Source: Pseudobdellovibrionaceae bacterium
GTDB taxonomy: Bacteria; Bdellovibrionota; Bdellovibrionia; Bdellovibrionales; UBA1609
Direction of reading: 5' to 3'
Length of the DNA stretch: 64,000 nucleotides
Assembly (NCBI GenBank): GCA_015163855.1
Contig: JAAOIK010000035.1
Coordinates: 895 to 64,894, forward strand
Shown here: in pieces, positions 1-64,000 of the stretch
How the letters are laid out: each line of letters begins with the position of its first letter
Position numbering within the stretch: position 1 is the first letter of the stretch
Translations under genes and position numbers: made by a program
Notes under the pieces: model-generated
Database searches by the model: none
What the model saw: only the letters and a program-made list of their open reading frames with translations
What the model was told of the DNA's origin: nothing

Positions 1-2
1 TT

Positions 3-2543
3 GCCCAAGGGGATAAAATTTTTATTTCTGATCAATTTCAAAAAAACAAAACATTTAGTAATTTTTTATTAAAGAGCCAAAAAAGCACAGCAGAAGAATT
101 ATCAAAAGCAATATCAACTTTGCCAGCTAAGTACATTGTGTTAAAAGGCGAAAACTTAGAAAGTAAGTTGTACTCTTTATTAGCAGCCAGTGCGTATTTA
201 GAAAAAAACAGTGCACAAAGATACCATGTTGTAAGTCTTCCTTCTTCGTTAATAACTAACGGTATGGATATTGCTAAAATAGAGGCCGTGATTTTTTCTT
301 TAGAAAGTTATTTAAAAGAAAAAATGGTAGTGCATCTTGATACCTTAGGGGGCATTGAAGCAGGAAAGCCACTTCCTCCATCGTTATTATTTTTAGATGC
401 TCTTGAAAAAACACAAAAAGATTTTAGAGTTCCTTTTGTTTTAAATTTTACACAAAACGAAGTAAATGTTTTTTCACAGACAACATTATATAAAGTTGCA
501 AAAGACAAGATAAAAGAAATAGAGACAAAATCACTAAGTGTCGAACAATTAAATGATTTAGCTAAGGTGCTTTTGCCAGAAATACAAAAAAAATACTCGA
601 CTGTAATTAGCGAAAGAGTTATTACCAGCTTATTAAAAGTTGCGCCAATACTGTTTCCTGGCGAAAATATAGTATCGTCGCTTAACCAATTGGTAAAAGA
701 AGTGGTAGAGTCGTTTACCTCTAACAAAGAAATAGAATTAGAGCAGGTAAAAGAACTTGTAGAAAAAAAATATGGTAAAACCAATTTATTTAAAACGGGT
801 TTAGCAGGAGTAGATTTATCTAACAAACAAGAAGTGCTAAAAGTGGTTTTGCAAGTGCAAGATAAAGTTACCAAAGAGTTAATTGGTCAAAACGATGCGG
901 TTACTAAAGTGTCGCAAGCCATAGAAGCGCATTATATGAAAAAAGAAAGAAAAACCCCTTTATCTATTTTTGCAGTGGGTTTAACAGGGGTTGGTAAAAC
1001 CGAATTGGGAAATTTAATTTCTAAACACTTATATGGTTCAAATAGCCTTGCTAACTTTTCTTTAGGTAACTTTTCTCATGTGGGAGATTTAAATAACTTA
1101 TTTGGTTCGGCTAAAGGTTATATTGGTTCTGATGAGATTAGTGAGTTTGAAAAGTTTTTATCAAAAAATCCATCTGGAGGAGTAATTATTTTTGACGAAG
1201 CCTCTAACATGGGTGGAGACAAGCAAGAATCCAAAAACGCTATGTTTAAACGGTTTTATGAGCTTTTAGAAGAAGGTAAGTGGACAGCCTCAAAAAGTGG
1301 AGTCACCTACAACCTAGGTAATTATGTTTTTCTATTTACAGGAAATGATGGCGAAAAAATATTTAAAGGGGTTAATAACGAATCTTACAAAGAACTGCTA
1401 TGGAAGGAAAACAACTCTAGAGAGAAAATTTTTAAAATGTTAACCGAAGTAGGTGTTCCAGAAGCTTTTTTAGGTCGATTAAATGAAGTATTTTTATTTA
1501 AGCCAGTAACTAAAGAAACCGCTATTCAAATTGCTAAAAAATTTATTAAAGATTTTGAAAAAAACTACGAAATTTCTATTAAGTACATTGATAAGGAAAA
1601 GTTTTTTAATAATTTAGTACAAGCTACCTTTTTTGCTTCAGAGGGGGCAAGAAGTGTAAGAAACTTTATCGAAAACCGATTGGGTTCGTACATTGTACGC
1701 GCATCAGAAGAGGCTTTAAGAAGCGGCGAAGCCTTAAAAAGCATAAAGTTAGCTTGGCAAGATAATTTAAACGCTAGAGTTTACGCGGCAAGATCTTTTA
1801 AAAGACAATCGTTTTTAAAGATAAGTATTAGTACAGACAAACACCCTAAATATAGTGCTTTTAAGTCTATAGATGTATCTTCCGATATCATACAAGTAGA
1901 CTTACCAACACGGGCACAGGTTAAAGAAACCGCTTATCACGAAGCGGGGCATGGCTTTTTGTCTTTTGCTAAGCAAACGGGTCAAAAGTTACAATTTATT
2001 TCTGTAATTCCAGGAAGAACATCTGCGGGAATAAATTATTTAGGTGTTGCAGCTTATGATAAAGATATTTTTACAAGTCTTACTTATAAAAACTTAATTA
2101 AAAGAGTGGCTGGATTATTAGCAGGAGGAATGGCTGAAAAAATGGCAGGTTACAATTTATCTTCTGGTTGGAGTAATGACCTTTTACAGGTTAGAACTAT
2201 AATTCAACATGCTTTTTTAAAGGGGACAGTTCTTGAAGGAAAAGGTTTTGAATTTATTAGAATTCAAGGAAAAGAAAATAATGTTAAACTAAGCAAAGAG
2301 CAAGAGAAGCGTTTTCAAGAAGAAGTAGAAAAAGTGATTATTTTAGCTAAAAAAGAAGTGGTTAAAACTTTAACCAAAAAATGGAGCAATGTAGAAAAAG
2401 TAGTAGACCTTTTAATGAAAAAAGGAACTATTAACGCTAAAGAGTTTAGCACTATTGAAAATGATAAAAGCATTAGAGAGGCTTGGGAAGTAGACAGCAA
2501 TTTAAAAGTTTATCAAGCAGCTAGTTGTAAAAGCTTATTTTAG
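3..2543 (+). CDS. AAA+ ATPase (ClpA/ClpB D2-like) fused to an FtsH-type M41 zinc peptidase domain; probably 5'-truncated by the window edge
   Basis: The frame is open from nt 3 with no in-frame stop before the tracked TTG at 120, so the true start probably lies upstream of the window. The middle region looks like Clp/Hsp100 D2: LIGQNDAV, Walker A GLTGVGKTE (978-1001), GYIGSDE, Walker B VIIFDEASNM. The C-terminal region looks like M41: AYHEAGHGF (HEAGH at 1938-1952), GGMAEKM, SGWSNDL. No TM helix seen. Ends in AASCKSLF. Confidence 0.6.
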   Translation, partial: AQGDKIFISDQFQKNKTFSNFLLKSQKSTAEELSKAISTLPAKYIVLKGENLESKLYSLLAASAYLEKNSAQRYHVVSLPSSLITNGMDIAKIEAVIFSLESYLKEKMVVHLDTLGGIEAGKPLPPSLLFLDALEKTQKDFRVPFVLNFTQNEVNVFSQTTLYKVAKDKIKEIETKSLSVEQLNDLAKVLLPEIQKKYSTVISERVITSLLKVAPILFPGENIVSSLNQLVKEVVESFTSNKEIELEQVKELVEKKYGKTNLFKTGLAGVDLSNKQEVLKVVLQVQDKVTKELIGQNDAVTKVSQAIEAHYMKKERKTPLSIFAVGLTGVGKTELGNLISKHLYGSNSLANFSLGNFSHVGDLNNLFGSAKGYIGSDEISEFEKFLSKNPSGGVIIFDEASNMGGDKQESKNAMFKRFYELLEEGKWTASKSGVTYNLGNYVFLFTGNDGEKIFKGVNNESYKELLWKENNSREKIFKMLTEVGVPEAFLGRLNEVFLFKPVTKETAIQIAKKFIKDFEKNYEISIKYIDKEKFFNNLVQATFFASEGARSVRNFIENRLGSYIVRASEEALRSGEALKSIKLAWQDNLNARVYAARSFKRQSFLKISISTDKHPKYSAFKSIDVSSDIIQVDLPTRAQVKETAYHEAGHGFLSFAKQTGQKLQFISVIPGRTSAGINYLGVAAYDKDIFTSLTYKNLIKRVAGLLAGGMAEKMAGYNLSSGWSNDLLQVRTIIQHAFLKGTVLEGKGFEFIRIQGKENNVKLSKEQEKRFQEEVEKVIILAKKEVVKTLTKKWSNVEKVVDLLMKKGTINAKEFSTIENDKSIREAWEVDSNLKVYQAASCKSLF

Positions 2544-2558
2544 GCGGAGAGCATTTTA

Positions 2559-5500
2559 ATGAAGCATTTGTTAAAACAAAGTACTTATTTTATTTTAATT
2601 GTACAGCTACTACTTTCACCAGTAGTAGCTGTAGCAGAATCTGACAGTGTTAGTCGCTTTTATGATAGCAAAACAGACAGCCACCTGCAAAATCAAGACG
2701 CTGTTAATAAGTCAAAACCCCTAACAGAAACAGGAGACTTATTTTTACCAGAATTAAAAGAAACCGACATACGCTTGTTAACCACTTTAGCTTCGGGAGA
2801 TTTTTTAGGTTTAAAAAATCAAACTTTTAAAACTACAGAAGAAAGTTTTTTTAGATCCGACCCCGAATTTGGAAAAAACTTACTGGTAATGCCTCCCTCC
2901 CAAGAACAATTTTTAAAAAACACAAAAATTTACATTCAAGATGGTGTTGTTCATATTAAAGAGCAATTAGACAGTAAAAAACAAGCTTTTGGAAGAGAGC
3001 ATTCTTTTTTTGGGTGGCACTTTAAAGGCGTTCATGTAGCAGGAGATTATTTATTTTTAGAAGTAGACAAAACACAGTCTAAAAACTTACCAGGAGAATT
3101 ATTTAATAATTTTGAATTAAATAAAAACAGCAACAATAGTGTTTTTTTAATTAGGTTAACCGACTTACTAGAACATATGGGTACAAAACGAATTATTATG
3201 TCGGTAATGCCTTTGCCCATGCCTTTGCAAAAAATTACAAATGTAAAGTATCAGGCTTACGACCCTGTGTCTGATAAAAATGCTCCCTATCAAGACAAAG
3301 CTTTAACGGGCTTGTTATCTAGAGATTTTAAAACTTCGGGTTATAAATTTACCGATGCCACAGGAGGGTCGGTAGTAGTGCCAAGCCATGTTCCCGACAT
3401 TTACAGTGATATGTCGCGGTTATTTGTAAAGGCTTTATCTGCAAGTATTGCCCCTTTGCAGCCGTTAAACTCGGAAGGCTTAACTCCTGTTCAAAAAAAT
3501 TACCTTAAAGCTTTAACTAGCTTTGCAAAAAAGCAAAACACTAAACACAATCAAGTTTTTGACACTATCCTTACAGGAATATTAAAAAAACTAAACCCTT
3601 CGCATTTAACAGAGGTTCCCTTTTCTAGTGTTCTTGATTTTGTTCGAGCCAGTTATGCAGACACTATAACCACTCCTAAAAAGGGGTCTTGGGTGGGGCA
3701 AGCGTATTCGCAATTAAAAATTAATCCAAAAGATTTAACTCAAGCCCAAGTTGATTTTGAACAACAGGCTAAAGAGCAAGTAAAAGATTACTTACAAGCA
3801 CAAAAAAACACGGGCGGCAAAGAGTTAAAACAAGCAGGGCGAATGATGCGAACATTAAAAAACCCTCACCCCAACAGTCGTGATATTACATTGGCTTTAC
3901 AGGCAAAAGAGCAAATAAAAAAAGCCAGATACTTTTCTAAAGAAAAATTAACACAATTTATGAAGGGCCCTTTGGGAAATGTTGTAGGGGTTATGGGCAT
4001 AACGGCTTTAACTTTGTCATTATACCATTACACAGGTTTTGGAGGTTGGGCCGACGGTGTAGGAGAAGGTTTTAAGGCACAGTTTAGCTCTGGTACCGAG
4101 GCAATAAAAGCTTTAAAAGTTAATGCAGTGGTGGTGATTGGTTACTTGGGTGGCTTAGGAGCTTTGTTATATTTAGGAACAAAATTAAAAAACAAATTAC
4201 ACAAAACTAAGCAGTCTTTAGTAGTTAGTTTGGCAAATATTGCTAAATATAAATCGTTATTTTTTAGGCATTTGTTTTCGGTTAGAGGAATGGTAAATGC
4301 TATTTTTCCTAATTACTCGCAAAGTGTTTACCGCTATGTAGTCCCTCAAAAAAAATTAGGGGCTTATGATGTGCGGTTTTCTAAATCTTTAAAGCAAGTG
4401 GGAAAGTTTTTAAATTTTAAAAGCTTTTTTGTTAAATTATTAAGGTTTAATAATGTAAAGGATAGCGGCGAGTCGGTTGTTTTTAAAACGCTTTCTAAGC
4501 AAGATAAAGATAGTAGCAAAAAAATAGCTCTTAACAAAGAGGCCTTGGTTAACAAACGCTCCGAGGAGTTAATTTTATTTGAAATGCTACCTCACTTAGC
4601 CAAAACATTAAAAGTTAGCGAATTAGATTTATTAAGTGCCATGGCCCTTAAAAATGTATCTTTGGGTTCTTCCGAATTTTTAGATTGGGATTTTAAAACC
4701 TTATCTAATTGGGCTAAAAATAGTGAAGATCAAAAAATTAAAAAGGCGTTAATTCAATTTAAAAGTAAAAAGCACAAAATAGAAACTCAGTACAGTGGTT
4801 TACTTTCTAAATATTTTTTATATAAAAATGAAAAGCGAATAATGAAAAAAATTAAAAAGACAAAAGATTTTCAAGGCCAAAGGGCTTTTTTAAAATCTTT
4901 ATACTACTTGTCTCTTAAAGACTTAAGGCTTCAGGGGTTTGAAGACCCAAAACGCTTAACTATAGAGCAGGCAAAAAGTATTTTTTCTGATAATTTAGAA
5001 AAGCTAAAAGCCTTTGTAAGCCAAGAAAGCAATTTTGATAAAGTGGCTATGGAGCAAAACATTATAAAAGCCACGCGCAGCTTTCAATCGGTTTACCAAT
5101 TGTTGCATAAAGAAAAAACCAGTGGATTAAAGCAAAGGCAGTTTGTTGCAATGGCTAAAATAAACACCGATCATGTTACCCATACATTAAGGGCTACTTC
5201 TTTAGATTATGGTATGGAAAGGGTTCAATCTTATGCAGAATTTTTTAAAACTTTACAAGCTAGGGGCATTAGTTTTTATGACCCCACTAGCTGGTTTACC
5301 GAAAACCACACCATGGGGCTTTATAATCAAGATGCTCGTCATGCTTTGTGGAACCCTGTTGCTCATATTATTTCAGGGCCTTTAGGTACGGCAAATATTA
5401 TTAGTCGATCGGGCCCCGATGCAGTGGATTATGGTGTAGAAAACACCTCTTTTTTTTACCGAAATATAAGACAGTTTGTAAACCCGCAAAGGTACAGACA

Positions 5501-6188
5501 AATGGGGATTTTTAATAAATCGATGTGGTACGAGTATAAAAGAAATTTTTTAAGAGGACTAATCCCTGCATTTAGTTTTTCTGTGGTTTTACAAATGACT
5601 TTTTACCACGAATTTCGCCCCGATATTTTTGTGGGCTATATGTTTTTGTATGGACCCATTGGTTTTGTTTGGCATTATATTCAAAGTAAGTTGTTAATGA
5701 CTACGCAAGCCATTAAGTACGAAAGCATAAAGCCAAAATTATTAAAAAATTTAGAACAAGAACAAAAAATGGCAAATACCGTTACAAAAAAGTGGGCTTT
5801 GGCCATGAAAAAGTATGCCATAAAAGTAAACCCACAATGGTTTTATATTGTGCCTGATTTAATTTTATTTAATGCCTTAACTTTTTTTATGGAGCGATGG
5901 AGTTACGATAAAGGGCCTGTGCAAATGTTAAGTTCGTGGTTGGGAAAAACATTTAATCAGCCCAATTGGGAATTTAGCTTGTACGAATTACAATCTAAGT
6001 TTGTTACCCCTTACTTACCTAAGTGGGCAATGGGTATTGCAGCTAGTTACTTAGCTTACCAGCTATATATAAAGTTAAGAGATAAAAAAGCAGGAAAAAA
6101 CTTAGTAAATAAGATAGTAAAAACCAGCAAAAAAAGCATAAAAGTAAACTCCGTTTTTGCAGGTAGTTGTAAATCGTTATTTCGTTAA
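2559..6188 (+). CDS. Large (1209 aa) signal-peptide-bearing polytopic membrane protein of unknown function
   Basis: N-terminal signal-like segment ILIVQLLLSPVVAVAESD. Hydrophobic helices around residues 470-545 and in the last ~250 aa. Lies 15 nt after the upstream stop, with GGAGAG ahead of the ATG. Ends in AGSCKSLFR. I recognise no family motif. Confidence 0.55.
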   Translation: MKHLLKQSTYFILIVQLLLSPVVAVAESDSVSRFYDSKTDSHLQNQDAVNKSKPLTETGDLFLPELKETDIRLLTTLASGDFLGLKNQTFKTTEESFFRSDPEFGKNLLVMPPSQEQFLKNTKIYIQDGVVHIKEQLDSKKQAFGREHSFFGWHFKGVHVAGDYLFLEVDKTQSKNLPGELFNNFELNKNSNNSVFLIRLTDLLEHMGTKRIIMSVMPLPMPLQKITNVKYQAYDPVSDKNAPYQDKALTGLLSRDFKTSGYKFTDATGGSVVVPSHVPDIYSDMSRLFVKALSASIAPLQPLNSEGLTPVQKNYLKALTSFAKKQNTKHNQVFDTILTGILKKLNPSHLTEVPFSSVLDFVRASYADTITTPKKGSWVGQAYSQLKINPKDLTQAQVDFEQQAKEQVKDYLQAQKNTGGKELKQAGRMMRTLKNPHPNSRDITLALQAKEQIKKARYFSKEKLTQFMKGPLGNVVGVMGITALTLSLYHYTGFGGWADGVGEGFKAQFSSGTEAIKALKVNAVVVIGYLGGLGALLYLGTKLKNKLHKTKQSLVVSLANIAKYKSLFFRHLFSVRGMVNAIFPNYSQSVYRYVVPQKKLGAYDVRFSKSLKQVGKFLNFKSFFVKLLRFNNVKDSGESVVFKTLSKQDKDSSKKIALNKEALVNKRSEELILFEMLPHLAKTLKVSELDLLSAMALKNVSLGSSEFLDWDFKTLSNWAKNSEDQKIKKALIQFKSKKHKIETQYSGLLSKYFLYKNEKRIMKKIKKTKDFQGQRAFLKSLYYLSLKDLRLQGFEDPKRLTIEQAKSIFSDNLEKLKAFVSQESNFDKVAMEQNIIKATRSFQSVYQLLHKEKTSGLKQRQFVAMAKINTDHVTHTLRATSLDYGMERVQSYAEFFKTLQARGISFYDPTSWFTENHTMGLYNQDARHALWNPVAHIISGPLGTANIISRSGPDAVDYGVENTSFFYRNIRQFVNPQRYRQMGIFNKSMWYEYKRNFLRGLIPAFSFSVVLQMTFYHEFRPDIFVGYMFLYGPIGFVWHYIQSKLLMTTQAIKYESIKPKLLKNLEQEQKMANTVTKKWALAMKKYAIKVNPQWFYIVPDLILFNALTFFMERWSYDKGPVQMLSSWLGKTFNQPNWEFSLYELQSKFVTPYLPKWAMGIAASYLAYQLYIKLRDKKAGKNLVNKIVKTSKKSIKVNSVFAGSCKSLFR

Positions 6189-6296
6189 TCAAGCCTTGTG
6201 GATAATAAAACTTTTCGGCTATAAAACTTTGCAAGCAATCAAGCCTTGCAGGATAATAAAACCTGCAAGCAATCAAGCCTTGCGGATAATAAAACC
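6187..6296. repeat. Three direct copies of a ~26-bp element, AATCAAGCCTTG(n)GGATAATAAAAC(C)
   Basis: Copies start at 6187, 6237 and 6271. Copy 1 contains TGTGGATAA, the reverse complement of the DnaA-box consensus TTATCCACA. Copy 3 has TGCGGATAA (1 mismatch). TGCAAG..CTTGCA short stems lie between copies. The array sits between the stop at 6188 and a TATAAT at 6309-6314, upstream of the 6334 gene. Confidence 0.7.
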
Positions 6297-6333
6297 TCTA
6301 GACTTAGCTATAATATACTAATACTCTTAACCT

Positions 6334-7371
6334 ATGAGTAACTTTATTAAAAGTATTTCTGAAGATGTGGTTTTTTTTTCTTACAGAGATTTAAAGCTGT
6401 TGCCTTCGGCAAAGTCACTTTATGTTTGGGATTTAGATAAAACTTACCTAGACACTCGTTTTGAAAACATAAGGTCATTACTAAAAACGGCTTTCGAAAA
6501 CTCGAAAGATAAGGCCAATGTTCCGGGAACAAAAACCTTACTACAATCTTTAGATACAAAAGATGACGATAGTACTGCGATTTTTTTTATTACTGCATCT
6601 CCTCCACAAATGGAAGAAAAAATTTTTAGAAAGTTGCGCTTAGATGGTATTCGCCCTTGGGGAATATTTTTTAAAAACAATTTAAAAAATATTTTTCCAC
6701 CTAGCCGATGGCGGCGATTAACCCAGCATGTGGGGTATAAATTACAGGCTTTATTGCATTTGCATTTATTAGGCGATTCGAAAATATTATCCCAATTTTT
6801 ATGGGGCGATGATAGCGAAATGGATGCGGTAATTTACAGTTTGTATTCAGACATTTGCTCGCACCGGTTAAAGGGCGAAATGTTAGAAGCCGTGTTAAAG
6901 CACTTTCATATTTCGGCGCAATGTAAAGCTATTATGGATTTGCAAGAAAAAATTATTGCCGCCGATCCAGTTAAGCGCATTTACATTAATTTAGAAGAAG
7001 GCACAGATGTAGAATATTATCAAAAATTTGGCTCGCGGGTTTTACCCACTTACACCAGCTTTCAAAGTGCCATTGATTGTTTTAAAAAAGACAAAATTAC
7101 TTTGCGCGACTTAGTTAAAGTGGGCCAAGACCTTCGCGACAATTATTTATTTTCTAAAGAGGCTGCCGAAAAAAGCCTTTTAGATTTAGCCACCAGACAA
7201 GTGCTAGACCAAAACACTTACAAAGCCGTAGTGCCTAGTTTTAAAAAAGCAGAGCTTATTAGCGAATTGTTTGAAATAGAATATTCTGCAGACCCTGTAT
7301 TTGTAGAAGAAAACCAAAGGGAAGAAGATAAAGAGGTTTTTGAAATTGATTATTTTAATGACTATCGTTAA
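6334..7371 (+). CDS. HAD-superfamily-like hydrolase (App1/DUF2183-like layout)
   Basis: DxDxT motif in YVWDLDKTYLDT. FFITASPPQM (motif II-like) and LWGDDSEMDAVIY (motif IV-like acidic pair). Confidence 0.5.
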   Translation: MSNFIKSISEDVVFFSYRDLKLLPSAKSLYVWDLDKTYLDTRFENIRSLLKTAFENSKDKANVPGTKTLLQSLDTKDDDSTAIFFITASPPQMEEKIFRKLRLDGIRPWGIFFKNNLKNIFPPSRWRRLTQHVGYKLQALLHLHLLGDSKILSQFLWGDDSEMDAVIYSLYSDICSHRLKGEMLEAVLKHFHISAQCKAIMDLQEKIIAADPVKRIYINLEEGTDVEYYQKFGSRVLPTYTSFQSAIDCFKKDKITLRDLVKVGQDLRDNYLFSKEAAEKSLLDLATRQVLDQNTYKAVVPSFKKAELISELFEIEYSADPVFVEENQREEDKEVFEIDYFNDYR

Positions 7372-7378
7372 GTAAGCA

Positions 7379-7407
7379 TAGTCAAAAAACTTCTCTTAAG
7401 TTATAAT
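7379..7407 (+). promoter_or_regulatory. Possible sigma70-type promoter for the mraY block
   Basis: TAGTCA (7379-7384), 17-nt spacer, TATAAT (7402-7407), 22 nt upstream of the mraY ATG. Sequence match only. Confidence 0.3.
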
Positions 7408-7428
7408 TTTTAAAAAGGATGTAAAAAT

Positions 7429-8502
7429 ATGTTTAAGTTTTTGTCTGCATTTGTACCGGATTGGCCTTTTTTAAATGTTTTTCACTATATTACGGTGCGC
7501 AGTTTTTTATCGTTTTTTACTACTTTTTTTATAGTGCTTTATTTGGGGCCGGTGGTTATTAAACTTTTAAGACAATTTAAAATGAAGCAAAGTATCCGAA
7601 CCGACGGGCCCGAAACGCATTTAAAAAAAGAGGGCACTCCCACTATGGGAGGGTGGATAATTATATTAGGAACAGCCATTTCGTCTTTTTTTTGGTTAGA
7701 TTTTTCTAACCCCTTGGTGCAATTTTTATTATTTATTTTAGCCAGCTTTGCCTGCGTGGGAGGGGCCGATGATTACTTAAAGGTTCGCTCTAGTAGTGCT
7801 AAAGGTTTATCTGGTAAATTGCGATTATGCTTAGAGTTTTTACTATCTGCGGGCTTTTTGCTGTATTTAATTACACAGGGTTATGTAAGCACAGAAGTGT
7901 ATTTTCCGTTTTTTAAAAATGCCGTAGTCGACCTATCTTGGTTTTATGCTTTGTTTGGTGGCTTGGTTATTGTGTCTTCTGCCAATGCGGTAAATTTAAC
8001 CGACGGTTTAGATGGGTTGGCCATTGTGCCTTTAATTATTGCCATTAGCACTTTAATGATTTTTAGTTATGTGGCAGGGCATAGTGTTATAGCCGAATAT
8101 TTAAATATTCCCTTTATTGCTAAATCCAGCGAATTAAGTGTTTTAGGTTCTAGCGTGATTGCCGCCAGTTTGGGTTTTTTATGGTTTAATGCTTATCCGG
8201 CTCAAGTATTTATGGGAGATGTAGGTAGTTTAAGCTTAGGTGGCTTTTTAGGAGCCTTAGCCGTAGTTACCAAAAATGAGTTAATTTTAATTGTGATTGC
8301 AGGAGTTTTTGTAGTCGAAGCCTTGTCGGTAATGATACAGGTGTTTTTTTATAAATTAAAAGGCAAGCGAGTCTTTAAAATGGCCCCCTTACATCATCAC
8401 TTTGAGCTAAGCGGTATTGCAGAAAATAAAGTCATTATTCGCTTTTGGATTGTTTCTATTTTATTAGCGGTATTAAGTTTACTGAGTTTAAAGTTGCGTT
8501 AA
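7429..8502 (+). CDS. mraY: Phospho-N-acetylmuramoyl-pentapeptide transferase
   Basis: KEGTPTMGG, NAVNLTDGLDGLA, FMGDVGSLSLGG, MAPLHHHFE. About 10 TM segments. dcw synteny. Confidence 0.95.
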   Translation: MFKFLSAFVPDWPFLNVFHYITVRSFLSFFTTFFIVLYLGPVVIKLLRQFKMKQSIRTDGPETHLKKEGTPTMGGWIIILGTAISSFFWLDFSNPLVQFLLFILASFACVGGADDYLKVRSSSAKGLSGKLRLCLEFLLSAGFLLYLITQGYVSTEVYFPFFKNAVVDLSWFYALFGGLVIVSSANAVNLTDGLDGLAIVPLIIAISTLMIFSYVAGHSVIAEYLNIPFIAKSSELSVLGSSVIAASLGFLWFNAYPAQVFMGDVGSLSLGGFLGALAVVTKNELILIVIAGVFVVEALSVMIQVFFYKLKGKRVFKMAPLHHHFELSGIAENKVIIRFWIVSILLAVLSLLSLKLR

Positions 8503-8571
8503 TACTATTGTTTGTTTATAACTTTTTAATGAAGCTGTGAATTGTTTTGAGAGGTTTTAAGGAGTAGCACT

Positions 8572-9954
8572 ATGAATGATGTAAAGGGTAAAAATGTAAT
8601 GATTGTGGGCTTGGGCAAAGTGGGCGTGTCTTTGTCTAGATTTTTATTATCTTTAGGAGCTAATGTTACCATTAGTGATCATAAATCTCCTCCAGAATTA
8701 GCCTACTATTTAGAACAAATTGACGACTTAGACATTAATTATGACTTAGGAGAACACTCTTTAAAGCTATTTTTAAAGCAAGATTTATTAATATTAAGCC
8801 CAGGGGTTTCGCCCGATTTAAAAGTTATTCAATACGCAAAAAATAATGAAGTACCTATTATTGGCGAAATGGAGTTTGTTTCGGCTTTTATTCAAGAACC
8901 TATTATTGCAGTAACAGGAACTAATGGAAAAACCACAACGGTAAAATTAATTCGTGATTTTTTACATGAATCTAATGTTAAAGTGTGGGCGGGTGGTAAT
9001 TACGGCGAACCAGCATCGGCGTATTTATTAAGTGGAAAAAAAGCCGATGTAGTTATTTTAGAAGTTTCTAGTTTTCAATTAGACATGTGTAAAACCTTTG
9101 CTCCTAAAACAATTGTTTTTACTAATTTATCAGAAAATCACTTAGACCGACATAAAAGTTTTGAAGCTTATGTTCAAGCCAAAAAACAAATTTTTGTAAA
9201 TAATAATGTTAACACCACTTGTATTTTAAACGCCGATGACGCCAATATTGTAGCCTTAGCGCGAGACCCAATTGTTTATCAAAAAAGTATTATTTTTTAT
9301 TTTTCTACTAACCCTTATTTTAAACAACAAATTATGACTATTGGTGGAGTAGTTAAAGTGGGCAACGAGTTACAAATTAAAGCCACTCCTCAATTAGATT
9401 TTTTATCTTTAGAAGATATAAAGTTAAAGGGATTGCATTCAGTCGAAAATATTATGGCAGCCTTACTGGCAGCGATGGAGCATGGAGCAACTATGCAGGC
9501 TATTAAAAAGGTAGTTTCTAGTTTTAAAGGATTGCCTCACCGTTTAGAATATGTTCGTCGAGTGGGAGGGGTTTTATTTTACAACGACTCTAAAGCCACT
9601 AATGTGCAAGCCGTAAAAAAAGCTTTAAATTCTTTTGATGAAAATGTTATTTTAGTTATGGGAGGAAAAGACACAGGGTTAAGTTACGAATCTTTAGCCG
9701 ACGATATTAAAGCGAAAGTAAAAACTTTAATTTTAGTAGGCGAAGCTAAAGAAAAAATTAATCGCGATTTGGGTGGAATTTCAGAAACTTTAATTATTGG
9801 TACTTTCGACGAAGCGGTATATACGGCTTATCAAAAAAGCAGAGTGGGCGACACGGTTTTATTATCACCAGGTTGCGCTAGCTTTGATGTGTTTAATAGC
9901 TATGCCGAACGAGGTAACCACTTTAAACGCATGGTAAATGAGTTTAATGCTTAA
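8572..9954 (+). CDS. murD: UDP-N-acetylmuramoylalanine--D-glutamate ligase
   Basis: N-terminal Rossmann motif VGLGKVG. Mur ligase P-loop GTNGKTTT. Position between mraY and ftsW. Confidence 0.92.
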   Translation: MNDVKGKNVMIVGLGKVGVSLSRFLLSLGANVTISDHKSPPELAYYLEQIDDLDINYDLGEHSLKLFLKQDLLILSPGVSPDLKVIQYAKNNEVPIIGEMEFVSAFIQEPIIAVTGTNGKTTTVKLIRDFLHESNVKVWAGGNYGEPASAYLLSGKKADVVILEVSSFQLDMCKTFAPKTIVFTNLSENHLDRHKSFEAYVQAKKQIFVNNNVNTTCILNADDANIVALARDPIVYQKSIIFYFSTNPYFKQQIMTIGGVVKVGNELQIKATPQLDFLSLEDIKLKGLHSVENIMAALLAAMEHGATMQAIKKVVSSFKGLPHRLEYVRRVGGVLFYNDSKATNVQAVKKALNSFDENVILVMGGKDTGLSYESLADDIKAKVKTLILVGEAKEKINRDLGGISETLIIGTFDEAVYTAYQKSRVGDTVLLSPGCASFDVFNSYAERGNHFKRMVNEFNA

Positions 9955-9968
9955 AAAAAAGGCTTTGC

Positions 9969-11090
9969 GTGCGTAAGTCGAAATCTTTTTCTTTAGACAA
10001 AGGTTTGTTTTTGTCTTTTATTTTTTTTATATTTTTCGGCTTAGTACATATTTATTCTTCAAGTTATATTTTTGCATTAGAAAAATATGGAAATCCATTA
10101 TATTTTTTTAATAAACAAGTAGTATTTACGCTGGTTTCTTTAGTGGTATTTTACATTACCATTAAATTGCCATGGCAGGTTGTTGTGCGTTTTTCTTCTT
10201 TGGCATTTTTTATCATTTTGTTTTTATTGGCTTTAACTTTAGTTCCATCAATAGGTGTAAAGGTGGGTGGGGCTAGGCGCTGGCTAAGTTTACCTTTATT
10301 TAATATTGAGCCAGTGGAGTTTTTTAAAATCATTATGGTGTTTTACTTTGCCAGGTTATTAAGTTTTAAAGATTGGATGGAAAATAAAAAAACTATTGCA
10401 ATACAGGTGGGTTTATTTTTTACTCCACTAATTATTTTATTGCTGCAGCCCGATTTTGGTAGTGTGGTTATTTATTTAGTGGTTTTTTTTGCACTATTAT
10501 TTGTATCGCCCATTAAACTTAGATGGATTTTACTAAGCGTAGTTACGGCCTTGGTGAGTTTATTTACTTTAATTATAATAGAACCCTATCGATTAAAACG
10601 CTTGCAAGCCGTGTTAGACCCATGGTCTGACCCCTACGGAAAAGGCTTTCAGTTAATTCAAAGTTTATTGGCTTTTTACTCGGGTTCTTGGTTGGGAAAG
10701 GGTTTGGGCGAGGGGCAAAGCAAACTCTTTTTTTTACCAGAAGCCCATACCGATTTTACTTTAGCGGTTTTAGGTGAAGAAATTGGCTTTGTTGGAGTTA
10801 GTTTTTTTATTAGTTTATATACCTATATAATTTATAAAGGCTTTGTAATTGCTTATCAAAGCAAAGACATTTATCAGTCTTATGTGGCCACAGGTTTAAC
10901 CGTGGTATTTGGGCTAGGGGTGTATTTAAATATTGCCATCGAATTAGGCCTGTTGCCTCCCAAAGGTTTATCTTTAGCTTTTTTAAGTTATGGAGGTAGT
11001 CATCTGTTAGCCAATAGTATTATTATTGCTATATTATTAAATATTGATAAAGCCACAAAAAAAGCCAGATACAAAAAAGCTTGGGGTTAA
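9969..11090 (+). CDS. ftsW: SEDS-family peptidoglycan polymerase FtsW
   Basis: GTG start. Polytopic. LQPDFGS and EAHTDF motifs typical of FtsW/RodA. Its position between murD and murG supports ftsW. Confidence 0.85.
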   Translation: MRKSKSFSLDKGLFLSFIFFIFFGLVHIYSSSYIFALEKYGNPLYFFNKQVVFTLVSLVVFYITIKLPWQVVVRFSSLAFFIILFLLALTLVPSIGVKVGGARRWLSLPLFNIEPVEFFKIIMVFYFARLLSFKDWMENKKTIAIQVGLFFTPLIILLLQPDFGSVVIYLVVFFALLFVSPIKLRWILLSVVTALVSLFTLIIIEPYRLKRLQAVLDPWSDPYGKGFQLIQSLLAFYSGSWLGKGLGEGQSKLFFLPEAHTDFTLAVLGEEIGFVGVSFFISLYTYIIYKGFVIAYQSKDIYQSYVATGLTVVFGLGVYLNIAIELGLLPPKGLSLAFLSYGGSHLLANSIIIAILLNIDKATKKARYKKAWG

Positions 11091-11093
11091 GAC

Positions 11094-12215
11094 ATGAATA
11101 ATAACACAAAAAACAAAGTAATATTTGCAGGTGGAGGAACAGGGGGGCATATTTACCCTGGCTTAGCCTTGGCACAATATTTAGAAGGCACACAAGCTAA
11201 TCAAGAAAGTATTTTTATTGGAGGCAATCAGGGGCTAGAAAAATCTATTTTATCTACTACAAAATATTTATTAAAAACCACCTTGGTAAAACCCTTTAAC
11301 CAAGCAGGAGCATTAAAAAAAATACTATCCTTGTTTTGGTTTTTACCCATAGCCACTATACAAGCTATAATTTTATTAATAAAAATAAAACCAAAGTGGG
11401 TGCTAAGTTTAGGCAGTTATGCGGCTGTTCCCGTAGGTATTGCTGCTTTTTTATTAAGAATACCTTTATTTACTTGGGAGCCCAATGCTAAAGCGGGTTT
11501 AGCCAATCGTTTGTTGTCGTATTTTTCTCGCATTAATTTTATTATTTTTAAAGAAGTAAAAAACCAATTAAAAGGGCAATGTTTAATTTCGGGCCTTCCT
11601 TTGCGAAAAGAACTAATTAAAAAAATACCTTTGTCTGGCCCAGTGCCCTTTACAAACACCACTGCGTTTTCTTCTAAACAGCCCTTTAAAATTTTAATTG
11701 TAGGAGGCAGTTTAGGTTCTAATTTTTTAAACACTAATTTTTGTAAACTGTGGCCTTATTTAAAGCAACATCCTATTTCGATTATTCATCAAACAGGAAA
11801 AAAGCATTTTGAAACCACTAAGCAAGCTTACAAAATTTATAACCAAAATGCGCTAAAGTATAAAGTAGTAAAATATTTACCCAACATTTACGAAGAATAC
11901 GGGTGGGCCAATTTAGTAATTTCTCGAGCAGGAATAAATACTTTATTCGAGCTAGCCGCTTGTGCAAAGGCTAGTGTGTTAATCCCTTACAGTTTGTCGG
12001 CAGATAACCATCAATACAAAAATGCAAAAGTCTTAGAAAAAAACAAACAAGCTATTTTGGTAGAAGAAAAAGCCTTTTCTACAATAAAGTTAAAAAGCAT
12101 AATCGAAAACTTTATTCAATACCCCGAAACGCTAGCCCATTTAGAAAAAAACATAACTAGCTTTTACAGTAAAAATGCAGAAGGCTTTATCATAGACAAA
12201 ATAACTAAAACTTAG
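11094..12215 (+). CDS. murG: UDP-GlcNAc:lipid I N-acetylglucosaminyltransferase
   Basis: GGGTGGHIYPGLA glycine-rich loop. dcw synteny. Confidence 0.9.
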   Translation: MNNNTKNKVIFAGGGTGGHIYPGLALAQYLEGTQANQESIFIGGNQGLEKSILSTTKYLLKTTLVKPFNQAGALKKILSLFWFLPIATIQAIILLIKIKPKWVLSLGSYAAVPVGIAAFLLRIPLFTWEPNAKAGLANRLLSYFSRINFIIFKEVKNQLKGQCLISGLPLRKELIKKIPLSGPVPFTNTTAFSSKQPFKILIVGGSLGSNFLNTNFCKLWPYLKQHPISIIHQTGKKHFETTKQAYKIYNQNALKYKVVKYLPNIYEEYGWANLVISRAGINTLFELAACAKASVLIPYSLSADNHQYKNAKVLEKNKQAILVEEKAFSTIKLKSIIENFIQYPETLAHLEKNITSFYSKNAEGFIIDKITKT

Positions 12216-12234
12216 TCAGTATTCTCGCAAAGGC

Positions 12235-12326
12235 GTTTTAAGAGATTATTTTATTTAAACCCTTTTGCTCTGGCATCCCTTCGGGCTGAGTCGCCAAAGG
12301 GCTTAAATAAAATAATCTCTTAAAAC
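12235..12326 (+). repeat. Long imperfect inverted repeat (31-bp arms, 30/31 complementary) with a structured 30-nt loop
   Basis: Left arm is 12235-12265, GTTTTAAGAGATTATTTTATTTAAACCCTTT. Right arm is 12296-12326, AAAGGGCTTAAATAAAATAATCTCTTAAAAC. The loop contains TGGC..GCCA and CCCTTCGGG (a C(UUCG)G-type cap). It lies in the 159-nt murG-murC gap. Confidence 0.75.
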
Positions 12327-12374
12327 CCATTTACTCGCCTCTTAAAACTCAACCATTGTGAGCCAGTTTTTTTT

Positions 12375-13850
12375 ATGCTATTTATAAGCATGGCCAAAAA
12401 CCCAAAAAATTCGCATTTAAAATTAGCTAACAAAGACCACTTATTAAAGTTGCCTCAATTATCTCATTTACATATTCATTTTATTGGAGTGGGTGGAATT
12501 GGTGTTAGCGGGTTAGCAGAAATTTTTTTTAACATGGGGGCTACGATTTCGGGTAGTGATTTAAAAGAAAATCAGCAAACTTTATGGTTAAAAGATTTAG
12601 GAATTTCGGTTTCCATTGGTCACAAGGCAGAAAATGTTTGCCAAGCCAATGTGGTTATTTATTCTAGTGCTATTGCTAAAAACAATGTGGAATTTTTAGA
12701 GGCAAAAAAATTAGGACTAAGTGTAATTTCTCGTGGAGAAGCTTTGGCCGAACTTATGTTTTTAAAAAGAGGTGTAGCTGTGGCAGGGGCTCATGGCAAA
12801 ACCACAACCACAGCTATGTTAACTTCTGTATTTATGCCCTTTTCTCCTACCACAGTGGTTGGGGGTAGAGTTAACTCCATTGGCTCTAACAGTTGTTTGG
12901 GTGCGGGGGAGTGGTGCTTGGTAGAGTCTGACGAAAGTGATGGTAGTTTTATTAAATTACGACCCGAAATTGCTATTATTACTAATTTAGACAAAGAACA
13001 TTTAGATTATTATAAAAGTTTTTCTAATTTAAAAAAATATTTTTTAGAGTTTGGGTCTAACATTCCCTTTTATGGAGCTTTAATTGTTTGCGGCGACGAC
13101 CCTGAGCTTTCCGAAATGTTTAAAGATTTTTATAAAAATATTATTTATTATGGCTGGAATAAAAGTAATGATTTTTATTTACAAAAAGTCCATCTTAAAA
13201 AGGTAGAAATTGTAGAGAAAAAAACAGGCACAGTGGTGGGGTCGTTTGCTCCTCCCCTTCCAGGTAGACATAATGCTTTAAATGCTTTGGCAGCAGTGAT
13301 TGCAGGTTATCAATCGGGCTTGTCGTGGCAACAGTCTTGTGAAAATTTATCACTGTTTACGGGTTTATCTAGACGCTTTGAGCTAAAAAACGAAACCAAT
13401 GCGGTATTATTTTATGATGATTATGCTCATCACCCCACAGAAATTACAGCCGTTATCGAAGCCTTTAAAGAAACTTATCCTAATAAAAAATTAAAAATTT
13501 TATTTCAACCCCATCGTTATAGCAGAACGCAACATTTGTGGGTGGATTTTTTAACCTGTTTTAAAGGCGCCGATCAAGTATTTTTAATGGATGTTTACGA
13601 GGCTGGCGAAGCTCCAGTAAAGGGAGTAAATGCTTTTGAGTTAGCAAAACAAATTAAGCAAGTAAAGGCTGAGTACTTAAAAGAATCGGATATTTTAAAT
13701 TATTTTTCTAAAAATTTGTTACCAGAAGATATTTTTTTAACTCTAGGTGCTGGTGATATTTCTTTATGGAATGAAAAAGTTTATACCGCTTTAAAAGGAA
13801 ACAGTAGTGTATGCAGCAACCAAAAAACCTTAAAGAAAACTACAGTTTAA
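12375..13850 (+). CDS. murC: UDP-N-acetylmuramate--L-alanine ligase
   Basis: GVGGIGVSGLAE and GAHGKTTTT. The start could instead be the second ATG at 12390. Confidence 0.92.
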   Translation: MLFISMAKNPKNSHLKLANKDHLLKLPQLSHLHIHFIGVGGIGVSGLAEIFFNMGATISGSDLKENQQTLWLKDLGISVSIGHKAENVCQANVVIYSSAIAKNNVEFLEAKKLGLSVISRGEALAELMFLKRGVAVAGAHGKTTTTAMLTSVFMPFSPTTVVGGRVNSIGSNSCLGAGEWCLVESDESDGSFIKLRPEIAIITNLDKEHLDYYKSFSNLKKYFLEFGSNIPFYGALIVCGDDPELSEMFKDFYKNIIYYGWNKSNDFYLQKVHLKKVEIVEKKTGTVVGSFAPPLPGRHNALNALAAVIAGYQSGLSWQQSCENLSLFTGLSRRFELKNETNAVLFYDDYAHHPTEITAVIEAFKETYPNKKLKILFQPHRYSRTQHLWVDFLTCFKGADQVFLMDVYEAGEAPVKGVNAFELAKQIKQVKAEYLKESDILNYFSKNLLPEDIFLTLGAGDISLWNEKVYTALKGNSSVCSNQKTLKKTTV

Positions 13851-14788
13851 AACGATTAAACTCTTGGAGAGTGGGCGGCGAGGCTAGGTACTTTGCCACG
13901 CCTAGTTCTGTGGACGAGCTAAAGGCCCTTTTGCTGTGGGCCTCTTTTTATAAAATTGTGGTATTTATATTAGCCGACGGAACTAATTTATTAATTAGTG
14001 ATAAGCCTTTGGAAGGTTTAGTAATTGGTTTAAAAAAATTACGAACTAGCACCGAAGAAATAAAAGAAATAGAAAACAAAAAAGACATATCTAGCTTATC
14101 TTTTTCTTTGTTATCGGGCACTCCAAAAAATGATTTATTTAGTATTTGTTTAAAACAACATTTGTCGGCAAGTATTTTTTTAGCAGGCCTTCCCGGAAGT
14201 GTTGGAGGAGGGGTAGTTATGAATGCAGGGGTGGGTTTTGATGTTTGCCCTAAAGAGTTTAAAGATATTGTAGATTGGGTAGAGGTTTTATCTTTTAACC
14301 CCGAAGATAAAAGTTTTAAAAAAACTCAATATAAAAAATCCGAGCTACTATGGGGATACAGGTCTTGTAAAAATTGGCAATCTAATAAAAATAACGCCAA
14401 CAAAGATATCATTACTAAAGTGGGCTTTTGTTTTTCGTCAAAAGAATTTGATAAACCTTTAAAGCAAAAACAAGTTATTGAAAACAAGGTGCAAGAGGCA
14501 CAGGTTTTTAGAAAAACCAAACAACCCGTTAATACTTTTAATTGCGGGTCGGTGTTTAAAAACCCCAAAGGATATTCGGCAGGAGCATTAATTGACGAGT
14601 GTGGGTTAAAATTAGCTTCTGTGGGAGGGGCGTCGGTTTCGCAGTTACATGCCAATTTTATTGTTGCAGAAAAGGGAACTAAATCGACAGATATTTTTTT
14701 GTTGATTAAAAAAATACAAAATACAGTTTTAGAAAAAAAAAATATTGCTTTAAATTTAGAAGTAAAATTAATGGGAAGCTTTAATTAG
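13811..14788 (+). CDS. murB: UDP-N-acetylenolpyruvoylglucosamine reductase
   Basis: SWRVGGEA, GTNLLISD, GSVFKNP, SQLHANFIV. Overlaps the murC 3' end by 40 nt. Confidence 0.87.
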   Translation: MQQPKNLKENYSLKRLNSWRVGGEARYFATPSSVDELKALLLWASFYKIVVFILADGTNLLISDKPLEGLVIGLKKLRTSTEEIKEIENKKDISSLSFSLLSGTPKNDLFSICLKQHLSASIFLAGLPGSVGGGVVMNAGVGFDVCPKEFKDIVDWVEVLSFNPEDKSFKKTQYKKSELLWGYRSCKNWQSNKNNANKDIITKVGFCFSSKEFDKPLKQKQVIENKVQEAQVFRKTKQPVNTFNCGSVFKNPKGYSAGALIDECGLKLASVGGASVSQLHANFIVAEKGTKSTDIFLLIKKIQNTVLEKKNIALNLEVKLMGSFN

Positions 14789-14821
14789 GTTTCTTAAAAA
14801 AAAGGATTTTAAAAATATACA

Positions 14822-15787
14822 ATGCCTAAAGATTTAATACAAAACATTGCCATAATTCAAGGTGGAGCTAGCTCGGAAAAAGCCATTAGTTATCAAACCT
14901 CTTTAAGTTTACAAAAAGCTATGAAAAATTTGGGCTATTCGTATTGCCTTTTAGAGGCCGACGATAATTTAAGCCAAAATTTAATAAAACAAAAAATTAC
15001 AAAAGCCATTTTAGCCGTTCATGGCCAGTATGCAGAAGATGGAACTTTACAAGGGCTTTTAGAGTACTTAAAAATTCCCTATACGGGTTCGGGAGTGTTA
15101 GCCTCTGCGGTGTGTATGGATAAAGTTATTTTTAAAAAAATTATTACTTCTTTAAATATTACTACTCCTAAATACTGTTGCATAACTAAAAAAAGTTTAG
15201 ATAAAGCGCAAGATTTTTTAAAACAACAAGGTTTGCCCTTAGTAGTAAAGCCATCTAGAGGGGGGTCTAGCTTGGGCACTTTTATTATTAAAAAAGAGTC
15301 CGAATATTTAACAGCAATTACAGAAGCTTTAAAAGAAGATTCGCAAGTTTTAATAGAAGAGTGTATTGAAGGGGCAGAAATTACTATTCCTTTTTTTGAT
15401 AATAATTTTTTAACTCCCATTGAAATTAGTACTAAAACGGGCTTTTATGATTATAAAAATAAATACACCAAGGGTTGCACCCATTATAAACTATTAAAAA
15501 AACCCAATCAAGATACCATAAATAGTCCGTTGTCTAAAAAAGAGCCTTCTTCGCCTTTAGCCAAGGGGCAAGAAAGTGTAAAACAGATTATTCAATTTTT
15601 AGATATTCGCCATTACGGAAGAGCAGATTTTATTTTAGATAAAAACCAGCAGATGCATTTATTAGAAATTAACACTTTGCCAGGATTTACCGAGTCTTCT
15701 TTAATTACTAAATCGGGAAAGCATGATAAATTAAGTTTAAAAGCTATGATGCAGTTTTTAATAGATAACGCGACTTTAGATTACTAG
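14822..15787 (+). CDS. ddl: D-alanine--D-alanine ligase
   Basis: ATP-grasp layout with HGQYAEDGTLQGLLE, PLVVKPSRGGSSLG and EINTLPGFT. Follows murB. Confidence 0.9.
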   Translation: MPKDLIQNIAIIQGGASSEKAISYQTSLSLQKAMKNLGYSYCLLEADDNLSQNLIKQKITKAILAVHGQYAEDGTLQGLLEYLKIPYTGSGVLASAVCMDKVIFKKIITSLNITTPKYCCITKKSLDKAQDFLKQQGLPLVVKPSRGGSSLGTFIIKKESEYLTAITEALKEDSQVLIEECIEGAEITIPFFDNNFLTPIEISTKTGFYDYKNKYTKGCTHYKLLKKPNQDTINSPLSKKEPSSPLAKGQESVKQIIQFLDIRHYGRADFILDKNQQMHLLEINTLPGFTESSLITKSGKHDKLSLKAMMQFLIDNATLDY

Positions 15788-15840
15788 CTGGTTATAATAA
15801 TACTTATAAAAAACCGTTTTAAATTAATAACTTATTTAGT

Positions 15841-15883
15841 TTTTAATAACCTGTTGCATTTTTAATAACTTGTTGCATTTTTA
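15841..15883. repeat. 19-bp tandem direct repeat, TTTTAATAAC(C/T)TGTTGCAT, x2 plus a partial third copy
   Basis: Units at 15841-15859 and 15860-15878 differ at one position. A third TTAATAAC lies at 15823-15830. The inverted repeat AACAAG-n5-CTTGTT lies at about 15910-15926. All are upstream of the His-rich gene. Confidence 0.7.
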
Positions 15884-15960
15884 CACTTTAAACTTGTACT
15901 GTTTTTGTAACAAGCTACACTTGTTGTACTAAATAACTATTTTAAGTAAAGGAGATTGCT

Positions 15961-16314
15961 ATGAAAAAAAGTGTAATTATTGGTTTTTTTGTATTTGTAT
16001 TTTCTGGTTTTGTTTTCGCATGTGCTGACGGCGTGGCTTGTCACCACAAAGGCAAAAAAGGCGAAGGCTACTCTTGTAATCATAAAGAAAAAGGCCATCA
16101 CAAAGGCGAAGGCCATCAAAAAGGCAAAAAATATTCTTGTAATCACAAAGGTGAAGGCCATCACGGCGAAGGCCATCACAAAGGCGAAGGCCATCACAAA
16201 GGCAAAAAATATTCTTGCAATCACAAAGAAAAAGGCCATCACAAAGGCGAAGGCCATCACGGTAAAAAAGACAAAAAGCATTCTTGCAATCACGATAAAT
16301 CGCACCGAGGCTAG
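15961..16314 (+). CDS. Small secreted (probably lipoprotein) His/Gly/Lys-rich repeat protein; putative metal-binding protein
   Basis: SD AAGGAG lies 6 nt upstream. Signal peptide with a lipobox-like FVFAC. The mature part consists of HHKGEG-type repeats and four (Y/H)SCNH motifs plus one ACHH motif. Roughly one residue in five is His. Confidence 0.7.
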   Translation: MKKSVIIGFFVFVFSGFVFACADGVACHHKGKKGEGYSCNHKEKGHHKGEGHQKGKKYSCNHKGEGHHGEGHHKGEGHHKGKKYSCNHKEKGHHKGEGHHGKKDKKHSCNHDKSHRG

Positions 16315-16344
16315 TAGCTAGGCTAGTAGCTAGGCTAGTAGCTC
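16309..16344. repeat. 12-bp tandem repeat, GGCTAGTAGCTA, x3
   Basis: Units at 16309, 16321 and 16333 (the last ends in C). The gene's TAG stop (16312-16314) lies inside unit 1. Every unit carries stop codons in all three + frames. Confidence 0.8.
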
Positions 16345-16407
16345 GGCTCGGCGAGGGCGTTTATATTTTTAGCAATTTTTTATGACTATTATTTCGGGCC
16401 AGTTTGT

Positions 16408-17904
16408 TTAGATACTGCTGGTTCCGTTAGTAGTTACTTTTACCGTACCTTTTAAAGTAAATTCCACAGGGTGAATAACATAACCCGATTGTCCTTTGTA
16501 ATATCTATAGCGAGCAATAGATTTTTTTGCAGAGTTATCTAATTTAGTAAAACCAGAACTTCTATGCACTCTTACTTGGCTTACTCTTCCATGCTTATTT
16601 ACATAATACACTAAGTACACAACCCCTTGCTGTTTTTGCAATCGAGAAGGGTAAGGGTAAAAAGGAACAGGATTGCCAGACAATTGTTTTAAACTGCGCG
16701 CATCGCGAATACCATTTGGTAGGCCAAAGGTTTTTTGAGAACCAGCTCCACCTCTTCCAAAAGCACTTCCACGAGGTCGGTTACCTCGAGATCGATTACC
16801 CAAAGCACTTGCTGTTCTCGTTTTTTTTGCTGTACCTTTGTTGCCTTTTCCAAATATAGAACCCGTGCGAGTTCCTGATTGGTTTCTTTTTCCTAAAGCT
16901 CCAGAGGGACGAGTGTGGTTGGCAGAGGCATTTTTTGCAAACATACTAGAGGCTCGGGCTTTGGAACTGCGTTTTGCAAAAGCACTTTTTTGTTTAGAAG
17001 TTTTTCTGTTTTGTGCTAAAGCACTTTTTCTATTAGCATTGCTATTTCGTTTTGCAAAAGCATTGGGTTTATTAACGGCCGTGCGCTTTTTCCCTAAAAT
17101 ATTTTTTCTTTGGGTATTGCTGTTTCGTTTTGCAAAAGCACTTTTTCGTTTAGAAAGCTTACGCGCTTTCCCTAAAGTGCTGTCTTTTTTGCGAGAGTTT
17201 CGTTTTTTCCCCAAAGTACTAACTCGACTAGATTTAAAAGATCGCTTTCCTAAAACCTGTTGTCTAGGTACAGACACAGAAGATTTTTTTACTAAATTTC
17301 TTAAACCAGACTCTTCGGGCTCGGGTGTATTATCGGCCACAGGAGTGTCGTTACTTTCTAAGGATTTTTCGTTTAAATTATCCTCTGCTAAATTATCTTC
17401 TACTAAATTATCTTCCATTTCTACTTCTGCTTCGGCTATGGCCGCAGCTTCGGCATTAACCACTTCTTGTGGTTGTGTTACAGGGGTTTTTGCAACCTCT
17501 TGTACGGCAGTTTCGACAGGGGCTTGTTCGGCTTGGTCTAGCTCTGGCTCTAAACTAGAAGTTTCTGCAGAGGCAGCTTCTGTATTGGTGGCTTTGGCGG
17601 CCGCCAATTTTGCTTTTTGGTATTTAGAGGCACTCTTGCTAACTTTTTCTTCTAAGTTACTTAGTAAAGAATCATTTAATGCATTTTTGGTAGGGGCAGA
17701 TTTAGCCTTAAGGGAACTTGTGGAATCGCCTTTTCTGCTTCCTAGGTTTACCCCATCGCCAGCCACATGAAAGGTGATTTCCACCAATGTTTCTTTGTCG
17801 GGCTCGGTTATAGGGCTTAAAATCATAAGAGCCACGGCTGCAATATGAAGAATGCAAGACCATGCTAAGTAGGATAGTTTAGTTGTTCGGTTGTATTTCC
17901 ACAT
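16408..17904 (-). CDS. TonB-like energy-transducer protein with an atypical basic repeat linker
   Basis: N-terminal TM anchor LAWSCILHIAAVALMIL. Acidic stretch with EDNL x3. About 200 aa of Lys/Arg/Ser-rich repeats (SAFAKR, LGKKR). C-terminal TonB-type domain: PFYPYPSRLQKQQGVVYLVYYVNKHGRVSQVRVHRSSGFTKLDNSAKKSI. Confidence 0.7.
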   Translation of the reverse strand: MWKYNRTTKLSYLAWSCILHIAAVALMILSPITEPDKETLVEITFHVAGDGVNLGSRKGDSTSSLKAKSAPTKNALNDSLLSNLEEKVSKSASKYQKAKLAAAKATNTEAASAETSSLEPELDQAEQAPVETAVQEVAKTPVTQPQEVVNAEAAAIAEAEVEMEDNLVEDNLAEDNLNEKSLESNDTPVADNTPEPEESGLRNLVKKSSVSVPRQQVLGKRSFKSSRVSTLGKKRNSRKKDSTLGKARKLSKRKSAFAKRNSNTQRKNILGKKRTAVNKPNAFAKRNSNANRKSALAQNRKTSKQKSAFAKRSSKARASSMFAKNASANHTRPSGALGKRNQSGTRTGSIFGKGNKGTAKKTRTASALGNRSRGNRPRGSAFGRGGAGSQKTFGLPNGIRDARSLKQLSGNPVPFYPYPSRLQKQQGVVYLVYYVNKHGRVSQVRVHRSSGFTKLDNSAKKSIARYRYYKGQSGYVIHPVEFTLKGTVKVTTNGTSSI

Positions 17905-18155
17905 ACTTGCTCCTGGGTATCATTACCAGTTATTTAAATAATGCTTTGGTTACTTATTATTTTTTTACGCACTATTATTATGTCTAAATAAGCAAGGTTC
18001 GTGCCTGCGAAGTGGGTTTTTTTTGCAGTTAAAAGGGGCTTTTACCCCTCAAAAAGCCTACTTACACACACAAAACTGTATAAAAAATAGACAGTTAGTC
18101 GTTTTATTAAAATAAAAGCTTTAAGCCCGTTAATAACGATTATTATAAAAGCCAA

Positions 18156-19229
18156 TTAAAGCTTAGACCTAAGGGTATTTACTTTTTTAAGACTAGCTAA
18201 AAGCGCTGTATAGCTTTCTGTATAGCCTTCTGTGTTCCCTACATTTTGGTTTAAAAACTCTAAGGCCTCTTTAGCAGACAAAGGACAGTTGCAGTATAGC
18301 AACATATCGCAACCGGCTTTTAAAGCCATTTGAGCTTTTTGGGAGTGGGAGTAAGCCTGCAATGCTTTCATGTCTAAATCGTCAGAAATAACAACGCCTT
18401 TGTAGCCCAACTTTTTTTTTAAAAGCTGTTGAATAAAAAAAGGAGATAAACTAACAGGTAAGTGTTTGTCTATATTTTTAAATAAAATATGACCGGTCAT
18501 AATAAAAGGAACATTTTGTTTTATGGACATAATAAAACTTTGTAACTCGCGATTTTCTAGTAAGGCTAAACTTCTATTTTCCACAGGTAAGTTTTCATGG
18601 CTATCCACTGTGGTGTTGCCGTGACCAGGAAAGTGTTTGGCGCAAGATAATATAGAGGCTTTTTTAAAACCTTTTAAAAGTTCAACCCCTAAAGCATTTA
18701 CTATTTGGTAGTCTTTTAAAGGCTTTGTGCTATTTTTTTCAAGGGATTGTTGAAGGTTAAAGTGATTATAATTTAAAGCTCTGTCTTCAATAAGTGCATT
18801 ATCTTTATTGGTAAAAATATCTAAACAGGGCGACCAGTTTACATTGATGCCCAAAGATTTTAAATACAGTCCCATGCTGTGGGCGTGTTTAAAGGCATTT
18901 TTTTTAGAGGTATTTAAGTCTTCTTTAATGTATAAACTGCCCACCGCAGGCCAAGTTAAAAAGTGTTCTTTGGGAAGGCGATGAACTCTTCCCCCCTCCA
19001 TATCAATGGCGATAAAAAGGGGAAGCTGACTTTGGGTATGTTGTGATAGGGATTGAATGCTTTGGCACAAGGCCTTAAGTTGTGCAGGGTTGGCAAGGTT
19101 TCTTTTAAATAGTGTAATGCCTGCAATATCGTTTTGTATAATCCATTGTTTTTCTTCGCTGGTTAAAGTGTAGCCTTTAATACCAATGTAAAATAAATTT
19201 CCAAAAGGGAAGGGTTTTTTTGTTTTCAT
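18156..19229 (-). CDS. nagZ: Beta-N-acetylhexosaminidase (GH3, NagZ-like)
   Basis: IAIDMEGGRV, KHFPGHG and GVVISDDLDM motifs. Size is typical of NagZ. Confidence 0.85.
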   Translation of the reverse strand: MKTKKPFPFGNLFYIGIKGYTLTSEEKQWIIQNDIAGITLFKRNLANPAQLKALCQSIQSLSQHTQSQLPLFIAIDMEGGRVHRLPKEHFLTWPAVGSLYIKEDLNTSKKNAFKHAHSMGLYLKSLGINVNWSPCLDIFTNKDNALIEDRALNYNHFNLQQSLEKNSTKPLKDYQIVNALGVELLKGFKKASILSCAKHFPGHGNTTVDSHENLPVENRSLALLENRELQSFIMSIKQNVPFIMTGHILFKNIDKHLPVSLSPFFIQQLLKKKLGYKGVVISDDLDMKALQAYSHSQKAQMALKAGCDMLLYCNCPLSAKEALEFLNQNVGNTEGYTESYTALLASLKKVNTLRSKL

Positions 19230-19256
19230 AATTGTTTGGTCATCGATTTTTATAGT

Positions 19257-20078
19257 TTAAATACTGTATTTTTTTTTGGGGTCTAAATATTCTCGTAAAC
19301 CTTCACCTAATAAATTAAAGGCTAATACTAAAGTTAAAATGGCTAGGCCAGGAAATAAACTAATGTAAGGGGCTGTGCTTAACGAAGCCCTTCCTTGATT
19401 TAGCAAAGCTCCCCAAGATGGTGTGTCTAGCGAAACGCCTAAGCCTAAAAAATTTAATCCCGCTTCGGCAATGCTTATTCCTGCAACAGAGCAAGTCATA
19501 TAAACGAGTATGGGGTTAATTAGCGAAGGCCAAATATGAAAAAATAAAATACGAGCCCAATTAGACCCTAAAGCTTTGGCGTTATGAATAAAATCTTTTT
19601 CTTTAAGGGATAAAATTTCTAAGCGCACTAAGCGAGCATAACTAGCCCACGAGCTAAAGCATAAAGCAAAAAGTAAATTTTTAAAGGAGGGGCCTAAAAA
19701 AGCAATTAAAGAAAGAGCAAATAAAAAATTAGGAAAAGCATACACCATGTCTGTAATACGCATGATAATATAATCGGTTTTTCCACCTAGCAAACCAGCA
19801 AGGCTTCCTAGCAAAAGCCCGATGATGGCGCTAATGAAAACTACGGTAACAGAAATCCCTAAGCTTAAGCGAGTTCCCCAAACCACTTTGCTAAAAATAT
19901 CACTACCGTTGCTGTCGGTTCCAAACCAGTGAAGTTGGCTGGGTGGGGAGTATTGCAAATGCAAGTAAATAGCATTGGGGTCTTGCTGTGCTATCCAAGG
20001 GGCAAAGAGGGCTACCACACTAAGTAGTAATAAAAGAAAAGTAGAAAGCGATAAAAAAACTTTAATTTTTATAGTCAT
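19257..20078 (-). CDS. ABC transporter permease, Dpp/Opp C-type
   Basis: Six TM segments. EAA-type loop region NAKALGSNWARILFFHIWPS. Overlaps the upstream permease gene by 4 nt. Confidence 0.85.
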   Translation of the reverse strand: MTIKIKVFLSLSTFLLLLLSVVALFAPWIAQQDPNAIYLHLQYSPPSQLHWFGTDSNGSDIFSKVVWGTRLSLGISVTVVFISAIIGLLLGSLAGLLGGKTDYIIMRITDMVYAFPNFLFALSLIAFLGPSFKNLLFALCFSSWASYARLVRLEILSLKEKDFIHNAKALGSNWARILFFHIWPSLINPILVYMTCSVAGISIAEAGLNFLGLGVSLDTPSWGALLNQGRASLSTAPYISLFPGLAILTLVLAFNLLGEGLREYLDPKKKYSI

Positions 20079-20989
20079 TGTCGGTTAGCCTGCGAATATT
20101 GATGAGCAAAGTCGGTTAGTAAATTAATAAATACATAAATGAGTGCTATTACTAGCACACAAGCTTGAACAATGGGGTAGTCTCTTTGGTTAATGGCATC
20201 TAATAATAATTTTCCGATACCAGGCCAGTCAAAAATGGTTTCTGTAATTACTGTTCCTGTTAAAAGGGCTGCAAATTGCAAACCGATGGTGGTGATCACA
20301 GGCCCTATGGCGTTTTTTAAAGCGTGTTTAAAATAAATTTTAAAATTCGAAAGGCCTTTGGCTTTTGCGGTGCGAATATAATCTTCGGCTAGCGTGTCTA
20401 ATAGCGAGCTTCTACAAACGCGTGTTAAAATCGCACCCAAGGGTAGGGCTAAACTTAATGCGGGTAAAAATAAATGCATTAGTGTGCCCCTTTCTCCTGC
20501 AGGAAATATAGGAAACCGCAAAGCTAGTAGCCAAATTAAAAAAGGCCCTAACAAAAAGCCAGGAGTAGATAAGGTAAATAAAGAAAAGATAGAAAAACTA
20601 TTATCAAAAATAGAGTGTTTTTTTAAAGCCGAAAACACTCCCAAGGGAATAGAAAAAGCAATAGCCATAAACATGGCAGCTAAACTAAGTTCGATGGTAG
20701 CGGGCAAGCTTTCTTTTAAATAACTAGCTACAGAAACTTTATTGTATAACGAGTAGCCAAAATTTCCATGAAGCAAGTCTTTAAAAAAATGTAAGTATTG
20801 TTGAAACAGACTTTGATCTAAGCCCAATGCGTAGTAAAGCTTTTGTTTTTCCATCGCCGAGGCCATGTCACCTAAAATCTGATCCACAGGGTTTCCTGGT
20901 ATAAGGTGAATTAATAAAAAAGAAAAACTAGCTACTCCCCATATAACTAAGGCAATCCCTAACAGAGAAAAAATTTTTTTAATAAACAT
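20075..20989 (-). CDS. ABC transporter permease, Dpp/Opp B-type
   Basis: The N-terminus is typical of DppB/OppB (LIHLIPGNPVDQILG). EAA loop DYIRTAKAKGLS. Confidence 0.85.
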   Translation of the reverse strand: MFIKKIFSLLGIALVIWGVASFSFLLIHLIPGNPVDQILGDMASAMEKQKLYYALGLDQSLFQQYLHFFKDLLHGNFGYSLYNKVSVASYLKESLPATIELSLAAMFMAIAFSIPLGVFSALKKHSIFDNSFSIFSLFTLSTPGFLLGPFLIWLLALRFPIFPAGERGTLMHLFLPALSLALPLGAILTRVCRSSLLDTLAEDYIRTAKAKGLSNFKIYFKHALKNAIGPVITTIGLQFAALLTGTVITETIFDWPGIGKLLLDAINQRDYPIVQACVLVIALIYVFINLLTDFAHQYSQANRQ

Positions 20990-21051
20990 ATTTAAAGTTT
21001 AAGCTAGTATTTATACTTAAACCTTACTAAGGCCACTGTTAGAATGCAATA

Positions 21052-21924
21052 TTATAGAGAAATAATTTGGCTATGTAGTTGTCTTAAGGGCATGTTGGTT
21101 TTAATTAACTTTCCCTTGCGGTCCATAGTGGTGTTAAAACTATAGTCTTTATATTGAGACTTCCATGTAAAGGCATTATCTTGGGTTTGTGTTAATGTGG
21201 CAGTGCCTTTTTCTATTTGTAAATTTTCTTCCGAAAAGCTGGTAAAGGCGAGGGCTTTTTGTAAGCCAATTTTAGTGGTTAAATGCTTAGTGGTTAAGTG
21301 TTTATTAGTTAGGGGGTGTGTGGGTTGATTATTTGCTATTTTTTGGCTTAATACCAAGCTTAAAAAAGCACTTAAAAATACGGGGGCGGGCAAGGCTTTA
21401 TTAAACACTTGCTTATAAATTTTACCGCCTTTGTATTGAGTAATTTGTGCGCTAACCCATAGTTGGTTTGTATTTTTAAATCGTCCTACCTTTCGTTTTT
21501 TTATAAAGGCTTTTGATTTAGAAAGTAATACTTTGGTTTGCCATTTTTTATAAAACCTAGCCTTTATGGTTTTTAAAATTTCCCTATTTTTTTTAAAAAC
21601 ATAATAATAAGACACAGGCTCTAAACGGATATTACTTTTGGCAGTTAAAAATTCTTCAATTTGTTGTGCCCCTAAGTTTTCTTTACGAAGCGAGTAGTTA
21701 TCTATAGTAAAGACTTTCGTTTTTGTATCAAAACTTAGTTTTTGTCGCCAGTTACCCACTTTTTCTTTTTGCGAAAATATATTGTGTTTAATATCCCAAA
21801 GTTGCGACAATTTTGTTTGATTATTTTGTAGTGGTAAAGGAACGGGCGCGGCCATGCTAGTTACAGAAAGTATCATTAACAAAAAAGGACAGGCTCGCAA
21901 CAAGGTTTGTAATAAATAACACAT
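21052..21924 (-). CDS. Hypothetical secreted protein (first gene of the permease-nagZ operon)
   Basis: Signal-like N-terminus. Lys-rich. Short internal repeat NKHLTTKHLTTK. No family recognised. Confidence 0.45.
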   Translation of the reverse strand: MCYLLQTLLRACPFLLMILSVTSMAAPVPLPLQNNQTKLSQLWDIKHNIFSQKEKVGNWRQKLSFDTKTKVFTIDNYSLRKENLGAQQIEEFLTAKSNIRLEPVSYYYVFKKNREILKTIKARFYKKWQTKVLLSKSKAFIKKRKVGRFKNTNQLWVSAQITQYKGGKIYKQVFNKALPAPVFLSAFLSLVLSQKIANNQPTHPLTNKHLTTKHLTTKIGLQKALAFTSFSEENLQIEKGTATLTQTQDNAFTWKSQYKDYSFNTTMDRKGKLIKTNMPLRQLHSQIISL

Positions 21925-22040
21925 GATTAAAGTCTAGTAGAATTGCCTCTAAAGGCAAGAAGATTTACTCTATAAATAGAAGGCTTAAACCCTTCTAATT
22001 TTTATATGAGGGTCAAACCCTTTTGTGGATAACATAATTA

Positions 22041-24233
22041 ATGAAAAGCTTAAAACCTATCTGTATAAACTTATTGTTAAATAAAAACGGCCAAATGGCG
22101 GTTTTTATTGTGCTTATCTTTCAAGTGCTATTTGTTTTATTTGCCATGGTTATTAACATTGGCCTTATAGTGCACGATAAAATAAATTTACAAAACTCGG
22201 TGGATTTAGCCGCCTATTACGCCGCCCAAAGACAAGCCGAATCTTTAAATACTATTGCTCACCAAAATTACCAAATTCGCCAAGCTTGGAAATTATTATC
22301 TTGGAGGTATTTAGTATTAGGAACTAGTCCGATGACCAACAATACAAAGCCGCCGACATTTCCGGGAAAATCCCCCAATAAACTTATTCACCCTGCCGCA
22401 AGAGAACTTGGACCTACAAATAATTGCTTTAAGGGATTTGTAAACTATTCAGCAAACCCTGGTCCTGCAGGGAAGTGTAAACTAGTGCCTGTTATTTGTA
22501 TGGCCGATATTCATCCATGGGAGATCAAGACAAAAGGCAATAGTGGGAATACCAAAAACCAAGATCAATTTTGTAGAAGTTTAAATTTTCAAGTAAATGC
22601 GTTAGACCTGCCTAGAAGTATTGCAGGGTCTGCGGTTAGTGTTGCTGGTGTGAGAAGTAGTATTGCCCAGTTTAACGCACAATTTGCCGAAAGTTGTAAG
22701 GGAGCAGATTCTTTGCAAATTGTGTATGCAAGTAGCCTTTTAACGGCCTTTGATCATGAACAAAGTAACCGGTTAAAAATTTTATATACAGTGGCTAAAG
22801 ATTTATCTAAAAGCTTTGACATTGATGGTCGCTCTATAAAAGAAGGAGCTTTTAAAGTTTTAACAAAAAATTTATCCTATGCTAATGCTCAGTCCATTAA
22901 CTTTTCTAATTTTAAGTTATATAATTCGGTAAGTAGTAATAATAAGGTTAAGCTTTCTAAATGGCTAGTTCCTATTGTTGTTAACCCCGCCATTATTTTC
23001 GCTAGGCTAAAGGCTCCGCCAGGTCAAGGCTGTTTCAGTGGCGAGCCAACTATTTTAGCTCCTAAGCTATTTTTACCTAAGAATAATAATGTGGGTTTGG
23101 CGGCTTTTCAACTCCATTTCCCTGGCCAATCTTCAGCCATGGTTGCCCAAGTGCAACGATCTATATATAAATCCACGGGAAGAAAACTAGAAAATATTAC
23201 AAAGTTTTTAAATAACCCTGCGGTTAATGACCCTGAGTTTTTAACCGTGGGTGTGGAAAAAAATCCTTGGTACAGGGTGTACGCGGGGGTTAGCGCCACA
23301 ACTAAACCCAGAGAATTATTTTGGTTAGGTAAGCCAGTAACCTTAAAGGCGGTAGCCTTTGCTACACCTTTTGGTGGCAGAGTGGGCCCGTGGTATGGTA
23401 AAACTTGGCGACATAGCGAGCCTTGGTCTGTTACTGATTTAAGTAAGCGCGTGGACCTTTTATTGCCTCCGCGAGACACCTTTAGAGGTAAACAAAGCGA
23501 AACAAAAAGCACGGTTCAAGAATTTGTTCCTAACTTTTCTCTTTTTCCGGGAGATAAAATGGGTTTGCTTTCCTCCAAGGCTTTGGCAGCTGTTTCTGTA
23601 AAAAATGGGGTAAGGTTTAACCTAAGTCATTTATTGCAATCCGCTTTTAATGGTAATATAAAAAACGGATCGTTCGCTTTAAAAGACGAAACTACATTAT
23701 CTAAACTACCAAAAGAGGGTGGAGATAACCAATCGCCTAGAAGTAGAGAGATAGCTGTGCTTAACCCTAATTATTTTGATATTACCTATTATTCGGTTTT
23801 TCCTGATGCTAAAAATTCTTTTATGCAAAGGGTGGTCAAGGCACAAGCTAGTAAGAAGGCTGTTGTTATTAGAGAGGACATGGGAAATTATTTGCCTTCA
23901 AAAAATACCAGTTTAAAAAAAAGAATAGAAGCATTAACTACAAATAATAAGGTAGATACTGAATACGGAAAATTTATCACCAATCCCGAACTCTTATTAA
24001 CGGGCTGGATTCCTAACGGGCCTTATACATACACATTTAATAAAAACGCTTTTCAAAAGTGTACCAAGTGGGGAAAAGCCGAAAAAGCTCCCGTTATGGG
24101 TGCTTGTGCATCGGGAGGACGAGTGGGTTATTCTGTAAAAATTATTTCTAAAGACGCTTTAAATAGTAATAAATTATCACTGGGTGGTCACAGTGGGGCA
24201 GGCTCTTTAAAAAACCCCCCCCTTAATTTTTAA
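22041..24233 (+). CDS. TadG-like (Flp-pilus-assembly TadE/G-like N-terminal domain) large protein
   Basis: The N-terminus NGQMAVFIVLIFQVLFVLFAMVINIGLIVHDKINLQNSVDLAAYYAA matches the Tad_N/TadG pattern (hydrophobic helix followed by LQnaaDaAAlAaa). The rest is unrecognised. Confidence 0.6.
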   Translation: MKSLKPICINLLLNKNGQMAVFIVLIFQVLFVLFAMVINIGLIVHDKINLQNSVDLAAYYAAQRQAESLNTIAHQNYQIRQAWKLLSWRYLVLGTSPMTNNTKPPTFPGKSPNKLIHPAARELGPTNNCFKGFVNYSANPGPAGKCKLVPVICMADIHPWEIKTKGNSGNTKNQDQFCRSLNFQVNALDLPRSIAGSAVSVAGVRSSIAQFNAQFAESCKGADSLQIVYASSLLTAFDHEQSNRLKILYTVAKDLSKSFDIDGRSIKEGAFKVLTKNLSYANAQSINFSNFKLYNSVSSNNKVKLSKWLVPIVVNPAIIFARLKAPPGQGCFSGEPTILAPKLFLPKNNNVGLAAFQLHFPGQSSAMVAQVQRSIYKSTGRKLENITKFLNNPAVNDPEFLTVGVEKNPWYRVYAGVSATTKPRELFWLGKPVTLKAVAFATPFGGRVGPWYGKTWRHSEPWSVTDLSKRVDLLLPPRDTFRGKQSETKSTVQEFVPNFSLFPGDKMGLLSSKALAAVSVKNGVRFNLSHLLQSAFNGNIKNGSFALKDETTLSKLPKEGGDNQSPRSREIAVLNPNYFDITYYSVFPDAKNSFMQRVVKAQASKKAVVIREDMGNYLPSKNTSLKKRIEALTTNNKVDTEYGKFITNPELLLTGWIPNGPYTYTFNKNAFQKCTKWGKAEKAPVMGACASGGRVGYSVKIISKDALNSNKLSLGGHSGAGSLKNPPLNF

Positions 24234-24317
24234 AGCAAAGCTTTTTGTAGTTTTAAGTAAAATATTTTAAAGCAAAGCTTTTTGTAGTTTTAAGTAAAAT
24301 ATTTTAAAGCAAAGCTT
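24232..24317. repeat. 37-bp tandem repeat x2 plus a 12-nt partial third copy, duplicating the 3' end of mgtE
   Basis: Units at 24232-24268 and 24269-24305, AAAGCAAAGCTTTTTGTAGTTTTAAGTAAAATATTTT. The partial copy at 24306-24317 runs into the mgtE CDS. Each unit contains the palindrome GTAAAATATTTTAC. Confidence 0.85.
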
Positions 24318-25645
24318 GCAATCCCTAAAAAAGAAGCAAAGCTAAAAATATCTACTAAAGTGGTAACCACCACACCGCTGCTAACTGCGGGGTCTTTTCC
24401 TAAAGATTTTAGTGCAATGGGGATGCTAGTTCCTAACAAAGAAGCAACAATAGAGTTTAACACCATCGAAATGGCAATAATTACCCCCACCAATGCATTT
24501 TGCTTCCAAAGGTAAGTTAAAATTCCTGCGCCAAGGCCTGTAACAACCCCTATGGATAAGCCAACCATTACTTCTTTATAAAGAACTCTCCATTTAGAGA
24601 TAAAATGAAAATCTCCCGTGGCAAGCCCTCGAGTCACCACCGTTAAACTTTGTATGGCGGTGTTGCCTCCAAGCCCGGCTACAATATTTTTTAAACTGGC
24701 TAATAAAATTAATTCGCTCATCGTGTTTTCAAACAAAGACACGACAAAGCTGGCAATACCAGCTAAAAATAAATTTAAACTCATCCAAGGTAGGCGGTGC
24801 TTTAAACTTCTTTTTATAGGAGTAAAAATACGATCATCTGATTGCAAGCCGGCTTGCACATAAATATTTTTGGTCAATTGCTCTTGTAACAAATCTACCA
24901 CCTCGTCGATAGTGATAATGCCTGCAAACTTTTGTTCTTCGTCTAATACAGGCAAGGCTACAAAATTATATTGGGTAAAAAGTTCGGCAATATCCAGCTC
25001 GCTGCTAGCAACACTTATGCTAATAATATTTTTTGTACTGATAATATTTTTAATAAGTTCTTCGTCGGGAGCTATAATTAATTGTCTTAAAGAAATTACC
25101 CCTGTAATTTTACTTAATTGGTTTACACAATAAATATAATACACCGAGTTTTTAGTGGCCCAATTTTTTAGTTTATTAGTAGCTTCTTTAACATTTAAAT
25201 TTTCATCAATTTGAAAAATATCGGCAGACATTAGTCGACCTGCCGATTGTTCGGGGTACTTTAATAATTTTTGTATAGTTTGTTGCTTACGAGGCGGTAA
25301 CTCACTGGTCAGCATGGAGTACAAGCTTTCTGGCTTAACAATTTTAGAGATTTGAATAATTTCAGAAGGGCTGCTGTTTTGAAAAATTTTAATTTGCTGG
25401 TCTATTTTTAATTGCCCAAACACTTGTTCGGCTTTTTTAGTAGGGGTGGCTAGTAAAACCAAAGTGGACTTGTTGGTGGCCAACAGGGCAGAGAACAAAA
25501 TTTTTAATTGGCTTTCGGTAATGCTGTCAAAAAGTCGAGCAATCTCCACAGAAGAGGTTTTTTCAATAAGCGCTTCTAAAGGCCTGCTGTTACGGCCCGA
25601 CAGCAGTCTTTTTAAAAGGATTATGTGTGTTTTTTTTGTGCTCAT
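24290..25645 (-). CDS. mgtE: Magnesium transporter MgtE
   Basis: N-terminal MgtE-N region, a CBS pair (VALPVLDEEQKFAGIITIDEVVDLL), and a C-terminal five-TM domain. Confidence 0.88.
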   Translation of the reverse strand: MSTKKTHIILLKRLLSGRNSRPLEALIEKTSSVEIARLFDSITESQLKILFSALLATNKSTLVLLATPTKKAEQVFGQLKIDQQIKIFQNSSPSEIIQISKIVKPESLYSMLTSELPPRKQQTIQKLLKYPEQSAGRLMSADIFQIDENLNVKEATNKLKNWATKNSVYYIYCVNQLSKITGVISLRQLIIAPDEELIKNIISTKNIISISVASSELDIAELFTQYNFVALPVLDEEQKFAGIITIDEVVDLLQEQLTKNIYVQAGLQSDDRIFTPIKRSLKHRLPWMSLNLFLAGIASFVVSLFENTMSELILLASLKNIVAGLGGNTAIQSLTVVTRGLATGDFHFISKWRVLYKEVMVGLSIGVVTGLGAGILTYLWKQNALVGVIIAISMVLNSIVASLLGTSIPIALKSLGKDPAVSSGVVVTTLVDIFSFASFLGIASFALKYFT

Positions 25646-25740
25646 TTTTTTAAATTTTATACCAATTTAGTTAAAAAAGTAGTTTTCAAAATTACAAAAA
25701 CCAGTTTATAATACCATAGAACTTTATAAAAGGAAAAAAT

Positions 25741-26220
25741 ATGTCTAGTCAAACTTACCCTTTAACGATTCAGGGAAAAGAAAAATTAGATGCAGAGCTT
25801 TATCATTTACTACATGTCGAAAAGCCGCGCATTATTAAAGCTATCGAAGTGGCTAGGGCCCATGGTGATTTAAGTGAAAATGCCGACTATGATGCAGCCA
25901 AACAACAACAAGGGCTTAATGAAGCTCGTATTGCCGACATACAATCTAAATTGGCAAGGGCAGAAACCATTGACCCTTCGCAAGTACAATCTGACTGCAT
26001 TGTTTTTGGTGCCATTTGTACTTTAAAAGATTTAAATTCTGATAAAGTAGTGACTTATCAAATTGTTGGCGAGGACGAAGCCGATATTAAGTTAGGCACT
26101 ATTTCTATTTTTTCTCCTCTTGCAAAAGCACTTATTGGAAAGAATAAATCAGATGTTGTAGAAATAAAAACACCCAAAGGGGAAAAAGATTACGAAATCA
26201 TCAAGTTTAAATTTAAATAG
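25741..26220 (+). CDS. greA: Transcription elongation factor GreA
   Basis: 159 aa. HGDLSENADYDAAK and ISIFSPLAKALIGK motifs. Confidence 0.93.
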   Translation: MSSQTYPLTIQGKEKLDAELYHLLHVEKPRIIKAIEVARAHGDLSENADYDAAKQQQGLNEARIADIQSKLARAETIDPSQVQSDCIVFGAICTLKDLNSDKVVTYQIVGEDEADIKLGTISIFSPLAKALIGKNKSDVVEIKTPKGEKDYEIIKFKFK

Positions 26221-26272
26221 CGGATTAGAAATATCAGAAGAGCCCAGCATTTCTGTTCACTGGAAAATATGG

Positions 26273-27793
26273 ATGTTTTCTAGCTTATTGTTAGTGGGTA
26301 TTTTTTCTGGAATCTTTTTTTTATCTTTATCTTCAAAGCATTTAAAATTTTGGGTAGAATCGTATTTAAACACACCCAGCTCTAAGCTACATTTTCAGTT
26401 TAAAGATATTAAATTGTCTTTATCTCAGTGGGGAGTTTTGCCTATCATTGGTTTAAAATCCTCTTTGGTTGAGGTTTCTGTAAAGCCTTTTGAAAACACT
26501 TGTTTTGATGTAGATACGCTTCGGTTAAATACCGTATTTATAAAGGTTAACCCCATAAACTTATTATTGGGAAAACTTTATTTTAGTTCTATCGAGGTAG
26601 ATAATATTAACTTGGATGTAAATACTTTTTGTGAAAATTTGTCTTCCAAAAGCTTTGGTTATAAAATGTCTTATTTTATGCATCATAAAGCAGAGCAAGA
26701 AATAGATAGCTTTATTAAATGGATTGACCAAATAGAGGTTAATAAGTTTATTTTAAGCAATCAATTTAATAAACTAATGTTAATTAAAAATTTAAAACTA
26801 AAATCTTATCAAAAGCCAAAATTTATTTTACTTTCTGGCGAGACACTTCCGTATTTAAATAACTCGTTTAAAACCATAGAGTCTATTCAACCTAAAATTT
26901 TTATTTACCCTCACAGTATAAAAACAAAATGGTGGTGGCATTTACAAGAGGGAGTAGTTAAACTAAATACACAGTTATTGTTTTCGGCAAGCAAACATAA
27001 AAAACCCAAATACCAATCGCAATTGCGATGGGCAGGTAGCGTTTCTTACTTACCTGTTTCTTCGGCTTTAAATTTATTATACAAAAACAAGCTTATAGAT
27101 ATAAAGTTTTCCGAATTAAATACATGGCTTTCTTGTAGCTTTAATGGGCAATTACAGTTTTTTAATTCTTCTTCTTTTTTTTCTAAATCAAGCATGAGTG
27201 TAAAAAACTGTAAACTTAAGGGTTTAGAATTGGTAGCCCATTTAAAAAATAGCGATTGGAAAATAAAACCTTTTCGAGCCAAACAAGATACCCATTTGTA
27301 TTTTTCTAAATTGTATGCAAAAAAATTTGTTAACCCTTTTTTAGCAAAGTGGATTAAAAAATCTGATTATTTTATGCCCTTTAGCCCAGCTTTTGGAAAA
27401 GGAAGCCTTTCGGGGACAGTAGATATTTTCAAAACTGGTTCTTGGAAATTTAATGCTAAAATAAAAGACAGTGTTTTAAATTTTAAAAAAGACAAAAAGC
27501 TAGAGTGGTTTTCTGTTTCTAGTGCGGATATTGATATATCAGCTAATGCTAACTTATCTAGTGTCTCTGTGGAGTTAAACAACATTTCTACTTCTGATAA
27601 TGATAACACAGATAGCATAAAAAAATTATCGAATAAAAAAAACACCAAGCTACTACTTAAATATAAAAAAACGAATTTAAAAAAGGATTACACTTTAAAT
27701 AAGATAAGTTTTGATAAAAAAAGTTTGTCTTCTTTAAAAGGCTTTCCTTTTTTAGAGTATTTAGAAAAAAGATCGAAAGAATTAAAGCCCTAA
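26273..27793 (+). CDS. Hypothetical membrane-anchored protein (weak AsmA-like N-terminus)
   Basis: Long ORF with an N-terminal TM segment and a Ser/Lys/Asn-rich sequence. No firm motif. Confidence 0.4.
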   Translation: MFSSLLLVGIFSGIFFLSLSSKHLKFWVESYLNTPSSKLHFQFKDIKLSLSQWGVLPIIGLKSSLVEVSVKPFENTCFDVDTLRLNTVFIKVNPINLLLGKLYFSSIEVDNINLDVNTFCENLSSKSFGYKMSYFMHHKAEQEIDSFIKWIDQIEVNKFILSNQFNKLMLIKNLKLKSYQKPKFILLSGETLPYLNNSFKTIESIQPKIFIYPHSIKTKWWWHLQEGVVKLNTQLLFSASKHKKPKYQSQLRWAGSVSYLPVSSALNLLYKNKLIDIKFSELNTWLSCSFNGQLQFFNSSSFFSKSSMSVKNCKLKGLELVAHLKNSDWKIKPFRAKQDTHLYFSKLYAKKFVNPFLAKWIKKSDYFMPFSPAFGKGSLSGTVDIFKTGSWKFNAKIKDSVLNFKKDKKLEWFSVSSADIDISANANLSSVSVELNNISTSDNDNTDSIKKLSNKKNTKLLLKYKKTNLKKDYTLNKISFDKKSLSSLKGFPFLEYLEKRSKELKP

Positions 27794-27794
27794 A

Positions 27795-28520
27795 TTATTT
27801 TTCTGTTTTATAATTTTCTATATTTAATAATTCTTGAAAGCCTACTCCAGAAAAACTTTTTAGCCTTTTAAAAAAATCCATAAAAATATAAAAAGAAAAA
27901 GGCATAAGCGGTAGTGCAATGACTACAAAACCCATCCATGTCATTTGTGAAACTTGGCTATTTAAAACAGCTTGTATTTTATGAGAGTCTACCTCGGTTA
28001 TGGGGATAAAGATGTTATAAGCTAATATAAAGTTTAACAAAGCGCTTAAGAAAAAAGAAACAGCAAATAATTTATTAGACCGAACAAACAGCTTTTTCAT
28101 TTTTTCGCCAGCTTGTGTTTCTGTTACTTTTTTATTTAACAAAGCCGTATTTATAAACTGTGGGTTCATTATAATTAATTGAAAAAAATTTTTCTTTTTT
28201 GTAGCAGATAGCCAAACAAAAACTCCGATTAAAAAAGGAAAGGCTGCTTCTTTTATGCTAAACCAGGGGCCTGACAGTTGTAACACGGCAAAGCCACCAC
28301 TAAGACCAATGTTAATTCCACCTAAAAGTGCCATCCAACTTTTATTTTTTTTACTAACATAATCCCACAACCCGTAACTTAAGGGGAAAGATAGAGCTAT
28401 TATTAAACTAATAAGTGCTGCGTTTTCGTAAGGAATCCACCCAGCTAGTTTTTCTAATAATATACTAGGGATTATTATAGTTAGCAGTAAGCTAATTAAA
28501 GGATTTTCTTTGTTTTTCAT
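27795..28520 (-). CDS. Hypothetical polytopic inner-membrane protein
   Basis: About 6 hydrophobic helices. No catalytic motif recognised. Confidence 0.5.
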   Translation of the reverse strand: MKNKENPLISLLLTIIIPSILLEKLAGWIPYENAALISLIIALSFPLSYGLWDYVSKKNKSWMALLGGINIGLSGGFAVLQLSGPWFSIKEAAFPFLIGVFVWLSATKKKNFFQLIIMNPQFINTALLNKKVTETQAGEKMKKLFVRSNKLFAVSFFLSALLNFILAYNIFIPITEVDSHKIQAVLNSQVSQMTWMGFVVIALPLMPFSFYIFMDFFKRLKSFSGVGFQELLNIENYKTEK

Positions 28521-28565
28521 GGTTTAAATAAAAATTAATAAAATAGCTTTGTATTATTACGATTT

Positions 28566-29630
28566 TTATTTTTTGGGAAGGGTTTGTTTGTTAAGTTGAA
28601 TTTGTAAGTATATAGGAAAGTGATCGCTGGTTCCATACCCAGTTTTTGCATTAAATCGTGCGGGGTTTGAATAGGGGTTAAGCTGTACTCTGGTTCTGTT
28701 GGGAATGCCCACAGATTTTTTATCAATATGCCATGGGTGTAATGCTCTTCTAAGTAATAAGGCATCTAAAAAAGACCAAGAGCCTTTATAAGGATAAGTG
28801 CCTTGGCAGGAATCACAGCCCATAAGGTGAGAAACTTTCCATACTTTTCCCAAGATTTTTTCATAAAAATATTTTCTATTATTTTCTTTGCGGGTAATAT
28901 TAAAATCTCCGCCAGCAAGGGCTAATCTATTTTTTGGTAATCTATTCACTAAACGGTTAAGCGTTTCAATAGCTTGAGCTCTCCAATAGGTAGGGTTTCT
29001 AGGCGAGGGAAAATGCACTCCAAATATATTGGCTAGCTCGCCTGAGGGAAGAATCATTGTAGCCTCTAGTATCCCACGACTGCGCATCATCCATTTTTTA
29101 TCTCTTGCATTTTTGGCCTTAAAGGCAATGCGGTGCAAGGTTGGTTTCCCTTTTCTTTTTAACCTAGACAGAAAGGCAATATCAATACCTCTTTTATCAA
29201 AACCTTCAATATGAGTAATATTATAGTGTGCGCGTTTTAACTTTTTATTAAGTTGCTTTAAAACATTTAAATTTTCCACTTCGGTTACAATTAAAATATC
29301 TGGTCCTCGCCCCTTATTAACCTGTAAAATAGCTGTGGCTAAATTATCTAATTTTTTATCTAAAACACTTTGTGTCCAATCTAAGGTTAAACAAATTTTT
29401 TGATAATAAGTATTACGAATTTTTTTACACTCTTTAATGTAAGGCCCTTTTTGGTTTTTAGGCAAATAGGCAAAATCTTCGCGGTCTTTGTCGTGTAGTG
29501 TATCAAATAGGTTTTCTAAATTATAGGTCATAACACTAACAGTGTTAGGCTTTTGCTTTTTGCTCCATTGGGGAGAGTGCGAACAAGCTATTAACATTAA
29601 GCAAGAAAATACTATTTTTAAAATATTCAT
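28566..29630 (-). CDS. Secreted endonuclease/exonuclease/phosphatase (EEP) family protein, probable lipoprotein
   Basis: Lipobox LIACS. EEP motifs VMTYNLENLFD, ILIVTEVEN, GGDFN and SDHFP. Confidence 0.8.
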   Translation of the reverse strand: MNILKIVFSCLMLIACSHSPQWSKKQKPNTVSVMTYNLENLFDTLHDKDREDFAYLPKNQKGPYIKECKKIRNTYYQKICLTLDWTQSVLDKKLDNLATAILQVNKGRGPDILIVTEVENLNVLKQLNKKLKRAHYNITHIEGFDKRGIDIAFLSRLKRKGKPTLHRIAFKAKNARDKKWMMRSRGILEATMILPSGELANIFGVHFPSPRNPTYWRAQAIETLNRLVNRLPKNRLALAGGDFNITRKENNRKYFYEKILGKVWKVSHLMGCDSCQGTYPYKGSWSFLDALLLRRALHPWHIDKKSVGIPNRTRVQLNPYSNPARFNAKTGYGTSDHFPIYLQIQLNKQTLPKK

Positions 29631-29879
29631 AAAATAGGCCTATTTAGGGAAAAGTGATTGAAATCTGAAAATAAGGTAAAAGACTCTTGCGCTAATGTCA
29701 AAACTTGTTAGCAATTATTTTTTCTTTTTATGTCAAGTGTTTACTTATATTTGTGTTTCACAGCCATTTTAAATCCTTACCTTTCGCAAGGTGTTAAAGT
29801 CTTTAAAAAGTTATAACTTTTGCCTTTAGGCTATGGTATTAACTTTTCAAGCTAGAAAGCAGCCAGAAAAGGAGCAAGT

Positions 29880-30770
29880 ATGAAAGAGTTGAGTAAAAAA
29901 GTGGTAAGCAAAAAGTGGTTATTGCTAAGTATAATATTTTTGTGGTCTACCAGCAGTTTTGCCGCCAACCTTGTTTCTGAGGAAAAATTATCTCCCCATT
30001 ATAGCAAGGGTTCTTATTCTAAAAAAATATGGCATTGGAGCTTTTATAGCTTGGCTTCTCAATCTAGTGTTTCTTTAAAAGATGGTTATGGAGGCTTATT
30101 TTCGTATAACTATTTTAAAGCCAGACACTATTTAGGAAACACCGCTTCTATTTCTCTTGTTCCTACTTTTTATATTTCTACAGCAGGCCGCCGAGACGAA
30201 ACATCTCGGGTAAAAGATGGCTCTATTCAAATTGGAGACTTTTATTCGGAGTATCAATACTCCGCTTACTCCAATGCGTTTTTAAAAACAAAAATGGGAG
30301 CAAGGCTTTACTTGCCTTTAAGTGGCTCTTCAAAGCGTAGTTTATTAAGAACCAGAAGCCAATTATATGCTTCGGTTAGTGCTTACCCGTTTTATAAAGT
30401 ACAAACCTATTACAAAGTAGAAGCAGATGGTTACCTTTACAAGCAAAACTCTTATAAAAATAAAGACAAACAAGAAGTGGGTAAAAAAACTTCTAAGTGG
30501 TCTCATTTTTTATCGGTAAGTTATTTGGCAACTAGCAAATTTCATTTTTCTGGCCGTGTAGGGCAAGAACTATCTTTGTATAAAAAAACACCAATGACAG
30601 AACCTAACCAGCTAAGTTATTCGGCAGATATGAGCGTACAGTGGAACATGGCTTATAAAATGAATATGAATATAGGTTTACAAAATACTATTAATCGTGG
30701 GCAAAGCTGGAAAGATTTACTTGCCTTAAAAACTTCTGAAATTGTTGTCAGAACTAGTATTTTATTTTAG
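29880..30770 (+). CDS. Putative outer-membrane beta-barrel protein
   Basis: Signal peptide ending SSFA. Alternating aromatic/polar pattern. C-terminal ...VRTSILF with a terminal Phe (beta-signal-like). Confidence 0.5.
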   Translation: MKELSKKVVSKKWLLLSIIFLWSTSSFAANLVSEEKLSPHYSKGSYSKKIWHWSFYSLASQSSVSLKDGYGGLFSYNYFKARHYLGNTASISLVPTFYISTAGRRDETSRVKDGSIQIGDFYSEYQYSAYSNAFLKTKMGARLYLPLSGSSKRSLLRTRSQLYASVSAYPFYKVQTYYKVEADGYLYKQNSYKNKDKQEVGKKTSKWSHFLSVSYLATSKFHFSGRVGQELSLYKKTPMTEPNQLSYSADMSVQWNMAYKMNMNIGLQNTINRGQSWKDLLALKTSEIVVRTSILF

Positions 30771-30809
30771 TTTAACCTTTTGTAAATACAATAAAGTTAT
30801 TTAATTTTT

Positions 30810-31832
30810 ATGTTATTTAAAAAACAGCACCGCTTTGTTTTGTCCAGTATTTTTGTGTTACTTGTTGTTAGCCACTTTTTATATTGGCGTCAGTATAGTT
30901 TTAAAGCGATTGTTTTAGAAAGCGCTTTGGTGTTAACGACAAACAAACAAAACACTTATGATTTGGTAGGTATTTGTAATAAATTAAAATATTTTTCTTG
31001 CTCTAATTATTTATTAAAACAGTTATTACAAAAACACCCAGGGGATTCTTTAGCCTTATTTAATTTAGCCTATGTTGCGTACAAAAAAAACAATTGGAAG
31101 TTATCAGCTGCGTATTTTCAAAATTATTTTTCGTTAAAAGAAGATAATATACAAGCCTATTTATTATATTCTAAAGTTTTGCAAAAATTAAATAAAAACC
31201 AAGAAGCGATAAATATTTTATATTGGGGGCTTTCTAACAAAAGAGACGCTAGTTTAGTTCAAGAGCTAGTGATATTGTTAAATGCTACCAATCATTCCAC
31301 AGAGGCCTTGTCTTTGTTATTTAATATTAACAATTCTAAACTACAAGAAAGGGTTGTGTTTAAAAAGAAAAACCATGCAAACTTTAACCGTTACGGCAGC
31401 CTTTCTAAGCTATTAGCTTTTAGTAAAAAGCGTTTTGCAGAAAATTTATTTAAACACAGCGCTCCTTTAAAAAATTTACGATTATTTTCTATTAGAGGAG
31501 AAAATTTTTTTATACCTGTGCGCTTAAACAAAGTGTCTAGCCCACAGGCTGTGCAGTTAGTTGCTGAGAAAAAAAGTATTACACAAAAAAAAGTATTAAA
31601 TAAAATAAGCTTGTCGTTTTTAGAAGAAAATTATTTTTTTTTACAAGAAGAATTAAAGGTAGGTAATGTTATTAATATACCTAATCTTTTTATTGGCCCG
31701 TGGAAGATGAATAATGTGGCTTTTAAAATTTGTGAAAATTGCCAATCTAAGCTTTATATACAAAGCTTGCCCTTGGTTACTTATAAATTTACTAAACAAT
31801 ATATTTTAAATTTTTTAAATTTATTTATCTAA
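30810..31832 (+). CDS. Hypothetical protein with TPR-like repeats
   Basis: N-terminal TM segment. TPR-like segments (ALFNLAYVAYKKNNWKLSAAYFQNYF..., AYLLYSKVLQKLNKNQEAI). Confidence 0.4.
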   Translation: MLFKKQHRFVLSSIFVLLVVSHFLYWRQYSFKAIVLESALVLTTNKQNTYDLVGICNKLKYFSCSNYLLKQLLQKHPGDSLALFNLAYVAYKKNNWKLSAAYFQNYFSLKEDNIQAYLLYSKVLQKLNKNQEAINILYWGLSNKRDASLVQELVILLNATNHSTEALSLLFNINNSKLQERVVFKKKNHANFNRYGSLSKLLAFSKKRFAENLFKHSAPLKNLRLFSIRGENFFIPVRLNKVSSPQAVQLVAEKKSITQKKVLNKISLSFLEENYFFLQEELKVGNVINIPNLFIGPWKMNNVAFKICENCQSKLYIQSLPLVTYKFTKQYILNFLNLFI

Positions 31833-32988
31833 AGGCTTGTATGCCGGTAATTTCGGCACCCATCACTAGTTTGTGAATGTCTTCTGTGCCTTCGTAAGTA
31901 TTTACGGATTCTAAGTTCATCATGTGTCGTACTATAGGGTACTCATCAATAATTCCATTAGCTCCTAGCATATCGCGCGCTTCGCGGGCAATGTTTAAGG
32001 CCATTTTGCAATTATTCATTTTACCTAAAGACACTTGCCAATGTTTTAGTTGGTTTTTTTCTTTTAATCGCCCTAACTGTAAAGCTAAGAGTTGTGCCTT
32101 ACTTAATTCTTGAACCATATGTGCTAATTTGGCTTGAACCAGTTGGTAGCTCGCTTGTGGTTTGTCAAAAATCTCACGCGCTTTGCTGTACTCTAGGGCG
32201 GTTTGGTAGCAGGTGTTTGCCGCCCCTAAAACTCCCCAAGCAATTCCGTATCGGGCTTGAGTTAAACAGCTTAAAGGGCTTTTTAAACCTTGGCTATTAG
32301 GAAGTAGGTGGCTATCGGGTACAAAACAATCTTGAAAATGCAACTCGGAGGTAACGCTAACTCTTAGCGAAAATTTTCCTTTCATGGTACTTGTCGAAAA
32401 ACCTTCAAAATCTTTTTCTACAATAAAACCTTTAATTACTCCATCTACATAAGCCCAAACAATAGCAATATCGGCAATGCAACCATTGGTAATCCACATT
32501 TTATTGCCATTTAAAATATAACCACCGTCTACTTTTTTTGCTGTGGTTTTTAAACCTCCAGGGTTTGATCCTGCGTCGGGTTCTGTAAGGCCAAAGCAGC
32601 CAATGGCATTTCCTTGTGCAAGCATTGGTAAAAATTTTTGTTTTTGTTCTTCAGAACCAAAAGTGTGTATAGGGTACATTACTAAAGCCCCTTGAACCGA
32701 ACAAAAAGAGCGAATACCAGAGTCGCCCCGTTCTAATTCTTGCATGGTTAGTCCATAGGCCACAGAGCCTAGCTCGGCACAACCGTAGCCTTTTAAATTA
32801 GACCCTAATAGGCCCAGTTTTCCAAATTCGGGGATAAGATGGTTCGGAAATTTTTCTCCTCGATGACAGTCTTGTAATAAGGGTTCTATGCTGTTGCTTA
32901 CAAAGTCTCTAACACTTTGTCGAACCATTATTTCTTCTTCGGTAAGCAGGCTATCAATATCTATAAAGTTTAACGAAGTGTAGCTCAT
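31825..32988 (-). CDS. Acyl-CoA dehydrogenase (glutaryl-CoA dehydrogenase-like)
   Basis: GCFGLTEPDAGSNPGG, WITNG, YEGTEDIH. I chose the start at the internal Met (ATG complement at 32986-32988, MSYTSLNF...), which gives a typical ~388 aa. The tracked start at 33066 would run through the cmk start. Confidence 0.87.
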   Translation of the reverse strand: MSYTSLNFIDIDSLLTEEEIMVRQSVRDFVSNSIEPLLQDCHRGEKFPNHLIPEFGKLGLLGSNLKGYGCAELGSVAYGLTMQELERGDSGIRSFCSVQGALVMYPIHTFGSEEQKQKFLPMLAQGNAIGCFGLTEPDAGSNPGGLKTTAKKVDGGYILNGNKMWITNGCIADIAIVWAYVDGVIKGFIVEKDFEGFSTSTMKGKFSLRVSVTSELHFQDCFVPDSHLLPNSQGLKSPLSCLTQARYGIAWGVLGAANTCYQTALEYSKAREIFDKPQASYQLVQAKLAHMVQELSKAQLLALQLGRLKEKNQLKHWQVSLGKMNNCKMALNIAREARDMLGANGIIDEYPIVRHMMNLESVNTYEGTEDIHKLVMGAEITGIQAFR

Positions 32989-33072
32989 AAGAGTTAGTCT
33001 GCTAAGATATAAAGAAAAAGGCAATAAAAAAATTACTTGCAAGGTTTCTTCATTCTCCTTATACATAAATTC

Positions 33073-33744
33073 ATGTCAGAAGTATTTGTGGTTAGCATTG
33101 ATGGTCCAGCAGCTTCTGGTAAAAGTACGGTTAGCCGATTACTTGCCAAAAAGTTACAAGGCTCGTGGTTGTCTACGGGAATATTTTACCGAGGTCTTGC
33201 TTTTTTAGTAAGTCAGTTAAAAATCGAAACCTCAGACACCTCCAAAATCTTATCCGTCTTAAACAATGTTCAGTGGGAGGTGCAAATACACCCTCAAGAA
33301 ACACAATTTTATTATAAGGGAAAAAACTATACTCAAGATTTAAAGGGAGAAGAAGTGGGAGCCTTGGCCAGTTTATTAGCCGCAAACCCAAGTGTTCGAT
33401 TAGCTTTATTAGAGAAGCAAAGGCAAATGAAGTCATTGGCAAAAAATGTTTTTATTGCAGAGGGGCGAGATTGTGCAAGTGTGGTTTTTCCCGAGTCAGA
33501 TTTAAAAGTATTTATTAGTGCTAGCTTAGAAGATAGAGCGAAAAGAAGAAGTTTAGAAACGGGCCGGTTAGAAAGTCTAGTAAAAGATCAGCAAAAGCAC
33601 AGAGACCAGCAAGACCGCTCTAGAAAGGCCGCTCCTTTAAAAATTCATGCAGACGCTTTGTGTGTAAATAGCAGTTTATACTCGGCTGAAGAAATTGTAG
33701 ACCAATTATATGCGAGTATTAAAAAACTCTTAAAGCCCTCTTAA
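33073..33744 (+). CDS. cmk: Cytidylate kinase
   Basis: IDGPAASGKST P-loop immediately after MSEVFVVS. cmk-rpsA synteny. The tracked start at 33037 is less likely. Confidence 0.9.
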   Translation: MSEVFVVSIDGPAASGKSTVSRLLAKKLQGSWLSTGIFYRGLAFLVSQLKIETSDTSKILSVLNNVQWEVQIHPQETQFYYKGKNYTQDLKGEEVGALASLLAANPSVRLALLEKQRQMKSLAKNVFIAEGRDCASVVFPESDLKVFISASLEDRAKRRSLETGRLESLVKDQQKHRDQQDRSRKAAPLKIHADALCVNSSLYSAEEIVDQLYASIKKLLKPS

Positions 33745-33820
33745 AAATTCTTTACCTTGACTTTTCTTGTATAGATTTTTATAAAGTTTGTATTATCTTA
33801 AAAGGGGGATACAATTTTTT

Positions 33821-35635
33821 ATGATTAAACCATCACAAACAGGCATTTATGCCGACCTAGCAAATATGCTAGATAAAGAAGACGCAAATATCGCAAAAAA
33901 TCCACAAGCCATTAAACAGGCAGAATTTACCAAAACAAAAACTACAGAGTCTTTTGAATCTTTATTTAAAGAAGATTCCATTAATAGCATTGTAGATTCT
34001 GTTGTAATGGGAAAGGTAATTAATATCACCGACAAATATGTTGTTTTAGATATTGGTTATAAAAGCGAAGGTTTAGTACCTAATAGTGAATTTAGTTTTA
34101 TTGATGGTGTTCCTGATATTAAAGTGGGCGACCCTGTGGAAGTTTATGTTTCTAAATCGGAAGATAAAAACGGCATGGTTGTATTATCTAAAGATAGAGC
34201 GGATATGATGAAGGCATGGGACAGTTTAATTAAGGCTGCAGAAAACGAAGAAGTGGTTGAGGGAGTAGTACTTTCCACAGTAAAAGGTGGTTTAAATGTA
34301 GATATTGGGGTTAAGGCATTTTTGCCAGGGTCTCAAATTGAACTTTACCCAGTTAAAGATTTAGCTCCTTATGTTGGGCAAACTTACAAATTAAAAATTA
34401 TTAAATTTAATCAGAAGCGTGGAAATATTGTTTTGTCTCGTCGTGCTTTATTAGAGGCTAGCCGAGAAACTTTAAGCAAACAATCTTTAGAGCATATGGA
34501 AGAAGGGCAAGTTCTTCCTGGTATTGTAAAAAATATTACCAACTATGGTGCGTTTATTGATTTAGGTGGTATTGATGGCTTAATTCATGTAACCGATATG
34601 AGTTGGAGTCACATTAAACACCCTTCAGATGTTTTAACTTTTGGAGAAAAAATTCAGGTTAAAATTTTAAAATTAGATAAAAGCAAAGGTCGAGTGAACT
34701 TAGGATTAAAACAATTACAAGAAGATCCATGGGCAAAAATTATTTCTTCTATGTCTGTAGGCGATAAAGTTAAAGGAAAAGTTTTATCCATTACCGATTA
34801 TGGTTGCTTTGTAAATTTAGAAGAGGGTGTTGAAGGTTTAATTCATACCAGCGAAGTGAGTTGGGATAAAAAGAAAAACATTAATTCTTTAGTCACTGTG
34901 GGCCAAGAAGTAGAAGTAATGATAGTAGATATTGATAAAGATAGTCATAGAATTAGTTTAAGCTTAAAGCGATTACAAGAAAATCCTTGGAAATCTTTAG
35001 AGGGGCTTTTCCCTGTGGGAACAATCATAGAAGGAAAGGTAACTTCTATTACAGACTTTGGAGTATTTATTAGCTTATCTGAAGAAATGGATGGCTTAGT
35101 GCATATTTCTGAATTTTCTTGGACAAAAAGAGTGGATAATGCCACCGACATTTACTCTGTTGGTGACCTTGTAAAAGCTGTAGTTTTAGGCATTGATACA
35201 GACAATGGTCGAGTAAGACTAGGTATTAAACAGCTAGAAGAAGACCCATGGAATGTAATCGATACTCAATTTCCTATTGGTTCTCAACACGAATTAGAAA
35301 TTAGTCGTATTGTAGACTTTGGTGCTTTTGCTAAGTTAACAGAAACTATTGAAGGTATGATTCATATTAGCGAGCTATCTGCTAAACGCATTGAAAGCCC
35401 GTCCGAAGTGGTTTCTGTGGGAGATAAAGTTAAAGTAGAAGTGGTTTCCATCGATAAAGAGGCTCGTCGTATTAGTTTAAGTATTAAATTAGCACAGCGT
35501 TCACAAATGAGAGAAGAAACTTCTATGGCTACAGAGGAGCTAAATAAAGGAGCGGCCTTTACTAGTGACTTTGGCTCTACTTTACAAAATCTTACCGACC
35601 AAGATAGTGAAAAGGATGATAAAAAGTCCGTTTAA
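33821..35635 (+). CDS. rpsA: 30S ribosomal protein S1
   Basis: Six tandem S1 (OB-fold) repeats (G.V..I...GAFI/V.L....GL.H.SE). SD AAGGGGGA lies before the ATG at 33821. Confidence 0.93.
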   Translation: MIKPSQTGIYADLANMLDKEDANIAKNPQAIKQAEFTKTKTTESFESLFKEDSINSIVDSVVMGKVINITDKYVVLDIGYKSEGLVPNSEFSFIDGVPDIKVGDPVEVYVSKSEDKNGMVVLSKDRADMMKAWDSLIKAAENEEVVEGVVLSTVKGGLNVDIGVKAFLPGSQIELYPVKDLAPYVGQTYKLKIIKFNQKRGNIVLSRRALLEASRETLSKQSLEHMEEGQVLPGIVKNITNYGAFIDLGGIDGLIHVTDMSWSHIKHPSDVLTFGEKIQVKILKLDKSKGRVNLGLKQLQEDPWAKIISSMSVGDKVKGKVLSITDYGCFVNLEEGVEGLIHTSEVSWDKKKNINSLVTVGQEVEVMIVDIDKDSHRISLSLKRLQENPWKSLEGLFPVGTIIEGKVTSITDFGVFISLSEEMDGLVHISEFSWTKRVDNATDIYSVGDLVKAVVLGIDTDNGRVRLGIKQLEEDPWNVIDTQFPIGSQHELEISRIVDFGAFAKLTETIEGMIHISELSAKRIESPSEVVSVGDKVKVEVVSIDKEARRISLSIKLAQRSQMREETSMATEELNKGAAFTSDFGSTLQNLTDQDSEKDDKKSV

Positions 35636-35679
35636 AGACATCGGGATATCAAATTCATTTTACTATTTCTTCTAGTCCC

Positions 35680-36366
35680 ATGGTAAAAAAAATCATTTTT
35701 TTTAATGTATTGCTGTGGTTTGTTTTAGTAATTGTTGTTCAAGGTCTTATTTTAGATAATAATTTTATTTTTCAATATTTAGGTTTTGCACCAAAAACTA
35801 TGTTTGAAGATTTTCTTTTTTGGCAACCAGTAACCTACATGTTTTTACACTCTAAGTCTTTATTCCATATTTTGTTTAATATGTTTATGTTGTGGATGTT
35901 GGGTTCAGAATTAGAAAAAAAATGGGGACCCTCTTTTTTTCTCAAATATTATTTACTTTGTGGCATAGGCAGTGCTTTTATTTACAGCGGAGTTTTTTTT
36001 GTAGCACAATTTTTTTCTAAATCACTTTTTGTTTTTAGTATTCCCGTTGTTGGGGCTTCTGCTGCTATATTTGGGTTGCTAGCTGCCTATGGGCTGCTTT
36101 TTAAAAATCGTATTATTTTTTTTATGATGATATTTCCCATAAAAGCAAAAAATTTGGTTTTATTATTAGCAGGTATTGAAGTTTTTAACTTATTAGATCA
36201 TGGGTTAGGAGGGCCAACGGCCAATTTGTCTCATTTGGGAGGTTTATTGGTGGGTTTTTTATATTTGCAGTTTATTTACTTAAAGCCTAAAAAGGTGGCC
36301 AAATTTGGAAATCGGCACCTAAAATTAGTAATAGATAACTCTGAAGAATCAGAAACTTGGCACTAA
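35680..36366 (+). CDS. Rhomboid-family intramembrane serine protease
   Basis: Six TM segments. Catalytic GASAAIFG (Ser) and SHLGG (His). HSKSLFHILFNM resembles the rhomboid HxxxN region. Confidence 0.8.
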   Translation: MVKKIIFFNVLLWFVLVIVVQGLILDNNFIFQYLGFAPKTMFEDFLFWQPVTYMFLHSKSLFHILFNMFMLWMLGSELEKKWGPSFFLKYYLLCGIGSAFIYSGVFFVAQFFSKSLFVFSIPVVGASAAIFGLLAAYGLLFKNRIIFFMMIFPIKAKNLVLLLAGIEVFNLLDHGLGGPTANLSHLGGLLVGFLYLQFIYLKPKKVAKFGNRHLKLVIDNSEESETWH

Positions 36367-36473
36367 AACTTACTATTTTTACAAAATAAGTTCTATATTT
36401 TGAAAGAGTAGCTAAGAGTTGACTTTTTTAAGAGAAATCAGTAAGTTATTTTTTATTGCAAGGGGTGTATAGT

Positions 36474-36692
36474 ATGTTATTAGACCAAATTAATAAAATG
36501 AAATTTGATATTCGTATGGTAGAAAAAAACTTAAAAGACAAAGTAATTACTCCAAAAGAATATACTCAACATTTAAACGATTTAGCAGAAGAGCAGGGGC
36601 AGGACATTCAGTTTTCTAAGTTAACAGAAGACGCCAACGTTTCTAATGACGCTACCGTTTCTAATGACGCTACCACAGAACAGCTAGACTAA
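36474..36692 (+). CDS. Small hypothetical protein
   Basis: SD AAGGGG lies before the ATG at 36474. C-terminal direct repeat VSNDAT x2. Its 3' end overlaps the convergent minus-strand gene by 4 nt. Confidence 0.35.
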   Translation: MLLDQINKMKFDIRMVEKNLKDKVITPKEYTQHLNDLAEEQGQDIQFSKLTEDANVSNDATVSNDATTEQLD

Positions 36693-37363
36693 CTTAGCTC
36701 TCCAACCCAAAAAGACAGTTGGTTATTATCTTGGCTTAAGCTTTTGGCCACCTTTTCTAAGGTGGTATCTTCTAAGTCGAGCTTAAAAATATTAGAACTA
36801 ACATAAGGCCTACTAATTAAATATAATTTATCAGCATCTTGTAGCTGTACTTTATTTACAATAATATTAGCGGTGTTATATAAACCTAAAACCGCTTTGG
36901 GCAAAGGGTCTTGAGAAGAATTAGAGTAATCAAAACTTAAATCATTTTGACTATGTAATTGTATTAAGCCTATGGAAGCTCTGTGCAACAGTAAATGGGG
37001 CTGCCCCAAACTGGCCCAAAATAAATAGTTATTTTTTAAGCAAAGGCTAGTAACCTCTATACCAAATTGAATTTCCTTTTGATTGTAATCAGAAAATATT
37101 TTTGCATTTAAAATTTTTAAACTACTTTTTAATGCATTTTCCTCTAAGGATAAGTTATTTTCATAAGCAAAAGGGGTGGTGGCCTCTGTATCTTCTTGTA
37201 AGAGCTGAAATTCATTAAAAATGTCTTCTGATAAAGAGGTAGGGTCAATGGGTAAGCCCCAGCATCTTATAAAAGTGTAAAACACTAGGTCAGATTCGTA
37301 TTTATTTACAAAGGTTTTGGGGGTTTTAATATTCTTGTTAAAATATAGTTCATTTAAGTGCAT
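36689..37363 (-). CDS. Hypothetical protein, last gene of the tadC/FHA operon (possibly a degenerate PP2C/SpoIIE-like fold)
   Basis: Lies 11 nt downstream of the double-FHA gene. The pattern ASLGQPHLLLHR..GLIQL....D....PLPKAVLG.......V.LQDADKLYLIS loosely resembles the PP2C/SpoIIE core, but I see no metal-binding Asp motifs. Confidence 0.4.
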   Translation of the reverse strand: MHLNELYFNKNIKTPKTFVNKYESDLVFYTFIRCWGLPIDPTSLSEDIFNEFQLLQEDTEATTPFAYENNLSLEENALKSSLKILNAKIFSDYNQKEIQFGIEVTSLCLKNNYLFWASLGQPHLLLHRASIGLIQLHSQNDLSFDYSNSSQDPLPKAVLGLYNTANIIVNKVQLQDADKLYLISRPYVSSNIFKLDLEDTTLEKVAKSLSQDNNQLSFWVGELS

Positions 37364-37374
37364 AAAATTACCAA

Positions 37375-39288
37375 TTATAAACCTTCATACTTTTGTAGCT
37401 TTCTTTTTGCTTTTTCATAGTACTCTTTATTAGGTATACCTTTTTTTATCATTTTTCGCCACATTTTTTTGGCTAATTCTACCGAGCCCACACTTTCTTC
37501 AAAAACAGAGTCTTTGTAAATGTCTTTTAATTGTTGCCGTGATTTTTGTATTACTGTTTCTATCAAGGCAGAAGTTTTTATATTTTCAGGATCTTGCTGT
37601 AATACTTTTTTACAAAAAGAAAATGCTTTTTTGTATTGTTTATCATCAAAAGCCGTTTTGCACTTAAAAAAAGATGAGTTGATAATCATATTAAATCGTT
37701 TTTTTGCTGCTTGTAGATTTTTTTTTGCCTTTGCTTTTAAGTGGCTAACTCCATAATAAGAATTATTTAAAAAACTTTTAAAGGCTTTGATAGAAACTCG
37801 TAATTGATTTTTTTTATATAATTTTAATGCGCTTCGATATTTTCTTAAACCCCTTTGATAGGATTGCTTATTTTTTTTATTAGTAGCCACTATGTTTGCA
37901 GTTTGTATTTTTCTGGTTTCTATTAAGGCGGTTAAGTTTGCAATACCAGGGTGGTTGGGGTTAATTTCAATGGCAGGGTATAGGCAGCGATTAGTTTCTG
38001 TGTCGGATGATTTTTTAGAAGTAAAATTTTGTTCACATTTTTCTATAATAGATAAAATTTTATTGTTAATTCTTTCTTTTTCTTCCACCTGTCGCCTTTT
38101 TTCTTTTTGATCTTGGCTAAGCTGATAGGCTTGTTGGCAATAGTGTTCTAATTCTTTAGAGTTTTTATAAGAGGGCATAGAGGCATGAATTTTTTTTAAA
38201 ATAGCACTGCACAATTGGTATTTTCCACTAGTATAATGAGTTTGTGCCAAGCGTAAATTATCTTCTAGCAGTTGAATTTGCCCGGGCTTTAGTTGGTTGG
38301 TTTTGTTTGTGTGCTTTGCAATAGTGGGTTTATCCTCTAAAGAAAATAAAAAAGCCATTACTAGTATAGCGAAAACTCCAATATACAAGTATTGCTTTTC
38401 TTTGATTGCATATACAACGGCAGATAAGCCAGTGAGATTGTTTTCAAGGGGTAACTCTGCTTCTGTTTTCGTAGAGGCTATTTGAAAGTTTTGATAATTT
38501 TCATTAATAATTTCAAAGCTAATTTTTAATTTCTTAACTTCAATAGTATCACCATGAGCTAGTTCTTGCGATTCATTTTTCTTTAATTTATCCCCATTAA
38601 GTTTAGTTCCGTTTACACTGCCTAAGTCGGTTACCCAATAACCACTACTGTCTTTATTTATTTCTAAATGATAGCGGCTTAACTTTCCATAGTTAATGTT
38701 AGTATTACAGTCGGTTGCTCGGCCAATAATCCATGAATTTTCGGTTAATTTAACACTTTCAGAAAGTTTTTTACCAGGTTTGTAAATATTTAACTGTGCG
38801 GATAAGTTAGATTTAATAATTGCCGTATATTCGGAAGTAACCTCTTCATTGTCTAACTCTAGGGGGCTTTCTTTGTCTTCGGAAGGGGTTTGTGCATCTT
38901 CGGGTTCGTGGCTTTCTTCGCCTTCTTCGCTTTTGTATTCGTCTTCTGACTCTTCGGCCTTTTGTTCTTGATTGGTATCAAAATCTTTCTCTAAGGTAGT
39001 GGTTTGAAATAAAAAAACAAAATCACCAATAGTAAATGCACTTTGGTTTTCTAAAACTTGTTCTTCTATCAATTCATTTTTATAAAGTAGTTCTCCCGAG
39101 CGTGATAATTTTTTTATAACCCACGAGCCGCCTTGATAGTAAAGGCTACTGTGTTTTCTAGATAAAGACTGCCCTCCCTCTAAAGGAATATCGGCCTCTT
39201 GGCTTCTGCCAATAATATACTCTTGTTGCTCGTCGAGTTCTAGCTCGGCATAGTCTTGCGATTTGTATGTAATCAGTAATTGAGCCAT
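37375..39288 (-). CDS. Membrane protein with two FHA domains and a C-terminal TPR-like region
   Basis: FHA 1: YIIGRSQEADIPL...SLSRKHSSL...G. FHA 2: WIIGRATDCNTNI..KLSRYHLEI....GYWVTDLGSVNGTKLNG. An acidic linker, one TM segment (YLYIGVFAILVMAFLF), then helical repeats. Confidence 0.8.
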   Translation of the reverse strand: MAQLLITYKSQDYAELELDEQQEYIIGRSQEADIPLEGGQSLSRKHSSLYYQGGSWVIKKLSRSGELLYKNELIEEQVLENQSAFTIGDFVFLFQTTTLEKDFDTNQEQKAEESEDEYKSEEGEESHEPEDAQTPSEDKESPLELDNEEVTSEYTAIIKSNLSAQLNIYKPGKKLSESVKLTENSWIIGRATDCNTNINYGKLSRYHLEINKDSSGYWVTDLGSVNGTKLNGDKLKKNESQELAHGDTIEVKKLKISFEIINENYQNFQIASTKTEAELPLENNLTGLSAVVYAIKEKQYLYIGVFAILVMAFLFSLEDKPTIAKHTNKTNQLKPGQIQLLEDNLRLAQTHYTSGKYQLCSAILKKIHASMPSYKNSKELEHYCQQAYQLSQDQKEKRRQVEEKERINNKILSIIEKCEQNFTSKKSSDTETNRCLYPAIEINPNHPGIANLTALIETRKIQTANIVATNKKNKQSYQRGLRKYRSALKLYKKNQLRVSIKAFKSFLNNSYYGVSHLKAKAKKNLQAAKKRFNMIINSSFFKCKTAFDDKQYKKAFSFCKKVLQQDPENIKTSALIETVIQKSRQQLKDIYKDSVFEESVGSVELAKKMWRKMIKKGIPNKEYYEKAKRKLQKYEGL

Positions 39289-39291
39289 ATA

Positions 39292-40218
39292 TTAATATTG
39301 TCCTTTTAAGCGCAAGGCACAAAGCTGAAAGTTTACTTTTGCTTCTTTATAGGTGTTGTTATTTTTATTATTTAGCATAATCATTACATTTCTAAAAGCT
39401 GTTTTGCAGGATTTGTTTTGGTGTTGCTTTAAATATTTTTGTCCTAATAGTATATGATATTGCACTAATTCTAAAAATTTACGACGAGCTAAAATAATAT
39501 AACGATTGCAAAGCTTATGGTCGGGAATTAAAGACAGGCAGGCTTGAAAAGAGGAAGAGGCGTTTTGGTATTTACCTTGTCTGTATTCTCTAAAGCCAGA
39601 AAGATAAAAAATTTGTGCTTTTTTGTAAAGTTGATCTCTTACACGATCTTGTTGCTGCTGTTTGTACAGCGTAGTAGTTTGCTCTTGAATACTTGCAATT
39701 TCTTTTTCTATATTTTGAAAACTAGTAAATGCCTTTTTTTTCTTTTCTTTTTTAGCAGGAAGAAGAATAAAAAGCATAAGCATAAGCACGCCAGCAATAA
39801 CAAGAGGTTTTTTATAAGAATTTTTTTTAGCACTAGCACTAGCACTAGCGCTAGCGCTAAAATGATTGTCATTAAATCCTTGCTCTGATGAGTTTGGCTG
39901 GGCTTGTAATAAGTTAGGAATTTCTATTTTAAAAGTGGTTTTTCCTATAATAAAGTTATCCAAATGTTTTAAAGCAGTTTTAGAGTCAATGTTTTTATTG
40001 TTTACCGTAATTTTATTGTTGTTACTGATGTTATAAATAATAATAGAGCCATTAGCATGAGCTTCGATTACGGCGTGTTTTCGGCTACAGCTAGGGTCGA
40101 AATCTAAAGTAACATCACTATCATTGTTGCGGCCCAAACTTAATTTTTGCGTTTTTATATTAAAAAAACTACCTTTTTTTGGTCCGGATATAATGTGTAA
40201 TGTGTATTTTAAATTCAT
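39292..40218 (-). CDS. FHA-domain membrane protein
   Basis: LSLGRNNDSDVTLDFDPSCSRKHAVIEA....IIIYNISNNNKITVNNK. An (SA)5 run, one TM segment (VIAGVLMLMLFILL), and a helical C-terminus. Confidence 0.78.
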   Translation of the reverse strand: MNLKYTLHIISGPKKGSFFNIKTQKLSLGRNNDSDVTLDFDPSCSRKHAVIEAHANGSIIIYNISNNNKITVNNKNIDSKTALKHLDNFIIGKTTFKIEIPNLLQAQPNSSEQGFNDNHFSASASASASAKKNSYKKPLVIAGVLMLMLFILLPAKKEKKKKAFTSFQNIEKEIASIQEQTTTLYKQQQQDRVRDQLYKKAQIFYLSGFREYRQGKYQNASSSFQACLSLIPDHKLCNRYIILARRKFLELVQYHILLGQKYLKQHQNKSCKTAFRNVMIMLNNKNNNTYKEAKVNFQLCALRLKGQY

Positions 40219-40270
40219 AGCTGTATAATTGGTATATTTTTACTTATGCCCATCCTCCCTTTAGTATAAG

Positions 40271-41773
40271 TTATTCTTTTGGAGTAAACACCAATAAAGC
40301 ATAATCTATTGACTTAAGGCCAAAGAGTAATTGCAGTTCAATATTGTAAGTGTAATCTTGCAGCTCTATAAATCCAGAAACATTGCTTTCGTGTTTAGAT
40401 CTTTCTAGTAAATCTTGCAAATTTAATTTTAAGCTTTGGTCGACTAAATTTTCTACTTCTTGATGCAATATACTTTCTTCAAAAAGCTGATCAGCCTGAA
40501 GATTTGTACTAATTACTTTGTGGCTTTTATAATCTAAAATCAAACTAGGGTAGCCAATCAATTGAGTGACCTTGTTAACTTCTTCAAACTTATCATAATG
40601 AGTAGCGGGGGCAGAACTTTCTGCATTTTCTTGCTCTTTAAGCAATACAATGCGATTTAAAATATTATTAATCTGTTCAATACATTTTTGCAAAGCAGAA
40701 AATTGATAAGGGATATTAACAGTACCTTGATTTTTTTCTAAAGAACTTTGTATCTGCACATTTAATTGATTAAAAATGTAACTAATTATTTTAAATAAAA
40801 AGAAAAACAAAATCGAGCCAATTAGCAAACCAATAAATAAAGTTTGGATAAATAAACTTAAAGCTCGTCCGTCACTAAAGCTAAGGCTTCCCATATTATA
40901 AATAATAACCGCATAAGCTAGTGTTTTTAACTCTGCAGATCGACTTAAAAATTGAATGGGTTTGATAGCTATAATAGTGCTAGAATCTAGCTGTTTAAAA
41001 TACTCATTATTTTTATCTATTCCAATAAATAAATTATTAATATTTTCGGGTGGATATTGTCCTTGTTCACTAAGAGGGGCAATAATGCGATTATTTTCTG
41101 CAGAAATAATAAAGGCTTGATCCACCCCAGGTTCTTGCAGGGCTACCGAAGTGCTAATAGCTGCTTTGGGGCCTTTTTGTAAGTACACTTTATTTAAAGT
41201 AGCCAAATGTTTTGCAATCCCTAAGGCTCTATTTTGACTTTCTTTTTGTATGCTCGATTGCAACAAAGTTCCTAAGGGAATATAGGATAAGCTAGTCATA
41301 ATTAAAACAAAACTAATTAATAAAAGGCCAAGTACATAGCGAAAATCTAAAAGCTCGGGTAGTTTGTAAATGCCGGGCAATAAAGCTGTTTCTATTTTGT
41401 TGTTTAAAAACTCTTTAACAGAAGAAAACTTTGTGTTGTTTTCTATTTTTGTTTCTATATTAGAGGGGCTTTGAAAATTAACTATTTTTTCGCCACTAGT
41501 GATAATGGCTTGTAGATCGTGCAAGTTAAGTTGTGCGCCATTTTCTATTGGCGAGTTAGTAATTTTTTTTCCATTAATAAAACTACCATTGCTAGAGTTT
41601 AAATCTTCAATGTAAAGCTGGTTATCTTGTAAGTAAAAACGACAATGCTTTTTAGAAACACTATTGTGGGGGATGTGAATATTACACTGCTTAGAGCGAC
41701 CAACAATGTCTTGATCGTTAATTTGTATATGCTTTCCTTTTAAAGGACCATTTAAAAATTGAATAGACCACAT
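40271..41773 (-). CDS. FHA-domain protein with two TM segments (sensor-like topology)
   Basis: IVGRSKQCNIHIPHNSVSKKHCRFYLQDNQLYIEDLNSSNGSFINGKKI. Two TM helices flank a ~130-aa segment. The ~170-aa C-terminal domain is unrecognised. Confidence 0.78.
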   Translation of the reverse strand: MWSIQFLNGPLKGKHIQINDQDIVGRSKQCNIHIPHNSVSKKHCRFYLQDNQLYIEDLNSSNGSFINGKKITNSPIENGAQLNLHDLQAIITSGEKIVNFQSPSNIETKIENNTKFSSVKEFLNNKIETALLPGIYKLPELLDFRYVLGLLLISFVLIMTSLSYIPLGTLLQSSIQKESQNRALGIAKHLATLNKVYLQKGPKAAISTSVALQEPGVDQAFIISAENNRIIAPLSEQGQYPPENINNLFIGIDKNNEYFKQLDSSTIIAIKPIQFLSRSAELKTLAYAVIIYNMGSLSFSDGRALSLFIQTLFIGLLIGSILFFFLFKIISYIFNQLNVQIQSSLEKNQGTVNIPYQFSALQKCIEQINNILNRIVLLKEQENAESSAPATHYDKFEEVNKVTQLIGYPSLILDYKSHKVISTNLQADQLFEESILHQEVENLVDQSLKLNLQDLLERSKHESNVSGFIELQDYTYNIELQLLFGLKSIDYALLVFTPKE

Positions 41774-41782
41774 AATGTTACT

Positions 41783-42121
41783 TTATTTTTGTAATAAAAG
41801 TTGATCTCCAACTTTTATGTTGTTTAGTTCTCCTGCATTAAACTCCATTACAGAATCAGCCTTAATATAGAAGAAAGTTATCCTCCAAGGTTTTAAGGCT
41901 TTAATAATTTTTATTACTCTTAGTTTTTTATCTACAAACAAAATATCTAAAGTAAACTTCATAAAACAACTATGAACACTTTTGCATTGTGAAATCCAAA
42001 GGCAGTGCCCATGGGCAAGGGGATTGCTAAACATAAGGCCTTTTAATCGTGATTTAAAACTACGGGCCATATGCACTTTTGTGCTTAATACTTTAGAGTT
42101 TTTTTGGTTAATTAGTTTCAT
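41783..42121 (-). CDS. DUF192 (COG1430)-like small protein
   Basis: RLKGLMFSNPL..GHCLWI..C.SVHSCFMKFTLDILFVDKKLRVIKI fits the DUF192 pattern GLMfr...l....gmlF.......fwMknt..pLDiiF.d. Confidence 0.55.
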   Translation of the reverse strand: MKLINQKNSKVLSTKVHMARSFKSRLKGLMFSNPLAHGHCLWISQCKSVHSCFMKFTLDILFVDKKLRVIKIIKALKPWRITFFYIKADSVMEFNAGELNNIKVGDQLLLQK

Positions 42122-42178
42122 ATTTATTAAGCCCTTTTAAAATAAAAAATCATTAATTAATATAATTATAAAATCGGT

Positions 42179-43081
42179 TTATTTTCCATACATAAATTGT
42201 AAAATAACAGGAGCAAAAACCACTAAAAAAATTGCAGGAACAATAAATAAAACCATAGGTAGTAAAATGGCTTGCGAAGCTGTTGCCCCGGCCTTTTCTG
42301 CCCGAGATAGTCGGTTGCCTCTCATTTGTTTAGATTGCTCATTTAAAACTTTGGATATGCTGGCACCAGTTTTGTCTGCATCGATAATCATAGAGCAAAA
42401 GCTGGTAACCTCGGGGATATCTAGTCTATGCATTAAACTTTTTAAGGCTTTTTCTCTAGAGCTACCTAATTTAATATCTTTTAATACAATTTTTAACTCT
42501 TTACATAGTATACGATCGTCTCCTAATTTTTCACTAATTCGTTGTATGGCTCCAATAAAATCTAAGCCCGCTTCGATAGATAAAGATAGTAGATCAATAA
42601 AAAAGGGAAGGTCTTCTATAATAGAAAGGTGGCGTTTTTTTTTACTGTTTTGACAATGAAAGTTTGGAAACAAAGTTCCCAAAAAGCCAATACCTATTAC
42701 TAACGGGGTAGGTATTCCCATTTGCAATGCAAAATTTAATACTAATAAAAATAAAGGAAAGCCCACTCCCCATAAAAATTGTAAGCCAATAAATTCATCA
42801 ACAGTAAGTTCGTTTTCTAAACCAGCTGTAATAATTTGTTTTTCTATTTTTTCTCTATATTTTTTTGCTTTTATTTGTATAGCGTATTTTAAAGTAAAGT
42901 TTTTTACCAAAGGTCTGGAAAAATTAATAATAGGAGACGCAGAGCTTTGTCTTTCATCGCCTAAAGCAAAGCTTAAAGCTTGCATATCTTGATCGGTATG
43001 AAGTAAAGTGTATACAAACAAGTACACGCTAAAAGCAAATAAAATTAGTCCGCTAATTAAAATAAAATAGTGATTTAACAT
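42179..43081 (-). CDS. tadC: Tad/Flp pilus assembly inner-membrane platform protein (TadC/TadB, GspF-like)
   Basis: T2SS-F-type domain: LPFFIDLLSLSIEAGLDFIGAIQRISEKL...LKDIKLGSSREKALKSL......EVTSFCSMIIDADKTGASISKVL..QS. N- and C-terminal TM helices. Confidence 0.8.
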   Translation of the reverse strand: MLNHYFILISGLILFAFSVYLFVYTLLHTDQDMQALSFALGDERQSSASPIINFSRPLVKNFTLKYAIQIKAKKYREKIEKQIITAGLENELTVDEFIGLQFLWGVGFPLFLLVLNFALQMGIPTPLVIGIGFLGTLFPNFHCQNSKKKRHLSIIEDLPFFIDLLSLSIEAGLDFIGAIQRISEKLGDDRILCKELKIVLKDIKLGSSREKALKSLMHRLDIPEVTSFCSMIIDADKTGASISKVLNEQSKQMRGNRLSRAEKAGATASQAILLPMVLFIVPAIFLVVFAPVILQFMYGK

Positions 43082-43082
43082 A

Positions 43083-43673
43083 ATGTTTTTAACCTATCAG
43101 TTAGTTTTGTGTTCTAGCTCTCCTCGTCGCCAAGATATTTTACAAAAATCTGGTTATCATTTTTTATTAGATTCACCTAAAATATCGGAAATATTAGATA
43201 AAAACATAAATATTGATGTAGCTTTGCAAAAAGTAGCTGGACAAAAAGCCAGGGCTTCTGTTTACGCCACAAGGCTAGATCGTCCGTATTTAATTGTTGG
43301 CTCAGATACCATTGTGTTTTTTAATAATACAGTGTTTGGTAAGCCAAAAAACGAGCAGGAAGCTTACGAAACCTTAAAACTTTTGTCTGGCAACACTCAT
43401 GAAGTAAAAACGGCATTTAGTATATTAAATGTGTCTTTAAATGAAACAGTTTTTCATACAGAAACTACCAAAGTAACCTTTAAGACATTAAGCGATTCTG
43501 TAATTACTAATTACATTAAAACCAAAGAGCCAATAGATAAGGCAGGGGCCTATGGCTTTCAAGATAAAGGCCGTAGTTTAGTGGCCAGTATTTTGGGGGA
43601 GGAAAACAACATTATAGGCTTTCCTTTAAAAGCTTTTCAAAAAATACTAAAAGAAAAAAATTGGCAATGTTAA
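43083..43673 (+). CDS. maf: Maf-like nucleoside triphosphate pyrophosphatase
   Basis: LVLCSSSPRRQDIL, VGSDTIV and DKAGAYGFQ motifs. Confidence 0.88.
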   Translation: MFLTYQLVLCSSSPRRQDILQKSGYHFLLDSPKISEILDKNINIDVALQKVAGQKARASVYATRLDRPYLIVGSDTIVFFNNTVFGKPKNEQEAYETLKLLSGNTHEVKTAFSILNVSLNETVFHTETTKVTFKTLSDSVITNYIKTKEPIDKAGAYGFQDKGRSLVASILGEENNIIGFPLKAFQKILKEKNWQC

Positions 43674-44416
43674 AACAAATAACGCCAAAACTTTCTTTTA
43701 AAAACTGTGTGCAATTACAAGAAAAGTACCAATGTAAAGTGGTTGCTATTAGTAAAAAACAAAGTGTAGAAAGCATTCGGCAAGCCTACCAACAAGGTTT
43801 TAGGCATTTTGGCGAAAGTTATGTACAAGAGGCTTTGTTAAAACAAGAGGCTTTACAAACATTGTGTCCAGATATTATTTGGCATTTTGTGGGCAACATT
43901 CAAACTAATAAATTAAAAGGAATAGTTTCTAATTTTTCTTACCTACATTCGGTAGGTAGCCTTAAGGCAGTGCAAAAAATTATTGCGTATCAAGACCAAC
44001 TGGCGTCTTTAAATCAAAAACCTTTAAAGATATTTTTGCAAATTAATATTAGTAAAGATGTTAAAAAATCAGGATTTATTTTAACAGAGTCTATGGTTAA
44101 CTCGCAACAGACTAAGGCTAGTTTTTTTTCTTCCCCCGATTTTTTAAAAAGTTTAGAGGCTATTAAAAACACTTTGCATGTTCACTGCCAAGGCTTAATG
44201 ACCATGCCTTTTTTGTATTCTGATTTAAAACAACTAGAGCGAGATTTTCAAAAACTTCAGGCTATTTCGCAGCACTACTCTAAACAAATAAACGACAAGC
44301 TAGACACTTCTATGGGAACTAGTCGTGATTATAAACTGGCCTTAAACGCAGGGGCTGACTGGGTTCGGTTAGGAGAAAGTATTTTTGGGCCAAGAGAGCT
44401 TGTTGCCAGAAGATAA
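43661..44416 (+). CDS. yggS: YggS-family pyridoxal-phosphate homeostasis protein
   Basis: VVAISKKQS (PLP Lys), FGESYVQE, WHFVGNIQTNK, SMGTSRDY. Confidence 0.85.
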   Translation: MAMLKQITPKLSFKNCVQLQEKYQCKVVAISKKQSVESIRQAYQQGFRHFGESYVQEALLKQEALQTLCPDIIWHFVGNIQTNKLKGIVSNFSYLHSVGSLKAVQKIIAYQDQLASLNQKPLKIFLQINISKDVKKSGFILTESMVNSQQTKASFFSSPDFLKSLEAIKNTLHVHCQGLMTMPFLYSDLKQLERDFQKLQAISQHYSKQINDKLDTSMGTSRDYKLALNAGADWVRLGESIFGPRELVARR

Positions 44417-44437
44417 CTAAAGCTTTAGCATTTAGTT

Positions 44438-45301
44438 ATGTTTAACTCTGAAGCTATATTTTTAAAAAACAAAAAATTAGGTTTTATAGGTGCGGGTAAT
44501 ATGACTCAGCATATTTTAACCCCTTTGTTAGCCGATAATATTTTAAAACCAGAGCAAGTGTTGGTTAGCAATCGCTCGGCGCAAAAGTTGCAAAAGTTGC
44601 AAGACAAACTGCATATTACTCCCTGTCAGTCTAACGAAGAGTTGCTAGAAAAAGCAGATATTATAATTTTGGCTATCAAGCCTCAAGACTTGTACGAGGC
44701 CTTGGAACCAGTGCTAGCTTACTTTGAACCTCGCCATGAGGTAATCAGTTTAGCTGCAGGGGTTTCTTTAAAATCCTTAAGTAAATTATTTCCCAAAGTT
44801 AATCTGTTATCTAGGGTCATGCTTAGTACCGCGGTTAAAATTAAACAAGCCGTTATAGCTTATGATTTTATGAAAAATGGAAATTTTGCACAAAGTGCTG
44901 ACGAAGGCGCTTTTAGCGTGAAGGCTTTGTTTTCTCCCTTAGGAAAATTACTATTTTTAAAAGGAGACCAATCTTTTCGAGCATTTACTGTGGGAGCGGG
45001 CGGAGGTATAGCTTTAATTTATGAGCTAATGATTTATTGGCAAGGCTGGCTAAAAGATTATGAAATTACAGGGCCTATGGCAGAGCAAATTACGCAATAC
45101 ACTTTTTTGGCGGCCTCACAGATGGTCATTGGTGACAACAAACCCATGGAAGAGTTGCAACAAGCGGTGACTTCTGCAAAGGGGGTTACCATAGAGGCCT
45201 TAGAGGCAATGCGAGCTTCTAATTTAGAGGGGCAGTTGCATCACGCTTTTGAACAAGCTCGCCTTAAAGATGTGCAATTATCCAGTGAATTTAAAAAATA
45301 A
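44438..45301 (+). CDS. proC: Pyrroline-5-carboxylate reductase
   Basis: GFIGAGNM Rossmann motif, ILAIKPQD, and C-terminal VTSAKGVTIEAL. Confidence 0.85.
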   Translation: MFNSEAIFLKNKKLGFIGAGNMTQHILTPLLADNILKPEQVLVSNRSAQKLQKLQDKLHITPCQSNEELLEKADIIILAIKPQDLYEALEPVLAYFEPRHEVISLAAGVSLKSLSKLFPKVNLLSRVMLSTAVKIKQAVIAYDFMKNGNFAQSADEGAFSVKALFSPLGKLLFLKGDQSFRAFTVGAGGGIALIYELMIYWQGWLKDYEITGPMAEQITQYTFLAASQMVIGDNKPMEELQQAVTSAKGVTIEALEAMRASNLEGQLHHAFEQARLKDVQLSSEFKK

Positions 45302-45373
45302 GCAAAGCCAAGCAAAAAATATTTCGCCATAAAAAGAAAAAGCTTTTTTGCAAAAAGCGCTAACTAAAAACTA

Positions 45374-45402
45374 TTGACAATACCTAGTAAAAGTCGCATA
45401 TT
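45374..45402 (+). promoter_or_regulatory. Possible sigma70-type promoter of the S10 operon, followed by a ~200-nt leader
   Basis: TTGACA (45374-45379), 17-nt spacer, CATATT (45397-45402). Sequence match only. Confidence 0.4.
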
Positions 45403-45608
45403 CGGACGCTGTAGAGATAAGTTAGATGGTATTTACTAAAAGTCCTTCGGGAAACTAAAGATAAATAACTCTCTAATGTTGGTATTTTTTTGTCTAAACA
45501 CTGGAAAATACTAAAGTAATTAGAAGAATAAAAGCCACTATTTCTTTTTAACTTATAATTAAGTGATAAAAAAAATAGTAAAAATATATAAAAAAGAGGA
45601 AGTTTATA

Positions 45609-45929
45609 ATGGCCACTCAAAAAATTCGTATGAAGCTATGCGCCTTTGATCATAAATTATTAGATCAAGCCACTCAAGAAATTGTAGAAACCACTCGAAG
45701 AACGGGAGCTCGCATGGCTGGGCCTATTCCGTTACCTACAAAAATTAATCGCTACACGGTATTGCGCTCTCCCCATGTGGATAAAAAATCTAGAGAACAG
45801 TTTGAAATTAGAACGCATAAGCGATTATTAGATGTTTTAGAACCTACCCCCCAAACTATTGATCAGTTAATGAAGTTAGATTTATCCACTGGAGTAGATG
45901 TGGAAATCAAGTTAATGGAAGGGGCTTAA
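45609..45929 (+). CDS. rpsJ: 30S ribosomal protein S10
   Basis: [10 protein letters not shown]...GPIPLPT...[16 protein letters not shown]. First gene of the S10 operon. Confidence 0.97.
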
Positions 45930-45949
45930 TTACAATTTAAAAGGAAAAT

Positions 45950-46852
45950 ATGTCCAACGAAAATCCAAAAAATCAAAAAGAAGAAGCATCTAAAGTAGAA
46001 AAGCCAGAAGAGGCTAAAGCTAAAGCTAAAACTCCTCAAAAAGAAGCTAAAAAAGTAGAAGCTAAAACAGAAACTCCTCAAAAAGAAGCTTCTAAAAAAG
46101 AAACTCCTCAAAAAGAAGCTCCTAAAACAGAAGCTAAAAAAGTAGAGGCTAAAACAGAAACTCCTAAAAAAGAAGAAACTCCTCAAGCAGAAGAAGATGC
46201 TAAAGTAGAAGTAAAAGACAAAAACAGCGTGGAGCTTCAAGGCTTGTTTGCTGTAAAAAAAGGAATGTCTTCGGTTTACGATGAACAGGGAAAAAGAATT
46301 CCTGTTACGGTTTTAAAGTATGACCCATTAGTGGTTTCTCAAGTTAAGTCTAAAGACAAAGAGGGTTACGCTGCGGTTCAGGTGGCTAGCAAGGAGCGCA
46401 CTTTGGCTTCTACCAATAAAGCTTGCGAGGGGCATTTTAAAAAATCGGGTTTTCAAAGAGGCGCTAAGTGGTCTAGAGAAATTCGTCAAAGCTTGCCCGA
46501 CGGAGTTACTGTGGGACAAAAAGTGTCTATTAGTAGCTTGTCAAAAGGGGACACAGTAAAAATGACAGGCCGTTCAAAGGGTCGTGGTTTTTCTGGTGTG
46601 GTAAAACGATGGGGTTTTGCTGGTGGACCGGCTTCTCATGGTTCTCGTTTTCAAAGAGGCACAGGATCTATTGGTCAGTGTACCTTTCCTGGTCGAGTAA
46701 TGAAGGGAAGAAAAATGCCAGGCCGTTATGGTTTTGAAACTATAACTCGAAATACTCAAGTGGTGGATGTGCTACCTGAACAAAATGCAATATTACTTAA
46801 AGGCGCAGTGCCTGGATCGGTAAATAGTTTAATTCAATTGATGAAGGTATAA
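45950..46852 (+). CDS. rplC: 50S ribosomal protein L3 with a ~96-aa N-terminal K/E/A/P-rich repeat extension
   Basis: The canonical L3 sequence starts near LQGLFAVKKGMSSVYD and contains FAGGPASHGS. Upstream of it lie EAKKVEAKTETP(Q/K)KE repeats. Confidence 0.93.
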   Translation: MSNENPKNQKEEASKVEKPEEAKAKAKTPQKEAKKVEAKTETPQKEASKKETPQKEAPKTEAKKVEAKTETPKKEETPQAEEDAKVEVKDKNSVELQGLFAVKKGMSSVYDEQGKRIPVTVLKYDPLVVSQVKSKDKEGYAAVQVASKERTLASTNKACEGHFKKSGFQRGAKWSREIRQSLPDGVTVGQKVSISSLSKGDTVKMTGRSKGRGFSGVVKRWGFAGGPASHGSRFQRGTGSIGQCTFPGRVMKGRKMPGRYGFETITRNTQVVDVLPEQNAILLKGAVPGSVNSLIQLMKV

Positions 46853-46855
46853 GTT

Positions 46856-47485
46856 ATGGCAAAATTGAAAGTATTAAAATGGGATAAAACAGAAGCAGGA
46901 AGCGTAAGCCTTTCTGAAGATATATTTACTTCTCCTATTCGAGAAGATTTAATGCATCAGGTGGTGCGTTGGCAATTAGCTTGTCGTAGACAAGGTACTC
47001 ACCAAGCCAAAACGCGATCAGAAGTACGAGGTGGTGGAGCCAAACCTTTTAAACAAAAAGGAACTGGTCGTGCAAGACAAGGTTCTTCTCGTTCTCCTAT
47101 TTTAAGGGGAGGGGCAGTGGTTCATGGCCCAAGACCAAGAGACTATTCTTATGCTTTACCAAAAAAAGTTAAGCAATTGGCTTTAAAATCTGCATTATCT
47201 TATTTGTTTGCTAGTAAGAAAGTAATAGTAATAGATTCTTTATCCTCTGATGGAGGAAAAACTAAAGAATTAGCAAAACGATTTGCCGATTTTGGTTTAA
47301 AAAAAGCGGTTTTAGTTGATAGCAAAGAAACGCCTTTATTTAAACAAGCAGTAAATAATTTATACCACTTTTGTTATTACTCTACTCAAGGGGTGAATGT
47401 GTATGATTTATTAAAATACGACACTTTAGTTTTAACTAAAAATGCTGTGGAAGGAATTTACACAAGATGTGGGGTGGCTCAATGA
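46856..47485 (+). CDS. rplD: 50S ribosomal protein L4
   Basis: RGGGAKPFKQKGTGRARQGS. Synteny. Confidence 0.96.
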   Translation: MAKLKVLKWDKTEAGSVSLSEDIFTSPIREDLMHQVVRWQLACRRQGTHQAKTRSEVRGGGAKPFKQKGTGRARQGSSRSPILRGGAVVHGPRPRDYSYALPKKVKQLALKSALSYLFASKKVIVIDSLSSDGGKTKELAKRFADFGLKKAVLVDSKETPLFKQAVNNLYHFCYYSTQGVNVYDLLKYDTLVLTKNAVEGIYTRCGVAQ

Positions 47486-47766
47486 ATTTAACAAAAATAA
47501 TAAAAAAACCACTTTTAACAGAAAAAACAACAGCTTTATCGTCTAAGTCCATTCACGCTTTTAAAGTCGATAAAGACGCGACTAAGTTAGAAATTAAAGA
47601 CGCTATTGAATATTATTTTAAAGTAAAAGTGGCTTCGGTAAACACTTTAACGGGTCGAAACAAACCTAAGCGCACAGCAAAGGGAATTGTTCCTGCAAAG
47701 TATTACAAAAAAGCAATGGTTAAATTAAAACCGGGTGAAAAAATAGCCCTTTTTGAGGGAGTTTAA
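47482..47766 (+). CDS. rplW: 50S ribosomal protein L23
   Basis: The ATG at 47482 overlaps the rplD TGA (ATGA). [15 protein letters not shown] is a typical L23 N-terminus. The tracked start at 47467 is less likely. Confidence 0.93.
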
Positions 47767-47768
47767 GC

Positions 47769-48602
47769 ATGGGTTTTAAGATATATAAACCAACATCTCC
47801 TGGTCGTCGTAATCAAACGGGTTTTGATTTTTCAGAAATTACAAAATCCGTTCCCGAAAAAGGTTTGACCACGGCTTTATCTAAAAAAGCAGGCCGTAGT
47901 AACACGGGCCGTATTTCTATGCGCCATCATGGTGGTGGACACAAAAGACGCTATCGTATTATTGATTTTAAGCGTAATAAAATTAATATTCCTGCTCGCG
48001 TGGCCTCTATTGAATATGATCCTAACAGAAGTGCTCACATTGCTTTACTTCATTATAAAGATGGAGAAAAAGCCTATATTTTATCTCCAGTGGGTTTGAC
48101 AGTGGGAGAAGATATTATTTCTGCAGACTCTGTAGTTAGTGCAGATATTAAACCAGGCAACAGTTTACCTTTAAAAGAAATTCCCACAGGAACTTTAATT
48201 CATGGTGTGGAATTAAAACCAGGAAAGGGTGCGCAAATAGCCAGAGGAGCTGGGGTTACTGCAGTGTTAGTGGCTAAATCAGAAGACTATTGTCAGGTTC
48301 AACTACCTTCTCAGGAAGTAAGAAAAGTTTTGTCTGTTTGTAGAGCAACTATTGGACAAGTGGGTAATGCCGAGTACAGCAATATTAAATGGGGAAAAGC
48401 AGGCCGTAGTCGTTGGAGGGGTATTCGTCCTTCTGTTCGAGGAATGGCAATGAACCCTATTGATCACCCATTAGGTGGTGGTGAGGGAGTGGGTAAAGGA
48501 AATCATCCTGTGACTCCTTGGGGTAAGCCTTGTAAAGGTTTTAAAACAAGAAATAACAAACGAACAGATTCTATGATTATTCGTAGACGCAAAAAGAAAT
48601 AG
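47769..48602 (+). CDS. rplB: 50S ribosomal protein L2
   Basis: [11 protein letters not shown] and [16 protein letters not shown]. Confidence 0.98.
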
Positions 48603-48610
48603 GGGAATAA

Positions 48611-48874
48611 ATGGCTCGTTCAGTAAAAAAAGGTCCTTTTGTTGACCATCATTTAGAGAAAAAAATTCAAATAGCTATTGAAACTGGCGATAAAAAAGTT
48701 ATTAAAACTTGGTCTCGTCGCTCTACTATTACTCCCGATGCAGTGAACTTAACCTTTGCTGTTCATAATGGAAAAAAGTTTATTCCTGTTTTTGTAACAG
48801 AAGGAATGATTGGTCAAAAATTTGGTGAATTCTCTTTAACAAGAACCTACAAAGGTCACAATAAGAAAAAGTAG
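48611..48874 (+). CDS. rpsS: 30S ribosomal protein S19
   Basis: [12 protein letters not shown]...HNGKKFIPV. Confidence 0.97.
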
Positions 48875-48883
48875 AGGTTAAAA

Positions 48884-49216
48884 ATGGAAGTAAAAGCGTC
48901 TTTACAGTTTATTAGGGTTGGTGCTCAAAAAGCGCGCTTAATTGCAGATTTAGTAAGAAGTAAGGGAATAAACGAAGCTTTAAAAATTGTTTCGTTTATG
49001 CCTCAAAAGTCTGCAGGCTTAATTAAAAATTTATTAGAATCTGCTGTGGCCAACGCAGAAGATAAAAAAACGATTGATGTAGATAATTTATATGTAAAAA
49101 GCATTACTGTGGATCAAGCGGCTTTCTCTAAACGATTTCGCCCAGGTTCTCAAGGAAGAAGTACAATGGTAAAGAAAAAATCTAGTCATATTAAAGTTAT
49201 TTTAGAGGAGAGGTAA
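48884..49216 (+). CDS. rplV: 50S ribosomal protein L22
   Basis: 110 aa. Lies between rpsS and rpsC. ...[12 protein letters not shown]... pattern. Confidence 0.95.
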
Positions 49217-49218
49217 TA

Positions 49219-49878
49219 ATGGGTCAAAAAGTCAATCCAATAGGATTAAGAGTCGGCATTATCAGAACTTGGGAATCTTTATGGTTTTTTAAAGGTTCTA
49301 AGTATACAGAAAATTTACACGAAGATCTTCGTTTAAGAAAATATCTTTTAGATAAATTAAAAAATGCAGCCGTTTCTAAAATAGAAATTTCTAGAGCCGC
49401 ACAAAAAGTAAAATTAACCATTCATTCTGCTCGCCCCGGTGTAGTTATCGGAAAAAAAGGAGCGGGTATTGATCTTTTAAAAGCCGAAATTCAAAAGAAA
49501 ACAAAAAATGAAGTTTATCTTAGTATTCAAGAAATTCGTAAGCCCGATATTGATGCTCAATTAGTGGCACAAAGCATAGCTGATCAACTAGAGAAAAGAG
49601 TTTTTTGGCGTCGTTGCTTAAAAAAATCTTTATCTTCTGCTCTTAGAGGGGGAGTTAAAGGAATTAAAATTATGATTAGTGGTCGTTTAGACGGAGCAGA
49701 AATTGCTCGTTCCGAATGGTATAGTGAAAAAAGTGTTCCTCTTCATACTTTGCGTGCAGATATTGACTATGGCACAGCAGAAGCTTTAACCACTTATGGA
49801 ATTATTGGAATTAAAGTATGGATTTATAAAGGGGATATTTTAAGTAATAAACAAGCTGGGGAGGCTAGTAATGCTTAG
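49219..49878 (+). CDS. rpsC: 30S ribosomal protein S3
   Basis: [15 protein letters not shown] domain with GVVIGKKG. Confidence 0.97.
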
Positions 49879-50278
49879 TCCAAAGCGAGTAAAATGGCGC
49901 CGTCAGCACCGCGGACATTATAGAGGCTTTGCTTATAAAGGCAGCAGTTTAACTTTTGGTGATTACGGTTTGGCAGTTATGGAATCAGGAAGATTAACTA
50001 GTCGACAAATCGAAGCGGCTCGTATTGCTATTAACCGTCACATGAAAAGAATAGGTAAATTATGGATTTGTGTTTTTCCAGATCGACCAGTAACTAAAAA
50101 GCCTGCAGAAGTTCGTATGGGTTCTGGTAAAGGGGCTCCTGATTATTGGGCAGCTAAAGTAAAACCTGGTCGTATTATTTATGAAATTAGCGGAGTGAAT
50201 GAAGAAGTGGCTAAAGAAGCTTTACGCTTAGCTGCTCATAAACTTCCTTTAAAAACAAAAATGGTTGTTAAGCATTAA
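49871..50278 (+). CDS. rplP: 50S ribosomal protein L16
   Basis: [15 protein letters not shown]...RMGSGKG. Confidence 0.97.
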
Positions 50279-50293
50279 GCGACGAGGGTATTT

Positions 50294-50479
50294 ATGAAAT
50301 TTAAAGACATTAAAAATTTAGACATTGTAGAGTTAGTACAAAAAATTAAAAAAGAAAAAGAAGATTTATTTAACAATAAAATGAAGCATAGTTTAGGACA
50401 GTTAGAAAACCCTTTAGTAATAAGAAAAATTCGTAAAAGTATTGCTAAATTAAAAACAGCTATTACTGCTAAAAAATAG
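50294..50479 (+). CDS. rpmC: 50S ribosomal protein L29
   Basis: 61 aa. Helical. Lies between rplP and rpsQ. Confidence 0.9.
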   Translation: MKFKDIKNLDIVELVQKIKKEKEDLFNNKMKHSLGQLENPLVIRKIRKSIAKLKTAITAKK

Positions 50480-50505
50480 GCGTATTAAGAAAACCAGGAG
50501 AAGTT

Positions 50506-50784
50506 ATGGCAGAAGACAAACAAGTTACCGACGCAAAACCATACAGAAAAAAAATGAGTGTTGTGGGAGAAGTGGTTAGTGACAAAATGGATAAAAGTAT
50601 TTCTGTAAAAGTTTACCGAACGGTAAAACATAAAAAATACCATAAATACACTCGCCTTAGTTCTGTGTTTAAAGCCCATGATGAAAAAAATATGGCTAAA
50701 GCTGGAGACCAAGTAAAAATTATAGAAAGTCGCCCTATAAGTAAAACAAAAAAATGGCGTTTAGTAGAAATATTAGAAAAGTAG
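50506..50784 (+). CDS. rpsQ: 30S ribosomal protein S17
   Basis: GEVVSDKMDKSISVKV...HDEKN. Confidence 0.94.
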   Translation: MAEDKQVTDAKPYRKKMSVVGEVVSDKMDKSISVKVYRTVKHKKYHKYTRLSSVFKAHDEKNMAKAGDQVKIIESRPISKTKKWRLVEILEK

Positions 50785-50805
50785 TAGTTTTTAGGAGATA
50801 ATGAA

Positions 50806-51174
50806 ATGATACAAGTTCAATCAAGATTAGTAGTTGCAGATAATTCTGGTGCCAAAGAAGTTATGTGTATCAAAGTTTTAGGCGGTACGCGAAGACGAGT
50901 AGCCAGTGTTGGCGATATTATTGTTGTGTCTATTAAATCGGCAGCTCCAAAAACAAAAGTAAAAAAAGGAGATGTGGCAAAAGCGGTGGTGGTTAGAACC
51001 ATACATAAAGTGCGCAGAGTAGATGGCAGTTATGTACGCTTTGATGAAAATGCCGCTGTATTAATTAATGCTAACAAAGAGCCTGTGGGAACACGTATTT
51101 TTGGTCCAGTAGCCAGAGAATTAAGAGCGAAAAACTTTTTAAAAATAGCTTCGCTAGCTCCAGAGGTTTTATAA
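50806..51174 (+). CDS. rplN: 50S ribosomal protein L14
   Basis: [17 protein letters not shown]. Confidence 0.98.
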
Positions 51175-51192
51175 ATAAATAAAAAGGTTGTT

Positions 51193-51735
51193 ATGAGTTT
51201 ATTACAAGAAAAATATAAAAAAGAAATGATCCCTTCCTTAATGAAAGGTTTGGGTTTTAAAAATATTATGCAGGTGCCACAATTAAAAAGCATCACATTA
51301 AATATGTGTTTAAGCGAGGCAGTTCGTAACCCTAAAGTTTTAGATTTAGCTGCAGAACAGTTAACCGCTATTGCAGGGCAAAAAGCAATAATAACACGAG
51401 CAAAAAAAGCCATTGCCAATTTTAAATTAAGAGAAGGCATGCCATTAGGAGTAAAGGTTACTTTAAGAAAAGAAAATATGTGGAATTTTTTAGAAAAGCT
51501 AATTCATTTTTCTATTCCTAAATCCAAAGATTTTCGTGGTTTATCTAGAAAAGGTTTTGATGGAAGAGGTAATTATAATATGGGAATAATCGAACATATT
51601 ATTTTTTCCGAAATTGATTATGATAAAGTGGATAAGGTAAGAGGATTTAACATTAGCATGGTTACTACAGCAGAAAACGATCAAGAAGGTTTGGCGTTAT
51701 TAGAAGCTTTAGGGTTACCGTTTAAGAAAAAATAA
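51193..51735 (+). CDS. rplE: 50S ribosomal protein L5
   Basis: 180 aa. ...[15 protein letters not shown]...[11 protein letters not shown]. Starts only 18 nt after the rplN stop. Confidence 0.96.
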
Positions 51736-51767
51736 GTAAAAGAGATAAATAAAAGAGGGGATTCTCT

Positions 51768-52157
51768 ATGGACACAGTTGGTGATTTTTTAACAAGAATA
51801 AGAAATGCTGGAATGGCAAAACATGAAAGCTTAGATATAGTAAGTTCTAAGTTAAGAGAAGGTATTGCGCAAGTTTTGCATCAGTCTGGTTATATTCGCG
51901 GCTTTAAAGTAGCTAAAGATAAAACGCGTCAATTAATGCGAGTGTACTTACGCTATAACGAAAGTGGCGATCACATGATATGTAAAGTGAAAAGAGTGAG
52001 CAAGCCAGGTTGTCGTGTTTATGTAAAGCAAGATAATATTCCAGAGGTTCGATCGGGGTATGGAATAGTGGTAATGAGCACTAATAAAGGAGTTATGAAC
52101 GGTAAGATAGCTAAAGAGAAAGCCGTTGGTGGCGAAGTGTTATGCCAAGTATGGTAA
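51768..52157 (+). CDS. rpsH: 30S ribosomal protein S8
   Basis: DFLTRIRNA... Starts 32 nt after the rplE stop. Confidence 0.96.
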   Translation: MDTVGDFLTRIRNAGMAKHESLDIVSSKLREGIAQVLHQSGYIRGFKVAKDKTRQLMRVYLRYNESGDHMICKVKRVSKPGCRVYVKQDNIPEVRSGYGIVVMSTNKGVMNGKIAKEKAVGGEVLCQVW

Positions 52158-52199
52158 AATAGTAAATAAGATAAAAAATATAATCAAGAGAGAAACATT

Positions 52200-52745
52200 A
52201 TGTCACGAATAGGAAAAGTACCTATAAAATTAGATAAAGCCAAAGTACAAGTTAGTGTATTAGAAGATAATACCGTTACAATAAAAGGTGCTAAATCCAC
52301 CTTAAATGTTTGGGTAAACCCTCTTATAAAGGTAGATGTTTCTGATACCGAGGTAATTTTACAACGCAGTAACGAAGAAGCAAAAACTAGAGCTTTTCAT
52401 GGTTTGTATCGAACATTAGTTAGTAATGCAATTGCAGGAGTTAGTGACGGATTTTCAAAAACATTAATTTTAAATGGTGTTGGTTATAAATCGGCGGTAA
52501 AAGGGCAAAATTTAGAACTTCATTTAGGTTACAGTCATCCTATTGTTTTTGCTATTCCCAAAGGTATTGAAATTGCCGTAAAAAAACAAACTACTATTGA
52601 AGTTAAGGGTGCAGATAAACAATTAGTAGGACAAGTGGCAGCAAATATTAGAGGCTACAGAAAGCCAGAGCCATTTTTGGGTAAGGGGATTCGTTATAGT
52701 GACGAAGTTATTCGTCGTAAAGCCGGTAAGGCTGCTGGTAAGTAA
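52200..52745 (+). CDS. rplF: 50S ribosomal protein L6
   Basis: MSRIGKVPI...GVGYKS. Confidence 0.96.
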   Translation: MSRIGKVPIKLDKAKVQVSVLEDNTVTIKGAKSTLNVWVNPLIKVDVSDTEVILQRSNEEAKTRAFHGLYRTLVSNAIAGVSDGFSKTLILNGVGYKSAVKGQNLELHLGYSHPIVFAIPKGIEIAVKKQTTIEVKGADKQLVGQVAANIRGYRKPEPFLGKGIRYSDEVIRRKAGKAAGK

Positions 52746-52776
52746 ACCGTTTTAAGAAAAAGAGAAGGGAAAAGTT

Positions 52777-53151
52777 ATGAGAGTTACATTTATAAAAAGC
52801 ACTGCAAAGAAAGTAATTAAGCGTTTAAAAGCTCGTGTGCGTATTCGTAAAAAAATTTCAGGCACTGCCGAAGTTCCTCGTTTAGCAGTGTTTAAAAGCA
52901 ATAAATTTATTACCGCTCAACTAATTGACGACCAAAAAGGTATTACCTTAGTCTCTTATAGTTCTAAGTTAATTGATAAAAAAGCCATTGCTAAATCCAT
53001 AGAAATGAGTAAAAAAGTGGGGTTAACTTTGGGGCAAAAAGCCTTAAATCAAAATATTAAAAATGTAGTATTTGATCGTAGTGGTTATAGGTTTCACGGC
53101 AGAGTAAAGTCTTTAGCCGAAGGTGCAAGAGAATCGGGTTTAAAATTTTAA
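52777..53151 (+). CDS. rplR: 50S ribosomal protein L18
   Basis: ...PRLAVFKSNKFITAQLIDD...FDRSGYRFHGRVKSLAEGARE. Confidence 0.94.
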   Translation: MRVTFIKSTAKKVIKRLKARVRIRKKISGTAEVPRLAVFKSNKFITAQLIDDQKGITLVSYSSKLIDKKAIAKSIEMSKKVGLTLGQKALNQNIKNVVFDRSGYRFHGRVKSLAEGARESGLKF

Positions 53152-53169
53152 ATCATTAAAAGAGGTAAT

Positions 53170-53631
53170 ATGAGTCAAACAGTAGAATTTAGAGAAAGAG
53201 TAGTTACCATTAATCGCGTGGCTAAAGTGGTAAAGGGAGGCCGTAGGTTTTCTTTTTTAGCTTTAGTTGTAGTGGGTGACGGTGAGGGCAGTGTTGGTTT
53301 CGGAACAGGAAAGGCAAAAGAAGTTCCCGAAGCTATTAAAAAAGCATCAGCAGCTGCAAAAAAATCTTTCCAAAAAATTGAATTAAAAGATAATCGTACT
53401 ATTCCACACGAAGTAGTAGGTACTTTTGGAGCAGCCAAAGTGATTTTAATTCCAGCATCAGAAGGAACAGGAGTTATTGCTGGTGGAGCAGTTCGTGCTA
53501 TTTTAGAAACTTTAGGCATTAAAGATATTTTAACAAAATGTATTGGTAGAACTGCACCGGGCAATGCAGTGCGGGCAACATTAGATGGGTTGTCTCAATT
53601 AGTACAATCTAGTCCAGAAATGATTCAATAA
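53170..53631 (+). CDS. rpsE: 30S ribosomal protein S5
   Basis: [16 protein letters not shown]...VGDG.G.VGFG.GKA.EV. Confidence 0.96.
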
Positions 53632-53643
53632 ACGAGGAATAAA

Positions 53644-53835
53644 ATGGCAAAACGATTTTTTAAAGTAAAACAAAAAAGAAGCTCCATCGGGTCTACACTA
53701 AAGCAAAAAGAAGCTTTAAGGTGTTTGGGTTTGCGACGACCTCACCATGAAGTTCAAGTTATAGATAACCCCGCTATGCGTGGACAAATTTTAAAAGTAC
53801 AACATTTAGTAGAAGTGTCTGTGGAGGGAAAATAG
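53644..53835 (+). CDS. rpmD: 50S ribosomal protein L30
   Basis: 63 aa. KRSSIGSTLKQKEALRCLGLRR. Lies between rpsE and rplO. Confidence 0.9.
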   Translation: MAKRFFKVKQKRSSIGSTLKQKEALRCLGLRRPHHEVQVIDNPAMRGQILKVQHLVEVSVEGK

Positions 53836-53836
53836 T

Positions 53837-54274
53837 ATGAGTTTATTAAAAGATTTAAAACCAGCACCAGGGTCGAACCCAACAAAAGTGCGTTCTGGTC
53901 GTGGTCGTGGCTCTCGTTTGGGTCGCCGTTGCGGTAAGGGAAATAAGGGACAAAAAGCTCGTGCAGGGGGAGGTATTCCTGCAGGATTTGAGGGTGGACA
54001 AATGCCTATGGCTCGTCGCCTTCCTAAATTTGGTTTTACTAACCAAATGTTTAAAGTGACTTATGAAATAGTTAACCTTGATCAGTTAGAAAAATTAGAA
54101 GGAGAAGTAACTCCAGAAGTTTTAAAAGCTGCAGGTATTGTAAACCAAAGGAAAAAGGTAAAAATTTTAGCCCGCGGAACTTTAACCAAAGCTTTAAATA
54201 TTAAAGCGCATAAGTGGAGTGCAAAGGCAGAAGAATTAGTAAAAAAATCTGGCGGAACAATTACCGCCTGTTAG
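53837..54274 (+). CDS. rplO: 50S ribosomal protein L15
   Basis: RSGRGRGS..GRRCGKGNKGQKARAGG. Confidence 0.95.
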   Translation: MSLLKDLKPAPGSNPTKVRSGRGRGSRLGRRCGKGNKGQKARAGGGIPAGFEGGQMPMARRLPKFGFTNQMFKVTYEIVNLDQLEKLEGEVTPEVLKAAGIVNQRKKVKILARGTLTKALNIKAHKWSAKAEELVKKSGGTITAC

Positions 54275-54353
54275 TTTATAATTCAATTTTTCAAAGTTTT
54301 TTTATTAAGCAACAAGACATACAAAATTAAGGTGATGGGGAGAAATAATATTT

Positions 54354-55661
54354 ATGAGTGTAGCAAAATTTAGCATTCCAGAAGAGTTAACTCGCCGTAT
54401 TTTATTTACTATACTTGGTTTAGTAATTTATCGCTTGGGCGTAGCCATTCCCACACCAGGCATTGATGCTGCGGCTGTGTTAGGGTTTTTTCAGTCACAA
54501 AGCGGTGGTATTTTTGGTATGTTTAACACCTTTACTGGTGGAGCTTTATCGCGTTTTAGTATTTTTGCACTAGGGATTATGCCTTACATTTCGGCATCGA
54601 TTATTTTTCAACTATTACAATCTTCGGTTCCCGCATTAGAGGCTTTGTCTAAAGAAGGTGATGCAGGAAGAAAAAAAATTAATCAATACACTCGCTATGC
54701 TACTTTATTATTGGCTGTAGTTCAGGGTTATGCCATTTCTACATGGTTATTAAATTCTAATAATCAAGGGCAAGCCTTGGTAAAGTATGCCATGTTTGGC
54801 CCCTTACCCTTTCAAGTAGTAGCTGTAATTACTTTAGCTGCGGGAACTTGTTTTTTAATGTGGTTGGGTGATCAAATGACAGAAAAAGGCATTGGTAATG
54901 GTATTAGTATGATCATTTTTGCCAGCATCGCTGCAGGAATTCCGAGTGGTGCTATAAGTTTATGGCAAATGTTATCCAATGGCGATTTAAATACAGTTAC
55001 TGGCTTAGTCTTACTTGTAGGTATGGTGGCAATTATTGCTTTTATTATTTTTATTGAAACAGGGCAAAGACGAATTACCATTCAATATTCTCAAAGAACT
55101 CAAGGCAATCAACAGCAAGCTAGTTATTTGCCATTAAAATTAAATTTTGCAGGGGTAATTCCTCCCATTTTTGCGTCTAGTTTATTATTGTTTCCTGCAA
55201 CCATTACGCAATTTTCTGATGCTCCATGGTTAAAAACATTGCAACAAACCTTATCTCCATCGGGGTCGTTATATAATATTTTATTTATTGGTTTGGTGGT
55301 TTTTTTCTGTTTCTTTTATACAGAAATGGCCTTTAAACCCAATGATGTAGCCGATAATTTAAAGAAAAGTGGTGGGTTTGTGCCTGGTATTCGGGCAGGA
55401 AAAAACACGGCCAGTTATATTCAAAAAGTTTTAGATCGATTAACTGTTAGTGGTGCTATTTATTTAAGTTTTATTTGCGTACTTCCCACAATGCTAATTA
55501 ATAAAATTGGATTGCCTTTTTATTTTGGAGGAACCAGTTTGTTGATTTTAGTAGGAGTGGCGATTGATACTTTACAACAAATTCAATCGCATTTAATTTC
55601 TGCAAAATATGACGGAATGGGTTCTGCTGTTAAAATTAAAAGTCGGAGAGTTCGTTATTAG
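54354..55661 (+). CDS. secY: Preprotein translocase subunit SecY
   Basis: Ten TM segments. LGIMPYISASII. Follows rplO. Confidence 0.96.
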   Translation: MSVAKFSIPEELTRRILFTILGLVIYRLGVAIPTPGIDAAAVLGFFQSQSGGIFGMFNTFTGGALSRFSIFALGIMPYISASIIFQLLQSSVPALEALSKEGDAGRKKINQYTRYATLLLAVVQGYAISTWLLNSNNQGQALVKYAMFGPLPFQVVAVITLAAGTCFLMWLGDQMTEKGIGNGISMIIFASIAAGIPSGAISLWQMLSNGDLNTVTGLVLLVGMVAIIAFIIFIETGQRRITIQYSQRTQGNQQQASYLPLKLNFAGVIPPIFASSLLLFPATITQFSDAPWLKTLQQTLSPSGSLYNILFIGLVVFFCFFYTEMAFKPNDVADNLKKSGGFVPGIRAGKNTASYIQKVLDRLTVSGAIYLSFICVLPTMLINKIGLPFYFGGTSLLILVGVAIDTLQQIQSHLISAKYDGMGSAVKIKSRRVRY

Positions 55662-56310
55662 TATTATTTTATTTGGTGCTCCTGGTTCAGGAAAAGGCAC
55701 TCAGGCATCACTACTACACAAAGAATATGGCATACCACATATTAGCACTGGCAATTTATTTAGCTACGAAATCTCTAATAAAACAGACTTGGGTTTACAA
55801 GTAAAAAAGTGCATGGTGCAAGGTCAGTTAGTTTCTGATGACATAGTGGTTAGTATGTTAGGCCGAGCATTAGAAAAAAATAAAAATAAAAAGATTATTT
55901 TAGACGGGTTTCCTCGCAATCAAGAGCAAGGTAAAATTTTAAAACCTTTACTAGAAAAGCACAATTTGTCCATAAGATATGTGTTCTTTTTAGAGGTGTC
56001 AGACGCTATTGTAATTCAAAGAATTACGGGGCGAAGAACTTGCCATTCTTGTAAGGCTTCTTGGCATATTGAGTATGTTAAGCCTAAAAAAGAAGGAATA
56101 TGCGATTTTTGCCAATCCCCTTTAGAGCAAAGAAAGGATGACACTGCCAAGGTAGTAAAGCACAGGCTAGAGGTTTATCACGAGTCTGCCAATAGTTTGA
56201 AAGGCTTTTATAAGGGGGAGGGGATATTACACACTATTAAGGCCGAAAAGAGCTCTGATGAAGTTTTTCAAACCATAAAGAGAGTGTATGAGGGGAAAGA
56301 AAAATCTTAA
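55609..56310 (+). CDS. adk: Adenylate kinase (Cys4 zinc-lid type); start codon uncertain
   Basis: ILFGAPGSGKGTQ P-loop. Lid with CHSC...CDFC. The only canonical start (ATG at 55609) adds ~16 aa and overlaps secY by 53 nt. An ATT at 55657 preceded by GGAGAG would give a canonical N-terminus. Confidence 0.9.
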   Translation: MTEWVLLLKLKVGEFVISIILFGAPGSGKGTQASLLHKEYGIPHISTGNLFSYEISNKTDLGLQVKKCMVQGQLVSDDIVVSMLGRALEKNKNKKIILDGFPRNQEQGKILKPLLEKHNLSIRYVFFLEVSDAIVIQRITGRRTCHSCKASWHIEYVKPKKEGICDFCQSPLEQRKDDTAKVVKHRLEVYHESANSLKGFYKGEGILHTIKAEKSSDEVFQTIKRVYEGKEKS

Positions 56311-56330
56311 CTAAAAAGTGTCAATAAATA

Positions 56331-56359
56331 TTGACGAAAATAGGCCTAAGTGCTAATTT
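56331..56359 (+). promoter_or_regulatory. Possible sigma70-type promoter ahead of rpmJ-rpsM-rpsK-rpoA-rplQ
   Basis: TTGACG (56331-56336), 17-nt spacer, TAATTT (56354-56359). Sequence match only. Confidence 0.35.
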
Positions 56360-56427
56360 TCTAACTTTGGAATTATATAAGAAATTATAGGTAAAAACAG
56401 AAACACATAAATAATAAAGGTTAAAAA

Positions 56428-56541
56428 ATGAAAGTTAGAGCATCAGTAAAAAAAATGTGCAGAAACTGTAAAATTATTAAGCGAAAGGGTAAAATTAGAG
56501 TGCTTTGCGAAAACCCTAAACATAAACAGGTACAGGGGTAG
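56428..56541 (+). CDS. rpmJ: 50S ribosomal protein L36
   Basis: Not in the ORF track because it is only 37 aa. My own translation is [37 protein letters not shown], a canonical L36 with a C-x2-C...C...H zinc motif. The stop is at 56539-56541. Confidence 0.93.
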
Positions 56542-56543
56542 TA

Positions 56544-56909
56544 ATGGCAAGACTTTTAGGTGTAGACATACCAAAAAACAAACGCGTTGTAATTAGTTTA
56601 ACTTACTTGTATGGAGTGGGTAATTCTTTAGCTAAACAAGTTTGTAAAAAATTAAATTTATCAGAAGATACTAAAACAGAAACTTTAACCGATGCCCAAG
56701 TAGTAGATATTAGAAAAGTTTTAGATGACTACACTTTAGAGGGAGATTTACGAAGAGAAAGAAGTTTAAACATCAAACGCTTAATGGACTTAGGTTGTTA
56801 TAGAGGAATTAGACATCGCTTAGGTTTACCAGTTAGAGGACAGGTAACACAAAAAAATGCAAGAACTCGTAAAGGGCCGAAAAAAACTATGGCCAATAAA
56901 AAGAAATAA
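56544..56909 (+). CDS. rpsM: 30S ribosomal protein S13
   Basis: [10 protein letters not shown]...[14 protein letters not shown]. Confidence 0.97.
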
Positions 56910-56937
56910 AATAGTTAGTAGAAAAAGGTAAAAAATA

Positions 56938-57318
56938 ATGGGTGTAAAAACAAAGAAAAAAATAAAAAAGAATGTCCCGCACGGGCGTTGTTATATTCAA
57001 GCAGGCTTTGGTAATTTGTTAATTACTATTACAGACCCTGCTGGTGGTGCTTTATGCTGGGCTTCTGCTGGTTCTTTAGGTTTTAAAGGCGGCAAAAAGG
57101 GAACTCCCTTTGCAGCACAAAAAGCGGCTCAAGATGTAGCTACAAAAGCTATGAATATGGGAATGAAGTCTTTAGAAATGTATGTTAGTGGCCCTGGCGG
57201 AGGAAGAGACTCTGCTATTCGCGCTTTAGCCAAAGGGGGGTTGCGAGTCACTTTATTAAAAGATATTACGCCTATTCCTCACAATGGGTGTAGACCTCCA
57301 AAAAGAAGAAGAGTTTAG
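56938..57318 (+). CDS. rpsK: 30S ribosomal protein S11
   Basis: ...[11 protein letters not shown].....[18 protein letters not shown]...[12 protein letters not shown]. Confidence 0.96.
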
Positions 57319-57372
57319 TTGTTAGTTAAAAATAGGTAAAAAGAAAAAAAGCAGTTACAAGGAGAAAGCATT

Positions 57373-58371
57373 ATGCAAGGGCATTATTATCATTTTTGGA
57401 AAGATTTAAAAAAACCAGAAGGTTTTGTTGCAGATAAAAAAACGTTAACCTCTAGCTATGGTAAATTTGTCATTAGCCCTTTAGAAAAAGGTTACGGAGT
57501 AACTTTAGGTAACTCTTTACGACGCGTTTTATTAAGCTCTATGATGGGGTCTGCAGTAACTGCTATAAAATTTGAGGGAGTGTTACACGAGTTCACAACT
57601 ATCCCTGGTGTTTTAGAAGATGTTTTAAACATTACTTTAAATTTACAAGAGGTGCGTTTTAAACAATACACCGAAAAAACACAGCGTTTACGCATTAAAA
57701 AAGAAGGCCCTGGTGTTGTTACTGCTGCCGACATTGAAGGCAATGCAGACATTGAAGTTTTAAGCCCAGATATCATTATAGCTACTTTAAGTGAAGGGGT
57801 TACATTTGATGCAGAAATTATGGTTAATTTTGGCCGATCGTATGTTGAAGTTTCAGAAAATAAAAAACAATTAGAAACGGGTTTTATACCTGTGGACTCT
57901 TTGCATAGCCCAGTAAGAAAAGTTAATTATAATGTTTTTAATGCAAGGGTGGGAAAGAGAACCGATTATGATTCTTTAGTGTTAGAGGTATGGACGGATG
58001 GTTCTTTAGAACCTCAAGAAGCGGTTTCTTTAAGTGCTAAAATTTTAAAAGAATACTTACAACCCTTTATTACTTTTGATGAAAAAATAGAGCCGGCTGT
58101 TGCGGTAATAGAATCTAAAGAAGAAAGAAATGAAAACTTTTATAGACCGGTTGAAGATTTAGAACTTTCGGTTAGAAGTGCAAATTGCTTAAAGAATGCC
58201 AATATTCAGTATATTGGAGACTTAGTTTCTCGCACAGAAGGAGATATGCTAAGAACAAAAAACTTTGGTAAAAAATCTTTAAATGAAATTAAAGACACTT
58301 TAGTGGATATGGGTTTACATTTAGGAATGAAGGTAGAATGGCCTCCAAAAGATTGGGAAAAACCGTCTTAG
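57373..58371 (+). CDS. rpoA: DNA-directed RNA polymerase subunit alpha
   Basis: [22 protein letters not shown]-terminal-domain motif [12 protein letters not shown]. Confidence 0.96.
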
Positions 58372-58404
58372 TTTATATAATAAAAAAGTAGAGGAAAGGA
58401 TAAA

Positions 58405-58890
58405 ATGAGACATCGCGTAGTAAAAAACACTTTTGGAAGAAAAACAGGGCCTAGAAAAGCCTTAGTAAAAGGTTTGGTAACTTCTTTAGTGGAAAGAGAA
58501 CGAATTCGTACTACCTTACCAAAAGCTAAAGAATTAAGAAGACATGTAGAACGAGCAGTAACTATTGGCAAGACAGCCACCTTACATGCTAGAAGAATTT
58601 TATTAAAAAAATACGCTAATAACACTCCTATGGTTTCAAAAATTATAGATATTATTTCGCCTCGTTTTAAAGATAGACCAGGCGGTTATACTCGTATTAT
58701 CAAATTAGAAAATCGGCCAGGAGATAACTCAGAAATGGCCTTTATTGAGTTTGTAGATTACGACTATAATAAGCCAGGAGAGGCTTTAATACCTGCTCCT
58801 AGCTCTAAAGAAGTTGCTAAGCGTAACCTTAAAAAGCGCAAAGGCATTCGTAAAGTTCAAGAAAAATCTAGAATTATCAATCGCAAGTAA
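58405..58890 (+). CDS. rplQ: 50S ribosomal protein L17 (with a ~35-aa basic C-terminal tail)
   Basis: MRHRVVKNTFGRKTGPRKAL...GGYTRI. Confidence 0.95.
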   Translation: MRHRVVKNTFGRKTGPRKALVKGLVTSLVERERIRTTLPKAKELRRHVERAVTIGKTATLHARRILLKKYANNTPMVSKIIDIISPRFKDRPGGYTRIIKLENRPGDNSEMAFIEFVDYDYNKPGEALIPAPSSKEVAKRNLKKRKGIRKVQEKSRIINRK

Positions 58891-58896
58891 TTTTTT

Positions 58897-59106
58897 TTAC
58901 TTTTTAACTTCTTTAATCACTTTATAAGGGACATTAACATCCACTGCTTCTGCAGAACTGGCTTCAATATTAGTGGTGTTACTAGGCTTTTTAAAATCTT
59001 TTATTTTAGAGCCTACAAAAATACCAAATAAAAAAATTACCAGCAAGCTACTGGAAAAAAGAATAAATTTATTAAGTAACTTTATTTTATTATTAATTAT
59101 TTTCAT
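58897..59106 (-). CDS. Small hypothetical membrane-anchored protein
   Basis: 69 aa with one TM segment (ILFSSSLLVIFLFGIFV). Convergent with rplQ, 6 nt between the two stops. It may not be a real gene. Confidence 0.3.
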   Translation of the reverse strand: MKIINNKIKLLNKFILFSSSLLVIFLFGIFVGSKIKDFKKPSNTTNIEASSAEAVDVNVPYKVIKEVKK

Positions 59107-59283
59107 ACAATATCCTTTACCATATTAAATTACTTATCTAAGGTTCTGTCAAAAAACGATTAGGTCTTTAGTATTTAATATAGCAAAAAATGACTGTTAT
59201 TTTTTTTATTACTTTACTTAAGGCTATGTTTTTAAAACTTAAGTCTAGAGAATAACTCTTTCTTTAGTAGAGGTTTATTTGGT

Positions 59284-59715
59284 ATGCAACTTGCTTTGTA
59301 TAAAGGCAATATGCGATCTACTATTTTCTTTTTACAAATTGGCTTTCTATACTTTGTAACATTCGCAACAGTATTATTTTCTGTACAAGCAAGTGCTAAA
59401 CAAAAATCACTTAAAACTTCTTACAAAACTATTTTTGTAAATATGGGCACTTTATCTTTAAACTTAATTCGTTTTGAAAAAATGCAAACTTATAAAATTT
59501 CTATACAGCTATTAGTAAATTCTAAACAAGCGCAATCAGAAATATCTGTACAAAAAAGTTTTTTTAAAGAATTGGTTTCTAATATGCTTTATAGCTTTTC
59601 TTTTGAAGAGTTACAAAAAAAAATTATTTCTGACAAAAAACAGTTAGAAGATTTAAATATTTTTATAAACGAAGGATATATAAAAGCTTTAAAAATTAAA
59701 ATTGTTAATGAGTAA
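59284..59715 (+). CDS. FliL-like flagellar basal-body-associated protein (tentative)
   Basis: An N-terminal TM segment followed by IFVNMGTLSLNL......YKISIQLLV......EI......FKELVSNMLYSFSFEEL, which fits the FliL pattern. Lies directly upstream of fliA. Confidence 0.45.
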   Translation: MQLALYKGNMRSTIFFLQIGFLYFVTFATVLFSVQASAKQKSLKTSYKTIFVNMGTLSLNLIRFEKMQTYKISIQLLVNSKQAQSEISVQKSFFKELVSNMLYSFSFEELQKKIISDKKQLEDLNIFINEGYIKALKIKIVNE

Positions 59716-59725
59716 AAATATAAAC

Positions 59726-59752
59726 AAAAGTGTTTTAAAATAAAACACTTTT
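59726..59752 (+). terminator. Perfect 12-bp stem / 3-nt loop hairpin between the FliL-like gene and fliA
   Basis: AAAAGTGTTTTA-AAA-TAAAACACTTTT. AT-rich stem. The trailing T-run is part of the stem, so terminator function is uncertain. Confidence 0.3.
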
Positions 59753-59770
59753 CACACAAGGAGTTACAAT

Positions 59771-60574
59771 ATGTTAAATAAAAAAAATATGTCTAATAGT
59801 GCAAAAGGTATTTTTTTAGAATTACAACAAACGGGTTGCGAAATGTCTAGCGATCAAAACAAACAAATTGTAGAAGAATTTTTACCATTAGTAAATTTTG
59901 TGGCAAAAAAAATTCACTTTCGATTACCTTCTCATATTGATTTACAAGATTTAATTGCCACGGGAGTGGTGGGGTTAATTGATGCTGTTAGCAAGTATGA
60001 TATTACTAAAGATAATAAATTTAAAACTTATGCAGAATTTCGTATTAGGGGAGCCATTTTAGACGAACTAAGAGTTCAAGACTGGGTACCACGATCTATT
60101 AGAGATAAAGCCAAATTATTAAATAAAGCAATAAACACATTAGAAAAAAAATTAAACAGAGCTCCTCAAGATGATGAGGTTGCTAAAGAAATGGGCATTA
60201 GTAAAGAGGAGTTTTATCAATTATTAAATATAGTAAAGCCAGTAAGGGTGTTATCTTTTGACAACATGGTTTCTTTTAATACTGCCGACTATAAATCCAT
60301 TGTAAAATTAGTAGAAGAGGCTGGTTTGGGCGGGCCTGATCAAAATTATAACTTTAAAAAAATACAAGCAAAAATAGCCGAGGCTATTAGCGAGTTATCT
60401 GACAGACAAAAGCAAATTTTATCTATGTACTATTACAAATCTTTAAATTTAAAAGAAATAGGCAGTATTTTAGAGCTTACAGAAAGTAGAATTTCGCAAC
60501 TACATGCGCAGGCTTTGTTAAAGTTAAAAGCCAAACTGTATAGATACTTTGAAAAACCCTCTATTGCGGCTTAG
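59771..60574 (+). CDS. fliA: RNA polymerase sigma factor, FliA/WhiG (sigma-28) family
   Basis: Region 2: LIATGVVGLIDAVSKYD...FKTYAEFRIRGAILDELR. Region 4: LNLKEIGSILELTESRISQLHAQALLKLK. Size is ~260 aa. No region 1.1. Confidence 0.78.
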   Translation: MLNKKNMSNSAKGIFLELQQTGCEMSSDQNKQIVEEFLPLVNFVAKKIHFRLPSHIDLQDLIATGVVGLIDAVSKYDITKDNKFKTYAEFRIRGAILDELRVQDWVPRSIRDKAKLLNKAINTLEKKLNRAPQDDEVAKEMGISKEEFYQLLNIVKPVRVLSFDNMVSFNTADYKSIVKLVEEAGLGGPDQNYNFKKIQAKIAEAISELSDRQKQILSMYYYKSLNLKEIGSILELTESRISQLHAQALLKLKAKLYRYFEKPSIAA

Positions 60575-60575
60575 T

Positions 60576-61451
60576 TTATTTTAAATACAGTAAAGTACTT
60601 TTAATTTTTTGAAGTAATCGTGTTTCCATTTGCCGTACGGCCTCTTTGCTTGTTCCGTAATGCTCTCCAATAGCTTTTAAAGTATGAGGGCTTGAAGATA
60701 AGGTTCGGTTTTTTAATATATACAATTCTTTTGGGTTAAGCTGATGCTTTAATTCTTGCAATTTTTGTTTTAATTTTTCTGTAATTTCTTTTTTTTCTAA
60801 TAAACTCTCTGGTGTTTCGTAAGTTATGGCTTTGGTTTGTGGTACGGATTGGTCAAGGTGGTCGTCTTTGCTAGATGTATCTAAACTAATATCTTTACTA
60901 GTTAATCGCTGTTGCATAGTTATAATTTCTTTTTCTGTAACATTTAAAGATTGAGCTAGCTGTGGAAAGGGAGTTTGCAGGCTTCCTAATTTTTTTAATT
61001 CTTTTTGTAAGGCATAAAAAATCTTTTTTTGTTGATTGGTGGTTCCAATCTTAACCATAGAATGTTGTTTCATAAGGTACTCTAAAATATAACCTCTAAT
61101 CCACCACACAGCATAGGTAATAAGGCGTATATTTTTATAGGGATTAAATTCTTGTACAGCAGTCATTAGCCCCACATTACCTTCTTGAATTAATTCTAAT
61201 AGGCGGTTGCCAAACTTGGCATATTCCGAGGCCACTTTAATTACAAAGCGTAAATTAGATTGTACTAAAATATGAGCATATTTAGGATCTTTGGTTTCAT
61301 AAAATTTAGTAGCAATTTCTGTTTCTTGCTTACGATCTAAAACAGGGTATTGGCTAACCTCTTTCATATATTGAATAAGGGTGGCCTGTTCGCTAGATTG
61401 CGGTTTTATTGGGAGGTTTAACGAAGTTAGATTTTTGTTAGTTTTTCCCAT
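60576..61451 (-). CDS. rpoH: RNA polymerase sigma factor, RpoH (sigma-32)-like
   Basis: LVQSNLRFVIKVASEY...LIQEGNVGLMTAVQEFNP...TYAVWWIRGYILEY. RpoH-box-like GTTNQQKKIFYALQKELKK. Confidence 0.72.
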   Translation of the reverse strand: MGKTNKNLTSLNLPIKPQSSEQATLIQYMKEVSQYPVLDRKQETEIATKFYETKDPKYAHILVQSNLRFVIKVASEYAKFGNRLLELIQEGNVGLMTAVQEFNPYKNIRLITYAVWWIRGYILEYLMKQHSMVKIGTTNQQKKIFYALQKELKKLGSLQTPFPQLAQSLNVTEKEIITMQQRLTSKDISLDTSSKDDHLDQSVPQTKAITYETPESLLEKKEITEKLKQKLQELKHQLNPKELYILKNRTLSSSPHTLKAIGEHYGTSKEAVRQMETRLLQKIKSTLLYLK

Positions 61452-61466
61452 GCAGTTTTTAAAAAG

Positions 61467-61781
61467 CTATTTTATTTTTTTTAGTAATTTAGATATTTGT
61501 GTTTCTAGTTTGGTTTTTATTACAGTTTTTAAAAGAGCTAGTTTTAAAGGCAGATTTACCTTTACGCAAACTAAAGAGGTTTTTTCCGTTTTTTTTACTT
61601 GCACTTGTACGGTAATTTTTTCGCCTTTTAATGTAATGCTATGTTTTTTGGGTTCACAGTGAGTGGTAAAGATACCAATATTTTTTTCAATATCCTTAAC
61701 AGTAGAAAGTTTTTCTTCGATCCAAAAAAAAGTTTTAGATTGGCTGCTTTCTGATTTTATGGATAAAGACACTTCAGGCAT
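61467..61781 (-). CDS. Hypothetical small protein, co-oriented 15 nt upstream of rpoH
   Basis: 104 aa. No motif recognised. Confidence 0.4.
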   Translation of the reverse strand: MPEVSLSIKSESSQSKTFFWIEEKLSTVKDIEKNIGIFTTHCEPKKHSITLKGEKITVQVQVKKTEKTSLVCVKVNLPLKLALLKTVIKTKLETQISKLLKKIK

Positions 61782-61930
61782 AATATTCTAGGGAGGGGTA
61801 ATTAATTGTGTATAATACGCACAAATTTTTATTTGTCGTATTTGACTTAATATAATAAGAATTTTTTATAACATCAAGGCTAGATTAAAACAAATATTGA
61901 TGCTACTGTATTGTGTAAATTAAGGATTGT

Positions 61931-63724
61931 ATGCAATTTTTTTCACAAGAAAGCCAAAAAAACATTACTTTACAGCGTAGTTGTCTAATTAAAGATATTA
62001 ATAAGGCCTCTTTAAACCAGTCTATCACTATTATGGGTTGGGTTAATGTTAGAAGAGATTTGGGGACTATTGTATTTTTAGAAATGCGTGACAGAACAGG
62101 AAAGGTGCAGGTGGTTTGTGATTTATCTAATCCTCAGCAAAAATTAGTAAAAAATATACGAAAAGAATTTGTTTTAGCCATTACTGGAAAATTAGTACAG
62201 CGAGACAAAGCGACTATTAATGAACAAATACTTAATGGAAAAATTGAGTTAGTTTGTAAAGAGATACATGTATTATCAGAATCTAAAACCCCAGCTTTTG
62301 ATTGGGAAGATGAAAGTGTGGGAGACGCTTTACGCTTACAATATCGCTATTTAGATTTACGATCCAATAAATTACAAAAGACTTTAGAATTAAGACATAA
62401 ACTCACCCAACAAACTCGCAATTATTTATCCAATCAAGGGTTTTTAGAAATAGAAACTCCTATTTTATACAAAAGCACTCCCGAGGGGGCTCGTGATTAT
62501 TTGGTGCCTTCTCGTGTGCATAATGGAAGTTTTTATGCTTTGCCACAAAGCCCGCAAACTTTAAAACAGTTATTAATGATTGGAAATTTTGATAAATACT
62601 TTCAAATAGCTAGGTGCTTTAGAGACGAAGACTTAAGGGCAGACCGCCAACCCGAATTTAGCCAAATTGATATAGAAATGAGTTTTGTAGATGAAGAAGA
62701 TATTTATCAGTTATCCCACCAGTTATTAGAAACTATTTGGAAAGAAATTAAAGGGGTTAAAAGTATTGATTTTCCCTCTATGTCTTACTTAGAAGCTATG
62801 AATCGCTTTGGCTGTGATAAGCCAGATTTGCGAATTCCTTGGGAGCTAAAAGATTTATCAGAAGAGGTAGGGGGCAGCGAATTTATCGTGTTTCAATCGG
62901 TTTTAAAAAAGGCTGGAGTGGTAAAAGCTTTGGCTATCCCTTCTTTGGGAGGCAGTGGGCGCAGTTTTTTAGATAAGCTTACCCAGAGAGCAAAAAAGTT
63001 AGGTGGTAGTGGATTACTATGGATTAAATCGGATTCGGATAAATTAACTTCTCCCATGGCAAAATTTTTTACTCCACAGGCTTTGCAAAATATTTTTGCA
63101 AAAGCTGGAGGTAGCAAGGGAGGTTTGGTTTTAATTGTTGCCGAACAGTTTACCAAAGCTTGTGCTATTTTGTCTGATTTACGCTTACACTTAGCAGAAA
63201 AAGAAAAGGTGATAGACACTAATGAAGATCGTTTTTTATGGGTAAAAGATTTTCCTTTATTTGATTATTCTGAAGAAGAGAAAAGGTTGGTATCTTGCCA
63301 CCATCCTTTTACTGCTCCTTGTGTAAAAGATATTCCCCACTTGCTTTCTGCAAAGGGAGATTATAAAAATATGCTTTCCCGCTCTTATGATGTGGTTTGC
63401 AATGGTTATGAATTAGCTAGCGGTAGTGTGCGGATTCATCAGTCCAATGTGCAACAAGCTATTTTTTCTCGCCTTGGTTTTAGTGATGAAGAAATTAAAA
63501 ATCGATTTGGTTTTTTTGTAGAAGCTTTAAATTATGGCACGCCTCCCCATGCAGGAATAGCCTTTGGGCTAGAGCGATTAGTAATGATTTTAACAAAAAC
63601 CAGTTCTATTCGCGATGTGGTGGCTTTTCCAAAAACCGCACAGGCCACAGAGCTAATGTCTAGCAGTCCTAGCGTGGTGGCTCAGCAACAGTTGCAAGAC
63701 CTAGGTATTAAAATTAAAAAATAG
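61931..63724 (+). CDS. aspS: Aspartate--tRNA ligase
   Basis: Class II motifs: FYALPQSPQ, FRDEDLRADRQPEFSQID, GGSVRIH-like SGSVRIH, GIAFGLERL. Confidence 0.95.
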   Translation: MQFFSQESQKNITLQRSCLIKDINKASLNQSITIMGWVNVRRDLGTIVFLEMRDRTGKVQVVCDLSNPQQKLVKNIRKEFVLAITGKLVQRDKATINEQILNGKIELVCKEIHVLSESKTPAFDWEDESVGDALRLQYRYLDLRSNKLQKTLELRHKLTQQTRNYLSNQGFLEIETPILYKSTPEGARDYLVPSRVHNGSFYALPQSPQTLKQLLMIGNFDKYFQIARCFRDEDLRADRQPEFSQIDIEMSFVDEEDIYQLSHQLLETIWKEIKGVKSIDFPSMSYLEAMNRFGCDKPDLRIPWELKDLSEEVGGSEFIVFQSVLKKAGVVKALAIPSLGGSGRSFLDKLTQRAKKLGGSGLLWIKSDSDKLTSPMAKFFTPQALQNIFAKAGGSKGGLVLIVAEQFTKACAILSDLRLHLAEKEKVIDTNEDRFLWVKDFPLFDYSEEEKRLVSCHHPFTAPCVKDIPHLLSAKGDYKNMLSRSYDVVCNGYELASGSVRIHQSNVQQAIFSRLGFSDEEIKNRFGFFVEALNYGTPPHAGIAFGLERLVMILTKTSSIRDVVAFPKTAQATELMSSSPSVVAQQQLQDLGIKIKK

Positions 63725-63792
63725 CCGACTTTTTAGCTTTAAAATTCTAATTTTTTTAGCGTTAACCGATAAAGTAAATGTAAGGAGCGCTT

Positions 63793-64000
63793 ATGTTTAT
63801 AGGTAAATATTTATTAGGTTTTGTATTTTTATTTTTTACAGCATGCTCGGGTTATGAAACCGATGGAGTTCGATCCGAAATTGGGGGAGGGCATTCTTCT
63901 GTGCAAAACAATGCCGCTAGTTTTTCGCAGGCATTAAACTTAACAGGGACTAAAAGATTAGAAGACTGGTTAGGTGTTAGTGTGCAAGAGGCAAAGGATA
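63793..64000 (+). CDS. Hypothetical lipoprotein, 3'-truncated by the window edge
   Basis: SD AAGGAG at 63782-63787. MFIGKYLLGFVFLFFTACSG with lipobox FTAC. The frame is open to nt 64000. Confidence 0.5.
   Translation, partial: MFIGKYLLGFVFLFFTACSGYETDGVRSEIGGGHSSVQNNAASFSQALNLTGTKRLEDWLGVSVQEAKD

Follow-up and report, generated by a model that had tools for sequence, protein, structure and literature searches.

The window analysed here is a stretch of 64,000 nucleotides from a Pseudobdellovibrionaceae bacterium. At its 5' edge lies a forward-strand ORF, which is open from position 3 to a stop codon at 2541-2543 and contains no in-window start codon. The ORF matches the protein P0001 with 100% identity and 100% coverage, and encodes residues 107-952 of the 952-aa HAW63_04050, a hypothetical protein at NCBI from a Bdellovibrionaceae MAG. 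The first 318 nt of the gene (residues 1-106) were recovered upstream of the window (L001, positions 407-724), where an AAGGAAG Shine-Dalgarno sequence stands ahead of the ATG. The initial annotation had described the ORF as running off the 5' edge, which is correct; the upstream sequence adds only 106 residues. The gene product is the shortest form of its family, which has a D2+M41 core. In order, the protein comprises a predicted Sec signal peptide, a short helical region, a degenerate Clp D1, an active Clp/Hsp100 D2 of the HCLR clade, the D2-small lid, a beta-rich linker, an FtsH-type M41 peptidase, and a short tail with a conserved Cys. The gene for a 1209-aa protein follows (Table 1); a GGAGAG Shine-Dalgarno sequence precedes its ATG, and it is probably co-transcribed with the protease gene. 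Promoter and terminator scans gave counts equal to the shuffled expectation, and the tRNA scan found none.

Table 1. Features of the protease gene and of the adjacent gene, in window positions.
Feature	Position (strand)	Evidence or remark
Protease gene, 3' 2541 nt	3..2543 (+)	residues 107-952 and stop codon
Degenerate Clp D1-like module (residues about 107-380)	3..824 (+)	hhalign and structure comparison
GQNDAV	885-902 (+)	motif located in ORF
AAA+ large subdomain (AAA_2, ClpB-D2 type; residues 427-601)	963..1487 (+)	pLDDT >90
Walker A GLTGVGKTE (K438)	978..1004 (+)	G432, T434, G435, G437, K438 invariant in 22/22 sequences
Pore loop AKGYIGSDE (Y479)	1110..1136 (+)	aligns with ClpB D2 GAPPGYVGYEE
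Walker B GGVIIFDEASNM (D504, E505; contains VIIFDEASNM)	1176..1211 (+)	D504 kept in 22/22, E505 in 20/22
Pre-sensor-1 beta-hairpin and sensor 1 EEGKWTASKSGVTYNLGNYVFLFTGND (N554)	1269..1349 (+)	aligned to ClpB; N554 kept in 22/22
Arg-finger region PEAFLGRLNE (R598)	1458..1487 (+)	aligned to ClpB PEFLNRLDE; R598 kept in 22/22
D2-small (lid) subdomain	1503..1724 (+)	ClpB_D2-small (PF10431) matches in relatives
Sensor 2 EGARSVRNF (R656)	1641-1667 (+)	inside lid; R656 kept in 22/22
Beta-rich linker, about 50 aa, AAA lid to M41 (residues 684-730)	1734..1874 (+)	strands 684-693, 709-717, 727-730
Peptidase_M41, FtsH-type zinc metallopeptidase (residues 744-924)	1914..2456 (+)	Pfam and FtsH alignments
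Zinc-binding/catalytic HEAGH (H752, E753, H756)	1938..1952 (+)	aligned to FtsH AYHEAGHAV; kept in 21-22/22
GGMAEKM	2124-2144 (+)	motif located in ORF
SGWSNDL (D832)	2163..2183 (+)	D832 aligns with Asp of FtsH TSGAANDI; kept in 21/22
C-terminal Cys tag CKSLF-COOH (C948)	2526..2540 (+)	C948 at least 90% conserved
Adjacent gene, 1209-aa orphan protein	2559..6188 (+)	15 nt downstream of protease gene
Tag CKSLF, then R and stop, end of 1209-aa protein	6168..6182 (+)	same tag as protease

The recovered upstream residues begin with MKFLLLNVFFIFSVIFSSTSYA followed by GFETG, a predicted Sec-type signal peptide or an N-terminal hydrophobic segment (residues 1-22). The layout is a textbook one: MK, FLLLNVFFIFSVIF, and SSTSYA before G give a positively charged n-region, a hydrophobic h-region in the range of 10-16 residues, and small residues at -3/-1. 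The ETG[IL]SV sequence just past the predicted cleavage site is kept in the orthologue P0002, which is 61-64% identical. This is the single hydrophobic segment of full-length HAW63_04050. The initial annotation had stated that the protein has no membrane anchor. An FtsH-like TM helix pair is indeed absent, but the statement is true of the in-window residues alone, because the recovered 5' end has the signal peptide or hydrophobic segment.

The N-terminal part of the ORF resembles a Clp D1 module, with LKGENLESK in place of Walker A and LDT in place of the Walker B IDE. The hhalign comparison with the D1 modules of three-AAA relatives gave a probability of 96.4% (E 1.3e-9, 243 columns), and comparison of the same region with other AAA modules gave under 1%. 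In the MAFFT alignment, the region fell on the middle AAA_2 module, as if it were what is left of that module; this placement was rejected, as hhalign gave it 0.1%. In the structure model, pLDDT is low for residues 100-280, which leaves the N-terminal third at low confidence, and high from 285; the D1 lid subdomain (residues about 285-345) is well predicted. Foldseek aligned about 600 columns to the two-ring ClpC1, ClpC, ClpB, and ClpA. These comparisons indicate a D1 remnant without P-loop and Walker B Glu inside the ORF, at residues about 106-364. A functional D1 is absent from HAW63_04050 but present in the longer relatives P0005 and P0016. The earlier suggestion that a D1 ring might lie upstream has to be abandoned, since the 106 upstream residues hold the signal peptide and the P-loop-less D1 is within the ORF.

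The ATPase was matched by Pfam AAA_2 at ORF residues 321-495 (E 3.2e-9, 37.5 bits vs a gathering score of 27), whereas the generic AAA model PF00004 reached only 21.3 bits. In NCBIfam, the ClpV and ClpB models aligned to it by their D2 half (positions about 551-850), with scores under the equivalog cutoffs (ClpV1, 82 bits vs 885; ClpB, 81 vs 1232). The best match among PDB sequences was the NBD2 of T. thermophilus ClpB (E 6.8e-21), and the two are colinear. All the catalytic motifs of a ClpB-D2-type AAA+ module are intact, including Walker A and B, the pre-sensor-1 hairpin, sensor 1, the Arg finger, and the sensor-2 GAR. Relatives of 24-61% identity show no or almost no variation at the catalytic residues; the pore-loop position is aromatic in 15 of the 22 relatives and lacks the aromatic residue in 7/22. 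In the region of the pre-sensor-1 hairpin, which is a hallmark of the HCLR clade, the structure model has strands at 532-534, 541-543, and 547-553. The linker (residues 684-730) has high pLDDT, and no family match was found for it. The initial annotation had listed GQNDAV, GLTGVGKTE, GYIGSDE, and VIIFDEASNM as Clp-type signatures; all four were located, and the AAA_2/ClpB-D2 profiles match. As judged from the hairpin and the GAR sensor 2, the ATPase is of the Clp/Hsp100-D2 type within the HCLR clade, not of the classical FtsH-type AAA.

The C-terminal part was matched by Peptidase_M41 (PF01434) at ORF residues 638-818 (E 1e-17, 65 bits vs a gathering score of 29.9). It matches the protease domains of the T. 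maritima, T. thermophilus, and A. aeolicus FtsH and of AFG3L2. PDB FtsH chains match residues 744-925 only, and the NCBIfam FtsH models match by their protease part only (positions 417-597 of 598). The Asp of FtsH that aligns with D832 is the third zinc ligand in FtsH crystal structures. The domain had been recognized at the outset as FtsH-like M41 from HEAGH, GGMAEKM, and SGWSNDL, and this reading stands: the profile match is significant and all three motifs were located. These alignments establish the C-terminal domain as a true M41 peptidase whose zinc site is intact. The profile matches confirm that the fusion of a Clp-D2-type module to an M41 peptidase in one chain is real. From its domains, the product is a predicted single-chain ATP-driven protease, combining a Clp/Hsp100-type unfolding motor and an FtsH-type zinc peptidase.

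Homologues were searched in the representative library with P0001 alone as query. At E<=1e-30, 150 clusters at 50% identity were reached, most of which align across D2+M41; the D2+M41 core occurs in about 140-150 such clusters, mostly from Bdellovibrionota. Most members have 2-3 AAA modules, and typical ones have two or three P-loops before M41. The initial annotation did not recognise the architecture and proposed a survey of homologues and their neighbourhoods; the protein is not a singleton, and the survey found both the family and its tagged neighbours (see below). Since the architecture is repeated in about 150 clusters that are independent of one another, chance and an assembly artefact can both be dismissed. 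The alphaproteobacterial members, from Rhodoblastus acidophilus and Roseiarcus fermentans, have no convincing signal peptide and keep the Cys motif. A scan with three peptide patterns gave no match in a cultured predator such as B. bacteriovorus. In the literature search, neither a Clp-M41 fusion nor an exported AAA+ protease turned out to have been described; the family of single-chain AAA+ zinc proteases, mainly from Bdellovibrionota, is previously undescribed. A role in anti-phage defence was also considered. There is no evidence for it, because the PADLOC matches (PDC-M37B, DolB) are generic ClpB-D2-like ones and leave M41 uncovered.

The tag at the C-terminus of HAW63_04050 contains one of its only two Cys residues. 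In the family, a Cys lies among the 40 C-terminal residues of 136/143 members, and the motif logo is C-x-x-[LAIV]-[FL] (C-x-x-Φ-Φ). The distance from the Cys to the C-terminus ranges from 5 to over 20 residues; counting back from the end, the last Cys comes at position 5 or beyond in 134 of the 136 members, and at position 4 in one only. The tails after the tag Cys have 4 to about 15 mostly polar residues and no hydrophobic helix. A PDZ-binding or OMP-like C-terminal Phe was rejected as an explanation, as many members run 5-20 residues beyond the motif. The initial annotation had missed the tag, which is also on the next gene.

Both adjacent genes of the window end in SCKSLF. A DNA repeat was considered, but the Ser codon is TCG in the neighbour and AGC in the protease gene; these belong to different codon families, so the match is at the protein level and not a DNA duplication. 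The 1209-aa neighbour has a predicted signal peptide (MKHLLKQSTYFILIVQLLLSPVVAVA followed by ES) and hydrophobic segments, and its sole Cys is in the tail. A search for its homologues returned none but itself. At the orthologue's locus, the corresponding neighbour is a 1435-aa protein that does not resemble it, so the tag is not inherited with a protein family. Among non-family neighbour ORFs, 16 of 254 carry the tag, vs a background of 0.6% (p 1e-11). Signal peptides, and a place within two genes of the protease gene, are over-represented among the tagged neighbours, and in several of them (534-1677 aa) the sole Cys is the tag Cys. Those with both tag and signal peptide include a ribose-phosphate diphosphokinase homologue (TIGR01251, 152 bits), an ABC1/UbiB-kinase-like protein, and some that resemble secreted hydrolases; the first two are homologues of enzymes that use ATP. 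The tag is unlikely to be a general export signal of the organism: only the two adjacent genes of the 77 ORFs (>=100 aa, 64 kb) are tagged, one spurious antisense ORF being left aside. It is also not purely an export signal, since the alphaproteobacterial members without signal peptides keep it. The C-x-x-Φ-Φ tag, common to neighbouring exported proteins, appears to mark a co-encoded guild; it may serve for sorting, as a site that the protease recognizes or processes, or as a tethering Cys.

Signal peptides were assigned across the family by our own heuristics, so that cleavage is predicted; a crude rule was passed by 17/22 family members vs 0/98 ClpB-like controls, by 30 of the 33 full-length loci from GTDB genomes, and by 85/104 family representatives. 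Family-wide, about 80-90% of members have a signal-peptide-like N-terminus and no other TM segment; an internal TM-like segment was seen in 1/104. A non-circular test agrees with the rule: 76% of members have [AVSTG]-x-A no more than 16 aa past the hydrophobic core, vs 28% background (p 2e-21). The absence of ATP from the bacterial periplasm is established. An exported AAA+ enzyme would therefore be paradoxical there unless it reaches another cell; given the strict conservation of the ATPase motifs, the enzyme is most likely in an ATP-containing compartment outside the producer's cytoplasm. The signal peptide, and the Cys tag common to the exported neighbours, likewise suggest an ATP-dependent protease outside the producer's cytoplasm.

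HAW63_04050 is probably an exported hexameric unfoldase-protease of Lon/ClpAP-like design with a Cys tag, which would meet ATP outside the producer's cytoplasm, possibly in prey. The signal peptide would take the protease across the producer's inner membrane, and for a Bdellovibrionota organism the ATP-containing compartment might be the prey cell or the bdelloplast. Six chains would stack as a ring, like ClpAP, Lon, and FtsH. ATP hydrolysis in the D2 ring, through K438, D504/E505, N554, R598, and R656, might pull the substrate through the pore loop (Y479). The unfolded chain would pass straight into the M41 chamber, which is fused where ClpP would dock, and would be cut at the zinc site of H752, H756, and D832 with E753 as the base. 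A more specific proposal can only be put forward tentatively and is, taken as a whole, doubtful: a Sec-exported, Cys-tagged Bdellovibrionota guild, consisting of the Clp-M41 protease and the PRPP-synthetase-like and ABC1-kinase-like proteins, might be delivered into the prey or bdelloplast and run on prey ATP, with the tag as a new sorting, docking, or processing signal that ties the guild to the protease.

The need for ATP would be satisfied without extra assumption if the N-terminus were an uncleaved anchor and the body stayed in the producer's cytoplasm, as a membrane-tethered quality-control protease, an FtsH analogue with a different motor. The uncharged N-terminal run of family members (median 20 residues) could just span the membrane, and the alphaproteobacterial members without signal peptides are presumably cytoplasmic. 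However, with K/R residues ahead of the hydrophobic core, an N-in orientation that leaves the body outside is expected from the positive-inside rule. The A-x-A-type sites after the core fit signal-peptidase cleavage and would be unneeded for an anchor, and the same pairing of N-terminal signal and C-terminal tag is found on unrelated neighbours, some of them secreted-hydrolase-like. A tethered cytoplasmic enzyme is thus considered unlikely.

The clustering of tagged proteins with the protease gene, and the tag on the protease itself, would also fit a dedicated tag-processing or maturation enzyme, in which the motor engages the C-x-x-Φ-Φ tails of the guild and its own, and M41 trims them. Such a role may be likened to sortase- or myxosortase-type systems, or to FtsH, as the E. 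coli FtsH processes its own C-terminus. For Cys-containing C-terminal signals that are already known, cleavage is the task of dedicated proteases (Haft 2023, doi 10.1101/2023.06.07.544157). Against this, a two- or three-ring unfoldase is excess machinery for trimming tails, the alphaproteobacterial loci have no tagged neighbours, and the distance from the Cys to the end varies; we regard this role as quite improbable. The reading as a divergent FtsH of the ordinary kind, or as neighbouring clpB-like and ftsH-like genes joined by artefact, has the FtsH-like M41 domain in its favour but is effectively refuted, since the ATPase aligns to the ClpB/ClpV D2 with sensor 2 and pre-sensor-1 hairpin and scores higher with AAA_2 than with PF00004, the FtsH models cover the protease part only (TIGR01241, 56.5 bits vs a cutoff of 600; PRK10733, 20.9 vs 1008), there is no TM helix pair, and the same continuous ORF recurs in about 150 clusters from independent assemblies. 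Neither a missing M41 match nor an FtsH-type AAA with TM helices upstream, the outcomes that would have overturned the initial annotation, was found.

Canonical bacterial AAA+ proteases are of five types: ClpXP, ClpAP/ClpCP, HslUV, Lon, and FtsH. The present family would be a sixth design, with a Clp stack of up to three rings fused to an M41 chamber, and it shows that nature has recombined motors and peptidases. Mechanistic work may gain from it a naturally occurring single-chain "ClpA-FtsH". The known bacterial proteases that are periplasmic or secreted are all ATP-independent, because the periplasm is without ATP. The conserved signal peptide and the invariant ATPase motifs would therefore imply either a new topology rule or work in another cell. 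If the enzyme acts in prey, the predator would use the prey's own ATP to dismantle the prey proteome; if the guild proposal is true, an ATP-dependent protease acting outside the cytoplasm of its producer would be known here for the first time. Through the common Cys tag, the remaining parts of the system could be sought directly. The form without signal peptide may be experimentally tractable in its cultured carriers, Rhodoblastus acidophilus DSM 137 and Roseiarcus fermentans DSM 24875.

The family shares with FtsH, m-AAA, and i-AAA (Yme1) proteases (MEROPS M41) the M41 domain after an AAA+ motor in one chain and the HEXXH plus Asp site; the hexameric ATPase ring on a protease ring would be expected here by analogy. 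In Yme1, one N-terminal TM helix is present and the catalytic body faces the intermembrane space, the topological counterpart of the periplasm. In contrast to FtsH, the motor is an HCLR-clade Clp D2 (AAA_2) and not a classical-clade AAA, the stacked AAA modules number one to three where FtsH has a single one, a cleavable-looking signal peptide takes the place of the TM anchors, and an extra beta-rich linker and the Cys tag are present; scores fall below the TIGR01241 cutoff. Two N-terminal TM helices flanking a periplasmic domain, and a PF00004 AAA with SRH directly before M41, both typical of FtsH, are absent. Among Clp/Hsp100 class I proteins (ClpB, ClpA, ClpC, ClpV), the D2 is colinear with ClpB NBD2, the longer relatives have D1-like and D2-like modules and ClpB_D2-small, and the best Foldseek matches belong to this class. 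The peptidase is fused here, whereas ClpP is separate; D1 is degenerate in HAW63_04050, many relatives have a third AAA module, and a signal peptide is present. Pfam gave no match to Clp_N (PF02861), although the ClpB controls have it. Relative to ClpB, no insertion follows sensor 1, and there is no IGF/L ClpP-docking insertion. Lon follows the same design logic, with an HCLR-clade AAA+ motor fused to a peptidase in a single soluble chain. However, its peptidase is Ser-Lys S16 and not M41 (Pfam gave no Lon_C/S16 match here), and Lon has one AAA module and is cytoplasmic, without signal peptide or Cys tag.

Tripartite Cys C-terminal sorting signals (MYXO-CTERM and similar) likewise combine a signal peptide with a short invariant-Cys C-terminal motif, occur on otherwise unrelated proteins, and have genes that cluster with a protease gene. 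In the prokaryotic tripartite signals, the motif is followed by a TM helix and then an Arg cluster (doi 10.1101/2023.06.07.544157), whereas no TM segment or Arg-rich cluster follows the motif here. The CAAX Cys is exactly fourth from the C-terminus, and the tag Cys is usually five or more from it. The protease is also different from both systems, being M41 with AAA+ modules and not a CPBP/Rce1 intramembrane protease. Clp/Hsp100-related AAA+ proteins with a signal sequence are known from non-cytosolic compartments of eukaryotes; torsins reside in the ER lumen. The parasitophorous vacuole is where Plasmodium HSP101, as part of the PTEX translocon, is active (PMC8896661). Unlike the present family, HSP101 and the torsins are eukaryotic, have no fused peptidase, and occupy compartments known to contain or access ATP; their homology to it is shown for the AAA fold only. 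The Pfam Torsin model gave a weak, sub-threshold match of 24 bits, because the D2-like fold is shared.

On wholly computational grounds, P0001, the full-length product of the protease gene, is a predicted AAA+ protease that bears an export signal, which was not expected, and a new Cys tag shared with other proteins. The gene is a single open frame of 846 codons running off the 5' edge of the window, and all of the motifs quoted in the initial annotation were found in their places. A 100% identical full-length database match of 952 aa was identified, which NCBI lists as 'hypothetical protein HAW63_04050 [Bdellovibrionaceae bacterium]'; residue numbers refer to this protein. The missing 5' end was taken from the locus contig L001 (window position = L001 position - 722). 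The window lacks the first 106 residues of P0001 and nothing more. A D1 ring had been mentioned as a possible upstream addition, and none is encoded there in the recovered sequence. The N-terminus is MKFLLLNVFFIFSVIFSSTSYA followed by GFETG; its n-region is charged, its h-region is 14 residues long, and the site is S-Y-A. The gene follows an AAGGAAG ribosome-binding site, before which come about 300 nt of AT-rich sequence between genes.

Profile searches confirmed both halves of the fusion. The Pfam Peptidase_M41 model scored 65 bits (gathering score 29.9), and AAA_2 scored 37.5 bits (gathering score 27); the generic AAA model was lower, at 21.3 bits. In NCBIfam, the ATPase falls on the D2 half of the ClpV and ClpB models and the FtsH models matched the protease part and nothing else, all with scores far under the equivalog cutoffs. 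Among solved structures, the closest alignment of the ATPase was to NBD2 of T. thermophilus ClpB (E 6.8e-21), which is colinear over the Walker A, GYxG pore loop, Walker B, pre-sensor-1 hairpin, sensor 1, Arg finger, and GAR sensor 2. Residues 744-925 align with the protease domains of FtsH and AFG3L2. Here HEAGH is placed on HEAGH, and SNDL on the ANDI stretch of FtsH, which provides the third zinc ligand there. On these profile scores and structure-sequence alignments, the ATPase is classified as an HCLR-clade, Clp-D2-like domain, not an FtsH-like one. Neither outcome that would have pointed to an ordinary divergent FtsH, a missing M41 match or an FtsH-type ATPase, was seen.

The N-terminal part contains a D1 remnant. 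In profile-profile comparison, residues ~106-364 matched the D1 modules of longer relatives (probability 96.4%, E 1.3e-9, 243 columns) and the other AAA modules at a probability below 1%. This decayed D1 has LKGENLESK in place of the Walker A GxxGxGKT, and LDT in place of the Walker B IDE. Between the D2 lid and M41, about 50 residues (684-730) make up a beta-rich linker. The AlphaFold2 model of P0001 has a mean pLDDT of 77.8, above 90 for about residues 285-930 and poor at 100-280. The top PDB matches in Foldseek were two-ring chains of ClpC1, ClpC, ClpB, and ClpA, over about 600 columns.

The initial annotation had regarded this architecture as unrecognised. The fusion itself was borne out, but it is not a singleton. 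A phmmer search run exhaustively against 1.84 billion representative sequences (50% identity) gave 150 clusters at E<=1e-30, the majority aligned over residues 380-925, which correspond to D2 and M41. ClpB-type proteins enter the results only near E 1e-20. The members are usually 1,100-1,600 aa long. Among 104 full-length HEXXH members, three P-loops occur in 56, two in 38, and one in nine. The relatives P0005 and P0016 contain a Clp-D1-like module, two AAA_2 modules, and M41; P0003 contains an N-terminal beta-rich region, two AAA_2 modules, and M41. P0001 and its 951-aa orthologue P0002 are, by this comparison, the reduced extreme of the family. Across relatives of 24-61% identity, K438, D504, N554, R598, R656, and E753 do not vary and E505, H752, H756, and D832 are nearly invariant; selection therefore acts on both active sites.

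In the GTDB species representatives, 44 family loci were found. About 40 are in Bdellovibrionota-type MAGs (Bdellovibrionales, Pseudobdellovibrionaceae, Bacteriovoracaceae, and Oligoflexia), and four are in Alphaproteobacteria, among them two cultured strains, Rhodoblastus acidophilus DSM 137 and Roseiarcus fermentans DSM 24875. Some MAGs contain two paralogues (L030 and L036 in 'clean60'; L024 and L025 in GL92_UP_concoct_173) that differ in N-terminal architecture, which suggests within-genome diversification of the family. The source databases label the members only as 'hypothetical protein', 'AAA family ATPase', or 'ClpA'. A full-text literature search turned up neither a Clp-M41 fusion nor an exported AAA+ protease.

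The predicted N-terminal signal is a family-wide trait. Signal peptides were called by a crude n/h/c-region rule, which was positive for 17 of 22 close relatives (two of the misses being 5'-truncated), 30 of 33 full-length GTDB loci, and 85 of 104 representatives, versus 0 of 98 ClpB-like controls. Several of the rule-negative members look signal-like or mis-started. A hydrophobic core within the first 60 residues was present in 92 of 104 members. In a test independent of site choice, [AVSTG]-x-A followed this core within 16 residues in 76% of those 92, versus 28% of internal windows (p 2e-21). Another TM-like segment was found in only one of the 104. The K/R residues before the core would, by the positive-inside rule, place the protein body outside the cytoplasm.

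The C-terminal Cys tag (C-x-x-Φ-Φ) is the second shared feature. P0001 ends in AASCKSLF, and C948 is kept in at least 90% of the family. A Cys lies within the last 40 residues in 136 of 143 members; it is mostly 5-15 residues from the end and fits C-x-x-[LAIV]-[FL]. P0001 has exactly two cysteines, C89 and C948, both also present in the 61-64% identical orthologue (C80 and C947); such a pair could form a disulfide if the compartment is oxidising. The next gene encodes a 1,209-aa protein with no homologue but itself in 5.8 billion sequences. The tail Ser is encoded by AGC in the protease gene and by TCG in its neighbour, codons of separate families; the match between the tails is hence at the protein level. 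Of the window's 77 ORFs with 100 aa or more, only these two genes carry the tag, besides one spurious antisense ORF.

Tagged neighbours also occur at other loci. The 1,435-aa neighbour of P0002 ends in KCSDLFN and is unrelated to the 1,209-aa protein (BLASTP E>1). The P0016 locus has five tagged neighbours, each with a signal peptide and all within a single dense cluster on one strand; there are three at L007, and one each at L010, L012, and L029. In Bdellovibrionota loci, the tag is present in 16 of 254 non-family ORFs, versus a background of 0.6% in internal windows (p 1e-11). Its presence correlates with a signal peptide (odds ratio 3.9) and with closeness to the protease gene, at two genes or fewer (odds ratio 4.2). 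Five of the tagged neighbours, 534-1,677 aa long, have no Cys other than that of the tag. One neighbour is a ribose-phosphate diphosphokinase homologue (TIGR01251, 152 bits; cutoff 113), and another is an ABC1/UbiB-kinase-like protein; these two are predicted to be further ATP-using enzymes bearing export signals. Besides a PRPP-synthetase homologue and an ABC1-kinase-like protein, the L005 and L007 clusters include two LOG/'Lysine_decarbox'-like proteins and an Exo_endo_phos protein. The substrates of the cluster enzymes (nucleotides, ATP) are cytoplasmic.

The tag may direct sorting or docking, may be recognised or processed by the M41 protease itself, may tether through a disulfide, or may serve as a cysteine switch directed at the zinc. 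A CAAX box is excluded, since the Cys is usually at least five residues from the end. Known Cys-containing C-terminal sorting signals are tripartite, and two of their parts are an Arg cluster and a TM helix (Haft 2023, doi 10.1101/2023.06.07.544157). Both elements are absent from the tag, and the sole likeness is an invariant Cys on signal-peptide proteins.

By analogy with Clp, Lon, and FtsH, the protein may form hexameric stacked rings. ATP hydrolysis in D2 would drive the substrate past the Y479 pore loop. The M41 ring would be positioned as ClpP is on ClpA, because M41 is fused C-terminal to D2. H752, H756, and D832 would form the site that cleaves translocated chains, and E753 would act as base. 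The decayed D1 is probably a structural or substrate-binding collar. P0001 would work like FtsH, ClpAP, and Lon, yet it belongs to none of them: it differs from FtsH in motor, TM segments, and a score below the cutoff; from Clp in lacking Clp_N, an active D1, and a separate peptidase; and from Lon in lacking S16.

The protein would be exported through Sec. The periplasm contains no ATP. Given Sec export and the invariant ATPase motifs, the enzyme would be expected to work in an ATP-containing location beyond the cytoplasm of the producer. Taken together, an exported, Cys-tagged, hexameric Clp-D2/M41 unfoldase-protease acting outside the producer's cytoplasm is the best explanation, and we consider it somewhat probable. 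For Bdellovibrionota, the obvious candidate compartment would be the prey cell or bdelloplast. This is the weakest step of the proposal, challenged by the alphaproteobacterial members (1,277-1,279 aa), which have no convincing signal peptide, and by the lack of a known route into the prey cytoplasm; a prey-directed protease is considered rather unlikely. Exported Clp-like ATPases occur in eukaryotes, such as Plasmodium HSP101 and the torsins; we know of none in bacteria.

Positions of the protease gene, its neighbours, and related loci
Feature	Position	Remarks
Protease gene	window 3-2543 (+)	
C948 codon	window 2526-2528	in protease gene; C89 upstream of window
1,209-aa orphan protein gene	window 2559-6188	15 nt downstream of protease gene; own signal peptide, hydrophobic segments
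Tag of 1,209-aa protein	window 6168-6182	tail ...AGSCKSLFR holds its single Cys
Intergenic repeats	window 6187-6304	copies at ~6187, 6237, 6271
APP1_cat-like phosphatase homologue	window 6334-7371	between protease gene pair and dcw cluster
Cell-wall/division (dcw) region	window 6334-15787	mraY, murD, ftsW, murG, murC-like genes
Core chromosome	window 22041-24233, 37375-41773, 33788-35635, 54354-55661, 61931-63724	
Packed same-strand signal-peptide gene clusters around family gene, many tagged	L005 1200-19020 (P0016 locus); L007 1076-16959	
Rhodoblastus acidophilus DSM 137 locus	L019 2976-9701	
Roseiarcus fermentans DSM 24875 locus	L021 4359-11117	

At the two alphaproteobacterial loci L019 and L021, a conserved uncharacterised gene (958-972 aa) precedes the family member and a conserved ~490-aa gene follows it; no tagged neighbours were seen there. 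The alphaproteobacterial members retain the C-terminal Cys (VDVCARLLV) despite having no convincing signal peptide. The remainder of the window is core chromosome, encoding a Tad/Flp-pilus TadG-like protein, two large FHA-domain proteins, ribosomal protein S1, SecY, and aspartyl-tRNA synthetase; a tRNA scan of the 64 kb gave no genes. After the tagged 1,209-aa gene, the intergenic DNA contains three copies (~25-34 nt) of AATCAAGCCTTG[Y][R]GGATAATAAAAC, interleaved with a 17-nt periodicity. The protease gene pair lies directly upstream of the dcw cluster. The APP1_cat-mraY junction is also present at the orthologue locus L002, there with TldD/PmbA genes and two small ORFs inserted.

Follow-up and report, generated by a model that had tools for sequence, protein, structure and literature searches.

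Short peptide signatures on many unrelated signal-peptide-bearing proteins of one genome are known from the LPXTG/sortase, PEP-CTERM/exosortase, GlyGly-CTERM/rhombosortase and MYXO-CTERM systems. The cargo peptides of encapsulins and microcompartments are also short and are found at either terminus of co-encoded, unrelated enzymes, where they co-evolve with one partner. In FtsH, an M41 protease domain with the HExxH motif is located C-terminal to an AAA+ module. In Plasmodium, PTEX, with the signal-peptide-bearing ClpB-like unfoldase HSP101, exports PEXEL-tagged proteins into the host cell.

In the window (the whole stretch of 64,000 nt analyzed here), a gene for a protein with AAA+ and M41 domains (the AAA-M41 protein) and a gene for a 1209-aa protein lie next to each other, and both proteins carry a similar cysteine-containing tag at the C-terminus:

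1..2543, + strand, 3' part of the AAA-M41 gene (residues 107-952 of 952), frame open to base 3
840..1691, + strand, ClpB-D2-like AAA+ module with Walker A GLTGVGKT (978-1001), Walker B IIFDEASN and pore loop GYIG
1914..2459, + strand, Peptidase M41 (FtsH-type) domain, PF01434, E=1e-17, above the gathering score
2481..2540, + strand, C-terminal tail of the AAA-M41 protein, predicted to be disordered, with the tag AASCKSLF at 2517-2540, the Cys codon at 2526-2528 and the stop at 2541-2543
2544..2558, + strand, intergenic spacer of 15 nt, with GGAG at 2546-2549, nine bases 5' of the ATG
2559..6188, + strand, gene of the 1209-aa protein without a recognised domain, with the tag AGSCKSLFR at 6159-6185 and the Cys codon at 6168-6170

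According to the window sequence, the translation of the AAA-M41 ORF (stop at 2543) ends in ...VYQAASCKSLF, and that of ORF 2559-6188 (1209 aa) in ...VFAGSCKSLFR. An earlier sequence-only reading had described an identical tail at the extreme C-terminus; the block SCKSLF (6 aa) is indeed common to both, with 7 of 8 positions identical over A[A/G]SCKSLF, but the 1209-aa protein has one further residue (R). The chance expectation of a terminal 6-mer in common (offset <=1) is 4.5e-4 among the 65 window ORFs and 1.4e-5 for adjacent genes only, and 8 of 20000 simulations yielded such a 6-mer in two ORFs. The coincidence of the tails is real and lies far above the chance level. At the DNA level, the last 24 nt of the two genes are identical at 20 of 24 positions, the preceding 36 nt at just 14 of 36. 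For the tag Ser, one gene uses AGC and the second TCG, and this AGY/TCN split is retained in L001, a 64%-identical relative. Since the flanking 36 nt have diverged and the Ser codon families differ, the tails are not a DNA copy, in agreement with the earlier proposal of a conserved rather than recently copied peptide. The BLASTP program finds no similarity between the two proteins outside the tail, and the tag is absent from either terminus of the remaining window ORFs; the proteins are otherwise unrelated, and no other window protein ends this way, as had been suggested. No terminator-like site was found between the two genes, which, judging from the sequence, are probably co-transcribed.

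The first of the two proteins had been taken to be 807 aa long. This length results from truncation at the window edge: no stop interrupts the frame back to base 3, the first 106 codons lie left of the window, and the full-length protein (P0002, 952 aa) is 100% identical to the window part. In addition, the adjacent AAA+-protease that had been suggested as a possible reader of the tail is not a separate neighbour, but this first tail-bearing protein itself. From the N- to the C-terminus, it comprises a putative signal peptide, followed by a degenerate D1-like region, then the ClpB-D2-type AAA+ module and finally the FtsH-type M41 protease. The Pfam matches are AAA_2 and Peptidase_M41, with no match to Clp_N. 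A phmmer comparison with PDB sequences indicated ClpB D2 (7e-21) and the FtsH protease (3e-9), and in the fold search 550-650 columns were aligned to ClpC/ClpB with their two rings. In the homologue alignment, the AAA+ module has invariant Walker A, Walker B and arginine positions, and its pLDDT in the AF2 model is 85-95; three Walker A motifs are present in most homologues. The zinc motif HEAGH is located at 1938-1952 (residues 752-756), the M41 domain matches the FtsH structures 2ce7 and 3kds, and HExxH is kept in nearly all homologues; the protein has the M41 fold with HExxH that defines M41 membership. Residues 933-952 show a pLDDT of 36-44 and no secondary structure in the AF2 monomer model, in which the catalytic domains are confident and no docking site is given.

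Two assignments to described families were rejected. FtsH proper matches in its protease part only (TIGR01241, 56 bits vs a cut-off of 600), the AAA module being AAA_2/ClpB-D2-like, and it needs two transmembrane helices before the AAA module, whereas the AAA-M41 protein has a single N-terminal hydrophobic segment. A ClpB/Hsp104 disaggregase is composed of Clp_N, a D1 containing a coiled-coil middle domain, and D2, and lacks a protease; here, the D2 part alone matches (TIGR03346, 80 bits vs a cut-off of 1232), and an M41 domain is fused C-terminally.

Searches with the 1209-aa protein found no match in Pfam, NCBIfam or PADLOC. Its N-terminus resembles a signal peptide (2559-2636, ...VVAVA/ESD, the slash marking the cleavage site), at least one strong hydrophobic segment is present (residues 519-537), and the tag Cys is its sole cysteine (P about 6e-6). 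Among 1.84 billion cluster representatives, only P0122 (35% identity) and two L001 fragments were related to it. P0122, which ends in ...NRCNLLKNRFRYW before the stop, is encoded on a 5-kb contig without an adjoining AAA-M41 gene.

The tag consists of one Cys with hydrophobic residues at +3/+4, C-x-x-[LFIV]-[LFY], in a stretch predicted to be disordered. Its distance from the C-terminus is 5-25 residues; alternatively, it follows the likely signal-peptide cleavage site by a few residues. Homologues of the AAA-M41 protein were found in Bdellovibrionota and a few Alphaproteobacteria. All those with a readable C-terminus (43/43) carry a single Cys at a distance of 5-22 residues from it, most of them in the above form; the tail Cys is invariant in 21 of 21 aligned homologues (23-61% identity), and the linker between the M41 domain and this Cys is highly variable in length. 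The last 25 residues of ordinary Clp ATPases do not contain the motif (0/79). Examination of orthologues, which the sequence-only reading had proposed, showed the tail in P0003 (TSCKSLF), the L001 remnant (NCKSLFH), P0122 (RCNLLK...) and every AAA-M41 homologue examined; the absence that would have refuted that reading was thus not observed. Two variants with a dead zinc site, L031 (REAGR) and P0023 (TEAAQ), keep both the tag and an intact ATPase, and four alphaproteobacterial homologues keep the Cys tail with no convincing signal peptide. No NCBIfam model matches the tag, even at E<=5, and no description of it was found in the profile libraries and literature searched.

Unrelated neighbours of AAA-M41 genes, with putative signal peptides, also carry the tag, near the C-terminus or just past the signal peptide. 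In L017, for instance, NRCADLLSG occurs at the AAA-M41 C-end and, in the next protein, a second time past the signal peptide; L004 contains five carriers and L026 nine. According to hhalign, the tagged neighbour families show no homology to one another. The tag frequency is 33%, 18%, 16%, 11% and 5% at one to five genes from AAA-M41, and 2% beyond five genes (Fisher p=1.3e-5). Further carriers exist and are concentrated at this locus type, a clustering for which the sequence-only reading had proposed a test, and the tag is confined to the AAA-M41 family and its neighbours. In about half of the loci, AAA-M41 is tagged and no tagged neighbour lies within 10 kb. Tags are more similar within a locus than between loci (BLOSUM 4.9 vs 1.8, permutation p=0.004). 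The Cys content is 0.16% in AAA-M41 proteins, 0.49% in tagged neighbours and 0.96-1.16% in the further ORFs of these loci. Past the signal peptide, 23 of 44 AAA-M41 proteins contain a single Cys; even numbers of Cys are normally preferred in exported proteins (PMC7678975). The N-termini of the carriers, with signal peptides called by eye and a crude script, show the n-, h- and c-region layout, with small residues at -3/-1 (e.g., SYA/G, VFA/E, AWA/S, MALA/G). The domains found in the clients include ABC1 kinase, PRPP synthetase, LOG/SLOG, Macro, EEP, alpha/beta-hydrolase and FGE-like; the tagged ones resemble kinase, PRPP-synthetase, LOG, Macro, nuclease and hydrolase enzymes, and three of them, in 3 of about 45 loci, end with an FGE-sulfatase domain. 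No shell protein family was found among the part of the neighbours searched with Pfam, and no receptor, processing or acyltransferase gene other than AAA-M41 recurs in the 45 loci.

Known terminal signals were compared with the tag and rejected. In a CaaX box, the Cys must be fourth from the end; here it is at -5 (CKSLF) or -6 (CKSLFR), in homologues at -5 to -22, and it can also be N-terminal. The lipobox [LVI][ASTVI][GAS]C does not fit, as the residues preceding the N-terminal tag Cys are, e.g., GNT, ASQ, SNR and PSL and this Cys lies several residues past the likely cleavage site. As for sortase, exosortase, rhombosortase and MYXO-CTERM signals, only 4-21 mostly polar residues and no hydrophobic helix follow the Cys, which does not fit. 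The look for a cognate processing enzyme covered +/-10 kb in the 45 loci, where no sortase/exosortase/rhombosortase-type family recurs. Of the functions guessed by the sequence-only reading, the class of sorting, docking or recognition tags linked to the AAA+ protease is favoured, whereas lipidation in its known forms (CaaX, lipobox) does not pass the defining tests. The N-terminal form of the tag, the frequent lack of any further cysteine and the signal-peptide-like N-termini of the carriers had escaped that reading.

As the best reading of these data, we infer a thiol-dependent docking or tethering tag. The two window tails would be one case of a lineage-wide portable tag that docks exported clients on an AAA-M41 hub, which we consider plausible but tentative. 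The tag would mark a Sec-exported unfoldase-protease, in which ClpB-type AAA+ rings are fused to an FtsH-type M41 domain, together with variable, unrelated exported clients encoded alongside, the client in the window being the 1209-aa protein. An AAA-M41 hexamer would offer six flexible tails with the same motif as the clients; like tags might pair via their two hydrophobic residues, with an intermolecular disulfide as the lock, formed in the oxidising periplasm. In reducing, ATP-containing surroundings, e.g., inside a prey cell, this link would be reversible, and there the ATP-dependent hub and its ATP- or nucleotide-using clients could act. Against docking stands the fact that the periplasm offers no ATP to an AAA+ machine. 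The disulfide lock would fail in a reducing cytoplasm, so the tagged alphaproteobacterial homologues lacking a convincing signal peptide also count against it. The half of the loci without a tagged neighbour, the position of P0122, not beside an AAA-M41 gene, and the AF2 monomer model, with no docking site, are further observations on that side.

Sequence alone does not decide between a docking handle, a degron and a sorting signal. The tag might be a sorting or secretion signal read by a putative envelope component (an outer-membrane translocon, a vesicle-loading factor or a sortase-like enzyme), with the Cys as the recognition or attachment point, so that a periplasmic set including AAA-M41 would be sent out of the cell or into prey. 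Signal-peptide-like N-termini on nearly all Bdellovibrionota carriers, the phylum to which the window organism, an uncultured bacterium of predatory type, belongs, fit this proposal, as do clients (nuclease, Macro, LOG/SLOG, PRPP-synthetase-like, kinase, hydrolase) that look like a set of effectors in need of a target in the cytoplasm, and the within-locus co-variation of the tag is compatible with a common, genome-specific receptor. However, no candidate gene for such a component recurs besides AAA-M41, known secretion signals are not swappable between N- and C-termini, the alphaproteobacterial homologues keep the tag apparently without a signal peptide, no NCBIfam sorting-domain model matches, and neither a transmembrane helix nor a basic cluster follows the motif; we regard sorting as rather unlikely. 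A degron or engagement handle is also unlikely in our assessment. Here the AAA+ pore would grab the disordered terminus to unfold, process or degrade the co-encoded proteins, and the protease's own tag would serve autoregulation through self-degradation or self-processing. AAA+ unfoldases begin at an N- or C-terminus that is disordered, which matches the terminal position and predicted disorder of the tag; conservation extends to the pore loop GYIG and the Walker motifs, tag-bearing genes flank the protease gene, and the tag persists both in the zinc-dead, ATPase-intact L031 and P0023 and in versions apparently without a signal peptide. E. coli FtsH reportedly trims its own C-terminus, which also counts in favour. 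Nevertheless, a degron leaves the constant Cys and the loss of other cysteines from the carriers unexplained, it would be odd for every protease copy to bear its own degron, and an operon of large enzymes made just for destruction would be costly.

The lone invariant Cys on a flexible tail beside a zinc protease, with the same motif on neighbours, also brings to mind a cysteine switch, in which the thiol would ligate the M41 catalytic zinc and keep the protease latent, as in matrix-metalloprotease propeptides, while tagged neighbours would be inhibitors or active-site-directed substrates. This is highly improbable: the tail Cys does not depend on an intact zinc site, remaining in L031 and P0023, where the His ligands are gone, and such a zymogen was rejected on this ground; moreover, the tail is not positioned on the M41 domain in the AF2 model, and the linker varies widely in length. 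We regard it as very unlikely that the Cys is covalently modified, with an S-acyl or another lipid or by oxidation to formylglycine through the FGE-like domains of some neighbours, so as to anchor or cross-link the carriers. The Cys is unique, conserved and located beside hydrophobic residues, an FGE-sulfatase domain ends three tagged neighbours, and engineered "aldehyde tags" function at either terminus; but the tag has the geometry of neither a lipobox nor a CaaX box, the motif is not CxPxR, the FGE domain occurs in so few loci, and no acyltransferase recurs. Finally, the common block is just 6-8 residues long, as might arise by chance or by recent local duplication of a few codons without function. 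With about 4e-4 matches expected in a window and 1e-5 between adjacent genes, Ser codon families that differ (AGY vs TCN) in both species, and the tag in 43 of 43 AAA-M41 homologues and in orthologues of the 1209-aa protein, this explanation has next to no probability and is refuted by the conservation data.

A further reading, which we consider quite unlikely, is that AAA-M41 might be a Sec-exported PTEX-like unfoldase/processing machine of predatory bacteria, with the tag as its export element. Effectors (nuclease, Macro, LOG, PRPP-synthetase-like, kinase) would be disulfide-latched to the hexamer in the predator periplasm, carried to the prey and released or threaded into its reducing, ATP-containing cytoplasm, and very large tagged hydrophobic proteins, the 1209-aa protein for example, might form a membrane conduit.

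Compared with the sortase-type systems, the present tag is similarly distributed over unrelated, putatively exported proteins, and it shares its Cys-centred character with MYXO-CTERM. Those signals consist of a motif, a transmembrane helix and a basic cluster, whereas the tag has neither helix nor cluster, can also be N-terminal in mature proteins and has no recurring cognate enzyme. Encapsulins and microcompartments operate in the cytoplasm, with peptides that are not built on a Cys; here, in contrast, the carriers bear putative signal peptides, and an AAA+ protease is the constant partner. In the diphtheria, cholera and ricin AB toxins, the catalytic part is held on its carrier via one interchain disulfide, which is reduced in the target cytosol. 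That link, however, is within one precursor or between dedicated partners, with no portable tag, and the disulfide of the present tag is one that we infer. The tag resembles CaaX in having a C-terminal Cys followed by aliphatic residues. HbYX is a case of AAA+ ATPases docking by a C-terminal tail, as proposed for AAA-M41, but the penultimate residue is not Tyr in the two window proteins. The M41 domain with HExxH C-terminal to an AAA+ module is common to FtsH and the AAA-M41 protein, and by analogy the latter would form a hexamer. It differs in its AAA+ module of the ClpB/ClpC D2 type (AAA_2) and in its signal-peptide-like N-terminus in place of two transmembrane helices. PTEX is eukaryotic and has no fused protease, and PEXEL (RxLxE/Q/D) is N-terminal only and cleaved in the ER; translocation of the PTEX kind by AAA-M41, through a hypothetical pore, would be pure conjecture. 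In both cases, nevertheless, a ClpB-type AAA+ protein is found together with proteins that have a short motif near a terminus, all with signal peptides, which are putative for AAA-M41 and its neighbours, in organisms with a life on or inside other cells.

A common tail is carried by two adjacent genes of the window, read as follows:

Frame with its stop at 2543: AAA-M41 protein, a ClpB-type AAA+ module with an FtsH-type M41 protease; C-terminal reading ...LKVYQAASCKSLF, then stop
2559-6188, forward strand: 1209-aa protein, encoded by the next gene; C-terminal reading ...VNSVFAGSCKSLFR, then stop

The AAA-M41 frame lacks an upstream stop and is interrupted by the window edge. The 807-aa length proposed in the sequence-only reading is a product of this edge, and the complete protein (P0002) has 952 aa. 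It starts with a signal-peptide-like segment, MKFLLLNVFFIFSVIFSSTSYA, followed by G. Its AAA+ module is of the ClpB-D2 type (Pfam AAA_2; PDB match to ClpB D2, E=7e-21), and its M41 protease is of the FtsH type with an HEAGH motif (PF01434, E=1e-17; FtsH structures, E=3e-9). Therefore, the "adjacent AAA+ protease" for which the tail had been suggested as a recognition tag is not a separate neighbour but the first tail-bearing protein itself. Since a fold search aligns the two-ring ClpC, ClpB and ClpA with 550-650 columns of the P0002 model, its N-terminal half looks like a degenerate D1 ring. The AlphaFold2 model gives the AAA and M41 domains a pLDDT of 85-95, and residues 933-952 a pLDDT of 36-44 with no secondary structure; on this model, the tag (terminal C-x-x-[LFIV]-[LFY]) would thus be a short linear motif within a flexible C-terminal stretch.

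The only other cysteine of P0002 is C89 in KEACKLIGVPF (window 266-283; residues 86-100). Situated in a helix predicted for the N-terminal region, it is kept in the orthologue P0003 (REACRFESVPF) and could be an intramolecular partner of the tail cysteine in these two proteins; several AAA-M41 homologues have no second cysteine at all. Most homologues (P0004-P0021 and L004-L043) have 1250-1570 aa with three Walker A motifs, and so presumably three AAA+ modules before M41, whereas the window protein has one Walker A motif and the degenerate D1-like region.

As for the 1209-aa protein, its gene is separated from the first by 15 nt, and GGAG lies nine bases ahead of its ATG. Both tails had been placed at the extreme end; this holds for the first protein, whereas in the second an R follows the shared block. 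Its N-terminus is signal-peptide-like, and only one other strong hydrophobic segment exceeds the Kyte-Doolittle threshold. No match was found in Pfam, NCBIfam or PADLOC, and a database of 5.8 billion proteins contained no homologue beyond the protein itself. An exhaustive phmmer search of 1.84 billion cluster representatives gave three relatives only, namely P0122 (35% identity, C-terminus ...NRCNLLKNRFRYW) and two fragments from the related locus L001, the C-terminal one of which ends VNCKSLFH. AlphaFold2 modeling from a two-sequence alignment was unusable (mean pLDDT 31). A promoter and terminator scan around both genes found no excess of sites over shuffled sequence. To judge from the window-encoded SecY, 65-71% identical to SecY of Bdellovibrionales MAGs, and from the dcw and ribosomal-protein operons, the window belongs to the chromosome of an uncultured Bdellovibrionota bacterium.

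Directly past the stop of the 1209-aa gene, the intergenic DNA (window 6187-6304) contains a repeat: two 25-nt copies, AATCAAGCCTTG[T/C]GGATAATAAAAC, are spaced 84 nt apart, and the stretch between them shows a pattern with a period of 17 nt; no further copy occurs within the window (0 expected by chance). In L001 (7179-7926), a 64%-identical relative, the orthologue of the 1209-aa gene has lost about 975 codons, leaving an N-terminal ORF of 105 aa and a C-terminal one of 129 aa. At the junction (about 7490-7545) there is an inverted repeat, GGTTCATGACCAGTTAAGTTAAC...TCAACTTAACTGGTCATGAACC, whose arms measure about 21-22 bp, and the tag is retained at the end of the C-terminal ORF (NCKSLFH). 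Three further genes of L001 (8012-15097), not present at this place in the window, separate the tagged genes from the APP1-like/mraY genes; they encode a signal-peptide protein of 1435 aa, with LKCSDLFN at its end, and a divergent PmbA/TldD pair.

BLASTP detected no similarity between the two window proteins outside the 8-residue tail. Among the 65 window ORFs, a common terminal 6-mer is expected 4.5e-4 times (1.4e-5 for adjacent genes), and it arose in 8 of 20000 simulations; a chance origin of the tag is extremely improbable. The final 24 nt of the two genes are identical at 20 positions, the preceding 36 nt at 14. For Ser, one gene uses AGC and the other TCG, and L001 likewise has AGC versus TCT. 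A DNA-level duplication was rejected, and on codon evidence the tail is conserved as a peptide and not recently copied, as first proposed.

The tail was also found in orthologues, among them P0122 and the L001 fragment, and in the distant AAA-M41 homologues. The orthologue P0003 (64% identity) ends TSCKSLF. A near-terminal cysteine is present in all twenty more distant homologues from Bdellovibrionota MAGs (1170-1480 aa, about 23-28% identity over the full alignment), with tails such as CESLF, CKNLFGK, CESVFTEVIQ and CDTLFL, and it forms an invariant column in the alignment of 21 sequences. When one genome per species was scanned, 43 loci were obtained; nearly all belong to Bdellovibrionota and four to Alphaproteobacteria, among them Rhodoblastus acidophilus DSM 137 and Roseiarcus fermentans DSM 24875. 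The cysteine lies 5-22 residues before the end in 43/43 homologues with a readable C-terminus, and the consensus is [RKSM]-C-x-x-[LFIV]-[LFY]. One fragment in the database, P0022, is without the tail and is missing a proper N-terminus as well. As a negative control, 79 ordinary Clp ATPases that lack an M41 domain were examined, and the motif was absent from the last 25 residues of all of them; these came from a metagenome contig scan with the family alignment, in which one pattern was generic and only ordinary Clp ATPases matched.

The alphaproteobacterial proteins (L016, L018, L023 and L045, from Rhodoblastus, Roseiarcus and two MAGs) keep the Cys tail (VDVCARLLV...), and their N-terminus (MKQ..SGP..SLAFLGL) is unlike a signal peptide. 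Their genes are flanked on one side by a partner of about 1000 aa, similar to a neighbour family of L036 and L042, and on the other by a gene whose product, judged by eye, is carotenoid oxygenase-like; an alpha/beta-hydrolase with a signal peptide is encoded upstream.

Many neighbours of the AAA-M41 gene in related loci carry the same motif together with signal-peptide-like N-termini.

Tag carriers at loci with an AAA-M41 homologue
L004: neighbours with CGSLFL, CRGLFQ, CKKLF and CRSLF near the C-terminus
L026: six carriers, tag near the C-terminus
L007, L009, L025, L040, L044: carriers in each, tag near the C-terminus
L001: 1435-aa protein, C-terminal tag LKCSDLFN
L006: NTCADLLS, a few residues past the signal peptide
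L007: SQCADFFT and LQCQALFK, a few residues past the signal peptide
L015: SLCRDLFY, a few residues past the signal peptide
L017: NRCADLLSG, a few residues past the signal peptide; the adjoining AAA-M41 protein terminates NRCADLLSGKL
L036, L042, L026 (three proteins), L004: further tags just past the signal peptide

Profile-profile comparison (including hhalign) detected no homology among the neighbour families; it covered neighbour clusters 1 and 3, the giants of L004, the 1435-aa protein of L001 and the 1209-aa protein itself. Domains recognised on tagged neighbours are ABC1 kinase, PRPP-synthetase-like, two LOG/SLOG, EEP nuclease/phosphatase, Macro, alpha/beta-hydrolase and FGE-sulfatase-like. 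In L026 (24-17790), L004 (171-16959) and L007 (5247-17035), normally cytoplasmic ATP/nucleotide enzymes, including the PRPP-synthetase-like, ABC1 kinase, LOG/SLOG, Macro and EEP proteins, have both the tag and signal-peptide-like N-termini and look like a secreted effector arsenal; L026 contains an operon-like array of nine tagged genes.

Tag frequency falls with distance from the AAA-M41 gene (33%, 18%, 16%, 11%, 5% and 2% at 1, 2, 3, 4, 5 and >5 genes; Fisher p=1.3e-5). Tags are more similar within a locus than between loci (BLOSUM 4.9 vs 1.8; permutation p=0.004), which agrees with a common partner or with pairing of the tags among themselves. Cysteine makes up 0.16% of AAA-M41 proteins and 0.49% of tagged neighbours, against 0.96-1.16% of other ORFs in the same loci. 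Exactly one cysteine follows the signal peptide in 23/44 AAA-M41 proteins, and the probability that the 1209-aa protein has the tag cysteine as its sole one by chance is about 6e-6. Exported proteins of Gram-negative bacteria usually prefer even cysteine numbers (PMC7678975); therefore, a lone conserved terminal cysteine suggests that the thiol itself matters.

Several known signals were rejected. A sortase-type tripartite signal would have a transmembrane helix and a basic cluster after the motif, which are absent; no cognate enzyme recurs within 10 kb either side in 45 loci, and no NCBIfam sorting-domain model matched the 60-aa tails and tagged neighbours at E<=5. A CaaX box is contradicted by the position of the cysteine, which is -5/-6 in the window proteins, ranges from -5 to -22 in others and is N-terminal in some carriers; nor do the residues preceding it match a lipobox. 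HbYX docking was likewise rejected, and for a known defence system PADLOC gave only generic ClpB-like AAA matches.

Any model has to accommodate a terminal, disordered tag at either end, with one cysteine, on carriers purged of others; it is shared by the AAA-M41 protein, which is constant, and by neighbours that vary, co-varies within a genome and mostly accompanies signal peptides. We tentatively prefer a docking or tethering handle, each step of which is inferred. Through the two hydrophobic residues, clients would bind each other or the six flexible tails that an AAA-M41 hexamer would carry; in the oxidising periplasm the pairing would be locked by a disulfide between the molecules, and the link would reopen in a reducing compartment. 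The hub and clients need ATP or nucleotides, so they would not function in the periplasm, and a reversible link would suit. Against docking, about half of the loci have no tagged neighbour within 10 kb, P0122 does not adjoin an AAA-M41 gene, and the alphaproteobacterial homologues keep the tail while seeming to lack a signal peptide.

A sorting signal read by a hypothetical envelope machine is possible, if doubtful, and much the same holds for a degron, or a handle engaged by the AAA+ pore. Covalent modification of the tag cysteine is improbable, and a zinc-ligating cysteine switch slightly more so, as the L031 (REAGR) and P0023 (TEAAQ) homologues lack the His ligands yet keep the tail.

Because some carriers are enzymes acting on ATP, nucleotides or nucleic acids yet have signal peptides, in a predatory phylum, they point to prey-directed effectors. 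Protein delivery into prey by Bdellovibrio-like predators is still poorly understood, and the searched literature on Bdellovibrio contained no description of the tag or the AAA-M41 system. An apparently exported AAA+ protease with the tag raises the question of its ATP source. With a simple sequence rule (signal peptide, lone terminal Cys, hydrophobic +3/+4), candidate effectors and their hub would become directly testable.

New protein-handling machinery has repeatedly come to light through short terminal tags common to unrelated proteins; examples are sortases, exosortases, rhombosortases, type IX secretion and encapsulin loading. In PTEX, the central component is HSP101, an unfoldase of the ClpB type that has a signal peptide and acts on PEXEL-tagged proteins; the boldest reading here, and quite an unlikely one, is that predatory bacteria use a PTEX-like machine for delivery. 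As a kind of feature, shared terminal tags are already known, and this one is without counterpart in the profile libraries or literature searched. Unlike known sorting signals, it lacks their transmembrane helix and basic cluster, and it is unusual in being Cys-centred, located at either terminus and tied to an apparently exported ClpB-FtsH hybrid.

Follow-up and report, generated by a model that had tools for sequence, protein, structure and literature searches.

Bdellovibrio bacteriovorus HD100 has a complete but dispersed Tad machine, in which tadC lies apart from tadB and is flanked by TPR/FHA genes. The single tadC is required alongside tadB, tadZA and rcpA; TadC co-localises with the secretin RcpA at the invasive pole, and TadC-mCherry and RomR are both found there. 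Upon Tad depletion, attachment to prey is transient and is followed by neither rounding nor invasion. Several canonical accessory Tad proteins, e.g. TadV, are missing in Bdellovibrio. The HD100 authors place tadC (Bd0470) in one operon with Bd0474. The genes Bd0470-Bd0475 are expressed in attack phase and are predation-essential, with Tn-seq predation fitness values of 0.002 to 0.033 for all six, and the tadC and Bd0474 mutants have been complemented. A Bd0474::tn mutant attaches to prey without killing or rounding it, which resembles Tad depletion. Bd0474 binds Bd0075, a GYF/TPR protein with a GYF-like N-terminus, and Bd0475 is predicted to pair with Bd0473 (ipTM 0.604) (PMC12034629).

A second described system is Kil of Myxococcus xanthus, a Tad-like apparatus for contact-dependent killing. 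By reciprocal best hits, Bd0470 is orthologous to KilH and to CC_2940, and the FHA genes MXAN_4648 and MXAN_4649 adjoin kilH (Seef et al. 2021). MXAN_4649 is annotated as PrgH-like, KilH works with KilG, and a role in linking prey contact with motility arrest has been suggested for the FHA proteins of the kil clusters.

A six-gene tadC operon in an uncultured Bdellovibrionaceae

The stretch of 64,000 nucleotides analysed here (the window) comes from a Bdellovibrionaceae MAG that is low in GC (about 33%) and represents an uncultured bacterium. Six minus-strand genes occupy positions 36689-43081, separated by 57, 9, 52, 3 and 11 nt, exactly in the order and with the gaps given by a previous, sequence-only reading of the same DNA. 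These genes, and one further gene of the window, are the following.

42179-43081, minus strand: tadC, 300 aa (PF00482, T2SSF, 61.5 bits, E 1e-16, one domain)
41783-42121, minus strand: DUF192 (COG1430) protein, 112 aa (PF02643, 64.7 bits, E 9e-18)
40271-41773, minus strand: FHA sensor-like protein, 500 aa (Pfam FHA, 67.7 bits)
39292-40218, minus strand: FHA-TM-TPR protein, 308 aa (Pfam FHA, 46.9 bits; weak TPR_2, E 6e-5)
37375-39288, minus strand: double-FHA-TM-helical repeat protein, 637 aa (Pfam FHA, 94.1 bits, two stretches; weak TPR)
36689-37363, minus strand: putative PP2C-derived pseudophosphatase, 224 aa (family profile against PP2C structures)
22041-24233, plus strand: TadE/G-like gene (TadG-type minor pilin or tip protein), 730 aa (PF13400, E 2e-8, aa 17-64)

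All Pfam matches in the operon, the FHA calls of the sequence-only reading among them, exceed their gathering scores, and a hydropathy scan gave the 2, 1 and 1 TM segments that it had reported for the 500-aa, 308-aa and 637-aa FHA proteins. It had also been right that the window contains no kinase (Pfam scans) and no other core tad genes (Pfam scans and a Flp-motif regex), with the exception of the lone TadE/G-like gene outside the operon. Because HD100 too has a lone tadG locus, this gene is probably a member of the same dispersed Tad machine.

The gene set resembles Bd0470-Bd0475 of HD100, which likewise encode TadC, a small conserved protein, an FHA protein, a second FHA protein, a double-FHA protein with an extracytoplasmic TPR domain and a hypothetical protein of phosphatase-like fold. 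As judged from architecture, gene order, synteny and 'Bdellovibrio sp.' loci rather than from direct alignment to the HD100 sequences, the operon is the Bdellovibrionota tadC operon, counterpart of Bd0470-Bd0475, and not a new system. The DUF192, 500-aa, 308-aa, 637-aa and 224-aa proteins would then correspond to Bd0471, Bd0472, Bd0473, Bd0474 and Bd0475, respectively. The operon had been put forward as novel, yet its HD100 form was already known as an operon, with its need in predation established by Tn-seq and a partial dissection. What is new here is the phylum-wide gene order, the assignment of the sixth gene to PP2C, the WalK-like reading of the 500-aa protein and the paired cysteines.

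Conservation of the operon across Bdellovibrionota

All six genes stand in this order in 16 independent loci, between which protein identities fall to about 20%, and the arrangement is therefore far from chance. The loci span Bdellovibrionaceae, Oligoflexia, Bacteriovoracaceae and one unclassified lineage of Bdellovibrionota, bearing out the earlier proposal that a TadC-type platform and membrane FHA proteins form a conserved unit. The proteins of the operon described here are only about 27-35% identical to those of Bdellovibrio-type loci. In close relatives, the neighbourhood (DivIVA, proC, yggS and maf) agrees with that of the HD100 operon; the flanking genes are not conserved in deep lineages.

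No tadB, tadA, rcpA or flp was found within 10 kb of the block in any locus. We considered the possibility that the TadC homolog and the FHA proteins form their own platform, i.e. a separate secretion or contact apparatus operating without the main tad locus, as the description of a 'lone TadC' had implied. The absence of these genes and the self-contained, very stable character of the block are in line with such a device. Yet the block itself has no ATPase, secretin or pilin, the KilH ortholog Bd0470 has a Myxococcus counterpart that acts with KilG, and in HD100 the only tadC serves a complete, dispersed Tad machine together with tadB, tadZA and rcpA, its product sitting with the secretin at the invasive pole. 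We consider an independent device highly improbable.

The TadC and DUF192 proteins

TadC orthologs (E 1e-48 to 1e-113) lead the six-gene block in all loci. The 300-aa protein has a single T2SSF domain and 3-4 TM segments (TM scan), and is a platform protein that the Tad (type IVc) pilus machine has in the inner membrane, presumably orthologous to Bd0470 and Myxococcus KilH. The Kil parallel drawn in the sequence-only reading proved sound, the FHA genes MXAN_4648/MXAN_4649 beside kilH and the orthology of Bd0470 to KilH (Seef et al. 2021). As in the operon described here, cluster 2 of Kil has a KilH-type gene directly beside FHA and FHA+TPR genes; as with the dispersed Bdellovibrio Tad, the tad genes occupy several separate loci and serve predation. 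Unlike the present operon, kilH adjoins kilG (tadB), kilB and pilins, and no DUF192 or PP2C gene is listed. It is a further difference that KilD is described as cytoplasmic and that Kil forms wherever along the cell body prey is contacted, whereas the pole is pre-set in Bdellovibrio.

The DUF192 gene is always second in the block and in many loci overlaps the next gene by 14 nt. Its 112-aa product, which has neither signal peptide nor TM segment and whose orthologs have hydrophilic N-termini, is predicted to be cytoplasmic. In HD100, Bd0471 is annotated as secreted, in contrast to the lack of a signal peptide in the protein described here and in all orthologs examined. The role of the DUF192 protein is left unexplained by the reading of the operon that we favour below, and this counts against that reading.

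Architecture of the FHA proteins

The 500-aa protein starts with a canonical FHA domain (aa 1-95), in which G25, R26, S40, K41, H43, S60, N62 and G63 are invariant among 55 homologs, followed by a disordered linker and TM1 (147-165). In its AF2 model (pLDDT 80), an extracytoplasmic alpha/beta domain (about 200-295) comes after TM1, and TM2 (312-330) is continuous with a long helix that leads to a cytoplasmic PAS-like domain (396-498). PAS PF00989 is recorded for two homologs. The best Foldseek match was the WalK model 9a5d_A (E 4e-11, 392 columns), with low TM-scores (0.20-0.23) that support the domain order and not a rigid fold match. These models suggest that the protein has the input module of a WalK-like sensor but lacks the kinase. 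WalK-type sensor histidine kinases share the succession of TM segment, extracytoplasmic PAS-like domain, TM segment, signalling helix and cytoplasmic PAS-like domain; unlike them, the 500-aa protein has no kinase domains (neither DHp nor catalytic ATP-binding domain) and carries an N-terminal FHA domain instead. Any output would therefore have to be exerted via protein binding.

In the 308-aa protein, a cytoplasmic FHA domain is followed by one TM segment (137-155) and, at the C-terminus, by a TPR-like domain. The latter has two cysteine pairs, Cys227/237 and Cys271/300, which are lost pairwise among 15 orthologs. The 637-aa protein comprises FHA1 (1-96), FHA2 (162-262), one TM segment (299-317) and an all-helical C-terminal domain (335-637; pLDDT >90 in the AF2 model), in which six cysteines (C360, C384, C418, C435, C543 and C559) are invariant in the alignment. 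The conservation of cysteines in the latter and their loss in pairs in the former suggest that both C-terminal helical/TPR domains are periplasmic. The architecture of Bd0474 agrees with that of the 637-aa protein, and its TPR domain has been placed outside the cytoplasm (PMC12034629). The G-R...S-(R/K)-H...N-G signature, which had been ascribed to all four FHA domains, is complete in two of them, the FHA domain of the 500-aa protein and FHA2 in the 637-aa protein, the latter a canonical domain with invariant pThr-pocket residues; it is altered at the Asn/Gly position in the 308-aa protein (N-K) and in FHA1 of the 637-aa protein (S-G).

PF16697 (Yop-YscD_cpl) scores above its cut-off on all three FHA proteins, and in T3SS YscD/PrgH proteins, too, a domain of FHA fold lies in the cytoplasm, ahead of a single TM segment. 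The FHA proteins might accordingly be obligatory parts of the Tad basal body rather than regulators. They would surround TadB-TadC with a ring or alignment complex in the inner membrane, much as PrgH/YscD do in injectisomes or PilMNOP do in type IVa pili, and their periplasmic TPR domains would reach the secretin. This would be consistent with the bitopic N-in topology of two of them, with the PrgH-like annotation of the kilH-adjacent MXAN_4649, with the absence of accessory proteins such as TadV from Bdellovibrio, and with the HD100 data, since all three FHA genes are as predation-essential as tadC and the Bd0474 mutant has a Tad depletion-like phenotype. However, PF16697 is itself an FHA-fold model, whose matches add nothing beyond the FHA call. 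The ring analogy, already drawn in the sequence-only reading, is also not supported by the models, in which the extracytoplasmic parts are helical/TPR or PAS-like and not ring-building alpha/beta motifs; there are, moreover, no T3SS genes. The receptor architecture of the 500-aa protein, the PP2C gene described below and the invariant pThr-pocket residues point instead to signalling. A scaffold role appears rather unlikely to us, though scaffold and regulator roles are not mutually exclusive. A suggested likeness to T6SS TagH did not hold up either, the TagH model scoring 68.6 bits against a cut-off of 120.

The NCBIfam GltG model gave weak matches to the 308-aa (E 2e-8) and 637-aa (E 4e-7) proteins. 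Together with the binding of Bd0474 to the GYF-like N-terminus-bearing Bd0075, and with the motility arrest proposed for kil-cluster FHA proteins, they raise the possibility that the double-FHA protein pairs with Bd0075 in the way in which GltG (FHA) pairs with GltJ (GYF) in Myxococcus. Instead of belonging to the Tad machine itself, the operon would in that case serve chiefly to bring motility arrest or envelope contacts into step with Tad activity. Yet the GltG matches reach 29-33 bits against a cut-off of 650 and span essentially the FHA domain only, and genes so strictly co-transcribed with tadC throughout the phylum would be expected to have a direct role in Tad, which makes this gliding or focal-adhesion link very unlikely.

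The sixth gene derives from a PP2C phosphatase

The 224-aa protein matches no Pfam family on its own sequence. Its family profile, by contrast, matches PP2C structures (tPphA 2J82, E 4e-7). In three loci (L012, L013, L023), positional orthologs retain the motifs NED/DGFGG/TDG/DN and match PP2C_2 (8e-8), and the degenerate and canonical groups match one another with 97.5% probability (hhalign, E 6e-12). In the 224-aa protein, DGxGG is changed to R-C-W-G-L and (S/T)DG to S-R-P, which replaces the metal-binding Asp of both motifs; Arg185, which takes the place of one such Asp, is invariant. By these profiles and motifs, the sixth gene is of the PP2C phosphatase family, with a canonical form in deep lineages and a catalytically degenerate one in the window.

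This assignment strengthens the proposal, plausible in itself, of control by Ser/Thr phosphorylation. Against it stand two points: neither the window nor, in any of the loci examined, the surroundings of the module out to 10 kb contain a Ser/Thr kinase, and no phosphorylated target is known. Control modules made of a Ser/Thr kinase, FHA proteins and a PP2C phosphatase include PpkA-PppA-Fha1 of the P. aeruginosa T6SS and the mycobacterial FhaA-FhaB-PstP-PknA/B. As in these, FHA readers with canonical pThr-pocket residues and a PP2C-family protein are encoded beside a part of a membrane machine; in contrast to them, the operon has no kinase, its PP2C is degenerate and its FHA proteins are membrane-bound with large extracytoplasmic domains. 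The deviation of two of the four FHA domains at the Asn/Gly position, combined with the inactive phosphatase, may reflect a drift to phospho-independent binding.

Proposed function

The most likely function of the operon is to provide a phospho-threonine-dependent sensing and adaptor complex on the Tad platform. We find it probable that TadC belongs to a dispersed Tad machine and that the FHA proteins and the pseudo-PP2C are an accessory set coupling cues to it. Gene content, domain folds and phylum-wide conservation have been shown, as have the need in predation, the location of TadC and the Bd0474-Bd0075 binding in HD100; the kinase, the mechanism, the phospho-dependence, the identity of the targets and the direction of signalling are what we infer on top of them.

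TadC would be of the KilH/CpaH type and would form the second platform subunit in the inner membrane, belonging to a complete machine whose flp, rcpA, tadZA, tadB and tadG lie elsewhere on the chromosome, and which would act at the invasive pole in lasting prey attachment, prey remodelling and entry. It would be co-transcribed with a cytoplasmic DUF192 protein, three inner-membrane, pThr-reading FHA proteins that gather at the TadB-TadC platform, and the PP2C-derived protein. The 500-aa protein would serve as a kinase-less, sensor-kinase-like receptor with extracytoplasmic and cytoplasmic PAS-like domains. The helical/TPR domains of the 308-aa and 637-aa proteins would be disulfide-bonded and project into the periplasm, and it is there that the double-FHA protein would bind Bd0075. 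A kinase encoded elsewhere would phosphorylate the threonines to which the FHA domains dock, and the pseudo-PP2C would bind the 308-aa FHA protein in a non-catalytic role, the active PP2C acting as an eraser in deep lineages. The whole set would couple envelope or prey-contact cues to the assembly or firing of the Tad machine.

Results

Composition of the six-gene block

Six open reading frames on the minus strand sit exactly at the positions given by the sequence-only reading, and the gaps between them are 57, 9, 52, 3 and 11 nt, as it had counted:

42179-43081, minus strand: tadC, 300 aa, one T2SSF domain (61.5 bits)
41783-42121, minus strand: DUF192 gene, 112 aa, DUF192 domain (64.7 bits)
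40271-41773, minus strand: FHA-500 gene, 500 aa, FHA domain (67.7 bits)
39292-40218, minus strand: FHA-308 gene, 308 aa, FHA domain (46.9 bits), weak TPR match
37375-39288, minus strand: FHA-637 gene, 637 aa, FHA in two stretches (94.1 bits), weak TPR match
36689-37363, minus strand: 224-aa gene, without a Pfam family on its own

All FHA, T2SSF and DUF192 calls exceeded the Pfam gathering scores; for FHA (PF00498) the cut-off is 20.7 bits, to be compared with 67.7, 46.9 and 94.1 bits for the block proteins. A hydropathy scan confirmed two, one and one transmembrane (TM) segments in the 500-, 308- and 637-aa proteins, respectively, and found none in the DUF192 protein or the 224-aa protein. The full FHA signature, which had been claimed for all four domains, was present in two of them: the pocket is complete and invariant in the FHA domain of the 500-aa protein (G25, R26, S40, H43 and N62) and in FHA2 of the 637-aa protein (G189, R190, H207 and N226). 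The 308-aa FHA domain deviates (the pocket Arg, Ser, His and Asn are kept, N-K replaces N-G and the Ser before Asn is missing), as does FHA1 of the 637-aa protein, which has Ser where the pocket Asn is expected. An anti-phage defence function was considered and rejected, as PADLOC models matched none of the six proteins.

TadC is a polytopic protein of about 300 aa with three to four hydrophobic segments and one T2SSF (GspF-like) domain, detected as a single stretch at aa 161-289 (PF00482, 61.5 bits; cut-off 25.2). We infer from these features, and from the literature assignment of Bd0470 carried over by synteny, that it is of the TadC/CpaH/KilH type, KilH being the TadC counterpart in Kil, the Tad-like predation system of Myxococcus. 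An exact database look-up of the window TadC returned no record, and PDB sequence searches gave no match for TadC or for the DUF192 protein.

As the sequence-only reading had stated, flp, tadV, rcpA, tadZ, tadA, tadB and protein kinase genes are absent from the window, the rest of which is chromosomal core (dcw cluster, ribosomal protein operons, secY, rpoA). A lone 730-aa TadE/G-like gene with an N-terminal PF13400 domain lies at 22041-24233 (plus strand), remote from other tad genes, and parallels the separate tadG locus reported for Bdellovibrio bacteriovorus HD100. Elsewhere in the window, the plus-strand stretch 120-6188 encodes an M41 peptidase-domain protein of 807 aa that also has atypical AAA matches (AAA_2, Torsin), followed by a 1209-aa open reading frame without a Pfam family; at 59771-61451, downstream of the rpoA region, two sigma-70-family genes are convergent (267 aa, plus strand; 291 aa, minus strand).

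The start of tadC (43081, minus strand) and that of maf (43083, plus strand) have a single base between them, and the same divergent gap measures 0 nt in L005 and 30 nt in L001, with a 1-nt overlap in L011 (all three being loci of relatives). With a gap near zero, both promoters must sit in the coding sequence of the neighbour. For the operon, the sigma-70-like sequence with the highest match (11/12) was about 530 nt upstream, inside maf; the promoter and terminator scan was indistinguishable from shuffles and is uninformative in this AT-rich DNA. Beyond the operon, the 322-nt gap holds a small convergent open reading frame (36456-36692, plus strand, up to 78 aa) that has a 4-nt overlap at the stop of the 224-aa gene and contains the short internal repeat NDATVSNDAT.

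Conservation of the block in Bdellovibrionota

A 'Bdellovibrionaceae bacterium' MAG encodes a protein with 100% identity to the 500-aa protein, for which about 60 homologs covering the full length, with identities of 23-84%, were retrieved. The genomic contexts of distant homologs, together with one genome per species, were queried with the six window proteins. In all of the loci (at least 16 related ones), the order TadC, DUF192, FHA-500, FHA-308, FHA-637 was the same. The possibility, raised with the sequence-only reading, that the gene order might not be conserved in any relative is thus clearly dismissed, and a chance juxtaposition of the block genes is ruled out by this conservation. A close group of loci (L001, L002, L004-L011 and L026), labelled Bdellovibrionales, Bdellovibrio sp. 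or Pseudobdellovibrionaceae, has the divergent maf-yggS-proC neighbours in common. Deep lineages (L013 from Oligoflexia, L023 from Bacteriovoracaceae, L012, and L069, L084 and L085 from Bdellovibrionota) have an intact block with different flanking genes. The survey shows the tadC-FHA block to be an ancient, invariant unit throughout the phylum.

A homolog of the 224-aa gene comes next in L001, L002, L004, L005, L007, L009, L012, L013 and L023; in L008, L010, L011 and L026 the locus sequence stops short of this position. In L006 no such homolog was found, the next open reading frame being an HD-domain gene on the other strand. Downstream of the double-FHA gene, L069 (14855-16068) and L084 (14918-16167) have two small genes, of about 190 and 210-226 aa, without a detectable family. 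The first of these encodes 'D-x-(D/E)-A-T-R-I', reminiscent of the D..AT of PP2C-like proteins, with statistics that are not significant; comparison of the sixth gene of this most distant lineage with PP2C gave E near 1.

The complete Bdellovibrionota module is present in locus L012 (JBLHVN010000002.1, a contig of 1.27 Mb) under the label of a Sulfitobacter sp. MAG. Upstream of it are Glyco_hydro_3 and two BPD_transp_1 genes, as in the window at 18156-20989; the contig was probably mis-binned or mislabelled as Sulfitobacter.

Correspondence with the operon Bd0470-Bd0475

TadC, DUF192, FHA sensor, FHA-TPR, 2xFHA-TPR and phosphatase-like proteins are encoded co-directionally and in this order in the window, as in the operon Bd0470-Bd0475 of HD100. 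For TadC, two Bdellovibrio sp. loci (L011 and L026) give matches at E 1e-103 to 1e-113, and L002 has the arrangement DivIVA-proC-yggS-maf-tadC; in HD100, DivIVA is Bd0464. Gene order, domain content and the flanking synteny of the close group strongly support orthology of the window block with Bd0470-Bd0475. The block put forward as a candidate novel module adds a member to a known operon and is not a new system.

In the supplementary tables of Duncan et al., Bd0470-Bd0475 all have a predation fitness below 0.1 (0.002 to 0.033). Bd0470 is listed there as TadC, Bd0471 as an uncharacterised conserved protein, Bd0472, Bd0473 and Bd0474 as FHA proteins, and Bd0475 as hypothetical, its Phyre entry reading '91% serine phosphatase'. 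An insertion in Bd0470 makes the predator unable to attach, the Bd0474 mutant attaches without killing or rounding of prey, and both mutants were complemented (Duncan et al.). The six genes form a single operon (PMC12034629, 2025); in the same study, Bd0474 was described as having two cytoplasmic FHA domains and an extracytoplasmic TPR domain, its binding to Bd0075 (GYF-like domain, TM, TPR) was validated by two-hybrid, and a Bd0475-Bd0473 pair was predicted (ipTM 0.604).

The HD100 Tad machine is complete, with genes dispersed over the genome, and its tadC lies apart from tadB, adjoining TPR/FHA genes (10.64898/2026.07.08.737194). The apparent puzzle of a 'lone TadC' thus dissolves, since the Tad genes of these predators are dispersed. 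The core Tad genes of HD100 could not be deleted, TadC-mCherry was found at the invasive pole together with RomR, and Tad depletion left only transient contacts, with no rounding or invasion; the link between Tad and the signalling genes near tadC was set by the authors as future work (10.64898/2026.07.08.737194). A 2024 preprint on cell-polarity G-proteins (10.1101/2024.10.31.621274) does not mention FHA or Tad in its main text. Published work has shown TadC to be part of a polar Tad machine that is essential for predation, each of the six genes to be required for predation, and the double-FHA protein to bind a GYF/TPR membrane protein. A separate, Tad-independent device is unlikely.

By reciprocal best hits, Bd0470 is the ortholog of Myxococcus KilH and of Caulobacter CC_2940; in Myxococcus, MXAN_4649 (FHA, PrgH-like) and MXAN_4648 (FHA+TPR) lie ahead of kilH, KilD is an FHA+TPR protein and the ATPase KilF has an FHA domain (Seef et al. 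2021, PMC8460266).

Architecture of the FHA and DUF192 proteins

An AF2 model of the 500-aa protein (55 sequences, pLDDT 80) comprised the following parts, ending at aa 498:

aa 1-95: FHA domain
aa 99-116: disordered linker
aa 147-165: TM1
aa about 200-295: alpha/beta domain between the TM segments
aa 312-330: TM2, continuing into a helix of about 45 residues
aa 396-498: PAS-like alpha/beta domain

The best Foldseek match of this model was the full-length model of the WalK sensor kinase (9a5d_A, E 4e-11, 392 columns), the others being FHA domains, among them that of Bdellovibrio DgcB. The TM-scores with WalK were low (about 0.2), and the match therefore supports the domain order, not a rigid superposition. 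A PAS domain (PF00989) is on record for two homologs. We considered the possibility that the protein is a sensor histidine kinase and rejected it: there was no HisKA or HATPase_c match in Pfam, and the DHp and catalytic ATPase domains are missing. As modelled, the 500-aa protein has the architecture of a kinase-less receptor.

The homolog search with the 637-aa protein yielded nine usable sequences only. Six invariant cysteines lie in an all-helical domain, which is of high confidence in the AF2 model; Foldseek matched FHA domains only and returned nothing for the helical domain. In the 308-aa protein, Cys227/Cys237 and Cys271/Cys300 are kept or lost together as pairs among 15 orthologs, as expected for disulfides. 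[quoted passage not shown] The DUF192 protein is probably cytoplasmic, because a signal peptide is lacking in the window sequence and in every ortholog examined; its stop codon often overlaps the start of the next gene in related loci. Literature searches returned nothing on DUF192 with TadC, and no functional study of DUF192 alone.

These architectures bear on the main rival explanation, a purely structural role of the FHA proteins in ring formation or alignment, which may coexist with a role in sensing. The sequence-only reading had likened them to the T3SS inner-ring proteins YscD/PrgH, and this likeness did not extend to the ring-building alpha/beta domains that follow the TM segment in the periplasm. 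In contrast to YscD/PrgH, the C-terminal domain of the 637-aa protein is all-helical in the AF2 model, the 308-aa protein has TPR matches, and the 500-aa protein combines two TM segments with PAS-like domains; the extracytoplasmic folds thus speak against a PrgH/YscD type of ring. The proposed resemblance to T6SS TagH/Fha regulators failed as well, with scores of 68.6 and 30.5 bits for TIGR03354 (cut-off 120.25). The model of the gliding protein GltG (NF033760), whose cut-off is 650 bits, reached 28.9 and 33 bits, in the FHA region only, and it is unlikely that gliding is the primary function.

The sixth gene encodes a PP2C-related protein

Searches with the 224-aa protein retrieved relatives at ≥71% identity only; distant orthologs were taken from the block loci by position and then aligned. 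The proteins of L012, L013 and L023 (canonical type) retain the PP2C motifs I-N-E-D, F-D-G-F-G-G, T-D-G-V and L-D-N-Q, and match Pfam PP2C_2 (PF13672, 8e-8), SpoIIE and PP2C. Compared with the PDB, a profile of all sixth-gene orthologs matched PP2C phosphatases (tPphA 2J82 and others) over nearly its full length (E 4e-7), and the subgroup of window-type proteins alone reached E 0.03, all five matches being PP2C. The two subgroups aligned to each other in hhalign with 97.5% probability (E 6e-12). Judging from these profile comparisons, the 224-aa window protein belongs to the PP2C fold family.

Window-type proteins lack the DGxGG Asp (R-C-W-G-L in the window protein, T-P-W-G in most others), and an invariant Arg (I-S-R-P; Arg185 in the window protein) takes the place of the (S/T)DG Asp. 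As the metal-binding Asp of both motifs is lost, the window protein is predicted to be a pseudophosphatase descended from an active enzyme. The canonical genes are followed by a co-directional seventh gene encoding a receiver-domain protein of 402-542 aa, the C-terminal region of which is unassigned:

L012, 15647-17017, co-directional: receiver-domain gene after the canonical PP2C gene
L013, 15833-17461, co-directional: receiver-domain gene after the canonical PP2C gene
L023, 6707-7915, co-directional: receiver-domain gene after the canonical PP2C gene

Neither the window nor the Bdellovibrionaceae-type loci have this gene.

Discussion

Most likely, the FHA proteins form a sensing and adaptor complex associated with the Tad platform. 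The two canonical pockets, which are invariant, would bind phosphothreonines made by a kinase whose gene lies elsewhere; the PP2C of the deep lineages would erase these marks, and the pseudo-PP2C of the window lineage may act as a non-catalytic partner. The receptor-like 500-aa protein and the putative periplasmic TPR domains would pass envelope or prey-contact information to TadB-TadC.

We also considered the possibility that the operon is the missing signalling link of the predatory Tad/Kil machines, a kinase-less transmembrane receptor complex coupling prey contact to invasion; this is a speculative proposal, to which we give rather low credence. The WalK-like sensor with FHA output would detect contact with the prey envelope, and the two disulfide-bonded periplasmic-TPR FHA proteins would bridge to the secretin side and Bd0075. 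The pseudophosphatase would lock or release an FHA domain as a partner switch, licensing TadB-TadC firing. The PP2C would be active in Oligoflexia and Bacteriovoracaceae, where the receiver-domain gene is next, and dead in Bdellovibrionaceae; such a gradual loss of catalysis might reflect how obligate periplasmic predators moved from reversible phosphorylation towards constitutive control through binding.

The operon, its need in predation and one protein interaction were already published, and the discovery from the window alone is modest; the block is real, conserved and biologically important. The question at stake is how Bdellovibrio goes from reversible collision to committed invasion. 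The predicted pseudophosphatase, the receptor architecture and the phylum-wide invariance sharpen this question of mechanism without answering it, and the apparent turning of a PP2C into a pseudophosphatase, the receptor-like FHA protein and the predicted periplasmic disulfide-bonded TPR domains are new handles on it.
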